From Pecten maximus (taxonomy: Eukaryota), in the NCBI RefSeq assembly GCF_902652985.1, contig NC_047029.1, positions 22,134,001 to 22,198,000 on the forward strand: DNA of 64,000 bases, read 5' to 3'. Below are positions 1 through 64,000 of this stretch, piece after piece. The notes below the pieces were generated by a model. It was not told where the DNA came from, searched no databases, and worked only from the letters and a program-made list of their open reading frames with translations. The number at the start of each line of letters is the position of its first letter. The stretch's first letter is position 1. Both the position numbers and the translations under genes were made by a program.

Positions 1-546
1 TGACCTTGGATGTTGGTGTCCCCTAGACACCCATCCTCATATGACCTTGGATGTTGGTGTCCCCTAGACATCTATCCTCACATGACCTTGGATATTGGTG
101 TCCCCTAGACACCGATCCTCATATGACCTTGGATGTTGGTGTCCCCTAGACACCCATCCTCATATGACCTTGGATGTTGGTGTCCCCTAGACACCCATCC
201 TCATATGACCTTGGATGTTAGTGTCCCCTAGACATCTATCCTCACATGACCTTGGATATTGGTGTCCCCTAGACACCGATCCTCATATGACCTTGGATGT
301 TGGTGTCCCCTAGACACCCATCCTCTTGGCCTTGGATGTTGGTGTCCCCTAGACACCCATCCTCATATGACCTTGGATGTTGGTGTCCCCTAGACATTTA
401 TCCTCACATGGCCTTGGATATTGGTGTCCCCTAGACACCGATCCTCATATGACCTTGGATGTTGGTGTCCCCTAGACACCCATCCTCATATGGCCTTGGA
501 TGTTGGTGTCCCCTAGACACCCATCCTTATATGACCTTGGATGTTG
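1..546. repeat. 41-bp minisatellite (continues beyond window start)
   Basis: Unit tgaccttggatgttggtgtcccctagacacccatcctcata, about 13 copies. Confidence 0.97.
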
Positions 547-1904
547 CGAAAACGTTAAACCTCAAACAGACAATAACCGAATAAGAAAAAATGCGGTAAA
601 CTTTTTTCGCGATCACAAGTTCAGGTGTTTTTTTAGTCGTTCCTTTTGTTCTCGACCTCCTATCTAAAGCCTGTAGAAACTGTGACCTTCCCTTAAATAA
701 TAATCTTTACATCAGAATATCGAAGCATAACTTTAAATGCTATTAATTTATATCTTTTGTAAAAGTTCTCTTAAGTCTAGGACCAAAAAAAGTGACACAC
801 ACGTGTGTGTAGGATTGACAAAACAACTTGAAACGATGCGTTATTTGTTGAACACGTTTTATTACATAAATGGTACAAAGAAATAAAACAAATTATTTAG
901 ATTTCACAAGGCGAACCATTATACTTGACTGTAACCCCTCCTATTATCTCCGATACAAAATAAGCTGTCAAAATCCTATTTTAGTCAGTCCACTGATCAC
1001 AATGAAATATCTAGTCAAGCTTTAATAAAACGGCCTTTCTAGCATAAACTACCCAACATTGTAAACAAGTAATAATGATTTCAGCAACTGTTTACCCTAA
1101 CAATGAAGACAACAAGCTCTGATAATATAAAATGATGTTCCTATAATTATCACCAGTGTAGGATATCACGTGAGGTCACGTGACTACACTCAGTCACTTT
1201 CGTCAGACAAAAGGCCAAGGGAGGGCATGTCCATCGAGAATTATTGATGAAATCTATCTGCGTTTTTTCCAATAAACATCAAAAGATTGTTCAAAATTCA
1301 TAGTCCATGAATAACAATTACAATTCACAAAAGTGTGTGATTGCATTTCATAAAAGCCTGATTGAATTTCATTAAACGTGATTGATATTCATTGAATTAT
1401 TTTAGATATCCATACAAGGATGATTGAAATTCATAAAGCCATTGTTGACAGCTGCGACTGGTATTCTTGTTATAACTGAAATTCCTAATTATGATTCATT
1501 TGAATTAAAAATGTACATGCAAGAAACTGATAAATACCTACTGAAATATTAACGTAACAAACCGCTATAAATCTGACAAGTGTCCTGTTTACGTTGGGAT
1601 TATACTAGTTTGATACTTTGGACGTTTGTAAGTGATAGATGATGCTAACGATGTCACTGTCTATTTTTGTCTCTAGGCGCCCTGGCAACAGACTGGTCAT
1701 ACATGTATTAGAGCGGATGACTAGCGAGCCATTAACATACATATACAGAGGCAAACGCATAAAACGATAGATGGGGAATAATAGAAACGGGTTAATTTAA
1801 AATTATCACAAACGCCGGTAAACACGTGGAAATATTATCACTAGTAATACAAAAATCCAAACAAAGCTGAAGATAGTTTATGACGATTTCAGATAATCCG
1901 CAGT

Positions 1905-2117
1905 CTAAGATGACGCCATCGCTATTTCCTTTGTCGTTTTCGTCTCGCACTGCTTGCTGACTCTGTACTTCACGTTCACGTCATCATCGTCGTAATCTGC
2001 ATCATCATCGTAATCGTCTGGGTAGGGGTTGATGACTTGCAGCATTTTCAATACTTGCTCTGCACTTGGCCTTTTCAACGGGTTAGCATTTGTACATTTC
2101 TGGGCGACGTCCCGTAG
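1905..2117 (-). CDS. Probable protein kinase, terminal exon (subdomain XI + acidic tail)
   Basis: ctttttcag| acceptor. Reads LRDVAQKCTNANPLKRPSAEQVLKMLQVINPYPDDYDDDADYDDDDVNVK...MASS*. The C...P..RP.A..+L pattern is typical of kinase subdomain XI. Confidence 0.75.
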   Translation of the reverse strand, partial: LRDVAQKCTNANPLKRPSAEQVLKMLQVINPYPDDYDDDADYDDDDVNVKYRVSKQCETKTTKEIAMASS

Positions 2118-2931
2118 CTGAAAAAGAGATATTCAAATCGTAAAAAAAAACATTATAGGTTATTCGTAGGTTTTATGACACGTATATATATATATATATA
2201 TAGTTCAAGCTGTATATTATGGTAAAAATATGAAACTTGGCACCATATGACACCATAAACGATGTTCAGACCAAGTTTTTATACTTTTACCATAAAATTC
2301 ATTTTTTTTTCTTTCTCAAACCTGATAATAACAATATAATTTCAACCGTTTGAAGGGTAGGGATTAGCGTGAAATTATTTTCTCTATGTTATGCAATAGG
2401 TGGCGTGACTGTCTGCAATTTGCACGTGCAAATCCTTACCGTGTGTTACCTGAACATGTACGTGTCATTCAGGCGACACAGGTAGCGGCGGTAAGACGGA
2501 ATTTTTTTTTTAATTATAAAAATTGGGGCTAGTTTTGGCGAAAATATAATTCAAATACTTTGATTGATTTTATTTCTGTATTTTGTGTTGTATATTCTAT
2601 TGGATAATTGAATAGAGAAATGATAATACACAACGTGTTGTAGTTGTTGTTGCTACAGCTTGCCACCTACCTATATTTCTTGGTATTCACAGACAAATAT
2701 GTTGCTGCAAATGGAAGTTAAAGTGAAACATGCCAAGAGTGTCTGTCGTTATTGCAGGTTTGTCCATCATACCAAAAGTCATACGAGTTCTACACATTGC
2801 TATTTTGTGGACAATATCATTTACGGCAAGTGAAAATTAAGAGAATAACACATTGATATAATTCGATTTAAACATGTTCACCGAAATTCCAGTTACACTA
2901 TGAACGATGGTACGCCATTCCGTCGTTTCCC

Positions 2932-3014
2932 CATCTGCGCTAGCCAATGTTTCTCATTACGTTACACTCAAAAGTGGAGTGTAATGTTATCAGAAGCCTT
3001 GGCTAGCGAAGATG
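2932..3014. mobile_element. Foldback MITE
   Basis: catct.cgctagccaa...ttggctagcgaagatg, with 9-bp TSD tcgtttccc/tcgtttcct. Confidence 0.8.
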
Positions 3015-3595
3015 TCGTTTCCTACTCTACAAAGCCTTGGGATCCAGGGCCTTGTCACTGTTAACATCATACTGACGCAGTGAATGACTTGTGTGTGGCT
3101 TTGATCTGTCATTTCATTAATTTTCATCCTTTAAGCAATCTAATTACGTCATTACGTAACGGAGTGGGAGTGAAGATGTTGATTTTAAGTAGAATGTCCA
3201 TTAGTTTAACATATAGGTGTATTGTAATTGAACAATGTTAGCGAAAGGGAATTCATGGAAATACACAAAGAAGGAATTCAGCAAAAGGAGAGGAATTTCA
3301 GAGAGAAGAAATAAAGCGGCATGGCGACGTCGAATTAAGCGAGTTTGGATTAATCGAGAGCATGCCGTACGTGTAGACTAGCGAGGGACTAAGTACAGAT
3401 TGTCACCAGAACAGTAGACTTGGATGTTAATATTATAGGCTCATGAATATTTTATCGTTCCACGTGGGTTTGTTTATGTGGAAGGTAAACAAAACACACT
3501 ATGCTGTCTCCAAGCCCCCTCATACAAATCTATATCTGTTCGTATTTTGCCCGTTTTTTTTTTTATTGATTTCGAGTTTTAGAATTACGGTTTCG

Positions 3596-3671
3596 CAATC
3601 GCAACATCTCGGGGGAAATTTCCGGCAACACCCGAGTGTTGCCGGAAATTTCCCCCGAGATGTTGCGATTG
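3596..3671. mobile_element. Perfect 76-bp foldback MITE
   Basis: 36-bp perfect arms, 4-nt loop, perfect 9-bp TSD acggtttcg. Confidence 0.9.
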
Positions 3672-3941
3672 ACGGTTTCGCTCTAGTTTGCCCGTCGGTA
3701 TTCTCCGTGTTTGTCTATCAAGAAACCCGGTCCCGATTTTACATTGTACAAAGTAAGATGTTATTTTTGTAACGTATTTTAATGAACGAACATGGTGTTA
3801 TATTATTCATTGTAATAGCATTGAGGTGACTGATATTCGCAATTTAATTCTAAGCGGACTGCTCAACATTCCCTTGTCAAATAATGGTACGGCTTTAAAA
3901 TGTATGTGCCAATATTATATCGAAGAGGATCACAAACGTAC

Positions 3942-4159
3942 CACAGATAACATCTTTTCTTCCTCAGCACTAAGCGCCTCGACGACTTGATTGTCTGTAG
4001 TCTTCTCTCCGCTTGACACAGACGACGATGTCACTGACGAGGACGCTGCAGGTGTTGGTGATGATTTTCCTGTCACGTGATCTTTCTTGCATCCCTCCTC
4101 GGGTTCTATTGCCAACTCTATTCTGTCAATATCCGGCTCATATGCCACATTGACGTTAT
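3942..4159 (-). CDS. Probable kinase gene, penultimate exon (low complexity)
   Basis: ttcctcag| acceptor, |gtacgt donor, 218 nt, phase 1-0, joining in frame to the 2117 exon. Reads DNVNVAYEPDIDRIELAIE...EEEKMLSV. Confidence 0.72.
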
Positions 4160-5306
4160 CTGAGGAAGTAATAATGTCAGTTAATGTCAATCAAACATCA
4201 TAGTACATATTGATTGTATCCGAATCTCTGTATTTATTTAAACAGGGATATTTCCTGGAGTTGTTATGACAACCGAGTATTGTTCGCACCCACCTGATAA
4301 GTTTGTGATGCAAAACCTCAGACAGATTTATGTATTTCACTGTTAAAATCAGCAACAAATGTTTTATTTATATAGAAAATCAATTTTTATCTTTCAATAT
4401 CCTGATGTCACTAAATTGTCCGACCATACAGCAAGTTTTGTCTCCTGGAGGGACATAAAGCAAATACATCGTCCAATAATCACTCTAAAATATGTATGAT
4501 GTTTACATATGGGTCGATAGACATATGGAGTTTACGACAATTACTGCCAGTGTTTCATCAATAGTATAGCAGATGAGAGTCTGTTTTAACTGTCAACTAA
4601 CCCGTCACTGATTTAGTTCTAGGTTATATAGCATTGTGTTTGATTCATAAATATTGGCATTTTAACTAAACGCCACAGTTTTTTCTCGATATACGGAAGA
4701 CAGAGATAAATTTTAATCATATTTGATCGTAAGAGTAAATAGTAGAGTTGACATAGATTACAGTCCAAGCATTTTAAGTCACAATTAAACAACTGATCAA
4801 ATATATTCTGGTTATAAATAATTGTTTTAGGCGTACATAAATTGTTTATTGATTAACAAGAATTCCAAATCGTGCATTTTAACTCTGATAAGGAAACTAA
4901 AGATCACAGTGAAATATCATAATCTTTGTCCGAGATTTCGACATGATTTCAAAGGAAATATTAGAATGTTATGCCACAAAAGTATTTAGTTACCAGTATT
5001 GTCATGCACGGATTCAAGACAGGCAAGTGGTTTTATAACACGATCCAACTTGCCCCAAAGACACTTTTTTTTTTTTTTACAAAACTGTCTATAACAGCTA
5101 TTTGATTCTGTTCCTAACGTAACACACTTCGTTTTAGATTCATTTTAGGCCTATATAAAGATTGCTTTCCTCTGTTCAGTTTGTGATCTTTATATACATG
5201 TATATGTCTGCCTTTAAGCTGTCTGTATTTGTAATTTACCTAAGTAGCGTCTGTTGGACAAATATGATAAACTTTAAGGTTTCAATGTTTTGCCCGACAT
5301 ACATAC

Positions 5307-5379
5307 CTGTCTTCCTCGACCGACTGGTACTGTCTTCTTCCGCCACGACATCCTCGTAATCTGGCGGGGTTTCTTGTCT
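5307..5379 (-). CDS. Probable kinase gene exon, 5' part lost in N-gap
   Basis: Reads RQETPPDYEDVVAEEDSTSRSRKT, then G|gtatgt phase-1 donor compatible with the 4159 exon. Confidence 0.68.
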
Positions 5380-5529
5380 NNNNNNNNNNNNNNNNNNNNN
5401 NNNNNNNNNNNNNNNNNNNNNNNNNNNNNNNNNNNNNNNNNNNNNNNNNNNNNNNNNNNNNNNNNNNNNNNNNNNNNNNNNNNNNNNNNNNNNNNNNNNN
5501 NNNNNNNNNNNNNNNNNNNNNNNNNNNNT
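5380..5529. other. Assembly gap
   Basis: 150 N. Confidence 1.
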
Positions 5530-6483
5530 ACGAGGCAAGGTATATGTTACAATGTCAACACTCCTAATGTGTCCGTCAGTATATCAGGGGAAATATATCA
5601 TAAACGTGTCAGTTTTATTCAAAGAAAACTTCATTCATAACCCAGAATTGGTAAAACGAGGACGAATCTGAACAAAATATATACATTATTTGTATTTGAA
5701 CCATTGAAAAGGGTATAAGGAGAACAAGACCACGAGTTCCGATAGGGTGAGCGTCCCTTGCTTCATCTACAATATCAAATGTGCAAATCTCGGTCAAATG
5801 ATGACAACCTTTGTGCTCAATAACCTCGAAGAATGTTATTGTTGTCATCATCTGAATTTTCCCATGTAAGATAACCAGGTGATGTTGGCTACAATAATTA
5901 TACATATGTATATACATTGTACATGTATTGTTACATGTATAAAAATCCACACAAGATATTAGCCTGTAAGTGATACTATTGCAAGGTACAATGTGGATTC
6001 CATCACGCTGTTGTCTCGATAGTGAAAAGTATGTCTTTACCCCAATTCTCGCTATATAGAGGATTACCACTGAAAGAACGTCTATAATTACATTTATAGA
6101 TTTATGTACCTAATACAATCTAACACTCCTGTTCATTTGACGTTTAATCAAACTCTGTAATGGAAACCATTAATATATGCATGATCGTCTTTTATCCTAC
6201 TCCTGAATCATTGGAATTTATTCGCATGTGCATCTAAAGAAAGGGTTAATCGACAAAAAAATGAATAATAAAATGAGTTTACCGTTGTAATTAATATATA
6301 CAATACATGCTATGTATAATACATCTGAGGAAAAATCTATTTATTTTGCATGTTTCGCGATGCATATATTCATTCTAAAACAAAGTTCAAAACTCGAAGA
6401 CTCTGCTAAACTTGAAGTAAAATTTAGATCCGACAGAGAAAATGGTCTTCAAAATACTTACTATTATCTCACTGACTTCGCCA

Positions 6484-7045
6484 TGAGGGGACGGGTGTAT
6501 AGGGGGACGACTACAGTCAGGGTCATGTGAGGACGGGTGTATAGGGGAACGACAACAGTCAGGGTCATGTGAGGACGGGTGTATAGGGGAACGACAACAG
6601 TCAGGGTCATGTGAGGACTGGTGTATAGGGGAACGCCAACAGTCAGGGTCATGTGAGGACGGGTGTATAGGGGAACGACAACAGTCAGGGTCATGTGGGG
6701 ACGGGTGTATAGGGGAACGCCAACAGTCAGGGTCATGTGGGGACGGGTGTATAGGGGAACGACAACAGTCAGGGTCATGTGGGGACGGGTGTATAGGGGA
6801 ACGCCAACAGTCAGGGTCATGTGGGGATGGGTGTATAGGGGAACGCCAACAGTCAGGGTCATGTGGGGACGGGTGTATAGGGGAACGACAGCAGTCAGGG
6901 TCATGTGAGGACTGGTGTATAGGGGAACGCCAACAGTCAGGGTCATGTGGGGACGGGTGTATAGGGGAACGACAACAGTCAGGGTCATGTGGGGACGGGT
7001 GTATAGGGGAACGCCAACAGTCAGGGTTATGTGGGGACGGGTGTT
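6484..7045. repeat. 42-bp minisatellite
   Basis: Unit ggacgggtgtataggggaacgacaacagtcagggtcatgtgg, about 13 copies. Confidence 0.97.
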
Positions 7046-7599
7046 AAACGGACAGGACTAAGAAGAATAAGAATCAAATATCTAAAGTGTTGCGAGGAAA
7101 GCTGAATATGTACAACGAGAAGTTCACACGAATTTTCCTATTGTATATGATGAGCGGAGAATCATTTAAATTTACAATTATACAGTGCTTGTTGTTATTG
7201 ATTTAATTTAATACACACACACGTTCACTATATAAACAATATCTATACTAGTGTCCCCGCTTGGCATGTAATTACTCACATGACTCACAATAGGTTAGGC
7301 TGTTGTTTCACTGACGGGGTTTTCCATTTAATTCACTATGATATCACTGTTAATCAATTACTAAGGCTAAACTGTACATCATTAGTTATAATTATCAACA
7401 TTAATCAAATGCCAGTAGGTTACAATACCGTAGCAGCCCATTGTCCCATCAGTAACAGTCACTGTGTACAGTAGACCATTGTTAAATCGTGAAATTTATT
7501 TCATAAAGGTAATTTGAAGAAATATAAGTTAAACGAAAAGCAACTTAAACAACGAATGAATAAATAGGCAATGCTACACTTTAAGGTTTCTTAAAAGCA

Positions 7600-8789
7600 T
7601 AGATTTATTGTATATTCAACGAGGGATGTCAGATATCTAGGATGTATTGTATATAAACGAGGGATGTCAGATATCTAGAATTTATTGTATATAAACGGGG
7701 GATGTCAGATATCTAGGATGTATTGTATATAAACGAGGGATGTCAGATATCTAGGATGTATTGTATATAAACGAGGGATGTCAGATATCTAGGATTTATT
7801 GTATATAAACGAAGGATGTCAGATATCTAGGATGTATTGTATATAAACGAGGGATGTCAGATATCTAGGATGTATTGTATATAAACGAGGGATGTCAGAT
7901 ATCTAGGATTTATTGTATATAAACGGGGGATGTCAGATATCTAGGATGTATTGTATGTAAACGAGGGATGTCAGATATCTAGGATTTATTGTATATAAAC
8001 GAGGGATGTCAGATATCTAGGATTTATTGTATATAAACGAGGGATGTCAGATATCTAGGATTTATTGTATATAAACGAGGGATGTCAGATATCTAGGATT
8101 TATTGTATATAAACGAGGGATGTCAGATATCTAGGATTTATTGTATATAAACGAAGGATGTCAGATATCTAGGATTTATTGTATATAAACGAAGGATGTC
8201 AGATATCTAGGATTTATTGTATATAAACGAAGGATGTCAGATATCTAGGATTTATTGTATATAAACGAGGGATGTCAGATATCTAGGATTTATTGTATAT
8301 AAACGAGGGATGTCAGATATCTAGGATTTATTGTATATAAACGAGGGATGTCAGATATCTAGGATTTATTGTATATAAACGAAGGATGTCAGATATCCAG
8401 GATGTATTGTATATAAACGAGGGATGTCAGATATCGAGGATTTATTGTATATAAACGGGGGATGTCAGATATCTAGGATTTATTGTATATAAACGGGGGT
8501 TGTCAGATATCTAGGATTTATTGTATATAAACGAAGGATGTCAGATATCTAGGATGTATTGTATATAAACGAAGGATGTCAGATATCTAGGATTTATTGT
8601 ATATAAACGAAGGATGTCAGATATCTAGGATTTATTGTATATAAACGAGGGATGTCAGATATCTAGGATTTATTGTATATAAACGAAGGATGTCAGATAT
8701 CGAGGATTTATTGTATATAAACGGGGGATGTCAGATATCTAGGATTTATTGTATATAAACGAGGGATGTCAGATATCCAGGATTTATTG
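7600..8789. repeat. 38-bp minisatellite
   Basis: Unit gatttattgtatataaacgagggatgtcagatatctag, about 31 copies. Confidence 0.97.
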
Positions 8790-8944
8790 GAAACATTTAT
8801 ACTCCGATTCAACAAACAATGTTAATGTAGCCAATACGATAACAATAAGATATATTCAATATTCAGCTTAAAATTCTCAAATTAAATGAGTCAATGTATG
8901 TTTAGCTTCCCTTCGCCACGTCCTATGTATGGGCACTTCAGGCA

Positions 8945-9798
8945 CTTAGTGTAGCTCACTTAGTATCATATTAGGTCGAATGTATGGTGTAGCTTGCTTC
9001 GAGTCATATAAGGTCGAATGTATGGTGTAGCTTGCTTCGAGTCATAGAAGGTCGAATGTATGGTATAAGCTCACTTCGAGTCATAGAAGGTCGAATGTAT
9101 GGTGTAGCTCACTTTGAGTCATACAAGGTCGAATGTATGGTGTAGCTTACCTCGAGTCATACAAGGTCGAATGTATGGTGTAGCTCACTTCGAGTCATAC
9201 AAGGTCGAATGTATGGTGTAGCTCACTTCGAGTCATAGAAGGTCGAATGTATGGTGTAGCTTGCTTCGAGTCATATAAGGTCGAATGTATAGTGTAGCTT
9301 GCTTCGAGTCATATAAGGTCGAATGTATGGTGTAGCTTGCTTCGAGTCATAGAAGGTCGAATGTATGGTGTAGCTCACTTTGAGTCATACAAGGTCGAAT
9401 GCATGGTGTAGCTTACCTCAAGTCAAAGAAGGTCGTATGTATGGTATAGTCCACTTCGAGTCATAGAAAGTCAAATGTACATGTATGGTGTAGCTTACTT
9501 CGAGTCAGAAGGTCGAATGTATGGTGTAGTTCACTTCGAGTCACAGAAGGTCGAATGTATGGTGTAGCTCACTTCGAGTCACAGAAGGTCGAATGTATGG
9601 TGTAGCTCACTTCGAGTCACAGAAGGTCGAATGTATGGTGTAGCTCACTTCGAGTCAGAAGGTCGAATGTATGGTGTAGTTCACTTCGAGTCAGAAGGTC
9701 GAATGTATGGTGTAGTTCACTTCGAGTCACAGAAGGTCGAATGTATGGTGTAGCTCACTTCGAGTCACAGAAGGTCGAATGTATGGTGTAGTTCACTT
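8945..9798. repeat. 38-bp minisatellite (unrelated to the neighbouring array)
   Basis: Unit aaggtcgaatgtatggtgtagctcacttcgagtcatag, about 22 copies. Confidence 0.97.
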
Positions 9799-9912
9799 TA
9801 TACTGGCTCAACTGTAGCTAACACTCAATAGATTAAGTATGTTTTTCAAATCCATATAAAACAGATATAGGTAATGTTATAATACAATAAATCTCATAAA
9901 TCATAAACTTAC

Positions 9913-10215
9913 GTATGCGGGTCCACAGACATCCTCAGTCCGGGTCGGCGGCTGCTGCTGCTGGGACGATAGACAGCTGTACATATACGTACAAATGTGT
10001 CTGCTACTGGATGAAGTCGATTAATATTGTCCCCGTGGACTGTTCAATCGTACTTCATCGCGGAATGTACAAAGTGCCATTTAAAGAGGCGTCACAGTGA
10101 TAGTGGCTATACATAGGAGTCATCCCACAGTAATGACTGCTTAAAGTTCACATCCTACGTCAACGGACAATGTTTTTCTCTGTGTGAGAATTACTTGCTT
10201 TGATCAAATTTTTGT
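9913..10215 (-). other. Candidate exon (mostly non-coding, possible start codons near its 3' end)
   Basis: atttcacag| acceptor, |gtaagt donor. Possible starts MSVDPHT (phase 2) or MYSCLSSQQQQPP...AY (phase 0). Gene assignment unclear. Confidence 0.4.
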
Positions 10216-10525
10216 CTGTGAAATAACAGACATAATACATTTGATGAAATCAGCACTGCTTATGTCATCACTCGCATGACAGAATATACCTACATTTCGC
10301 ACTTGTGAAAAAAGCCTACCTCGTAAAAAATGTATATGGAGTATTCAACAGCAAACCATTCCATAACATATATGCATTTTTTATTCGTAAAATTTAAGAA
10401 TGACGTAGCTTATGACAGTTTAATTCTGACGCAATTATTTTCTATACTTCCTCAGTGTATATTCATCTGTTTCTTGTCGTTCTTTAGAGATAAAAGATGT
10501 TTTATTTTGGGCTTGTGTTTTTGAG

Positions 10526-11122
10526 TTGAGGTATGTTTTGTCGTGTATGTATGTTGATGTTGAGGTATGTTTTGTCGTGTATGTTGATGTTGAGGTATGT
10601 TTTGTCGTGTGTGTTGATGTTGAGGTATGTTGTGTCGTGTATGTTGATACTGAGGTATGTTTTGTGGTGTGTGTTGATACTGAGGTATGTTGTGTCGTGT
10701 ATGTTGATGTTGAGGTATGTTTTGTCATGTGTGTTGATACTGAGGTATGCTTTGTCGTGTATGTTGATACTGAGGTATGTTTTGTCGTGTGTGTTGATAC
10801 TGAAGTATGTTTTGTGGTGTGTGTTGATGTTGAGGTATGTTTTGTCGTGTGTGTTGATACTGAGGTATGTTTTGTCGTGTATGTTGATACTGAGGTATGT
10901 TTTGTCGTGTGTGTTGATACTGAGGTATGTTTTGTCGTGTGTGTTGATATTGAGGTATGTTTTGTCGTGTATGTTGATACTGAGGTATGTTTTGTCGTGT
11001 GTGTTGATACTGAGGTATGTTTTGTCGTGTGTGTTGATGTTGAGGTATGTTTTGTCGTGTGTGTTGATGTTGTGTGTGTTTTGTCGTGTGTGTTGATGTC
11101 GAGGTATGGTTTGTCGTGTGTA
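10526..11122. repeat. 30-bp minisatellite
   Basis: Unit tgaggtatgttttgtcgtgtgtgttgatac; produces the four repetitive ORFs in the track. Confidence 0.97.
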
Positions 11123-11133
11123 AAACATCTTAC

Positions 11134-11269
11134 CATTTCCTCTGGTCAAAAGCTGTCTCATTCGTCATTCAAAGCCGTATGGTTTGCAGAGCCTAATAGT
11201 GAACGCATAAAGAGCTGTCTTTGTTTAATTTCCCTTATACTCGAAACACTTTTTCTACTTAAGTGGCAT
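11134..11269 (-). other. Candidate non-coding exon
   Basis: ttttttaaag| acceptor and G|gtaaga donor; stops in all three frames. Confidence 0.3.
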
Positions 11270-12699
11270 CTTTAAAAAACAAATATAAACTTCAATGCTT
11301 ATGAATAACATTTGAACGAATGAGATCAAAAGAGTTATGTCCTAATAATTTCGGGCCTTGGGTATTACTTTAATAAATTCACCACACTACACATTGGCTA
11401 TCAGTTTTCTTAGCACCAGTAATGTCCATTTAATTGGTTTGTTCAATTTACTAAACATCTGCTATTGTTTTAATTAACCGGAACATACTTCATAGTCAAC
11501 ACTTTTGAGTTGCATGATAACGAAAGAAACATTTTCCTGATAAACGTGTCTGGACACTCTCCAGAAAATCCTTAAAAAAGTGAGGCACCGAATATCAACA
11601 ACTGACAAAGAAAAATTATTTATAAAGAAAAATGATTAAGTAAAATATGATATAACTAACAATGGCGTGAAATCTAAGACCTTCAATTGGCAGATGAAGC
11701 AGAAATCAATATTTTCGGCTGCTCAAAACGGATGTTAATACTCTCGTGTTGCTACTAGCTTCAAACTGTAAAAAATATGCACACTAAAAAATGTGGATGA
11801 CCGTGGAAAAAAAACGAAAATCAACTTTAATTGTAAATCTTAAAAGTAAATTGGATTTGCATAACTCTCTGTCAGACATCTTTTGTTAAAACTGAAAATG
11901 TAAACCAGCATCCTAAATATTGTAGTGGTTGCGTTAACTTTCGGTTTCCGGACCCTGGAATATCGAGAATGGTATTAAAATGTGATAATCATAAAGAGCT
12001 AGAAAGGACTAACTCATAATGTAGTGAGAGCTTCTTCACAGCTTTTACTTTCATACAATTTCATTGATCGTTTTCATCATACAAAAAAAGTAATGTACAA
12101 AGATTGTCTAAAAAGACGGAAATATCTATCTATACATGGAACATACAGCAACATATATTGAATTGTTCTCAAACCAACCTGTCGAGTTAATGTAGGTGAA
12201 TTATGATATCTACATATACAGGTTATAACGACGTCGTTGTAATGATCATTCCAATCCTACGGAGCTTTGTCCAACTAATGAGAATCTCTTTATTAATTGG
12301 CTTGTCATAAGGATATCGGTAACACGTGATTTCCTTGGTTGTTCAGGTTGAAACGTATTATATCACGAGGTATAGAAGATAAATTAATTTGGAACCAGAG
12401 GGAAATGAAAAATCCACCTTAGCATTGTAATATATCTAACACGGGCGATATTTGATAAAATGCTTGATATTATTTCTAAGTGAATCTTTTGTGCATATAA
12501 AACCGGTGATGTCATAAAAATAATAATTGAAGTCTGATTATCGATACAAATAATGAAATAAACACAAAGAAGACCACACATTTCCTTTATAATTTCGTCG
12601 ATGACTAATTCGCCAAATGTTTTTGGATCATTACCCATAAAAAATGTTTTCTTTATTTTTCTACTTTTAAATATGACCCATACTGACGGATATACTATA

Positions 12700-14060
12700 T
12701 CATAGGGTCAACACACAGGGACAAAATATCACAACATAAACACACGGGGAAAATATATCATAACGTAAACACACAGGGACAAAATATATCATTACATCAA
12801 CACACAGGGACAAAATATATCATAACGTAAACACACAGGGACAAAATATATCATAACGTAAACACACGGGGACAAAATATATCATAACGTAAACACACAG
12901 GGACAAAATATATCATAACATAAACACACAGGGACAAAATATATCATAACGTAAACACACAGGGACAAAATATATCATAACGTAAACACACAGGGACAAC
13001 ACGGGGACAAAATATATCATAACGTAAACACACAGGGACAAAATATATCATAACGTAAACACACAGGGAGAAAATATATCATATCGTAAACACACAGGGA
13101 CAAAATATATCATTACGTAAACACACAGGGACAAAATGTATCACAACGTAAACACACAGGGAGAAAATATATCAAAACGTCAACATACAGGGACAAATAA
13201 TTCATAACGTAAACACACAGGGACAAACTATATCGTAACGTAAACACACAGGGACAAAATATATCACAGCGTAAACACACAGAGAAAAAAATATATCATA
13301 ACGTTAACACACAGGGACAAAATATATATCATAACTTAAACACACAGGGACAAACTATATCGTAACGTAAACACACGGGGACAAAATACAACATAACGTA
13401 AACACACAGGGACAAAATATATTATAACGTCAACACACAGGGACAAAATATATCATAACGTTAACAGACGGGGACAAAATATATCATAACGTAAACACAC
13501 AGGGACAAAATATATCATTACATCAACACACAGGGACAAAATATATCAACGTAAACACACAGGGACAAAATATATCATAACGTAAACACACAGGGACAAA
13601 ATATATCACAACGTAAACACACAGGGACAAACTATATCATAACGTAAACACACAGGGACAAAATATATCACAACGTAAACACACAGGGACAAAATATATC
13701 ATAACGTAAACATACAGGGACAAAATATATCATAACGTAAACACACAGGGACAAAATATATCATAACGTAAACACACAGGGACAAAATATCTCATATCGT
13801 CAACACACAGGGACAAATATATCATAACTTAAACACACAGGGACAAAATACATCATAACGTAAACAAACGGGGATAAAATATATCATAACGTAAACACAC
13901 AGGGTCAAAATATATCACAACGTAAACACACGGGGACAAAATATATCAACGTTAACACACAGGGACAAAATATATTATTACGTAAACACACAGGGACAAA
14001 ATATATCACAACGTAAACACAGAGTGACAAAATATATCATTACGAAATACACCGGGAACA
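12700..14060. repeat. 31-bp minisatellite
   Basis: Unit atatatcataacgtaaacacacagggacaaa, more than 40 copies. Confidence 0.97.
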
Positions 14061-14189
14061 CATTGCACAACAGATGCATATACGCACAAAATATGTAAAC
14101 GAACAAACCGTAATTCCAATCCAAAATAGTTAACAAGTGAAATAGCCAGCACGTGACCAAAGGAATGCTTACATAGGAACCTTAAAGCA

Positions 14190-15184
14190 TATCAAGATTT
14201 TGAAGATTCTGGAGAGATGTTCTTAGGGCTTGGTATAGATTAGATGGCTCCAATAATATAGAAGTAATTAAAGGGAAGTCACTCTTGCAAACACCTGTAT
14301 GGTACAACAGTAGTATAACTATCAGTGGTAAATCTGTATTCTATCAACAGTGGTATGCAACAGGTGTTTATTTAATAGGATACTTTTTCAAAGATTATAG
14401 TACAAAAGCATTATTTTTGTATGATGAATTTATAAACAAATATAATATAAATACTTATTTCTTAAAATATAATGGATTAGTTACAGCAATTAGGAGATGT
14501 TTACAAGACTATCAAAATGAAGAGTTCAACATGTCCCGCCCAGTTCTAGCTACTTGTCTACATTGCTATCTTCTTAAAAAAGACCAAAGGTTCTAAATTA
14601 TTCTATGAATTGTTAAACAGTAAAAAACTTTAACAGCCAAGGGCAAGGAAAAGTGGGGTGAAGTTTTTAATTTCAATGATAAAGATTGGCTAAATATATA
14701 TGTACTGCCTTTTCAAAGTACTAAAAATTCGAAACTACAATGGCTTCAATTTAGAATCTCACATCATTTTTTAACCACAAACTCATTTCTTTTTAAAGCC
14801 AAGCTAGTAGATAGTCCTCTCTGTAATTTGTGCAACTCTGAGAGGGAAACCATTGAACATCTATTTTGGGAATGTGATCAAGTCCAAAACCTTATTCAGA
14901 GTCTTGATCTATTGTTGGAAGCCCTATTCATACCTTTTACATTAAATAAACAGACAATGCATTTTGGTAAGTTCAGTGATAACAATTTTGTACTATACAA
15001 AGTTGACAATCAAATAATTTTGCTAATTAAACAATATATCTTCAGAATGAGATGCCTTCACAAGACCCTGACTATTAATGCTCTGATTTACTCTTTATTT
15101 GATCATTACAAAGTTCAGAAATATATTTCTTGTAGTAAAGGGGAGAGGGCAAGAGACATGTTTGCAAATTTTAGAATGATATAA
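14190..15184 (+). mobile_element. L1/Tx1-like LINE ORF2 3' fragment (zf-RVT)
   Basis: Frameshifted ORFs including KLQWLQFRISH...CNLCNSERETIEHLFWEC. A possible A-rich tail lies near 15915-15948 beyond the gap. Confidence 0.85.
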
Positions 15185-15440
15185 TGTATGTAAAATCAGA
15201 GATAATGGATAATCCATTATTTATATGCCCTTGGTAAAAATAAGATTGTTCTTGTTTATCACTGACATTATAATTTTCAGATCACCAGTCCCTGACAAGG
15301 TCGTCATGTTCAATTTTTGTCAATTTTTCAAATAAAATAATTCAAAGTACCTGTATCCATCCTATTCTTTTCTTCCTTCTCTGCATTCCTTTCATACTCT
15401 TTACCAATCTTGGTTATAATTGAATTTAAACATTTTTTGA

Positions 15441-15570
15441 NNNNNNNNNNNNNNNNNNNNNNNNNNNNNNNNNNNNNNNNNNNNNNNNNNNNNNNNNNNN
15501 NNNNNNNNNNNNNNNNNNNNNNNNNNNNNNNNNNNNNNNNNNNNNNNNNNNNNNNNNNNNNNNNNNNNNN
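15441..15570. other. Assembly gap
   Basis: 130 N. Confidence 1.
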
Positions 15571-16516
15571 GTGTGCGTGGGGTGGGGATATTGTGTCTTT
15601 TTGTGTCTGCTTGTCCATATTATACAGATGTATGTATGTATGTATGTATGTATGTATGTGAAAGGGTGTGTGGATGTGCAATAGATTGTTGTAAAACAAT
15701 GATGATGACATATATGAGGATGATGATTTCATTTTGATGATATGATTATATTGATGCTAGAATAGATGATGTATGAATGTGAGGTGACTGATGATGATAC
15801 ATGTATATGAAGATGAGGAGAATGATGAGGATAATACTGTCACCGAATATGAATGAGTTGAGTCAGTTGGAATGAAAGTGTCTTTTATGTATAAATGTAT
15901 ATTAAATGCCTTCAAAAAAATAAAGATAATAATAATAAAAAAAAAAATATTTTGAGATTTCTGATTCTCGGTTATCAGTCCTCCGTTTAACATTTTAATG
16001 TAATATTCAGCAGTGATGTGTCCATAATGCAGAAATTGAGTTTTGTGACGTTTGAATGTTAGAAAAGTGTGGATAGAATGGAACAACAGTTTCTAACTAA
16101 ATGGAAACCTGTTTTAATGAAGCCGTTCATCCGTGTCACTGGTATAGGGATGATGTAGACGCCACCTGGCAATGTTTTATGTACACATATAACATGGAGC
16201 TGTGTCAAGTCAATATTGATCTTCACCACATACTGGAATAATAGACGCGTTAATTATGCATGAATGTCATTGGCGATCTAACTCAGCATAAGACCTTATA
16301 TCGTAAATGCAGGCATCGTTTATCGTTCCGTGAACAGTCAGTAACATCACAATTGTGGTTGGCCATAGCAGGTTTCTGCCCTTATTAAAAACTGGTTTAG
16401 GGTTCTGACAAGAAGACGAAAATGTAAATTGTTTAAGGACGGACGACGACGTACTAATGGCGATTGAAAAGGGTCGCTTGAGAGTTCGTCTCAGATGATC
16501 TAAAATTGTTGTTGCT

Positions 16517-16810
16517 ACATCTGTGCTGAAGGCTCAGCATCGCTCGTTATCAGTGTAATATGATCGCGTGGGGTGTCCTGCTGGATGTCTTCGGCAGTAT
16601 TCTTCAGTGAGGTAGCATTAATAAAGTAGGCATCAGGTTGTCTTGTGGTAGCACACAATCTAATTAAAATCTAGATGGTCTTTCCCACTACGCTACATGT
16701 TCATGTAACTTAGTGAGAATGACCATCTGGATTTTAATTAGATTGGGATAGCACAAGAAGACAAATGCGGATTTACCGTAGCCTCCCAGGACCACACGCC
16801 ACACGACTTA
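16517..16810 (+). mobile_element. SINE fragment with nested foldback MITE
   Basis: ggggtgtcctgctgg.tgtcttcggcagtat..ttcagtgaggtagca matches the SINE core. Confidence 0.7.
16656..16745. mobile_element. Foldback MITE
   Basis: caatctaattaaaatctagatggtc...gaccatctggattttaattagattg; ~10-bp TSD (8/10 match). Confidence 0.85.
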
Positions 16811-17739
16811 AGAGACTATAAGTTGGGCAAGCTGACCAAGTTGGGCAAGCTGACCAAGTGACCTGGCACTCATCCCGGATCTTCACCTGAAGTTCCATGG
16901 TGACAAAAACATATTATTACTAATGACAACTTGTCTTATTAGTTGACGATATAATTGGCGTTTCACAACCTAACTTTAATATGGTATTTTTTCATTTAAT
17001 CAAACAAAACTACTTACCATATGTTAGTGACAAATAAAAAAAATACAAGAAATATGTTTAGAGTCGTACAGCAAAACTGGTTGAGATAAGAGGTACCGGA
17101 TTTCCAAGGTCTATCAGTGCACAATGAATAGCTATATATGCACGCTTGTGATCAGATACCTGTTAGAGTTGCCGCCCCTTGGCAATAGTCCGACCGTCAG
17201 ACATAATCTGAGAGACAAGACGTATTTTTTTCCAAAATTTCTGACCGTCAGCCATAATCTGAGAGATAAAATGTAATTCTTTCCAAATACAGAAAATAAT
17301 AGGAAGACAATTTCTGGTAAACACTGTCAGATTGTGATTTATATTGCATCTCTAGTGTTGTGATGGGGAATTCTCGTTCTCGGTATCCATGCCATACCTT
17401 AATGAATTGTGATTATAATAAAAGACAAGTCTTAATTCAACAGACGCTAAATAAGTAATGATAAAACCATCATATTAATGATGATAATTATACGGAACGG
17501 GTGTCACAAAAACATTGAATAGTTTACAATACAGATCACTATACAAAATGACGTATAATATTCACATGTGAAGTGATGTTTTTTTTCTTCTTCTGGAAAT
17601 TATTTATCTATATTATATTTCATGTCTTTGTTTGGTAGTTTTGGATGTAATTATAAATAAAAAGTTCAAAACAATAGGTTGTTTTCTGATAGTTTTAATA
17701 AATAAGAAAATGTACACTGAAATGTGAATACATAAATAT

Positions 17740-18110
17740 CGTAAAATTCGCGCGTTAAGGCCAAGGGAGCGATGGACCGGGAATAACATTTTGAATATTA
17801 ATGTTTGATTTTAACTTTTTTTGCCGTCTTGGATTTCCTGAATAAGTTTCGTGCGTTGATCGTGCAAATGTGATAGTCACGGCATTAAACATCATTTAAA
17901 ATCATCTCACTTCAGATTTTAGACGCTCCAATCCAAGACAAAATAAAAGATTTTGTTGTATTAATCGATTATGTAATTCTCGTCAGACTGATTGCAATAT
18001 ATATATGATAAAGATGATATTGACGAGCTATCGTCTACACATATGAAAGAATATTAATAAAATATTGCAACTTCCGGTTTGACGTCCGTGCAGGATGTCG
18101 CCAATCGCGT
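17740..18110. promoter_or_regulatory. Possible promoter region
   Basis: Locally CpG-richer, with a YY1-like aaatccaagacggc (minus, ~17822-17836) and an ETS-like acttccggt (~18070). Motif-only evidence. Confidence 0.25.
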
Positions 18111-18499
18111 GATTCGTTGTATGGAGGCACATGTAGGGAAATACTCTCGAGGTTATGAGGTAGTATACTTGTATGAGTATTTGTACAAATGCATAATTGG
18201 TAACACACGGCAATTAATTGCGACAAAACGAAAATGGACAAAAACAATGAGAAATACGATTTGATAAAAAGCTGGAGAGTAATTACATAAACACAGAAGA
18301 ACATTAATGTTATCGAGGAAACCATTTCAATTGTCTTTTACTGTAAGTCTCAACATGTAGTGATCGCGATCTTCACATTCCACGTCCGCAAAAGGTCTAT
18401 ATTCTCTTTATACCGAGATCCTCGATCAGGTTAAAATACAGTATATGCACATATAAAGAATGAAGTACTCATATAATGTATATGAATTGTATGCGAATA

Positions 18500-18662
18500 A
18501 ATAGGCAACGTATTTAACGATACTGGCTTCGACAAACGTCTACAAAACTAGACCGCATTTTGCACACTTCGTCAGCAGTGAAAAGTTTCTGATAGTGTTG
18601 GTGTCATAACAGGCGTCTCTCGATGAATCCGTTTATATATCAGCCAGTCTTGTTACTGTAGC
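18500..18662 (-). other. Probable non-coding 3'UTR exon of the prodomain gene (left boundary arbitrary)
   Basis: Strong acceptor ctttctttctttcag| at 18663. All three frames stop within 30 nt. Confidence 0.5.
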
Positions 18663-18690
18663 CTGAAAGAAAGAAAGTCAAGATAAATAG

Positions 18691-19215
18691 TTTGGTTTAC
18701 TTTGTTTAACGTCCTATTAACAGCTAAGGTCATTTAAGGACGGCCTCCCGTGCGTGCGACATGAATGCGTGTGGTGAGTGAATATGTGTGTTTTTGGAGG
18801 CTGCGGTATGTTCGTGTTAAGTCTCCTTGTGATAGGCCGGGACTTTTGCCGATTTATAGTGCTACCTCACTGAAGCATACTGCCGAAGACACCCAGCAGG
18901 ACACCCCACCCGGTCACATTATACTGACAACGGGCGAACCAGTCGTCCAACTCCTTGTATGCTGAGCGCTAAGCAGGAGCAGTAACTACCATTTTTAAAG
19001 ACTCTGGTATGTCTCGGCCAGGGGACAGAACCCAAAGCCTTCCTCACGGGGGCGAACGCTCAACTAAAGGCCAAAAGTGAGGCAGTGTCAAGGGAGACGT
19101 TAGGAAGAAGAAAGTTGTTAAGAAAGAAGAGAAAGATAAGATCCCAAATTTAGTCGCCTCTTACGATCATGCAATGGGGGCAGCAGGTACGATTCTTACG
19201 CCCTACCTGCAGGGT
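18691..19215 (-). mobile_element. Full-length tRNA-derived SINE (Meta-domain-like core) with 14-bp TSD
   Basis: TSD gtcaagataaatag at 18677-18690 and 19216-19229. A/B-box-like head (tggcctttagttgagcg...ggttctgtccc), core taaaaatggtagt..gctcctgcttagcgctcagca, and an aaac-rich tail. Confidence 0.9.
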
Positions 19216-19652
19216 GTCAAGATAAATAGACATGTCCAGTTCTTGATTTCTTTTATAGTCTTTCATAATTCCCAAAATATACAACAGCTCCCTCTTGCTT
19301 GAATTCGTACATAATTACTCATTACTACAATTAATGATTTGCGCCAATAACGGTTTCTATATATAGTAATGTTCATATTTGCACTGATCTGTTCCAAAAA
19401 TAATGATCCGCTAAAATGTGTGTCCGCCAGAAATAACGACATGTAGAGTATGTATGATAACATTGACATAAATAAGTTCTAGGTTTTACAAATATTTTAC
19501 ATTCCCTGATGTAGATTATAAGCTATGCCCATCTGTTTAATGTCAGACCTTATTTTGAAATTTATAAAATCAAACCATCGACACAGGTACCATTGTAGTA
19601 TTTTAGTTAAATGCTATATATAACTTACGTTGATAACTGAATTCCTGCTGTT

Positions 19653-19834
19653 CTAACTGTCGTCGTAGAATTGTTGGATTAGTCTGGCTTTCTTCATCTG
19701 AGACTGTCGATGGGTCTCCTCAATACTCCTCTTCTTCCTGATGTCCATCACCGGGCGAGTCTGGGTCCACACCTCGAGGATTGGGGCACGGTAGCTGTTC
19801 ATCATAATCGGATTATGACCCAGGCATCCAACCT
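19653..19834 (-). CDS. TGF-beta prodomain-only gene, last coding exon (furin site + 24-aa tail)
   Basis: ttttcag| acceptor. Reads EVGCLGHNPIMMNSYRAPILEVWTQTRPVMDIRKKR/SIEETHRQSQMKKARLIQQFYDDS*. 'PILEV' matches the P.L.+ strand that precedes TGF-beta furin sites. The exon continues to a gtaagt donor at 19628. Confidence 0.85.
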
Positions 19835-20287
19835 CTGAAAATTATTTGATGAAAATTAATTTTCTTTATCAATGAGCGATGAGTAATTCAAATATCAACA
19901 TACAACTGATACATTAAGTTGATCAATTTCAGTTGGTGCCATACTCTATTTCATTTGTTTATTTATTGAAATACTAGTTTTAATTTATCTTACATATGCT
20001 TTAAGTACTCTGATTAAGTGACTCTTTGCAGAGAAATGAAGGCCGACAGTATGTGTGTTGGTTGGCAAGGGTATAACCAGGACAAACTTCAAATTAGCTA
20101 TGAATTAGTACCACAGCTCCTTTGCCTTTGTGCTACACAATGTGATATATTATTGCAAGTTGTGATTTTGTCTGTTTCTCTACAGAGACAGCCATGATCA
20201 ATCAAACCTATCGAAGTTCACATCATTGGTACTGTGTGTTGTGATTATTTCGGTATTTATGCATCAGTAGATGGAAGCATAACCAAC

Positions 20288-20512
20288 CTATATGAGACGA
20301 GCAATCTCCCTGTACGAACACGTTGTGCGCGTTGAAGTCCGTTATACGTCTGATTGGTGAGGAACTCTGCCATCTTTCCACTTTGATCTCCAGACCGTAC
20401 CGACGTCGGTGTCGCCTCATCCAGTCATTGACAGCGTCAGTCACATTAAAATGTATCCAACGTTCTTCTTCCCATTCCAGGACGTCTACATCTAACGTCT
20501 GCATACGAGGTC
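20288..20512 (-). CDS. TGF-beta prodomain-only gene, exon 5
   Basis: tgatag| acceptor, |gttggt donor, 225 nt, phase 1-1. Contains WIHFNVTDAVNDW...YGLEIKV, the hallmark prodomain motif W..FDVT.AV..W....GL.+.V. Confidence 0.92.
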
Positions 20513-21139
20513 CTATCAAACAGTAACAAAACAATTTGAGAAATGGTGGAAAAACGGAGAAAAAACAACAAAGGAAAACCATCGCAAAGATTAGGAGGGA
20601 ACAACATAGGAACGGTAAAAAGGGAAGAACATAGTAGAAATAGCACAGGATATAGTCGGTAGACGAAATCTAGCATTAGGTGGAGTCACCTGGGCGAACT
20701 AACTAACTACGGTAACCAGGGATACAATAATAGTAACAAGGGGACACAAAAGTAACAGTAACAAGAGAAACGCGCGCGAGACGTGTTACTTGGGAACACC
20801 AAACTTAAAAGGGGGAGGTTGTCTTCTTAACAAAAACAACCAGGAAGCATCATGACAGAGGCTACAAGGAAATATCAAAACAATAAAATTTATAACGTTA
20901 TGAACTTGGTTCCTACCCTGACTTCCCTGTTGATTCAAGGATAAGTGAATATAATTGACATTGACAAATCATCCAACACATGAAAATAGGAATAGTTTTG
21001 GTGAAAAGCTTACGAAATAGAAGTAGGAAAGGGCCAAAATGGAACCCAAACGGTGCATCCGATTTCAACGCGAATCAATGAAGCGTTTGTGTGAATATTT
21101 CTGTCGTTGATTTGTCCATTCGTATGGGGTGTTACTTAC

Positions 21140-21250
21140 GCCTCATTCTGTTGTGTCTGTTCGTCCGGCGTGGCCGGAGTGCTTGTAGGTACTGATTGAC
21201 CTCCACCAGCAGCCTCACGTCCTGATCATCATAAGCCGGACAGCCGCATC
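21140..21250 (-). CDS. TGF-beta prodomain-only gene, exon 4
   Basis: ttttcag| acceptor, |gtaagt donor, 111 nt, phase 1-1. Reads GCGCPAYDDQDVRLLVEVNQYLQALRPRRTNRHNRMR. Confidence 0.85.
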
Positions 21251-22454
21251 CTGAAAAAGAGCAAGAAAAGTGAATTCAGTCGTTTTACATATCCATCTTG
21301 TACTGGTGCACCGATGATAATTATGAAACGGTTTATTTTGTTTTGTTTGTAAGTGTTCAATGTTTTCGCAACAGCCGAGGTCATAAGAGGACAGGTGTCA
21401 AGGCGACACCTATTAGAGGAAAACACAGCATGGACAGAGAGAGCAGTCAGAAACAAAAGAAATTGTTAAGCCCCAAATGTTGCAATTGGACGGAAAATCT
21501 GTTCTGGTATCTTCGTTGTCATCTAAATCGAAGACAGAAGAAAATCCTTGATTCTTCACAGGCCCCACTTTTAGTCGCCTTGTACGATTAACATGCAGTA
21601 GGATACAGCGGGCATTCTTACTGGGTTCTCCAATGTCATCTGATCGGAAAACATTCGATAAACCACCCCCTACACAGCAGAGGGCTCCACCATTAGTCTC
21701 CTCTTAGGATATAAGAGATATAAGAGGCCAATTCTTGTCCCACTCCTGCTCGGGTTATGATCACAAGGTCAGGACTTATCTGCCATAAAATCGATGGAAA
21801 ATAAAGGTATTTTCTCTCGTTTATAGTGTGTACGCCGGCCCAAGTTTCATCAATATCCCTTGATTTAAGAAAATTACTTGAAATTTTCCACAGGAAAGCC
21901 CTGAAGAATTATACAATATAAGGAAAGTCCCTAGGATTTTTTTATTAAGTCATTTCATTTCTTTTTCTTTTTGCTATCGAAAGTTACAATGCAACACTTA
22001 AACGTGCGATGCTGATCTCAGGCAAATATAAGCGTAGTGGCCAACGAATCGCCTACCGAGAAAAGAATCAGAACTAGTAACAGTTGTAGAGAGTTTCAAA
22101 GTCCATTTTATATGATCTGTAGCAAAGTCAGCAAGAGCGGATAATTAACTTGTCGACTTGGATACATTGACCGTGGTGTTTTTAAATATATAAGCGACGG
22201 CACAGGAGTGGTGCATTATTATATCAATAGCAATATACGGAGATGAGTAAATAGTATGTATCTCCAACTAGTATATCTAAATCCGCAGAGTGTACAACAA
22301 AGCAAACATATACATTCACTTTTACTGTTGACGTACCTTTACGGTTAAACAAATACAAATAAAAGAATTAATGTATGTTGGTGGATTATATAAATAAAAA
22401 CTATACAAAACACACACAAGATATAAGTGTCTTCCAATAAGTTAGACACAATAG

Positions 22455-23070
22455 AGTCCGTGATGTAAGGGGGGCAAACAACCTCCTAAGTCCTTCTGGG
22501 ACTCGTCAGTGATGTTAGGGGGACCAACCACCTCATAAGTCCTTCTGGGACTCGTCAGTGATGTTAGGGTGATCACCCACCTCCTAACTCCTTCTGGGAC
22601 TCGTCAGTGATGTAAGGGTGATCACCCACCTCCTAACTCCTTCTGGGACTCGTCAGTGATGTAAGGGGGGCAAACAACCTCCTAAGTCCTTCTGGGACTC
22701 GTCAGTGATGTTAGGAGGACCAACCACCTTCTAAGTCCTTCTGGGACTCGTCAGTGATGTTAGGCGGATTAACCACTTTCTAGATCTAAGTCCCTCTGGG
22801 ACTCGTCAGTGATGTTAGGGGGACCAACCATCTCCTAAGTCCTTCTGGGAGTCGTCAGTGATGTTAGGGGCATTAACAACCTCCTAAGTCCGTCTGGGAC
22901 TCGTCAGTGATGTTAGGAGGACCAACCACCTTCTAAGTCCTTCCGGGACTCGTCAGTGATGTTTGGCGGATTAACCACTTTCTAGATCTAAGTCCCTCTG
23001 GGACTCGTCAGTGATTTAGGGGATCAACCACCTTCTAAGTCCCTCTGGGACTCGTCAGTGATGCTAAGGT
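22455..23070. repeat. 49-bp intronic minisatellite
   Basis: Unit tccttctgggactcgtcagtgatgttagggggaccaaccacctcctaag, about 12 copies. Confidence 0.95.
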
Positions 23071-23150
23071 CCTAAGAGATTCACTACACATCTCCAAAGT
23101 GTAATAAAACGGTAAAGTAAACATCATCAATACCTGTCAATATTTCTTAC

Positions 23151-23297
23151 CTAACCTGGTTCTTGCGAACAAACTCAGAGTCGCATTCTTAGCCGTGACG
23201 TCACCAGCTGGGAAGGTATCGACGTTGAAGAAAAGATGCATGGAATTGTCATCTGGGTGATTCCACATGTCTGGGTCAATAGCGTCAGGCAACAAAC
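23151..23297 (-). CDS. TGF-beta prodomain-only gene, exon 3
   Basis: taatag| acceptor, |gtaaga donor, 147 nt, phase 1-1. Reads CLLPDAIDPDMWNHPDDNSMHLFFNVDTFPAGDVTAKNATLSLFARTRL, with the arm-domain 'LxFxV...A.LxL' pattern. Confidence 0.88.
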
Positions 23298-24125
23298 CTA
23301 TTAACAAAGAATATGTGGCATACAGTCAATATCGTCAGGCAGAGGACCTATTATACAAAGATCGTGCTTCGTACAGTCAATATCATCAGACAGCGGACCT
23401 ATCATACAAAGATCATGCATCGTACAGTCAATATCGTCAAGCAGCGCACCTATTAAATGAAGATCATGTTTTGTTCAGCCAATAACGTCACGCCGCGCAC
23501 CTATTAAATATACGAGGGCTGATTGATAAGTTGCGAGCCTCGTATTGAAGAAGGAACTCAATGTTGTTCTTTTTAAGTCCTACTATTCCCTGACTATATA
23601 GGGCCGTGTACCCAAGGACTGGTCTCACTTGCTTAGTTTATATCGACGAGGTAGCACTCTCAAGTAAACAAGACAAGCGGCTTTTGGAAAATGGACAAAA
23701 TCGGCAAGGATTAGGATGAAAGAGTCTGTCATTGCAATGACTACCATTCACGATTGTGGCTTTAAATTGATTGAACATCCGCCTTAATTACCTGATCTCG
23801 CTCTATCAGACTTTCATCTGTTTCTAAAACCGAAAACAGCTATTTCAGGCACCCTAACCCTAACATGCAGTTGATGACTTTATGGACAGCCAAGAAAAGG
23901 AGTTCTGTAAAAGTGGCATTGAGACCCTTAAACACCGCTGGCAAAAGTGTATGGATACTGAAGGGGATTATTTTGAAAAATGATACAATATGTCCGGTAA
24001 AATTCAAATCCTCAATACGAGGTTCACAACTTATCAATCAGCCCTTGTAGACCATGTTTCGTAGTCTATAGCGTCAGGCAGCGCACCTATTAAATTAAGA
24101 CCAAGCTTCGTAAAGTGAATGATGT
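23283..24125. repeat. Degenerate ~51-bp array overlapping the exon-3 acceptor, interrupted by a mariner
   Basis: cgtcaggcag..cacctatta..aagatc...cgtacagtcaatat units at 23283, 23333, 23384 and onward, resuming after 24049. Confidence 0.8.
23513..24047 (+). mobile_element. Internally deleted mariner transposon
   Basis: TA flanks and ~37-bp TIRs (cgagggctgattgataagttgcgagcctcgtattga / tcaatacgaggttcacaacttatcaatcagcccttg). Remnants HPP*LPDLALSDFHLF (YSPDLAPSDF motif) and RWQKCMDTEGDYFEK*. Confidence 0.92.
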
Positions 24126-24261
24126 CAGAAAATAATGACAACAATACTGGTTGATATTTCTAGATATATTCTTAGGTAGGATGCCTTAAAACAACGGTTC
24201 ATGCAATTGCACATACTGGATGATAAAAATCTCTGGGAGTTCTGATATTAAGTTTCCTTTA

Positions 24262-24950
24262 ATTCTTACATGATACAGAGTAGCAGCTCTGGCTTTCCAT
24301 CGTGGAATTTCGGATATACTGTTAAATACTTACATGGTACCGATTAGCAGTTCAGGCTTCCATCATGAGGGTTCGGATATACTGTTAAGTACTTACATGA
24401 TGCGGAATAGCAGTTCAGGCTTCCATCATGAGGGTTCGGATATACTGATAAGTACTTACATGATGCCGATTAGCAGTTCAGGCTTCCATCATGAGGGTTC
24501 GGATATACTGTTAAGTACTTACATGATACCGATTAGCAGTTCGGGCTTCCATCATGAGGGTTCGGATATACTGTTAAGTACTTACATGATACCGATTAGC
24601 AGTTCAGGCTTCCATCATGAGGGTTCGGATATACTGTTAAATACTTACATGGTACCGATTAGCAGTTCAGGCTTCCATCATGAGGGTTCGGATATACTGT
24701 TAAGTACTTACATGATGCGGAATAGCAGTTCAGGCTTCCATCATGAGGGTTCGGATATACTGTTAAGTACTTACATGATACCGATTAGCAGTTCAGGCTT
24801 CCATCATTAGGGTTCGGATATACTGTTAAGTACTTACATGCTACCGATTAGCAGTTCAGGCTTCCATCATTAGGGTTCGGATATACTGTTAAGTACTTAC
24901 ATGATGCGGAATAGCAGCTCTGGCTTTCCATGGTAAGGTTTCGGATATAA
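24262..24950. repeat. 63-bp minisatellite overlapping the exon-2 donor
   Basis: cttaca motif every ~63 bp from 24265 to 24896 (11 copies). Confidence 0.95.
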
Positions 24951-25049
24951 CGGCTGTAGTTCTGAGGCCTGTCCATCATGCTGCTGTCTATGGTAGGGAG
25001 AGTATTCCAGCCCATCTCTCTCATGAAGTTCTGTCTGATCATACGTAAC
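24901..25049 (-). CDS. TGF-beta prodomain-only gene, exon 2 (alpha1/latency-lasso-like region)
   Basis: ttccag| acceptor, |gtaagt donor, 149 nt. Reads (M)LRMIRQNFMREMGWNTLPTIDSSMMDRPQNYSRYIRNLTMESQSCYSAS, resembling the 'I+..IL..LG+...P' prodomain helix. Confidence 0.85.
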
Positions 25050-26829
25050 CTGGAATGAAGATGTCAAATGCTGTTGTTACGACGATGTTTATTTTTTATT
25101 TTAATTAACACCCAGAGAAAGACCGACGGCATATATTGTTCTCTAGAAAGTAGGTAACCGTACAATGATGTTTATAGTACTACCTCACTAGTAAGTATGA
25201 TTTGTAAGAGACGACTCTCTGTGTTTTGTTTTCTTTCAAAACACACCTTCCTCTGCCTTATATCCCATTGGTCACTGCCTTCATTTGAAAGTGTTTGCCT
25301 CAGCGAAGAAGACTTTGGGTTCTGTTTAAGTCTGAGCTATTTCAGATTTTGTAAATTAGTAGCTGCATCTATTTAGCGGGATGAATGATTCTCCCATTGT
25401 CGGTATAATGTGACCGGTGTGGTATCTTGCTTACGGCCTTCAAGAGTATACATCAGTGTTATGCGCTACCACGCGGATGCAAACCCGGACATACCGCAGC
25501 CTCCCAAATCACAGTCATAACATGCATGCAGCTCGCAAACATTAGTGGTCATCCTGAAAGCTGTTGACAATGACATCTTGGAAGCTCACGTTTTAACTGT
25601 AAATGTTATGAAAGGATGTTTGCATTATCACAAATGCTTATATTAAGAGTTTGCTATACAGTTCACCCGACAATAGCACAATAAACGGAAGTAGAAATTC
25701 AAAGAAGGTATCTATTTTAAAATGCAATAAGTTGATATTCAAACTTAGTGTTGCAATTTCGTCAATTCGGCTATTTCAGTATCAGGTAAGGACGAAAGGT
25801 TATAAAATGAACAATATGGAGAAATACAACAAAAACGAGACATTTTCAGCGTTTGGACACTGCTACATGATCTAGCCCATCATTCGATCACCCTGTTTCG
25901 TAAAGTTAGCTATATCAAAATTTATAAATCGACACAGAAAGCAAAACAAGAAATACTGAATTAACAAATAAGACACAAATTTGAACTTCAGGTTTAATCT
26001 GAGAATGTAAAGTAGTGTCGAGGGGAGTTCTGATATAATCTGTACATTACTGATGCTAACTCTAAACAAAGGAAGAAGGCAACATACATGATCATGTGTT
26101 TCGGAAGGATACGCGTCTCGGTTCAGAGAGTTTTAAAAGCGAAAACGTAAATGTTATTATATTAAAGTTGATATGTGGACGTGTTGTTTGATTTTTTGTG
26201 TGTTTTTCTAGCTATTATGTATTAGTATATAGAGGCGTAATCACATATATAGGCGTATAGATATAGGTACAATAAAGATTAAACAAAATATTCATTTATA
26301 TATTTATTTTTCTATACTTATATATTTACATGTACCTACATATTTCTCATACATGTATAATCAGAGTGAGGCTATAGGAGTTTTTTAATGACCTCTATGA
26401 ACTGGACTATAATGCTTACAAACGCCATGTAAGGAAGTTTTCTATATCGACCAGATGGTGCCTAAGGTACACTTAAGGGTTCTACATTGTCCTAAAAATA
26501 GCCAACATATGTTCCGACAAACTACCTAATAAGTTAAACATCACGCGCAAGGCTGGTGTATTGCATTATTAGGCTTCACTGTTGCATGGTTATATTAAAT
26601 CTTAATCAACCTTGAATATCGCGTTATCGTGATACATTCATACGTCATCTAATTGTTATCGTAAATATAATTCGTGTATTAAGGATACATGACCTTCTAT
26701 ATTTCGTTAAGGAAGAGTCCGGGTCAATGTATCAGATTCATCGCCGTGGGCCGCTCCTGGTTTCTATAATATCATGATTCAAATTAAAAATATGGAATCC
26801 GTTTTGTATCTTGAAAGAAATTTGGTATA

Positions 26830-27210
26830 ATTTATATTTGCGTATGGGATCCCAACACCTTAATCACAACATTGACAAACTAGAAATGGTCCAATGCAGG
26901 GCGGCGTGCTATGTGCTTGATTAACACCGGTATAATCATCGCACATCTATTGCGTCCTAAATGTTGGACAAGTTAAAACTGTGTCCCTAGCTGACAGACG
27001 ACGAGATGCTCCTCAGACTATTTTCTACAACACTGTCCACAATAAAGCCACAGTCGTAAATCACCCTTTAAAAACTGCATAACTGCCATCTTTCTTTCAG
27101 AATGAATAATTCTAAAACTAGAACTGCATCTTTCTTTACCAAAACTATGACAAAATAAAATAAGCTCCCACCAGATATTGTCTTGTCGTCCACAAATTCA
27201 TTCAAGTCTA
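26830..27210 (+). mobile_element. Degenerate LINE RT C-terminal fragment
   Basis: WDP....NIDKLEMVQCRAA motif (consensus W.P....I..LE.VQRRA.R). Confidence 0.7.
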
Positions 27211-27656
27211 CCACAATTAATAAAGCATCCATTCAATCAGAATACTTATCCTTTTTCATCTCTCTAATTACATTAGAAAAAAACATATATAATTAAAATT
27301 TGATCCCCCCCCCCTCTCATATTAACTATAGTTGGAATACGGCTTACCTCAAAGCCTCAAAAGAACCAGTAACAACCATAACCACACAGTATCATGTGTT
27401 GATAAATATGATTTCTATAATAGTATTAACCTGGTCGACTTTCTCCAATATTCAGTAGAAGAACAAGGAACAACTCGCGTGTCAACGAAACCATAGCTCA
27501 AAGATCTAGCTCAAAGTAATTAATGTCGGTTAAAAGCTCGGAGGAGATTGATTGTTTTACAAAATAATCCTTACATCTTTATTTTACCATTACTATTTAA
27601 ACAGTCTCTCAATATCGAATTTAAGTATTCATGATTTACAGCAAAGTAAATCAAAC

Positions 27657-28052
27657 AAGAGGCGCCTAAATTTCTAATGTCTTCCTTGACCACATCTCAC
27701 TTTTGGCAATTAGTTGAATGTTCGCCACTGTGAGGAAGGTTTTGCGTTCTGTTGCGTAGTCGAATAATACCAGAGTCTATAAAAATGGTAGCTGCTATTC
27801 CTGCTTAACATTTTAGGAGTGGAACGAACGGTTCGCTCGTTGGCCGGGTTGGATGTCCTGGTCGGTGTCCTCGGCAGTATGATTCTGTGAGGTAGCACTA
27901 TAAAGTCGACATAAGATTCTCGCTATTACAGGGAGACAAACATGAACATATCGCGACTTCCAAAACACACATATATGCATCTCACACATAAGGGGGCCGT
28001 CCTTAATGATCATAGTTGTTGAAAAGATGCTTAATAATAAAAACAAACTAAA
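27657..28052 (+). mobile_element. Diverged copy of the same SINE family
   Basis: cacttttggc..tagttga..gttcgcc head, ataaaaatggtagctgct core, gccgtccttaatga tail. Confidence 0.8.
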
Positions 28053-29344
28053 ACGATTTGACAAATTGTATTTTAGAGAGAAATTGCTTAATTATGTTGC
28101 CACAGTTACAACTGAGCTATCAATAATTAACCTGAACTTAAACATTCAGCTGAACGGGCAGGAGTTCGAAAAAAATGTAGAATTTTTCTTTTAAGCTAGT
28201 CGGGACGAAGTCCAGAGGAGCTATTGGCATACAGATTAGCTATTTCACATGGTCATTCGCTGTGACAAGACCTTTCCTTTAGTACTACATTTGCGGACCT
28301 GCTGATCTTGACCGTGACCTTTGACCTACTTTAACCTTGGCAACAGTATGTGTGACATTGGTACTGCCTTTGCTGACATTAACCGTTACCTTTGACCCAA
28401 TTTTTAAAAACCAATTCTGCATTCGATCCCTCTCGGCGAGCTATGTTTTCTTCTGACATATTTTGTTTGTACTATTACTGTGTGATCTAAGAAGAAAAGT
28501 CTGAAAGATCATTGCGCAAAAAAGGACAAAATATCCGCGTGTGTTCAGTCCGTTACAAAGGTGTAAATGAGTGTGAGGCAGTATATCTAATCTAAGGTCA
28601 AATCAGGGCCCAAGCTGTCAAATCATACACACTCTCCCATGCACCGCATTCTAAGGTCAATGATGTTATTGCAGAGTAATGACCGGCGATCGACCCCACT
28701 TACCAAGCCAAGTACAAGCCATCAGTAATAGGATGTTTGGTTTGGCTTTTCTCCATGGCACTATGGTCAATCTGACATGGCCACTGCCGTAATAACCTCC
28801 AATTAGATATTTGTAATAAGCATAATCTTTCCCGATATCAAATTTTATCATAGGTGATAAATTACGTAATTGTTAACACTTGTTATATATTTAAGGATTT
28901 CCACACTGAAACGAAAAATTAATCAAAATTGATAGTAAATAACAATAATGAATGAAATAAAGATTTACCCAGAAAATAATGAAAACGCACAAGGAGAATC
29001 AGAACGTTCCGACAGGGTAAGCGTCTTCTGCGTCATCGAAGACACCCCCATACAAATTTAGCTCTAATAACAATATAAGGTAAAGCCATGTAAAAAAAAA
29101 AAGGGAGAAAGGAGACCGTAGGAATATAAACCCGTAATGTTGGGGAAGCAGATTCAAGTCTGGGTTTTCTCTCACGTCCGATAAGCAGAACCAAACAAAC
29201 AACAAAACCATCCATTCAGAAAGGGGCCTTCATGATCCAGATACGTCATCATAAACACAATAACAAGTGTGCTGTACATCGTGTCTTTAGTTTTACTATT
29301 AACTTGATTTCTAACTTCAATGAAGGCTAAGTGACACAAAAGGT

Positions 29345-29450
29345 ATGGGGTAACCTGCCCGACCACGTGGGTTTTCTCCGGGCATTCCGGTTTCCTCAAA
29401 CACTAACCCTTCGCGCGCTTCCATAACTTGTTTCGCAAGTGTTGAACAAT
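29345..29450 (+). mobile_element. V-domain-like SINE fragment
   Basis: gggttttctccgggcattccggtttcctc. A reverse-orientation relative lies at 63340-63400. Confidence 0.5.
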
Positions 29451-31949
29451 GAATAAAGTTTACATACCCCTAATCCAATCAGTTCTTGGATAATAGGTTT
29501 CCCGAGTTGTCTCGAGTTATTCTCTTATCAAAGTTCATTTACAGTTTATTTTTGAACATAAGTTTTATCGAAACAATGTTATTTACAATAAAACAAACAA
29601 CCTGAATTTCCTGTGGGCGTTACATATCTTATCAATGTCTATTCCCGCTTTCGATTTCTGGTAAGGAACAGTATTGTCGCATTGCAACTAGGTCAGTAAA
29701 TGGAATGTGATGTATATAAGGTGTTCCATTTAAGGTCATCTTGTGGCATTATCATTATTTCCTAACGTCAACTATTATCAAAGGCCTAATTAGGACGCAA
29801 GTACAAATACCAATTAGTCGCGTGCTATCTGAAGACGTAATATACGGCGCTCACAAATCTGGCTTACATAACAAGTACTCCTCCCATGTCAGCGAGCAGT
29901 GTATTGTAAACTTTAACCACTGAATTTTCATTTGCTGTTTATTTATTAATTATCGTTCACGGCACTTTAATACTTATGTTCCTTTAATATTATTTCAGGG
30001 TTTTTCGTGCTTATTTCATTACGCTAAATTATTAATGCACTGATTGCATATTTTTGTACAAACATGCAATGAAATCGCTGTAAATCTCAACAATGAACAT
30101 TTCTCTAGGGCCAATACAAGGTTAGTTATAGTAATAAAGGGTGTCAATCAAACTGATATCTGGTATATAATTACATAAATGTGTTGATACACTCAATTAT
30201 GTAGAATAAAATGATACATTTTGCTTGGTTTAGTAAAAATTGAACATTACTTAAGACCGACAACTATCAAACACTTCCAAATTGTGTATAGTCTTAACAG
30301 TTTTGAAAAGCAGTTATGTTGTTATATAAATTGTCTCTTTTATGATGCAGATCAGTGCAATCCATTAAGATGTGTTTAACGGTAACGGTTCATTGTCTAT
30401 GATACACTGAGATATGTCCTTATTCTTCCATAACCCTTAAGACGGGTAAGAAAAAACCTCGTCTCGGCGATTGTCTTAAGGAGAGCATTCACCGATAATT
30501 GCTCTGATCGAGGGTAAGCTGTCCACCTATTCACTCGTGCATTTTGCCACTGTAAAGTTAGGTTTAAGATAGGTGAAATGAAGTTTGAAACTAGTGTTAA
30601 AAGCAGTGAAACTGTTATGAAATAATGAGTATAACATATACAATGTATATTAATAATATGTTATTTAAGTGGCAAGACAATCCATGTGTGTATCCTTCAT
30701 GATACAGTTATCTAATGAAATAGTGCATTTGAAACTTGAATTTCTAATGTTTGTATTATTTAAGCAAGCTACCAATATCTATGATTATTAATATTCAAAG
30801 AGCGGTCTCCTCCTTATACGAGCTGCATGCGTTTTTGAGAATTTCTAAAAAGTGTACGATGCGAGGAAAGAGTATCGTGTATATATAGGCGATATGATTG
30901 TTTTGCCACCGCGTGTATAGATTTTCATCGTCTTTGAAACAAAGCACGTGCTATGTACCGTCATTTTATAATTCCTATTAGTGATATAGATATTCATTAG
31001 GTGCCTCTCTTTTGCAATATACACTGATTGTAAAACCATACTCGAGTTACTGAGGAGGGCCTACATCCAACAGGTGTGCATTGCTTGCATTAGGTGTAAT
31101 TGTTGTGTTAATCAGTGCAAAACCTCTTGTTAATAGCAGCTTTCAATACAAATTGAACCTTATCTGAAGTAGAGCCAAATATTAATTAAACTGCGTCATA
31201 CAGCTGTTCCATTATTCTAGGTCTCGTCGTTGATGCTGAGACCATATTACGTCAATACCTAAAATAACTAAGGAAACTCAAAATTTCATGAAAGAAAATC
31301 TAGACCTGAGGTGCAATAACTTTCTATTCATGACGTCAGCAATGTTTTGCATGCATCTAACACACAGGGGACGCCGTCCTTAAATGGCCATAGCTGTTGA
31401 TATGACGCTAAACATTTCAAAACCAAACCAAATTTGTCATATAAGCTGCCTTTAACAGTGATATGTTCATATTTCATATCACTGGAGTGCACGATTTACT
31501 TTTATCCATGAATTCTCGCATATATATCAATCAGTTTATAATGACAAATGACATTATCGTGTTGATATAGTTAGTATTATTTAATATACTGAAATTTCTG
31601 TTCTGTATATCATTCCGGATGTGTACATTTTCGTATCCAGTCCTATGTGTTGTTATATTTCCTAAACAAATTTGACATTTTGACCTGATATATTGTAGTT
31701 GTTGCCCACAGCTGCAGTATGTAAACATCGCGAATAGATAACCCTCAAACAGTACAGTGTGATACCGTAGTGATAAATTAACTACACTACATAAGTATAA
31801 GATATTACTTAAATGGATTTGTTTGATAAATTTACACATGGGAGATGACCCCGTATAATGTACATTTAAACATTTAATTCTCTGGAATTGATAACTGAAA
31901 ATTAATTATATACGATGAATAACTAATAGAACACGCTTGTTGGTGTTTT

Positions 31950-32500
31950 TATTACTTATACATCACAATTTGTTTTTGTGATAAACTGAAACATCAAACT
32001 GGTTACTCTGTTTAACTAATTAATCAGACTTGTTATTGTGTTAACCTGAAACATCACACTTGTTATTGTGTTAACTGAAACATCACACTTGTTATTGTGT
32101 TAACTGAAACATCACACTTGTTATTGTGTTAACTGAAACATCACACTTGTTATTGTGTTAACTGAAACATCACACTTGTTACTCTGTTTAACTAATTAAT
32201 CACACTGGTGATTGCGTTTATTAAATCAGACTTGTTATTGTGTTAAACTGAAACATCACACTTGTTATTGTGTTTTATCAATACATCACTTGCTGTTATG
32301 TTTAACTAATAAATCACACTTGTAATTGTGTTTAACTAATATATAACACTTGTTATTTTGTTTGACTAATATATAACACTTGTTATTATGTTTAACTAAT
32401 ACATCACATTTGTTATTGTGTTTAACCAATAAATCACGCGTGTTTAACTGAAACACCATATACTTCTTATTGTGTTTAACACATCACACATTCGACTAAT
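31950..32500. repeat. ~29-bp minisatellite
   Basis: Unit aactgaaacatcacacttgttattgtgtt, degenerate at the edges. Confidence 0.9.
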
Positions 32501-32827
32501 ACATCATTGATTTCCCAAAGAGCTAACACTGGGCTAAAACACTCCCTACATACTATATATATTATCACTGGGTACTACCTAGTAAATAGCAGTTGAAGCT
32601 TTGATTTGCTCTGGTGTAGTATATATTTTTTCCAATTCATTACTGAGCTGATAATTTATTTACCACAACGATAATTAATTAAGTTGCCATTTACTTCATA
32701 CATTTAATTTACTAGTGAAATGCTTTGTTAATTGATCCATTGATACATTAATTTACAACTGAGCACACTAATTTGACATTGTGTTAATAAGCACTGAAAC
32801 AGTATAATGATAATTGATAATACGAAC

Positions 32828-33009
32828 ATGAATTGACGGCGCTGAGCAAGGTCAATGCGTGGAGAAGTACTGGCAGTAGCTTCAGGTGTTGTAGGCTGGT
32901 CAGTCCCTACCGGTTGTACCATCGGTGTGGTGACAGGGGGGTCACAGTAACACACGAGCACGTGCACACACAGAAGTTGTAAGACGAGCGTGTTACAAAG
33001 TCCAAACAT
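32828..33009 (-). CDS. TGF-beta prodomain-only gene, coding exon 1 (signal peptide + Pro/Thr-rich linker)
   Basis: ATG at 33009. MFGLCNTLVLQLLCVHVLVCYC is signal-peptide-like, followed by DPPVTTP...RIDLAQRRQF. Donor AT|gttcgt is phase 2 and matches the next exon. A candidate acceptor tttcag| at 33038 suggests an upstream 5'UTR exon. Confidence 0.75.
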
Positions 33010-34501
33010 GATTGCTGTGTTCCGACACTTATGAACACTGAAACACTTGCAGTCAGGTTTTAAAAGATGTCGTTCGTTTTGTCTTAATTTCTTTTATGTT
33101 AATCAGTGGAATGCTTGCAACCAATAATATCCTCGCGAAGACACTTGTAATGTTTTTTTGTTTTTGTTTTTACAAAATGATAAAAAAATAAAAAAAAATA
33201 GCTGCCTTTGATTAAATATAAGCACTTTTTCTTCTCCAAGTGTTTTTCTATTTTGTATTCCTCACAAAAAAGAAAGGATGATGCGTTTGTTGTGATTTAA
33301 CTGGCAGTCTTTGTTCACAGAAATAAAAGCACCTCTGCTCTGTGCACTATTTAACGGTACATTGCAAGCTTTCGGCAAGTCCTCGTCTATTAACCTACCT
33401 CAAAGCCCAGGGTGTTTATGAATTAATACTCCTGGGTCAAAGGTCATGTTGTTTCCCGTGGCGCGAACATATTACTATTGGAGGTTGAAAACCCACACTG
33501 ATGTTATGTTTGTAACTACCACCAGTCATGTTCTTGAATACTTAGGAAAATCCCTCCCACGCCGATTCTCGACACCCCTCCACTTGACCAGATTATCCAA
33601 TTTTAGAAAAAGATTAATGTACTTCCCTTTGCATTTTAAATCGTAAAAAAACAAAATTGTTTATATTTGAATCAAATTAAGTGGTCTAGACTTTCAATAT
33701 ATATGTATTGTATAAAAATATCTTTTTGACATTGATGTAGGTTTCTTATCTAATTTGGTAATTAAATTTATTATGGTCGCTTTCGCATACTCAGACATCA
33801 AGATTGTCTGTGGACATTTTGCACTGATAAATAGCAAATCTTAATTGAAGATGGTTATCCGTACCGATAGTGAAAAACCTAGACAAACAATTTCAACTTG
33901 TTAAGATTTCGGCCTTGAAGGAAATTCCCAGACGGTATGATATACATGTTTACGCAACAATGATATGTAGTAGCATCTGATCGCAATTCGTACAAGTCTG
34001 TAATGCTTACACGTATAATGTTTATAATATAGGTAAAGTTTTGATATATATCTAAAGAATTATAGATCAAATATATTGAATATCCATACCATGTTATTGA
34101 TTAAGATAAAAAGATATTGATTATAAAACACATGTTTTACCATATAAACCATGAAAGTTTGAATATACATTAAATGGTATTGTTCAAAATCAACAGATAT
34201 AACATATACATCACAATATTTACCATATATACAATTGGTATTTAATCTACATTACGGATTATTTTCAAAATATTCAAGATATTGGTTATAAATCATAATT
34301 TACAAGATATTGTATAAAAAAAGAAGAGAATACCAACACAATAACAAGGTCGTAATTGTAAACACGAGAGCCTTTAACACGTCTTCGTGTCGCACAAGAA
34401 AATAAGAACTTTTCCAAACAAAATCCTGATGACGACCATAAAACCTTTTCATGACCTTATGAACCTGCAGCTCTCAAAACTTTGTGTTTTTAATTTCTCC
34501 G

Positions 34502-34740
34502 TCAGAAGTTGACATCTGACACGAAATCATGATAAAAAGAACAAGCCTCTGAATATCGAATCAACTGTGGCATGTAAACACCGCAGGTAGGGGAAGCAGG
34601 GGTGTTACTATTCAGAAATGTAAAAGTAACAATTTGGATTTGAAAATGATGTGTCCTTGATTTCAAGTTGTACCGGATATATCCGATCAACATGGTCAAT
34701 GGTTTTGTCAATCAAAGATGATGCATCGTCAACATACACG
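34502..34740 (-). mobile_element. Retroelement (Penelope-like) RT fragment
   Basis: FQIQIVTFTFLNSNTPASPTCGVYMPQLIRYSEAC resembles the recurrent DDFNF.IVNFP...SNIP..PAYGVY.SQLIRY motif. Confidence 0.65.
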
Positions 34741-35740
34741 AGTTTTCGAGTAAGCAACAGCACTTTTAGTATGCATCATAAATTAGAGATAAATCACAAG
34801 TTGTTAAAATGATAAACGTTTATCATTTCATATTATTGATAGTAATAGGGACCACAGAACCAAATCAAATATAGTTTCTGGGTTTTCCCCGTTGGGCAGA
34901 AGATTTAATAGTAAGGTGAATGCATCGGGGCCTATTGATTGGATATTCAGGAGAGAGACGTTTCCAAAGTTTTATTTGTGGGCTGGGCAATCCACGTAGA
35001 TGTACAATTTATAGAAAAAAGTTAATTTTTGTCTAGACTGTTTTTGTCATGGTCAATTAAGAGTGTATTTTGTTGTAAATTCAGGTACATTTTTGGTGTT
35101 GAATTCAATACAAGATGGTGGCCCCCATATAAAAAAAAGTTAAAATTGGTAGAATTTTTAAACATTCTATTTACAGGTTTCCGAGATGACATTCTTCAAA
35201 ATATGGCTAGTGGACCGGTGTTGAAAACTCCATTTAAGCAGGACAGTGGTAAAATATAACATTATCGTCTGTGGGAAATAATTTGGTTCCGTGGCTCCTA
35301 TATGTGGACAATGGCAGATTGTGACTGCAATGTAGAATTGTGGTCAAAGATTACTGACACACTATAATGCACTTTACGATGATCTCCTACCTCATTCGCA
35401 GGAATACGAACGAATTTCTGGTGATTTCTGCTAAAAGACCTCACAGATTATGACTGGATGTTGAGTCACTTCGACGGATTTTCCTGTTTGCTTACTTGTC
35501 CATAACAAGGCATCTTGGAAAAGCGGTGCTTGCAGTAAATGCTCGCGCATGGGTTAATTGTCCAACAAAATCGTGTTATTAACCACAACAATTGGTGTTG
35601 AATTCAGGCGTCAACTTATGAAGAGTGCTAGAACACCGAATCATTATCCAGTAAAAAGTGTCGTTGATATCAACAACTACTAAAAGTAATAAATTAATTA
35701 ATTTTTTAAACAACGAAAAATGGCTTTATATCGAGTTATT

Positions 35741-36252
35741 AACAAGGAGCCGCAAAGCTTGGCTTTATCCCCCGCGCCCCGCAGTTGGTAGGAAAACCCA
35801 AATACATGTATATATCAAGCTCAAAATAAGAGTTATTAAGGAAAAAGTAATTTTGTATTTTTGATTAAGTCTCCATGGTGACAGAAAAAATACCGAAATT
35901 GGAAGGTCCGTAATAGCAAAGGCACAACTAGGGCATTAGTCTGATATACATTTTATACAGAAAGTTTCAAGGAGCCGCGTTGAACGGTTATGGAGTTATA
36001 GCCCGGAAACAAAAGGAAACAGTAATTTGGTATTTTTGACTAAGTTTCCATGGTGACAGAAAAAATACCGAAAATGGAAGGTCCGCAATAGCAAAAGGCA
36101 CAACTAGGGCACTAGTCGGATATATACAGAAAGTTTCAAGGAGCTGCGTTGAACGGTTATGGAGTTATAGCCCGGAAAAGAATCTCGGACGGACGCACGG
36201 ACGGACGGAGCCCAATTAATATCCCCCGCAAACGCGTTTCGCGGGGGATAAC
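35741..36252 (+). mobile_element. Helentron-derived/pearl-like non-autonomous element
   Basis: aacaag start, internal ~180-bp tandem duplication, (ggac)n microsatellite, and 3' palindrome atcccccgc...gcgggggat. Confidence 0.75.
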
Positions 36253-39200
36253 AAATGCAAAATGTCGAGTATTGGGTTTTTAACAAACGAAAAAGCCTGC
36301 TACTCCGCTCACTCGTTGACCAAAGTCTATAATTAGATTAATATCTAGAATTGCAATAATATACAGTTGTGCACAGAACCTATTTAACTCAAGGTCTCCG
36401 TTATATTTTCGGCATAGAGTTAGTGACCGATTTATCTTGAAGCTCTATTGAAAATTGGTTCTGGTGTTCTATAATTCCTACTTTATATAAAGATAAAATA
36501 AGGAATGAATTTACTTCGATCTTATTGCTCAGTCGATAATTCATGAAAATGACGAATAGATCATTCGACAGCATTATTTACAATCCATATAAAAATAAAA
36601 GTGAGAATTCAATATATTCATCTATTTTTAGCGACCGTAGACCTGTTTGAAGTTAAAACCTTTATGTCGTAAGAACATATTCCTTCTGTCATCTTTATTT
36701 CCAATGGTCATGTTAAATTAGTTTATTCTCACGTCAAAAGCGAAATATACCCAAAACTATCTTTCACAGATAAGTCTTATCAAGTGTTAACAGATTTCAC
36801 CGTATCTTCCATCAATCTTCATTCATTAAACGAATAGCAGAAGATAATACTTCTAGCGGGAAAATTAATATGGCAAGATGCCAATCGCAGTAGGTCCTCG
36901 CCCATTAGAGAGAAACGTAAAGTGGGGTTAGTTACACTCATGTATCAAACAAGGATAAGGGTTAATTACACTCATGTTTAACATCTACAACCAAAAGGGA
37001 AAGAAACTGTATACGTCACTCCTGGATATTATCCCGTCACAAACAAAATATTACGTGTTTTCTAATATATCATAAACATTCCCCAACAGCATTTTACGTC
37101 GTTAAAAGTTCCTTATGGGTAGGGCAAGCGACCGATTTTGTTTATCTGTTTTTGAAGGTCCTTCAAACAAGATATCATTTTATCTCACCTTTTCCGAAGG
37201 GCCGGTAAGCTTTTGCGTCCGTCATCCGTCAACATTTCATTTAAATTGCTATTAGTCCTGAACGCCTGAATGGATTGTGATGAAATTTGGTCTGGAGCAT
37301 TATTGGGCGCAGGAAATTCAAAGTTGTTTGGTTCCCCCGAGATTGGAGGTGCGGAGCCCAATAGCAATAGGGAAAATTAAGCATAGTCCTTTAATCGTAC
37401 TAGTCCTGTACGGCGACTGAACGGAGTTTGATGATTTTTTTGTGTGTGTAGCATTATTGAAAAGGCGGGGCCTAATAGGGCAAAATAAGGTAAATCCTTT
37501 AAATCGCTATTAGTCCTGAACGCCTGAATTGATTTTGTTGATATTTGCTCTAGATCAGTATTGGACAATATGTTATATATGAATATATTTCATATTCCTC
37601 AGGAATTCATAATACACGGGTATGTTATATATGAATATATTTCATATTCCTCAGGAATTCATATCTTAATATTTACGCTTTATGCATAGGTTTTATTTGT
37701 TTGATTTAGAGTTCACTTACACAGTTTTTTTAAAGAAAGAAATTATTTCATCCAATGAATGATAGCAAGTTTTCCAAACTTATTTGACCGTAAGCGTTTT
37801 GAAAAAGCGCCGTGTATTCCATGCGTCTTATGTTACATTTGAAGACATTCCAAGAGAGAAAAGTCAACCAGAACCAGTGCATTTGTGTTTATTTTAAGTG
37901 AAATTTCTCCAATATCGTCTCGGATGATTAAAACTAATATTAGTTTATCTATTGATAGGATATGGGAAGAGCCCCTTATATAAGTATTTTATGTTGACAT
38001 TTTTCTGTATTTTACACTTTTGACCATTAGAATCACGCATGCGTCGAAGATGACGAAAAGGTAATTTAGTGCGGTCACTCCAGTAGTCTGTTTTTCGTAT
38101 GTAACATCAGTAAGCTGTGTATTGCTTGTTTCCTGACAGATACTTGCTACATTTCAATCGACAAATACTGTTTACGTAAGCATTCATCTCCCTACTGGAA
38201 TAAACATAACTGATATTTATTTAGAAATCTTTCCACAAACTTTTCCAATACCACATCAAGTATCTTATGACCGAAAAAATCCACTCCACAAATATATCAG
38301 ACTTACATAGATAAACACGCTATATATCATAATTTACAACATTATGTCAAATCACAAGGAACGGAAATGACGTAGACCATTTATGTGTGTCTGTCTGATC
38401 AAGTACAAATCATTCTGCATTCCTCAGACAAACATACTGTGTTGTTATGACCGTGGGAGAACGATGAAAGTCTCACTAATCAGCGGTAGACCAAAGGTTC
38501 AATTGCCCCAGCGGGATAAGGTGGGTGGTTTATTTAGGTCATTGGAAAGCTTGATTGATGCCTGGAAGTTCAAGCATATGTGTCAATATGGTTCTTACGA
38601 CATCGGCGCACTTTTTAATGGCTTCTCTGTAACACAGTTTACTATAAACACATGTTTAAAATAGCGTGTTTAAGTTTCAAATAGACAATTTGAATGAAAA
38701 TGAAATAGCATGAATATCACATGTATCACACATACATAAGACTTGTTTTGAAATCTTTCATAGGAAATGTTATTGAAGAAAGAATATGACGTCATTTGTA
38801 ATGTAATCTCTAGTTCTTCTGATACCTTGATTATGGGCAATGGTTTTCTATTTCAACAAATACGTGACAATTCAAGAATATTTATATGCAAAAAGAGCTT
38901 GGATTGTAATGTCTTAAATTATCTCAGGGTTCTTAAATCAAGTTCGGGTTCCTTTTTCGAACGTGAATAACTCATCTATTCATTAGGTTTTAAATCACGT
39001 GATATGGGTATTTTTATCAGTAAAAGTCAGTATTTATTTTCAAATGCAACGCAATACTTCCTGTTATGGGATGCTTTTTTATGATTGTAAAAAAGTTCTT
39101 TCATGCCTTGTCATGTCTTCATTAGAAGAGAAGTTCTCTCAATATAAGAAGGCGACGACTAAAATTTGGTTCACTGAAGAAAAGGGGATTTTTCTAAGGA

Positions 39201-39409
39201 GACATTAAAGAGACCAATATAGATCGATCCCCATTGCAAAATTTTAGACCTTAAAGCTGTCCTTTCTTTCCTAACTACTCTGTCTTTCTGTGTCTCCTCG
39301 GCACCCATCCTTATATAACCCCGACTGTCAGTGTCTCTTGACCGCCGTCATATGACACTGGCTATTGCGAGGACGTATAGGAGAGCTTATCAGAACAGGC
39401 ACAATGGAA

Positions 39410-39610
39410 CTTGCAATGTCCTTCAAATAACATCGAAGTTTTATAATAGGGATGGCGATTTCGATTTTCAAACTGTTTATTTTTCATACCTAGATAGGAG
39501 CATCTCTGCTTCCCCTACATGCGGTGTAAATATGCCATAGTTGATTTGATATCAATGGATTTTATCCCATTGTCATGATATCCATGACAGATTTTGAATA
39601 CTGACGAGAT
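39410..39610 (+). mobile_element. Retroelement (Penelope-like) RT fragment, same family
   Basis: FYNRDGDFDFQTVYFSYLDRSISASPTCGV. Confidence 0.6.
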
Positions 39611-39704
39611 AACAGTTTATGAATACAATGCGAAAATTTCATGAATACGAGTATATGTGTAACCCTGGTAATACAAGCCGCAATATACCGCTCGCCTAGA
39701 GAGA

Positions 39705-39779
39705 TCTTCTCTTTAGCTCGATCGGTTGAGCGCAAGACTTGTAAGCAAGAGGTCCCGGGTTCGATCCCTAGCGGAGGCA
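39705..39779 (+). pseudogene. tRNA-like pseudogene or SINE head
   Basis: D arm gctc..gagc and T arm ggttcgatcc are present, but the anticodon and acceptor stems do not pair. Confidence 0.6.
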
Positions 39780-42700
39780 GTGATTTAAATTTAATTTATC
39801 ATGCGTTCTGCTACATAGGATTTAATCCAGATTTGAACAGTGGGTGTCGAGGATCAAGTAATAAAGATGCTTACCCTTTTTCCAAATTCATACCCTTTCC
39901 AACAGAATCCATAGCCTTTTGAATTCATTGGAATATTGCCTTTATGATTTTAGCGGAGAAATTCGTTACAAATAAGCCAGTCTAAGAAGATTGGTCGAAG
40001 AGACAACACACTGGCAGACGACGGAGGCTGCACTTTGGCGTAAGTTCATTAGCCCATTAGGCAGGTCAGCTAAGGTCGGGTTCTACCTGCAAGAGGATAG
40101 TTCCGATTTTGATATCAGGCCAAGGACTTTTGAAAATGGAGACAAGGCAAGGAGGGTTGGTGCATTGATACGCAGAAATAATATGTAGCGACATGAAACT
40201 TTAGAAAAATTTAGATAGAATTTCATATGAGGCCCCTTAGCGAAGTAAAATTGAAATAAAGAAAAAGGTATAAAAGTATATCTATAAAGCAGCCATGAAT
40301 TTTAAAAACTGCTATTTCAAATTAATATATTTTAATAACACTTGACAGATATATTTGTATCATCATCGTCACTTACATATTATGTTATTGATCTACGTTA
40401 AGTTTACTTAGTATATATTTAATTCATCAAAAAAGAGCAGTGGAACTTAACTACAATTTCTACATTCTTAGACAATGTCTCATGCATATTCATCTGAATG
40501 GTCTAATACACCTTCCGCAATTCGGTGCTTTGCTGAGTCAGATACCTTCCATAAAGTGCAATGAATATTCTTGTATTCTGCACGATCAACAGGGTATTTA
40601 GAGAGATCAAAAATCCATTTGAATTTTCAAATTTATATTTACATTTTTATAAAACGCTGAAGTATTTTGCACTTGACGAATTATAATTGAGCATGAAGTA
40701 TCTGTAAATGTGATCACGAGCATGTTTGTGGTAAAACAATTAGCAGGTTCCCTGCAATATAGGCTTATGACAAAGAGAGATATGTTTTCGCATGCATATA
40801 CTGGCTATCACGTGTAATGTATTTGCACCCGCGTCAACTTTAATCATTTTCTAACATGGAGCTTGTACTTCCGTTAGTAAGCCTGTACGAAGGTGTGTAT
40901 CTCAAAATGTCTGGCAGTAAGTCAGCATCTTTGTCAATCAGTGGAAAGCACTAAATATCTAAATATATGTACATGCACCATCGAGATGACGCAAAGATAC
41001 AGTCTCCTTAATTGCAAATCTTATTTGGTTCATCATTTAATACACAGTTAATGATAATTATTATGAGCAACAAGAAGAAAAGGTGTAACTGAGGTATCAA
41101 TTTCTCATGTATTTTTAAATACCAGCCCATTCTCGTTAACGTGTTAATATTCTTACTTTTATCGACATTCCGTTCTTCTTAATGATCTTGTTGCTAACTT
41201 AGAAATCAGGGAAAATAAATCAACACCAGCAAGAAAATATGGATGTGTAAACTAAATCGTAATTCAGACACATATCAGCAAAATGAAGACACAATATCAT
41301 CAAAAAATATGTTTCCCAGTAGTCCTGGAAAAAGTACAAGTGAAAGGAATAGTAAACTGCTTCATCGACGGCACCCTACAAGTAAATCTTGGTAAAATGT
41401 AGGAAATGTCACGTTCTCAGAATAAGAACTGGGGTAGTGACAATGGAACCACTAGTAATACACCATGAAAAGAGAAACGATTGATGTCGAATGTTTCCTA
41501 TTCCCATATGCTACTCATCAGTTCTTGGAATATATTCAGGTCAACAACAAATGAAAATATTGTAAACAAGACTAGAATCATCCTTGCCCTCTACCACAAC
41601 ATAGCTTTTCAATCATCTACCTTATTTACATTTAACTCGAAAACCACATCCCTTAACAAGGTCAAGTACTGAATGCCAGACGCCAAATTCAAACTCACAG
41701 TATTATTTTTCGACTACGCGTCAAATGTATTTGTAACAGCTTGTAATATTTTGTAAAATTTTGATATGAAGAAGATAAAAATATTATTATTTATATATAG
41801 CACAGTAAGAGACTTCATATTATTGTAGTCTTGCTGATAAGTATTATATGTTTATAACTACAGAATCGTAAATACAACTGACTGCATTCATAAATGTACC
41901 GACTGACCGCCTATCGTAGTAATTCATTCTGGCTATGACGTGCAAGCACAGCATGATGAATAGCAACACACTCTGCCTCCACTTACATCAAAAACATTCT
42001 TCTGCTTTTATTTCCTGGATCTATTTCACAAAACAACTACAGGTCCAATTTTCGAAAATAAAATCACGTTAAAAAGGCAATGCCTAGACGGTTTTAACAC
42101 CTAATGAAATTGCGTTTTCGCTAGATGTCATACTCGTTTGTCTGTTTGGTAACATAGGCAAACCAGGCCCTATGGCTGCTGAGAATATTAAACAGTTTAT
42201 ATGTATTCCAGATACCGCCACCTGCTGGAGACGTTAGAAGGTGGTCCGAGGGTGATGGAAATATGTGGTTGTCTAGACGGCAACAGATTATATAACCTAA
42301 CTAGATTTTCCCCGTCATACAAATGTTTTTTTATGTCGCAGTACTTTAGACACAGAAAATTAAACAGGTCGTGTGGTGTTTGTGAAAAACAAATCTTACT
42401 GTTTCCATCGTCACGAGACTTTTAGCATAATAAACATATATCTACGTTAACTAGGTACGGAATCATTTTCAATTTTAGGGTTCATCAATAGAGTCTAGAT
42501 TATAAAGCTATAGAGAAAAAAATCAGTACAAGGGTAGTATTATATTCTCTCCGATACATTTTGATGGTATGAATATTATGTTTAAGAATTTGGTACTACA
42601 CAGTATGAATCGAGTAAAATAAAACTTTCAGCAAATATGTATTTACAATACTGTCAGACAATACACCATGTCCATAGAATATAGAAATGTCCTGTTAGAT

Positions 42701-43156
42701 TTTAACGACCACCTCTAAAGAATGATTTGTGACGTTTTGGCTATATGTGCAATATTTGATAAACAAAACATAGACATTGTTGTTTTGACGCTTAAGGTCA
42801 TTGTTTATCTAATCAGGCGCTTAATGAGGTAACGACTATTATTTATTTATTTCATTTCACAACCAGGCGATAGTGGGAAGATGTCTTTTTCAATTAGCAG
42901 CTTGTTAAAATTCTTCTTAAAATTCTTCGTGCGCCGATAAAGGAATGGCAAGATGCGTTACCTTTTTTAATTGCATTGAATTGCAAAGACTCCCGGATAA
43001 CAAGGATCGTTTTGTTGACATTTGTAAAGGTGGGGATTGTCAGTACAAAATATTTCAGATCTATGTCAGTGGATATGAAACGCCAAAGACAGTGTAGACA
43101 GGATACATCACCATTCGAATGGTGCAATCATTTACATTATCAGTAGAAGGTATACA

Positions 43157-43539
43157 TTTCTTCTTCCTAATACCTCCCTTGACAATGCCTCACTTTGCTT
43201 TTCGGTTCAGCTTCGTATTTGCGAGGAAGGCTTTTGGCTCTGTCCCCGGCCGAGACATACCAGAGTCTTTAAAAATGGAAGTTGCTACTCCTGCTTAGCG
43301 CTAAGCATTTTTTGAGTGGCACCACTGGTTTGCCCGTTGTCAGTATAATGTGACCGAGTTGGGTGTCATGCTGGGTGTCTTCTGCAGTAGTTCCGGACTA
43401 CAAGGAGACTTAACAAGAATATACCCAAACTTTCCCAACACGCAAACGCAATCACTACTACACGCATGCATGTCGCACGGGAGGCCGTCCTTAAATGACG
43501 TTAGATCTTGATAGGACGTTAAATAAAAACAAACCAAAC
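43157..43539 (+). mobile_element. Truncated, internally deleted copy of the same SINE
   Basis: Reverse-complement match to head, core and tail of 18691-19215. Confidence 0.85.
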
Positions 43540-46500
43540 ATAATATGTATAATTAATGATATAATTTTGTTGAAAACTGAGGATTGATGTATTTCAGTTT
43601 TCAATACACCCTGTATGGAAATGTTTAATGAAAAAGAAAACTACATGTCCGTGTCTTTTATTTTTATTAAAAAAATAATGGTAGCCTTCGCTTCGACATC
43701 GCCAGAGACCCACGGTTGATTGCACTACGCTACACTACAAGTCATACAGGTCTCTTGAGTCCGAAACAAGTATTACACAGTAAGGTAATGTGTTCGAGAT
43801 GTTGGAGAATAGCCCAAATTGGCATAACATCTAATTTGTGCGTGAATAAACTCATTAGAGTATCGTCAGGGGGTGTCAGTTGTTTTTGAATGACACATTT
43901 GCACCACCTGAATGTTGTCTCCCAGCTTTATCTGTAACATTGTTAATAAGTCTCCGCAAGCCTTTAGTTATTGACAAAATACTATGTAACGGGGACATTG
44001 TTCTTTTTGCAGTCTAATCGTATTAAAAGGAAGAAAATGTCAGATAATGATACGATACTTTTAAATTTGTCTACAAATAGCTTTATGTTTTCCCTGTTGT
44101 TTCTCATGATACATTTCTTGTTCATTTCTTTCCGTGCTGATTCATTAGCTGTGGTGGTTTTCAGTAAAACTGAACAATCAATGAAAGTGAACGGATCTCC
44201 CCGAGTTAACAATACTAAAAACAAAAGGGATCGTCACCTTTCTTGTCCTCCCCCTGTAATGATTTAAAAAAAGAGGTAATAATTGCGGTTAGCTACTAAC
44301 ATTACCCAACACGAAAAGAATATCAGTACATGTTCCTGTCTTTATAACTGGGTACGCATGACCACGATCCCGATGTATTGTAAGTACAGATAGAATTTAT
44401 ACTGCATTATGAAACTGATAAGCATGAACAACTACACTTTTTGTATAAGCAAGAATTTTTTTTCAATTTTCATGTAAAATTGTTGCTATTCTGTAAGGGA
44501 TTTCCCCGAAATAATCAGGAAAAACACTACAATACATTACAACATCAAATTAAATCAGATCTGCTTATGTCTTTTTTCACAATTATATCTCGAATAAAAC
44601 TATGAGTTTAAAGTTGTCAATATACTAGCAAACATATCTCGCTATTTTTACGGGATAAGATTGATCCAGTGATGGAAGAACTCTCATGACTGATACCTGA
44701 GGATAAACGATCAAAACTGAAACACCTTCGCTTCCGTGTTTCTGAGTTCACATACAGAAATGTTTGGTAACACAGGTAACCACCTGTTTTATTTGACAGG
44801 TAAACGTCACTCCCGCAAAAAGGGCGTCTATGACATTCTCCTGAAACGGTTTTAAACCATCTATGTTAACTTTCTGTTACACGTTTACGGAAATATTCGC
44901 CGCTGTTGTTGTTTGTATATGCAGTATCTATAAAGCGTATGTCATCTTCAATCTCATTGGCTAAAATTCCGATAGGAACATTTGACGGAGCCAAACAGAT
45001 GACATCTATCGAAACGAGGATTATTGGCAGACCTGACACATGGATGATAAGTGTAGCGCAGCGTATTTTAATCAACCATGGGTCCCCAATGATGTCGCTC
45101 CGGTTGATACCTGGAGTTATCGGCCCAGGGGTATCCTCTCCTTGTTGCATTTTAATGATTAGCCCTCCTCATCGGTTTACGGTTTCATTCCTCGTCCAGC
45201 GCCAATGTCAACTGAGCGATGTTGATTGGAGAGTTTGGCCTACGTCTTATCCTGCTGTCTAACTCGTCCCATAAATGTTCTATCGGGGAGAGGTATAGGA
45301 TCATCCCGAAATTTGACGAGTGTACTGAACGTACATGGACGAAACTGCCTCTCTTTTTCCTTTCAGTATGATATTATGGTATAGACGAGAAGAATTATAA
45401 AAAGACATACATGTATTTATATTTAATCAGGACACAATATTCACTGTTTCAATATGACCAATGCAGGATTAGGCTGTCATCCTTCGTTTTGAATCTGAAT
45501 GCCATGTAGTTTTAGGATTTACCTTTCATATGAACTATAAAGTCACTGCATCTGGATATCATCGTGGAGAGATGACGTCAGTTGAATCATTAGGCTGACT
45601 CGTCTAATCCCTGATCCGTACTCATTAACCTTATTAAGCGTGATCCAACTAATTATAATGCATTTAATAATTACTCCGAAGAAAATATCAGAGGGAACTA
45701 GCAGCATACCTTCCTACTATAATTAGCCGTTACACGGACTTTCGCTCCGGATATTTTTTTTCATACACGACTCCGTTCATGACATGTAACGTCTAATTAA
45801 CATTACTACGTATAGGATCTTAAAGGGGTTTATTGGATGTTATGAAAGTCTTGTAAGTTGTTATTCTGGCGAACAAAAATAAAAACTTCGAAACAAATTT
45901 CACATTATTTATTATTTATCGTATAACTCAAAAGCTGACATTTTGACAAGTTCTAAAGCTAAAGTGTTGATTGCAATTTCTATCGGAGGCAGCCATTTTG
46001 TTGTCCCGTGTACAATTCGTGACGTCATTCGGGCTATAATATGACTTCTGACTGACGCAACCGATGGAAGTCGCTCAATGGTACATTACACGGGGACGTA
46101 GGCGCAAACATATTACACAGACGAATTGATTGGATAACAGACCAATTATGTGATAAAGGGTTAAATTCTGGACGTCATTTTGTGTGAACACCGAAATCTT
46201 AATCGGAAAAAAATCTTTGCTGTGACAAGCTAATAACATAACTATACCTGAAAATATTTGGTCATTTTTAACGGGGTTTAACATCCACGGCAGAGCAGGT
46301 GTCGTTTCAGTACACGCGTGAAAGGACACCACGAGAGGAAAACAGAACACCGAAAGAAAGGGTAGACGGAAATAATAATATCCTAGCTAAGTGTTGTAAT
46401 GGGGGTAGCAAATGGTATTTTAGCCTCTATAATGTCCTGTAGATTTTACAGAGGCCCGCATTTTGTCGCCCTGAACGATTAATATGCAGCTGCATAACAG

Positions 46501-49329
46501 TAGGCTTTATTCTTGGGTCACTCCACTATCTCCTAAACCGAACACAATTGAGAAACCACCCCTCGACCTGCTGGGATGGGAGCACAATAGCACGCCTCTT
46601 AAGACATGCATAGAGATATGTTGGACATATTCTTTCCCCGCTCCTTCACGGGGTTTTGGTACCGACTAGGAGAAATCCGTAGAGGAAGACATGAACAACT
46701 TATTTATAGGCGATACACTTAATACTCAAATTCACGTGGATAAAAATAGAATTTCTTTTATTTAAAATCGATGGAAAAATTTACACGGCGACCGTAAATG
46801 AAAAATAAATATGGTAAAAATGATCATTTGTTCAGGAAGGCGGTCGAATTTTCGTCACTGGTGACAACCCTCATGTAAATATTGGTAAAATACAAATAAT
46901 GTCACGTTCTCCAAGAGAAGAATATATTCCAGAATGAATCCTGATGTTCAAGTACATTGTAAATAAGGAATGTATATTGATTGATACATGATAATAAATC
47001 ACTTACGTTTTTATTTGTTACCTTTATGGAAATGGAAGATGGAATGTTTGAACGAAATGAAAAAATACTGGGTTACATCTTAATAAATAATATATATTAC
47101 CGGAATCATTTTGTTTCGTTTACAATTTCTGTAGTATTTTATCGCGGTGTTACACATATTGGTAGAAGAATCGCCTCCTATAATTTTGTTTTCCTCATCT
47201 ATTGCTAATGTTGGGTTTCTTGAGTACGAAACTTGCATGTATCTAGTGATATTCTGCAAGTATTTGTTTTTATCATATCTATAATTTTACAGATGCACGG
47301 CATGAGAGAACACGCCCATGGTTGTTAAGACCTGTGATCCTGTTGAGAATCACACGATACAGAGGCGGTATCACACCATATAAATCATGGCTTTCCATTG
47401 GGCCTAATTTTAAGCCTATCCCGCCCAATATATATCAGAAACCCAGCTTCGTTTTTAATGTACGTAATTATCAGCGGAAATTCTAATAAATCTATGAATA
47501 GATAGTTTATTCAATCGAATTAATCTCGCCCTGTCTAGAAAAAATGTTTCGGGAGATACCTTTAAATTATCGCCTTATTTGAGGTTCAGGGTCAAAGACC
47601 CAGAATTAAGACAACAGGCGATGTTAGTCCACAGAGGTACGTCGCATGTCTGGCTGGGTCGCGTGGCAGGCTCGTGCGAGTGCGTGCAATCTCATACACT
47701 CTAGTTTACGTACTCCTCTTCTGGATGCCTGCCAGGTAGTGTAAGACCTTCGTTGGCGGTAGACAGTGCAATCTGGATGTTTAGACTGATTGATGGGTCG
47801 GATAGGCGAGAATGGGGGGTAAATACACACTAAATGAGATGGATATTTTTCTTGTTATGACTACAAATGATTCACAGCTTCTCGTTACAAGAAGTAAAAT
47901 GATTTTTCATACTTGATAGCCGAGAAACGCTGTCACTCCGTACCACAGTTCTTTAATACAAACCTTACACGAACAAATATCGTAGCCTGTGCTGCAGCCA
48001 TTCATAGTCCAAAGAGGTCAGCTTAGGTCTCCTCCATCGAGGTGAAATAAAATTTGACCACGCGTTCGTAGTATTGCTGTAGAGGGCCTATGAGTATTTT
48101 TCAGGTCTGTGATAAGATCTTGTATGTCAAGTTCCAATTACGCTTTGCTGTCCAGTGTGTGATTACCACATATCCAACAGTGGTGTACGTAGCATGGTGT
48201 TAGCAATAACCACAAGGTCACCATAGTGCAAGATGAAAACACTACTTCATTAGTACATTTGTATTATATTGGGCGACATCTCAATAATGTTTTGATATTG
48301 AAGACTGTCACACTAACTTTCTTCTGTATTCTACCCGTCGATTACTAGTTATTTTTAGCAATTTTATACTAGTATTAACTCTTTATTTTTTCCAATGATA
48401 ATTTTCTTTACATAGTTGAACTAATACTTTCCTATTTTTTCACAATTTTGTAACGCAAAAATAGATAGATAAAATAAAGTAAGAGGACTTTAAACTGAAA
48501 GTAGAGTGCTTTAAACTGAAAAAGAATTGATTACAATAAAGGACAAAATAGCCTTAAATAACAAGCTTGTTGTAAGTTATAAATATAACAACTACACAAA
48601 CTAGCTGAGATATGGATGAAAGTAAAATCAGTGGTATTTATGTTGTGTTCCAAATAATATTTACTTACTAACTATTATTAAATACACACCTACATGTGTT
48701 TGTTTTTCTTACATGTAAGATACTCACTAACGTTAAAAAAATAGCCACTAGGAGGTTTTTAAGAGTAAAGTTGGACTCCAAAGTCGTATCTCAGAGTACA
48801 ACTTTTTAATTAAGATAGCAATTGTTTTGGTAGATTTCACTACTTGCCTTTTTCGGAGAAAATGATTCTTTTCTTCTATGATTATAAGGTATGAACCGTA
48901 CATTAGAGCGCGCCAGTTACAAAGTATTGTACACAAGACACGAGTAATTTCCAAATAAACTGGGAGCTAGATACAGTCGAGATTAAATGAATTGAAATGG
49001 ACCATACACTGTTTAGACCTCCTTCTCATAATCAGTGTTGTTAGTGATCATAGGATGCGACAAGAAAAGAAAATAGAAGAAGAGGAAGAAGAAACAAATA
49101 AATCTGGATGAGTAGGTGCATAAGATTCATAATTTCAATAAATAATAAATTTTCAATATTGGATTTCCAAAGCACGTTAAGAACATGTGTACGATCTGAA
49201 CTGTGCGACAATTCCTAAGTAGTGTTCCAAACATAATAGTATTGTTTTCCAGTTAGACGAGGTCTATGAAAGGCGTCCCAATATATTGCTTTCTTCGTGT
49301 ACAGCCTACCTTAAATGAAAAAAATACCC

Positions 49330-49830
49330 TTTACATACTAAAGAGATCATACAGTTGTTTCGTCTTCAAAATACTTTTTAACTACTATAGATGTCATACA
49401 GTTGTTTCGCCCTTCAAATACTTTGATGTACTTTAGAGATAAAACTGTTATTTCGTCCTCCAAATACTTTTTACTTACTATAAAGATCATACAGTTATTT
49501 CGCCCTCCAAATAATGCTTACTTGTTAAAGAGATCATATAGTTGTTTCAACTTCCAAATAATCTTGCTCGCTATAGAGACCTACAGTTGTTTCACCCTCC
49601 AAATAATCTTTGCTTGCTATATTGACCAACAGTTATTTCACCCTCCAAATGCTCCTTGTTTATTGTAGAGACCTACAGTTGTTTCACCCTCAAAATACTC
49701 TTTGTTTCTTTGCTTATTGTAGAGACTTACATTTGTTTAACCCTCCAAATGCTCTTTGCCTACTATAGATATCTACGGTTGTTTCGACCACCAAATACTG
49801 TTTACTTCTTTTATACAGTACCGTTTTCTA
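49330..49830. repeat. Degenerate ~50-bp tandem array
   Basis: Recurrent acagttgtttcrccctccaaata...ctatagaga. Confidence 0.75.
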
Positions 49831-51460
49831 TCGCTGTTCCTAGAGGGGATCGCTCTGGTGAAGGAAGCTAACCATTTCTTAGATATAAACAGGACCAAAC
49901 AAAATCACAGGGGAAAAAATGCTGTTCGCGCTGTCTCAGTAATCAATGGTCATACAGTTAATGATGTTCAACGTCTTCAACCCGCGTCACCTTTCATGGC
50001 TAGCCTGGAACGTCCTAAAGGTGGTGATTTATTACAGACGAGGAGGATTTTGTACTTTATGTCTAATATTAAGAAAGATGACTGGAACAATTATAACACT
50101 GTGTCATTGATTTTATTTATTTATTTTATTGATTTATTTATTCAGTGTAAATAATCAACTGTGAACAAAAGATGCTGTGACATTCCGTGAAACTGGCGTT
50201 AAGATTTTTAAGAACCATTTGAAGGGTAAATAACGATAAACTAAATTCGTGGTAGCGGCGCAGCCAAGATCCAAGACGCTGTCTAGAAATTAACAGCTCG
50301 CTTGTCATCTGGTGTTAGTAAGTTGTTGTACCGAGACCCAGACAACATTAGTTATACAACTCACATAAATATTACTCAAATATTGCGTCGTTGAAGATAT
50401 TACAGAAGTTACGGCGAACTTCCGTGATTATTTACAGCAGATAAGTTTTCGTTTATTGACGCAAACGGCAATAAGAAGAGCATTCTGTGATGCAGAGCGC
50501 TTGACAAGACGGTCGGTGGTAACATTGTTTTGGACAGGTGAGCAGATTCTAATCATTTAACGAGGGAGTAAGAAGGCGATTGTGTCTAATTAGGACATAA
50601 TAGCAGAGTAATATATCTTGATCTGACTTACCGCCACCGCCAACGACGTAAATGGTGATAATTAGCTCTCTGGCGATGGATCAACTGACAAACTCAACGA
50701 GAGTACTTATACCTTCTTACCAGCCGCGGTGGAAGATCAAAGATATTCAGCCCACCCATCCCAGTTTCGCTGTCAGAATATATTAAAGATACTCCTACAA
50801 AAAGTAATTATGATCGATTGAAAACAATAATAGGTTGTTGTGGTGTATATTTATATACAACACTAAAATTTTACATAGTTTAAGCTATTGTCACCTTCCA
50901 TTTGTTTGAGCTTCTCTATTTACCCTTCAAATTTAAATTCAACTAATAATAATTAGTTGCACCCCGACAAATTCTGTCATGTAAATAATTGGTTTTAATT
51001 CACATGCACATCTTAAAGAAGGTACATGTCGGTTGCTTTATCGCTCGATATTTAATTTTCAGAAATGTTCACGAAAATTTCCAAATTCACGGTATTGGCA
51101 ATATGATAAAGGTAGCTGCTAGGTCCTGTGCTGCTATTGTGAGTGACGTCATATCGCATGCTAAGCTGTATTAATCCTCCGCGAGTAAGGCCTTTTTAAC
51201 ATATGCAATGTTTAGATTTTGTCAAATGTAAGCAAATCTTGGAAAAAATAGATGTATTACTAATACATTAGAACAAAGAATTACCTCAGATATATATTAC
51301 GTAGACTATTATATGCTTTTTTTTTATATCACTGTTATTATTATTGTATTGCTCCATGTTTAAATTAAGCATAATTTCTTATATGTAATACTGCTTATGA
51401 GATAATATAATGACACAAAAAGGACATGTATGTATGTATAAATATAGGTCTATATAACAT

Positions 51461-51996
51461 TTGGTTGGGTTTGGTTTGTTTTATTTGTCTAACGTCCTAT
51501 CAACAGCTGAGGTCATTTAAGGACGCCCTCCCGTGCGTGCAAATTGCATGCCTGTGGTGAGTGCGTATGTGTGTTTTGGGAGGCTGCAGTATGTGCGTGT
51601 TAAGTCTCCTTGTGATCGTTCGGAACTTTTGTCGATTTATAGTGCTATCTCACTGAAGCATACTACCGACGAAACCCAGCAGGACACCCCACCAGGTCAC
51701 ATTATACTGGCAACGGACAAACCATGCAGTCGTTCCACTCCAAATATGCTGAGCGCTAAGCAGGAGTAGCAACTACCATTTTTAAAGACTCTGGTATGTC
51801 TCGGCTAGGGCGACAGAACCCAAAGCCTTCCTCACAGGGGCGAACGCTCAACTTAGGCCAAAAGTGAGGTATTGTAAAGCGGGACATTAGGAAGAAGAAA
51901 GTTGTTCAGAAAGAAGAGAAAAGATTAGATCCCAAATTTAGTCGCCTCTTACGATCATGCAATGGGGGCAGCAGGTACAAATGTTACGCCCTACGC
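51461..51996 (-). mobile_element. Second near-full copy of the same SINE
   Basis: Collinear with 18691-19215; TSD atataacat at 51452-51460 and 51997-52005. Confidence 0.9.
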
Positions 51997-52813
51997 ATAT
52001 AACATGTAGACCTATAATAATTATAAACTTATGATTTCATTGGTTATTGTATATACACCGCCCTAGAGAAAAGGCCTTTGCACGTGCTCAACAATTGCAT
52101 TTCGTCACGTCAACAATATCATGACATCACGGCGACAATAAAATGACGTCAACATTTCCTTGCATTGATGTAACGTCAATATTGGATACATAAGAGGGTA
52201 AACAGGGTAAGAGAAAAATAATCATTCATCCCCATGGAATTGAGACAGGGGAATCTCAAGCACTCGGGGTAAGATAGTTAAGCTGCCAAACACTCGGCAA
52301 ACCTCATGTTTGGCAACTTAAGAATCTTCCCCCTCGGGTTGAGATTTCCGTCTCACCTCCAAGGGAGTAAACTATTCTATTTATCCCGTCACTAGTCATG
52401 TGAAGAACATCAGAAATATCGCGCTCGATATACCGCCTAGGATACCTCGAGTAAGACACATGGGTGATATTATCGCCTCGGATATCTCGAGTAAGACACA
52501 TGGGGTGATATACATGTATATCGACTCGGATATCTCGAGTAAGACACCTAGTCCACGTCAGATATCTCATGATGTCATGTCTTTCGTATCTGTTATAGAT
52601 TATGTCGAAAAGCATGTCCAACATTACTGCTCTATAGAGCAACGATTGTCGAAAGGACAAATTTTTCACTCCGAAGACTCAATCGATACATCTCAGGGAA
52701 ATTTCCGGCAATCCTCGGAAATCAGCTCCCTCGAATGCCCATCGCAACGTGTTGTTTACGATTGTCCGAAGATGATTTGTGATATTAATACCACGGAAGA
52801 ATGTCTGTCTGTC

Positions 52814-52849
<36 letters not shown>

Positions 52850-53619
52850 GAAAAACTATTATGCGGACCGTGATGTACTCCCTCTAAACTATTTGAATAA
52901 TTTCAACGAAACTACACAGGAATGTTCGGGATCATGTTTAAATGTGCATGCAAGTTTCTATTTCGTAATTTTCAGTTGCCATAGTAACCGGTCACTTTAC
53001 ACAGGTTTTGTGTAATGGCCAGTAGCTCATTAGTCATTTGATCAATTATATCCGAATTTGGTTACGTGGTGTACGTTATCAATGCCTAAAACTTGACACA
53101 TCACGTGATCCAAGAACTGTTTCTATGGAAACATAATAAGAGGCTTGTTATTGGTCAAAATTGAGATATTGTCCAATTATACTACTGAAAATTAGTATAT
53201 AAGGATTTTGTGGGATAGCAAACACAATTGTTACTATTTTGGAAAACATTAATTCGGTTGCCATGGTTACCAATAGAAGACCCTTGATTAGACAGATCTT
53301 GTCCGGACTACTCCTTGTAAACTTTGTAGATGTGCACGTACTTTGTTTTTGATGGAAAAAACTTCGTAAAAGACCACTATACACAGGTTTTGGTATAAAG
53401 CCCCATATCTCATACTGTCTTTACACCAATTTTGTTCTAGTTGGGTCAAATGATGAAACATCAATGAAGTTAAAACAAATAGTTTCCAATAATTATATAT
53501 AAAATAAAGTTTGATTTTAATAGCCTAAGTGACCAAGGTACCTGAGTGGTACCTAGGGATCACGTGAGATGCGTGCGCATCTTCCATCATTAGCCATCAT
53601 AACTTCCAACGAGACCAGA

Positions 53620-53917
53620 GACTTTTGTTTGTTTGCTGGGTTTATCGCCCCGTGAACAACAAAGGTCATTTTGAGTTGAGGTTTCATTGTAGTAGTTGGT
53701 GACTACCTCATTGAACAACCTACAGGAGTCCCGTCGCATGCCATCGACAGCAATTAAGGTAAGGTGTCTTGACCATGGACACAACTACGACTGCACCGCC
53801 TCTCAGCTTCACGAGAAACACAAACCTCCACGGGTAGGGAGCGTCGAACCACGCACCTCGGATATTCGCCTGAGGTCACGTGATCGGCGCTCTAACAGAC
53901 TGATCTATCGCGGCCCC
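53620..53917 (-). mobile_element. tRNA-derived SINE, second family
   Basis: Minus-strand head ggggccgcgatagatcagtctgttagagcgccg...gtggttcgacgctccc and aaac tail. A related head lies at 55260-55335 (+). Confidence 0.7.
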
Positions 53918-54969
53918 TGAAGAATCAGAGACCGACAATTCTTTCTCTGACAAAACAAATCATTGTGGATGCTTACACAAACTGTATAGCACGGTTCTAC
54001 AGGAAACGCTTGTTTTTAGATAGTTTACGGGTTCCGTTTTTGAGACTCGTACCATAAATAAAAAGGCATGCTGACTTTGAAATCTTGGACTATTTCGTAC
54101 AAAGTTCTATATTACAGAAACATAACATGTCAAAATCAAAATATATAAGTTAAAAATTAGATCAATTAAAACTATCTAGAAACACTTAATGCTTATATAC
54201 GTACTACACATTTACAAACCTCTTGTCTGATTTGCAACTAATACCTAGCTAAGCACTTTCAGGCACATCTAGATACTCGATCTCAAAATTGATTAATGAC
54301 AACTCGAGGAAAATAATATACACCAATATAACTATGTTAGTGATAAATTGATATGAAAATACCTAGTAATATAAATGGTTAAATACGGCAATTCGTGATA
54401 TTTAAAGTACAAAACAGCTATCATAATTTTACTTTTTTTATTGACGTATATACTCAGCATTAGAATGTAATCGCGATGCACTTAAAATCGCGTAAAAACT
54501 AACATGAATCTAAGCTGAGTTAAAACCACTGCATAGGGTTTGACGCTTTTACGCAAAACAACGTATACGAAAATAACTGGCTCCATACTCTACCGACTGA
54601 ACTATTGTGGTTACCGAAATCGAATGCCCGTTGCTAGCCATTTGATTGGCGACAGACAGAAACATGTCACCAAGAATAAGGCAAACATCTTTACTTTAAA
54701 TATTACAAAAATGTCGCACAAAAATCAAAACTGGTCCCAAAGACTTTCCAGGCTAATCAACTCGTACCATCTGTAAAGCGGTACCAACAGAACCCCGATT
54801 TTGTGATAACATATTCAAAGGAATCAAGAATGGGACGGATTTGGTGTATGGCATAATGACACCAGTGACAACAAACTCGTATCGTCAAACGCCCCAACAA
54901 CAGTATTTCATGAATAAGGGCGAGATGGATCAAACATCATTCGTCCCTCAGACTACTTTCAGTATGAGA

Positions 54970-55048
54970 TAGCCCGAGTTTCCTCTGGCCCTGACGTCAT
55001 GTCTGACCTACACCAGACATGGTGCCAGGGCCAGAGGAAACTCGGGCT
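54970..55048. mobile_element. Foldback MITE
   Basis: agcccgagtttcctctggccctg...cagggccagaggaaactcgggct; TSD cagtatgaga/cagtattaga. Confidence 0.82.
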
Positions 55049-55259
55049 CAGTATTAGAGTGCTATTAGGACTAGTAAGAGTATTTGACCGTTGACTTTAC
55101 ACTTGAACATTTGAAGAGAATACATACATAAGTTGTTGTCTTTTTTTTCCTTTTTCGATTTTACACGAAGACCCTCGAAAATGTACAAGAAGACCAAGAC
55201 CAGGTGTTCCGGAAGAGTAGGCACCTCCCGCTGCATCAACGACATCAGCCATGTAATCT

Positions 55260-55335
55260 GGGGCCGTAATAGCTGAGTCGGTTAGAGCGCCGACAATGTG
55301 ACCTCCGAGGGCCGTGGTTCGACGCTCTCTATCCG
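55260..55335 (+). mobile_element. tRNA-like SINE head
   Basis: tagctgagtcggttagagcg A box and ggttcga B box; no anticodon stem. Confidence 0.65.
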
Positions 55336-56885
55336 TTTGGGTTTCACCGAGGTGAGGTAGTTACAAACAACTGTAAGGAGACCTCGTCTCAAAATGTCCC
55401 ACCAAAGCAAACAGCCGTTATCAAAAGGAGAGCTACGGTAGTGACAACGGAACCACCAGGTATATCAACAAGTATCAAACATGACAATGGAACCACCAGG
55501 TATATTAACAAGTATCAAATATGACAATGGAAGCACCAGTATATCAACAAGTATCAAACATGACAACGGAACCACCAGGTATATCAAACATGACATCAGA
55601 ACCACCAGGTATATCAAACATGACAACGGAACCACCAGGTATATCAACAAGCATCAAACATGACAATGGAACCACCAGGTATATCAAACATGATAACGGA
55701 ACCACCAGGTATATCAAACATGACAACGGAACCACCAGGTATATCAAACATGACAACGGAACCACCAGTATATCAACACATATCAAACATGACAACAGAA
55801 CCACCAGGTATACCAAACATGACAACAGAACCACCAGGTATATCAAACATGACAACGGAACCACCAGTATATCAACACATATCAAACATGACAACAGAAC
55901 CACCAGGGATATCAAACATGACAACGGAACCACCAGGGATATCAAACATGACAACGGAACCACCAGGTATATCAAACATGCAAATGGAACCACCAGGTAT
56001 ATCAAACATGCCAACGGAACCACCAGGGATATCAAACATGACAACGGAACCACCAGGTATATCAAACATGCAAATGGAACCACCAGGTATATCAAACATG
56101 CCAACGGAACCACCGGGTATATCAAACATGACAACAGAACCACCAGGTACATCAAACATGCCAATGGAACCACCAGGGATATCAAACATGATAACGGAAC
56201 CACCAGGTATATCAAACATGACAACGGAACCACCAGGTATATCAAACATGATAACGGAACCACCAGGTATATCAAACATGACAACGGAACCACCGGGTAT
56301 ACCAAACATGACAACAGAACCACCAGGTATATCAAACATGACAACGGAACCACCAGTATATCAACACATATCAAACATGACAACAGAACCACCAGGGATA
56401 TCAAACATGACAACGGAACCACCAGGGATATCAAACATGACAACGGAACCACCAGGTATATCAAACATGCAAATGGAACCACCAGGTATATCAAACATGC
56501 CAACGGAACCACCGGGTATATCAAACATGACAACAGAACCACCAGGTACATCAAACATGCCAATGGAACCACCAGGGATATCAAACATGACAACGGAACC
56601 ACCAGGTATATCAAACATGACAGCGGAACCATCAGGTATATCAACAAGTATCAAACATGACAATGGAACCACCAGGTATATCAACAAGTATCAAACATGA
56701 CAACAGAACCACCAGGTATATCAACAAATATCAAACATGCCAATGGAACCACCAGATATATCAAACATGACAACGGAACCACCAGTATATCAACAAGTAT
56801 CAAACATGACAACGGAACCACCAGGTACAAACAAGACAATGGAACCACCAGGTATATCAACAAGTATCAAACATGACAATGGAAC

Positions 56886-57400
56886 GTAATTCGTATAATG
56901 TTAGAAATAAAGAAAACTATACCGTTCCAAATTTTCGATTGTCTACTTCTTATGAATCCTTTATCCCATCTTCTGTTAGGTTATGGAATAATTTACCTAT
57001 TGATATCAGAGAACAGCCATCCATTAGTAGATTTAAATCCAAAATAGAAAACAATCGTGATATACTACCTATTTATTATCTAACTGAAAATAGAAAATTA
57101 AATGTTTTACACACAAGGTTAAGACATGTTTGTAGTAGCTTAAACTATGATTTGTATAGAGTAAATATAATTAATGATACAACCTGTGCATGTGGTAATG
57201 AGTGTGAAAACTTGTATCATTATTTTTTTGATTGTATATTATACAGAAGAGAGCGTGAAACTTTATTTGATAATCTCTCCCGCTATTGTAATGTGACTCT
57301 TAATGTTATTCTCTGGGGTTCTCCTAAACTATCTGATGAACAAAATGGCTATATTTTTCAATATGTTCAAAATTTTATTAAATCCAGTAATCGATTTTAG

Positions 57401-57479
<79 letters not shown>

Positions 57480-57537
57480 AAATTAACTGGCATTAACATA
57501 TTTACTTTTCATTCTGTCCCTCATCTCTGTCTTTTTC
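56886..57537 (+). mobile_element. 5'-truncated LINE (CR1/L2-group-like ORF2 C-terminus)
   Basis: SFIPSSVRLWNNLP..IR...S...FK and CACGNECENLYHYFFDC..Y...R..L motifs; flanked by a tggaac direct repeat. Confidence 0.88.
57406..57477. repeat. (TC)n microsatellite in LINE 3'UTR
   Basis: Pure TC run directly after the LINE ORF stop. Confidence 0.97.
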
Positions 57538-58839
57538 TGGAACCACCAGGTATATCAACAAGTATCAAACATGACAATGGAACCATCAGGTATATCAACA
57601 AGTATCAAACATGACAATGGAACCACCAGGTATATCAACAAGTATCAAACATGACAATGGAACCACCAGTTATATCAACAAGTATCAAACGCATCTGACT
57701 TTATTGTTTCAAGAAGATAATGAAATTCAGATGATATTGCTCGGGATTTGAAAACCTTCACAGAGAGTTAAACATTCAAATATTACGAGCTCAATTTTTA
57801 TATTGGAGAGATATGTGAAATTGATACACGTTGTACAGAGGTTGAAATGCTGATTTCTTAGCTGAATATATAATCGTCAATGGCGCTTACCGTTGATTGA
57901 CACCTACTGTCAATTGACTTGATATCAATCTTCACAGCTTCAGAGCCTTAGTGCTGACACGAGGTGAGGGAAGGTCATTTGACTGAGGATAATCGGTTAT
58001 ACTCCGGAGAGCGAGAGATTATCTGAGTCAATACAGGGAGGCGCCAAATTGACCCCCAACGAAAGAAAGTAAACAACATCACTGGTCAGATTATCGCCTC
58101 GGGGTTTTTACAGCGAGTAATCAACAGATAGGGATTCTCTCCCAGAGTAGGTTAATCTGTAGATCTGCTGCCAAGACAGATCAAAACAGGAAAGTTGGTT
58201 TTAGATATACCTACCGGGGAAGGGCGGGGTGTATATTTTGATACATGATGCTGAACTCAGTTGACTTTCTGAAGAGAGGAAAGTGATCGGAAATAGGAAC
58301 AATATTTGTATTTACATTGACTCGTGTTATACATATTTTATTTCGTCTTTTCCCCACGATATCTTTTTCATTTTGTAAATGTTTTGCCTCTTGTTCCAAA
58401 ATGCTCATCTGTGTAAAGTTTCATAGGAAATGTCAAAATGTGAAGCAACCTCATATCAAATCCCATTGTAAAACATTCAGTTTCTAGTTTCATCAACGAT
58501 CCCAAACTTAAGTTAACATCTTAACTTAAAAAATTCCTTAGGAAACCATTATCGAATTTAAGAAAACGATCTTATCGAGGAAATGTGATATTAAATTCTT
58601 TGGATGTCATGATACTTCAACCAATTCGGCCATAATGGCATTAATTATTATACAGTTGTGACCCTCTGTGGGATCCATATCCTGAATTGTCTTCGCCCTC
58701 GGAAAAAAAGCCCTGCCCAGGGAGACAAATCTAGATGAATCCCGGCATAGAGGATCATTATTGTTTTATAATATCGAACAAAACTGAACAAAACTGAACA
58801 AATATAAATTTGCATGATTATTTAATCAACAAATACATA

Positions 58840-59438
58840 AACAAAAGGCCGATAGGGCTTGCATCGCTCACCTAGATATTTCAGCAATCATGTCAAAAAT
58901 TTTTAAGTTTCATTATGACTATTTTTCTGCCCCCCCCCCCCCCCTTTCCCATAAGATCCCCTCTCTCCGGCCCCAAGGGGGCTATACCCTCCGTTTATAC
59001 AACATTAGATATGTTTCGCCCAATAATTCTCCTGGCTAAATTTCAGTAAAATCCATTAAATTGTTCAATACTAGCAGCGATTTAAAGGATTGGCCTCATT
59101 TTCCCCTATTGGAATCCAGCCCTACAGCCCCAAGGGAGCCACAACTTCCTTTTATACAACATTAGATCTCTTTTGCCCAATACTGCTTCAGACCAAATTT
59201 CATCAAAATCCATTCCCCTATTAGGCCAACCCCTCTGGTCCTAAGGTAGGCAAAATCACCATTTATGCAAAATCTGTTTCCCTTCTCCCAAGGATCTTTC
59301 TGACCAAATTTGATTTAAATCCATTCAGTACTTTGTGACTAGTAGCATTTTGAAGCAAATGTTGACGGACGATTGATGGAAGACGGATGCTGTGTCATAG
59401 TATAATCTCATCGACCCGTTGGGCCTCGTGAGCTAAAA
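58840..59438 (+). mobile_element. Helentron-derived/pearl-like element
   Basis: aaacaaaaggcc...atcgctcacct start, internal repeats, gacggacg, and ..gtgagctaaaa end. Reverse-orientation relatives lie near 37178-37570 and 28190-28468. Confidence 0.7.
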
Positions 59439-59536
59439 TTAAACTTTTTTTCAACATCAACATCGAAGTTTACTACACATCTAGCGATATAAGGTGTAAA
59501 TCCTTTGAATAGTAAACTTGTAGAAGCACTTGTCGG

Positions 59537-59655
59537 CAATCTAATTAAAATCTAGATGGCCATTCTCACTACATATTTATGTAACGTAGTGAGAATGACC
59601 ATGTAGAGTTTTATGTAACGTAGTGAGAATGACCATCTAGATTTCAATTAGATTG
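59537..59655. mobile_element. Foldback MITE, same family as 16656
   Basis: Same TIRs with an internal duplication; TSD cacttgtcgg/cacttgttgg. Confidence 0.88.
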
Positions 59656-62600
59656 CACTTGTTGGACGCGTATTTTCTTTATTGTAAATTTTGTTAAAAC
59701 ATGTTTTAACTTTTGCAATCATTTCATCAGAATTCATATTGACCTTAACAAGATCTCTGTCAAGTATACTGTTCCACTGATCATCAGGAAGATCTATGAC
59801 ATCATGACGTCATAATGGGGTCAGCGAAGTGTTATCACCCTCGTGCGGCATTTTCGGGAAATATCTGTTATTGTATATATATCAGGTGGTAACGTTTAGT
59901 CAAATCACATCAGTGTAAGTGAAAGTGAGGTATAACTGCTTCATTTCGCATTTGTTACCGCCATAGAGGCAAGATCATTTTAGTTTTGCAGAAGACTTTT
60001 TAGAGGTTCAAGAAAATCTGACCCCTATGACATTGGAAGTTTCCATTTCAGCAAACTAATGTTCAAACATGATTATCTGTCTTTTGGTTCCTCAGTGGAA
60101 GAAGCTCAGGTGAACAGGTTCACAAAGTATGTTAAAAAAGAAATTGTCACCTCTGAAGGACATGTGCTACAGATGCATCATGAATTCCGAAATATTGTCA
60201 CATTTTGTATCCGATTTAGCCTCTTACGGTACCATATAGTGGAAACTATCATCACGGTCCTTTTGAGAAGAGTTACAAAATGAAAGTTACTAAAATTGAT
60301 TTCTTGTGAAAATTCTGGAGCCTCTCATCAAGATTTTGTCTTTTTTGTATTTTGGGAGCAGTGATAGTACAAATTGGAGAAAATAACCACATGACAAATC
60401 TATATTTGACATATTTTATTATGTTTTCAATAACATATAATACACGAACGATGAAATTCACAAACACTGAAACATCCAATACTCTGTGACAAGTTATAGC
60501 ACCTTAATGTAAAAAAGCAAGCGCATCATTAAAAATAAAAACATAAGAAGCCAAAGAATGAAAGAGTTATCTCCCTTCCAAATATAACAGAACGTCACAA
60601 AAAGGAGTGCGAAATGTCAGTATGCATGCACTTTCGTTAAGATAACACAGGGACTCTACCATGACATAGGAAATTATGTAGAAATACATATACCACATGT
60701 CCTGTCGTGACACAGGGACTTGAGTAGAAGTACACATGCCATTTATTTATCATGACACAGGGTCTTTAGTAGATGTATTCATACAACTTGTCCTTTCATA
60801 ACACAGGAACATGAAGGTTGATTCTGTAGGGCACAGGGACTTGGGAATTGGTCCCTTTTTGTCTAAACTAAAGTGGCTAGCGACAGTTTTTTTTAAAGAT
60901 CTTTTCAAGAGATATAAGAAGCAGTAATAAAGAATATGTATTGTAAAAGATCGTTCGTTGACATACACAAATACAATTGTTCAATTCTAAAATACAAAAT
61001 AAATAGTAAACATACCAACAAATAAAACAACAAGAAGACAGGGCTGCCTAGAAGAATTAATTATACATATATATACTTCTTTATAAATTAATGATAAACA
61101 AACATTTACCAAGCTTCTTCAGACTCATTATTTTTCAAAAATCTTGACATATTATTACATATCAAAGGCTAATCTGAAGAAACATGGATAGTACTACTCT
61201 AATGAAGATAAAAATGCCCTCATATTTCACATGGAATGAAATGTCCATTTCTTTCTATAAATGAATGATCTGATGCGACATTTACACTATCATGAATCTG
61301 ATGAGCTTGTTGAGTGTAACATGATTTCCTTTGATCCCAAATCTTGTGAGTACAGCACTGGAATGACTAGACATTTCCATATAGATTATCAATTGTCTGG
61401 ATACCTTGCATTATAGATATAAATTAAATAGCAGCAGATGTAATCACACAGAAGAGTTCCTCTTTAGAGCTTTTATAAAAAAAAAAGAGTTATCTCCCTT
61501 AGATCAGACCTGCCTGTTCCGCCTGCAGTCCCGTCAAGAAGTCAAAACTGGAATTGTTTTTGTTACGTAAATTAAAATATCATATGACTTAAAGATCTTA
61601 TGAACTGAATAATCAACCCAGTTTTAATGGTAAACCATATTATATTAAGTGAAAATAATGGATTATATTTTCAAAATCTCTTATTTTTGAGACTAAAGTT
61701 TTGTACTGGAGATTGCCAGGTTTGCTCAAATAAACAGGGTGTTTAAGCCAAAGACAGAAGAATTGACAGTGACATTATTAAATGAAGCAAGACACTATAA
61801 AAATATTCTCATTTTAAAATGATTTTCTTGCAACTAAACATTTGCACAACCTATAGATTTTGTTCTCTATGTTTTGATATCTTCTTCATTTTGTGTTAGA
61901 AAAAGTAAGCAAATAAAGATGTCTACAATGTAAACAATGATGACACAGTCACTACCAGCATTGTTATTGTCTAAATCAACAACACATTTCAAGAGACAGT
62001 GCTCCAAAACACAATCTTTTTAAAGCAAAATACCTACATTTCAAACAGCATTAATAATCAGCACTTAATATACACATTGTTCATGTATACAGAAACCATC
62101 AACAAATGACATTTTAGATCCTTAAAATCGCAGGGACTTGTCACTAATTACATACCATTAAATACAAATGTTTAAACATTCATACAATACATATATAGAC
62201 ATGGGTTTAAATTTGTGCCAAGTCCCGGCATGCAATAAAATTGTATGTATTGCAGAGTAATCTCCCTTCACTCAGAAGGGTGCTCCTTTAAAGTATACTT
62301 GACAACTCTTCATTCAGAAAAACTATCAAAAAGAAACATTTTTATTGTTCATTTGACAACTTTTCATTTAGACGAAAATTATCAGAAAAAAACCCAACAT
62401 TTTTATTGTTCATTTAAATCCAGCAAGTCCATAAGAACGAGTAGCATTCACAAACATCGAATGTATTACTCCGTCAAATGCAGTGCTATAAATGTACTTT
62501 TCTTAGGCATGACGAACTGAACCAGAGTTATCTCCTTCATTGAAATTCCTAAAATTTGGCAAGTATGCTTAATGTAGGGATAATGTAGTAAATCAGTAAG

Positions 62601-64000
62601 CCAACAGTCCAAACACATTTGTTGAAGTGACAACGCTTAACATGTAAAATGGACTTCAATGAAAACGGGACAAACCTCACAAATATCAACAACCTGAACT
62701 TCCTTTCAATGTTTAACAAATAAAATGGCAGTAATTTTCACGCAGGTTATCTGCTCATTGCACAAAAAAAGTTAAGTGTATTAATGTACACTAACAAAAG
62801 TATTCCATCTTTGTCAAATTTGGTAAATACTTCTACTAACTGGACGAGTTACCTCCCTTCCTGAATAATTGGCATTTTCAAAAAATATGAGGATCAAACC
62901 AAATTTAAACAAAATAATTTCTGTATTTCAATTCACACAGAAAAGTCACATGGGACACTTATATAATTTCACAGAACAAATCAACGATAAACAAATAAAT
63001 CTAAACATGTTGTTGGCCTGTATGAGTTCTCATCTTTGGAGGCCAATCTTTATGGTTCACCTAAAACAATATCCTCTGGTAGTTTGAGTTTTCTGTCATA
63101 GAGATAACAAGAAATTAAAAAAATATCTGTTTCATTTTCTTGTTAACTGCATTTACATCAATGTTGTTCAAATATTCAGAAACTCTTCGAAGACAGATGT
63201 ATAGCTTTTAATTCCAGCACTAGTCCAAATCTGTGATAGTTTCTGAGGGGTTATTTATTTTACATCATTGCTGGCCTGGAGTAACAGTGTGGGGGGTCTT
63301 AGCGCGGGAGGAAAGAAGGGTACTCGGGGAAAACCCGTGTGGGGGGTCTTAGCGCGGGAGGAAACCAGGGTACTCCGGGAAAACCCACTTGGTCAGACAG
63401 GTGACCCTTTAACTTAACATAACTGACTGGGGGAGTGTCCTTGAAAGTACTATTTAAACCAGATTACAGGTGATTTAGTCACAGGTTTCAGGCCTACATG
63501 ATTCAGATATACATACTGTAACAGGATAATATTATTATCAACAGGCTTGATATGCAATATTACAGCGTTCTGTCATCTCAGCAAATGATTAATTTTTCAA
63601 TTATCATTTTAAGAGATTCGTGTAAGTGGCCTTGTCTATACAAAGATATTGTATGAAAGGGAGGCAACTGCACTGTTTGGATAGTTATTTGTCCTTTCGA
63701 CGAATTCAATAACAATGAAATCTGTGAGGCAACATCAATTGTACGTAACATATTACTACAACTTGTTGATATCAACTTATGTAAGTGTCACACATATCCT
63801 TTTAATAAACATCAATAAATACTACACAAGTCTTAATCAATTCTTATCAAATTTCACCATCAAGATGATATTAATATCGTTAGGAAATCTACTTCCATAT
63901 TGTACCTAGAAAATAAATAATACTTTACAACACATTATCTAACACATTATCTATCAATAAATAAACAGGAATATATACAATGGTGAATTATCAATAAAAA

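What the first reader, a model, noticed from the sequence alone, without database searches (positions are those of the whole stretch)
19653..33009. Secreted TGF-beta prodomain protein with no growth-factor domain
Seen: six minus-strand exons (182+149+147+111+225+182 nt) splice in frame with GT-AG sites into an intact 331-aa ORF. It has a signal peptide, an alpha1-like helix (LRMIRQNFMREMGW..LP), arm motifs (LFFNV..NATLSL; WIHFNVTDAVNDW..YGLEIKV; PILEV) and RKKR, then stops after 24 Cys-free residues. Established: TGF-beta/BMP/activin precursors carry a ~110-aa cystine knot after the furin site, and free prodomains (LAP, myostatin propeptide) can bind and inhibit ligands in trans. I saw no cystine-knot exon anywhere in the window. 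Inference: this is a stand-alone prodomain acting as an endogenous ligand trap or chaperone, or a carrier for a new peptide. From memory (unverified), Drosophila Anachronism may have a similar architecture. The clean exons despite heavily invaded introns argue against a pseudogene.
Basis: partly seen in the sequence, partly recalled or inferred. Interest (0 to 1): 0.88.

Follow-up and report, generated by a model that had tools for sequence, protein, structure and literature searches.

The report
Stand-alone TGF-beta prodomain gene in bivalves
This scallop gene encodes a secreted TGF-beta-type prodomain with a furin site but no growth-factor domain; it is transcribed, conserved in scallops and mussels and under purifying selection, so it is probably a free-standing regulator of TGF-beta-family signals, not a broken gene.

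Summary
Six minus-strand exons (182+149+147+111+225+182 nt to the stop) have canonical splice sites. They join in frame into a 331-aa ORF identical to the NCBI entry 'uncharacterized protein LOC117343959 [Pecten maximus]'. Spliced transcript contigs from four studies confirm every coding junction and carry the same TAG stop.

A GTAAGT donor 24 nt after the stop splices to a ~975-nt non-coding exon (18662 to about 17690).

No cystine-knot exon was found in the window, in 80 kb downstream, or within 1.2 Mb on this chromosome.

Orthologues in Argopecten irradians (330 aa, same seven exons) and Mytilus (351 aa) also lack a growth-factor domain; partial Mizuhopecten and Ylistrum models exist. All five proteins scanned hit only Pfam TGFb_propeptide. 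The RxKR site is invariant. dN/dS is 0.14 between Pecten and Argopecten (dS about 1.1); the tail after RKKR is much less constrained (about 0.6).

Closest solved relatives are pro-TGF-beta2, -beta3 and -beta1. A co-fold with the scallop myostatin-like growth factor passed its controls (0.66 against 0.31) through the alpha1-helix and lasso region, which may reflect memory of solved complexes.

Best reading: an ancient orphan prodomain acting on ligands in trans. The function is inferred, not shown.

The parts
32828..33009 (-). Exon 1, coding part: ATG at 33009, hydrophobic signal-peptide-like N-terminus, Pro/Thr-rich spacer, start of the alpha1-like helix. The 5'UTR extends further upstream by about 150 nt, judged from contig length.
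   Evidence: The loose end at 25049 matches the exon's last bases. The contig reaches 332 nt beyond exon 2.
24901..25049 (-). Exon 2: alpha1-like helix and lasso-like segment (residues 61-110), with the conserved CY..SC pair.
   Evidence: (joint 23295/24899)
23151..23297 (-). Exon 3: start of the arm domain (LFFNV..NATLSL, with an invariant N-A-T).
21140..21250 (-). Exon 4: conserved CxC, the VRLLVEVNQ strand and a polybasic stretch (RPRR..RMRRPR).
   Evidence: (joints 21249/23150 and 20511/21139)
20288..20512 (-). Exon 5: core of the TGFb_propeptide match (W.HFNVT.AV.DW..GLEIKV).
   Evidence: Pfam PF00688, 31.4 bits, E 2e-7 on the exon alone
19629..19834 (-). Exon 6: end of the prodomain (PILEV), RKKR at 19739-19728, 24-residue tail at 19727-19656, TAG at 19655-19653, then 24 nt of 3'UTR before the GTAAGT donor.
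18663..19628 (-). Intron 6, lying in the 3'UTR (GTAAGT ... TTTCAG). It is conserved in Argopecten irradians.
17690..18662 (-). Exon 7: non-coding 3'UTR with stops in all frames. ATTAAA lies at 17699. The 3' end is approximate, taken from contig lengths of 915-974 nt beyond the junction.
   Evidence: 61% identical to the Argopecten 3'UTR

Best explanation
Shown: this is an intact, transcribed, single-copy seven-exon gene (Pecten maximus LOC117343959). Its 331-aa product has a signal-peptide-like N-terminus, a TGF-beta-family prodomain (alpha1-like helix, lasso-like segment, arm domain), an invariant RxKR convertase site and a 24-residue Cys-free tail. There is no growth-factor domain. Scallops and mussels share this architecture, and it is under purifying selection. 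Inferred: an ancestral TGF-beta-family precursor lost its cystine-knot exon or exons before the scallop-mussel split. The former junction to those exons survives as an intron at or just after the stop codon. The secreted prodomain was kept because it still grips growth-factor dimers of other TGF-beta-family genes in trans with its alpha1 helix and lasso. In that role it would act as an extracellular latency factor, trap or chaperone, as free LAP and the myostatin/GDF11 propeptide do when supplied experimentally. Convertase cleavage at RKKR removes the loosely constrained tail. Whether that step activates the protein, releases a peptide or is vestigial is open.
For: Gene model and expression: canonical splice sites and an in-frame ORF. 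Spliced contigs in four runs from four studies, with the TAG unchanged. 20 runs in 7 studies hold about 0.3 of the sampled words of a stretch that is 36% exon. Prodomain identity: Pfam TGFb_propeptide above cut-off on exon 5 alone and on the whole protein, with no TGF_beta hit. Profile against PDB: pro-TGF-beta2 E 2.8e-5, pro-TGF-beta3 1.3e-3, BMP10 prodomain 0.078. Foldseek top hits are all TGF-beta-family prodomains, pro-TGF-beta1 first. No growth-factor exon. Conservation: orthologues of 330 aa (Argopecten) and 351 aa (Mytilus) have the same six coding-exon boundaries. R304, K306 and R307 are invariant. dN/dS is 0.139 overall and 0.093 for the alpha1/lasso residues 56-120, against 0.60 for the tail. 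In Mytilus the figures are 0.25 for the prodomain and 0.66 for the tail. Binding competence: the co-fold of residues 50-307 with the scallop myostatin-like growth factor scored 0.66, best of 3 controls 0.31. That mark was reached by 51 of 78 solved complexes and 2 of 108 mismatched pairs. The runs agree in at least 54% of contacts and the partner's pLDDT is at least 63. The interface covers residues 54-105, 137-138 and 297-302, which is the canonical straitjacket surface.
Against: No binding or signalling experiment exists. The co-fold pass may come from memory of solved pro-myostatin and pro-TGF-beta complexes, and it does not say which ligand binds, if any. The AF2 model is poor (pLDDT 46.6, five-sequence alignment). 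There is no RGD motif, and the conserved cysteines do not all sit where LAP's do. An invariant furin site with nothing large to release is not explained by a pure trap model. Tissue and stage of expression are unknown because the runs are coded.
Confidence: 0.5

Rival explanations
1. The conserved prodomain fold is used for something unrelated to growth-factor binding, for example as a matrix, adhesion or shell-matrix protein, or as a binder of other partners.
For: The fold also occurs outside TGF-beta precursors: bacterial multi-repeat proteins matched exon 5 at E 1e-5 to 1e-3, and BcsB appears among the Foldseek hits. The family is very divergent from every canonical prodomain, with the best in-genome paralogue at only 26 bits. 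Conserved polybasic stretches (RPRR..RMRRPR, RRHRRR) could bind glycosaminoglycans.
Against: The most constrained segment is the alpha1/lasso region (dN/dS 0.093), which in canonical precursors exists to hold the growth factor. The co-fold places exactly this segment on the growth-factor fingers.
Confidence: 0.25
2. The gene is a prohormone. The prodomain serves as a folding and secretion carrier, and the product that matters is the C-terminal peptide released at RKKR (24 residues in scallops, about 53 in mussels).
For: The RxKR site is invariant across scallops and mussels. Tail length is exactly 24 residues in three scallops, with a shared LI..FY..-type ending. The tail is predicted helical at residues 310-329.
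Against: The tail evolves 4-6 times faster than the prodomain by dN/dS (0.60 against 0.12 in scallops, 0.66 against 0.25 in mussels). Between scallops and mussels only one tail residue is invariant and the lengths differ. A roughly 285-residue carrier under strong constraint is out of proportion for a weakly conserved peptide.
Confidence: 0.15
3. It is a truncated pseudogene, an assembly artefact, or the growth-factor exon was simply missed (far away, in a gap, or in a rare isoform).
For: The intron immediately after the stop looks like a former coding junction. Two N runs lie downstream, at 5380-5528 and 15441-15570. Contigs cannot exclude rare isoforms.
Against: dS is about 1.07 while dN/dS is 0.14. 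The same short architecture is seen in independent genome assemblies of Argopecten and three Mytilus species and in Argopecten transcript contigs. The TAG is present in transcripts of four studies. Contig lengths put the transcript end near the ATTAAA at 17699, more than 2 kb before the nearer N run. The flanks of that N run are microsatellite-like, not exon-like. No growth-factor match lies within 1.2 Mb.
Confidence: 0.05

Closest known systems
Latency-associated peptide (LAP) of TGF-beta1/2/3
   Same: It is the best sequence and fold match. Both have an N-terminal alpha1 helix followed by a lasso-like Pro-containing segment, an arm domain with the W..F.VT..V..W motif, an RxKR/RxxR convertase site at the C-terminal end, and a multi-exon gene. 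LAP can rebind and neutralise TGF-beta in trans (established knowledge).
   Different: LAP is never encoded alone: it is always followed by the cystine-knot growth factor. Here there is no RGD motif. The CxC lies before the W-motif rather than after it, and identity is very low (12-15% in Foldseek). A published survey reports TGF-beta sensu stricto as absent from scallops (PMC10763453).
Myostatin/GDF11 propeptide
   Same: It is a free prodomain that inhibits its ligand in trans (established; e.g. PMC6537384, listed). Pro-myostatin is among the fold hits. The co-fold with the scallop myostatin-like growth factor passed its controls.
   Different: The myostatin propeptide is made from the same precursor as its ligand. 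The scallop myostatin gene has its own prodomain 6.7 Mb away on the same chromosome.
[quoted passage not shown]
   Same: They share the Pfam TGFb_propeptide domain and a signal-peptide-plus-furin-site layout.
   Different: All 12 contain the TGF-beta domain and have 2-6 exons (PMC10763453). This gene has 7 exons and no TGF-beta domain, and it is not in that survey. The best in-genome paralogue is only a 26-bit profile match.
Bacterial multi-repeat proteins with TGFb_propeptide-like repeats (I recall these as DNRLRE-domain proteins; the name was not checked here)
   Same: They carry the same W..(F/W)(D/N)VT..V..W..GL motif and matched exon 5 at E 1e-5 to 1e-3.
   Different: They are prokaryotic, with several repeats per protein, no alpha1/lasso segment and no furin site. 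They are not orthologous.
Drosophila Anachronism
   Same: It is a secreted glycoprotein. Any prodomain likeness is unverified.
   Different: No support was found in the paper library, and no sequence was compared here.

Membership tests
TGF-beta superfamily ligand precursor | N-terminal signal peptide | tested here: inconclusive
   There is a hydrophobic 22-residue N-terminus, modelled as a helix at residues 3-21. No signal-peptide predictor was available.
TGF-beta superfamily ligand precursor | Prodomain of the TGFb_propeptide family (PF00688) | tested here: met
   Exon 5 alone scores 31.4 bits and the whole protein 35.5 bits against a cut-off of 25.8; the Mytilus orthologues score 61 bits.
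TGF-beta superfamily ligand precursor | RxxR/RxKR convertase site at the end of the prodomain | tested here: met
   The site reads RKKR, RNKR or REKR, with R304, K306 and R307 invariant in five sequences. Cleavage itself was not tested.
TGF-beta superfamily ligand precursor | C-terminal cystine-knot growth-factor domain (PF00019) | tested here: not met
   There is no PF00019 hit on the protein or its orthologues, none in the window or within 1.2 Mb, and none in 80 kb downstream or in the orthologous loci with an HMM whose positive control worked. The ORF ends 24 residues after RKKR, and exon 7 has stops in all frames.
LAP-type latency prodomain (works-like test) | Prodomain fold superposable on pro-TGF-beta, pro-myostatin or pro-BMP9 prodomains | tested here: met
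   Foldseek ranks pro-TGF-beta1 first at E 2e-6, and free LAP 6p7j reaches TMt 0.62. The query model is of low confidence, pLDDT 46.6.
LAP-type latency prodomain (works-like test) | Alpha1 helix and lasso embrace the growth-factor fingers | tested here: inconclusive
   The co-fold scored 0.66, best of 3 controls 0.31, with the interface at residues 54-105. The pass may reflect memory of solved complexes. dN/dS of this segment is 0.093.
LAP-type latency prodomain (works-like test) | RGD integrin-binding motif (TGF-beta1/3 LAP) | tested here: not met
   There is no RGD in the 331-aa sequence.
LAP-type latency prodomain (works-like test) | Inhibition of a ligand in trans | not testable with these tools
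   This needs binding and Smad-reporter assays.
Pseudogene / decaying truncation | Neutral evolution (dN/dS near 1), frame disruptions, no expression | tested here: not met
   dN/dS is 0.139 at dS 1.07. The frame is intact in seven species' gene models. Spliced transcripts exist.
Peptide prohormone | Released peptide is the most conserved part of the precursor | tested here: not met
   Tail dN/dS is 0.60 (scallops) and 0.66 (mussels), against 0.12-0.25 for the prodomain. Only one tail residue is invariant between scallops and mussels.

The most novel reading that the evidence does not exclude
This would be the first natural, genomically stand-alone TGF-beta prodomain. On this reading an ancient precursor, possibly of the TGF-beta/activin/myostatin branch, lost its growth factor before scallops and mussels diverged. 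The prodomain has been kept since as a dedicated, convertase-processed extracellular latency factor or trap for ligands encoded elsewhere. That would be a new class of endogenous TGF-beta-pathway antagonist or chaperone, alongside noggin, follistatin and chordin.
Probability: 0.35. Interest if true: 0.8.

Novelty: new variant of a known kind. Interest (0 to 1): 0.66.

Why it matters
Prodomains of TGF-beta-family ligands are known to confer latency, targeting and trans-inhibition, but always as part of the ligand's own precursor. A prodomain kept on its own for hundreds of millions of years would show that this module can evolve into an independent extracellular regulator. It would also supply a natural, testable case for which ligands a free prodomain can control. 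It adds an overlooked member to the bivalve TGF-beta toolkit: the published scallop survey counted only genes with the growth-factor domain. Bivalve myostatin and BMP pathways are breeding targets for growth and shell formation. Finally, the stop codon sitting at the last exon junction gives a clear example of how domain loss leaves a trace in gene structure.

Tried and rejected
1. Relic of a growth factor in exon 7 or the tail. My growth-factor HMM found nothing over all open segments of the window and 80 kb downstream (best E 0.76, unrelated).
2. The N runs as hidden exons. I did not fill them. The flanks of 15441-15570 are microsatellite-like, and the transcripts appear to end before it.
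3. Close paralogue or parent gene in the genome. Exons 5 and 6 are single copy. The family profile hits the BMP2/4-like gene at only 26 bits, so the ancestral subfamily is unresolved.
4. Structure. The AF2 model from a five-sequence alignment reached only pLDDT 46.6. I used it for fold class only.
5. Wider distribution. The exhaustive HMMER search with exon 5 found only scallop and mussel relatives plus bacterial repeat proteins. Word-based searches with the profile and with the mussel protein added only Mytilus and Ylistrum. Absence from oysters or gastropods is not shown.
6. Literature. There are no hits for the locus names and none linking Anachronism to prodomains. One search was too generic and one was malformed.
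7. Earlier scan notes: none.
8. The Mytilus downstream neighbour flagged TGFb_propeptide (264-265 aa). Only its first exon lies in the fetched loci, so its nature is unresolved.
9. Pfam on coding-looking ORFs downstream (1908-2078, 3933-4190) gave nothing.
10. Joined model. No self-joined sequence was sent to any search tool. Pfam was run exon by exon by reference. The join was made only inside scripts, for the frame check, the identity test and dN/dS. Whole-protein searches used the identical database entry P0017 by its id.


Full report
**Where the window lies.** The window is G000:C15:22134001-22198000 of a 918-Mb genome in 3983 contigs. The protein encoded here is identical to NCBI 'uncharacterized protein LOC117343959 [Pecten maximus]', recorded on a contig of the same length as C15, 38,817,130 bases.

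**Checking the observation.**
- e1 33009-32828
- e2 25049-24901
- e3 23297-23151
- e4 21250-21140
- e5 20512-20288
- e6 19834 to the stop at 19655-19653

Every internal exon has an AG acceptor with a pyrimidine tract and a GT donor, four of them GTAAG. The phases fit and the product is 331 aa. The quoted motifs, the RKKR site (19739-19728) and the 24-residue Cys-free tail are all there.

I searched the exons one by one by reference. Exon 5 alone passes Pfam's TGFb_propeptide threshold (31.4 bits, E 2e-7); the other exons are too short to score. I did not send a self-joined sequence to any search tool. The join was made only inside scripts. Once the database returned the identical protein as P0017, I used that id for whole-protein searches. 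P0017 hits TGFb_propeptide (35.5 bits, residues 126-244) and nothing else.

**Transcripts.** Twenty public runs in seven studies hold about 0.3 of the sampled words of a 1.1-kb stretch that is 36% exon. I laid four runs from four studies on 19100-25099. Their contigs show the joints 19834|20288, 20511|21139, 21249|23150 and 23295|24899, all with CT..AC ends on the plus strand, which is GT..AG on the gene's strand.
- A loose end at 25049 reads the last bases of exon 1, so all five coding junctions are confirmed.
- No differing letter is reported at the TAG.
- The two coding variants seen are R230R and D126E.

Contigs do not stop or run on at the end of exon 6. They leave the genome at 19628 with a loose end that matches 18632-18661. 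The sequence shows AAC|GTAAGT at 19629/19628 and TTTCAG|G at 18663/18662. Exon 6 is therefore 206 nt, the TAG lies 24 nt before the last exon junction, and a seventh exon follows.
- The contigs extend 915-974 nt past the junction, which ends close to the only ATTAAA, at 17699.
- Exon 7 has stops in all three frames. Reading on past the TAG meets a TAA after 17 more codons.
- The transcript therefore continues, but not into a growth factor.

**No cystine-knot exon.**
- Pfam TGF_beta over the whole genome gave 17 matches, none in the window. The nearest on C15 are 1.2 Mb, 2.2 Mb and 6.7 Mb away, each with its own long upstream open frame.
- An HMM built from ten growth-factor domains of this genome found nothing better than E 0.76 in the window plus 80 kb downstream.
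- The same HMM found the split growth-factor exons of other genes, including a 27-residue piece at E 1e-5.
- The two N runs were left as they are. The nearer one (15441-15570) has microsatellite-like flanks and lies more than 2 kb beyond the apparent transcript end.

**Orthologues.** An exhaustive HMMER search with exon 5 found a 330-aa protein of Argopecten irradians (82% identical over the exon, 76% over the whole protein). It also found a 211-aa partial model of Mizuhopecten yessoensis and a 351-aa protein of Mytilus californianus. Further searches added M. coruscus, M. galloprovincialis and a partial Ylistrum balloti model.
- The five scanned with Pfam here hit TGFb_propeptide only, and PF00688 is the only precomputed family listed for the M. 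galloprovincialis entries; none carries a growth-factor domain.
- In the alignment the arm core, six cysteines (CY..SC, CxC, DC..7..C), an N-A-T sequon and R304/K306/R307 of the convertase site are invariant.
- The three scallop tails are each exactly 24 residues. The mussel tail is about 53 residues and shares one invariant residue with the scallop tails.
- The six coding-exon boundaries fall at the same profile positions in Argopecten and Mytilus.
- Argopecten transcript contigs map to its genome as seven exons, with the stop 16 nt before the last junction and a 1069-nt non-coding last exon.
- In Mytilus the protein match on exon 6 ends at residue 344 while the called gene ends about 390 nt further on. 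The last residues therefore appear to lie in a further exon.
- In all lineages the ORF ends at or next to the exon 6/7 junction. That is what one would expect if exon 7 once carried the growth factor; this is inference.

**Selection.** Results of the Nei-Gojobori dN/dS comparisons:

| Comparison | Region | dN/dS | Notes |
|---|---|---|---|
| Pecten vs Argopecten | whole CDS | 0.139 | dS 1.07, dN 0.148 |
| Pecten vs Argopecten | alpha1/lasso, residues 56-120 | 0.093 | lowest of all segments |
| Pecten vs Argopecten | arm | 0.115 | |
| Pecten vs Argopecten | tail | 0.60 | few sites |
| M. californianus vs M. galloprovincialis | prodomain | 0.25 | 192 recoverable codons in all |
| M. californianus vs M. 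galloprovincialis | tail | 0.66 | |

The gene is therefore not decaying. The prodomain, not the tail, is the constrained part.

**What it resembles.**
- A profile of five orthologues hits pro-TGF-beta2 (E 2.8e-5), pro-TGF-beta3 (1.3e-3) and the BMP10 prodomain (0.078) among solved structures.
- The AF2 model is weak (pLDDT 46.6). It has the expected order of elements: signal helix, long alpha1 helix at 50-72, arm strands, a short helix after the W-motif, and a helical tail.
- Foldseek returns TGF-beta-family prodomains almost exclusively at the top of the list: pro-TGF-beta1 first, then free LAP, pro-myostatin, pro-TGF-beta2, BMP9/10 prodomains and pro-activin A.
- Within the genome the gene is single copy. 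Its nearest paralogue is a 26-bit match to the BMP2/4-like prodomain, so the parental subfamily is unresolved.
- The published survey of scallop TGF-beta genes lists 12 ligands per species, all with the TGF-beta domain and 2-6 exons. It states that TGF-beta sensu stricto is absent. This gene is not among them (PMC10763453).
- No paper in the library names any of the orthologous loci.

**Mechanism.** It paired residues 50-307 with the growth-factor domain of the scallop myostatin-like gene (L006:1498-1848, minus strand).
- The score was 0.66, best of 3 controls 0.31. That mark was reached by 51 of 78 solved complexes and 2 of 108 mismatched pairs.
- The runs agree in at least 54% of contacts, and the partner's pLDDT is at least 63.
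- The confident interface is residues 54-105 (alpha1 helix and lasso) plus 137-138 and 297-302, set against the growth-factor fingers. This is the canonical straitjacket geometry.
- The tool warns that such a pass can come from memory of solved pro-complexes and does not identify the true partner. I take it to mean the orphan prodomain still looks binding-competent, and no more than that.

Together with the strongest constraint lying on the same segment, this makes trans-binding of ligands (trap, latency factor or chaperone) the best-supported function, at about 0.5. A growth-factor-independent role gets about 0.25 and a peptide-precursor role about 0.15. The invariant RxKR site is the one feature the trap model does not explain. 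Possible explanations are a tail that must be clipped for activity or a small released peptide; neither was tested.

**Verdict.** This is a real, expressed, anciently conserved stand-alone TGF-beta prodomain gene, catalogued so far only as 'uncharacterized protein'. It fails the defining test of a TGF-beta ligand, having no cystine knot, so it should not be filed as one. It is a new variant of a known kind. Its function is inferred and readily testable.

Noticed in passing
window 24265-24949 and 23275-23506; L044 about 20750-21510: Two minisatellites in intron 2 run into the flanking exons. A 63-nt array of 10.8 copies covers the last 49 nt of exon 2. A 51-nt array of 4.6 copies covers the first 23 nt of exon 3. 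In Mytilus californianus the end of exon 2 is likewise repeated about 8 times in intron 2, at a period of about 74 nt. The transcripts seen use only the first donor.
   Followed up: partly
window 24034-24144 (minus strand): An open segment in intron 2 reads ..LIGALPDAIDYETW.., resembling the start of exon 3 (LLPDAIDPDMW). It is probably an exon-3-like fragment carried by the repeats. No spliced contig was seen using it.
   Followed up: partly
L044:33459-39304 and L045:28585-31133: In both Mytilus genomes the next gene downstream on the same strand is also flagged TGFb_propeptide. Its product is only 264-265 aa, so it may be a second growth-factor-less paralogue in tandem. Only its first exon lies in the fetched loci. 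No such neighbour is seen in Pecten or Argopecten.
   Followed up: partly
window 5380-5528 and 15441-15570: These are two runs of N (149 and 130 nt). The second has ACAT-type microsatellite flanks.
   Followed up: no
window 1-5600 (minus strand): There are coding-looking open segments, for example 1905-2078 and 3930-4190 with acidic or Ser-rich stretches. They suggest another gene downstream. Pfam gave no hit on the pieces tried.
   Followed up: partly
window 1-546, 6482-7044, 7602-9798, 10527-11121, 12696-14057, 22456-23069, 31954-32444, 49322-49811, 55552-56885: The window is dense in minisatellites of 30-49 nt period. Several create long spurious ORFs on both strands.
   Followed up: no
window 19100-19299, 22300-22900, 23500-24100: These intronic or flanking stretches have very high summed contig depth in the RNA runs (hundreds to thousands) and many loose ends. 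They are dispersed repeats transcribed elsewhere, not part of this mRNA.
   Followed up: no
window 56873-57400 (plus strand): A 175-aa ORF shows a weak, sub-threshold zf-RVT match (E 0.033). It is probably a retroelement remnant.
   Followed up: no
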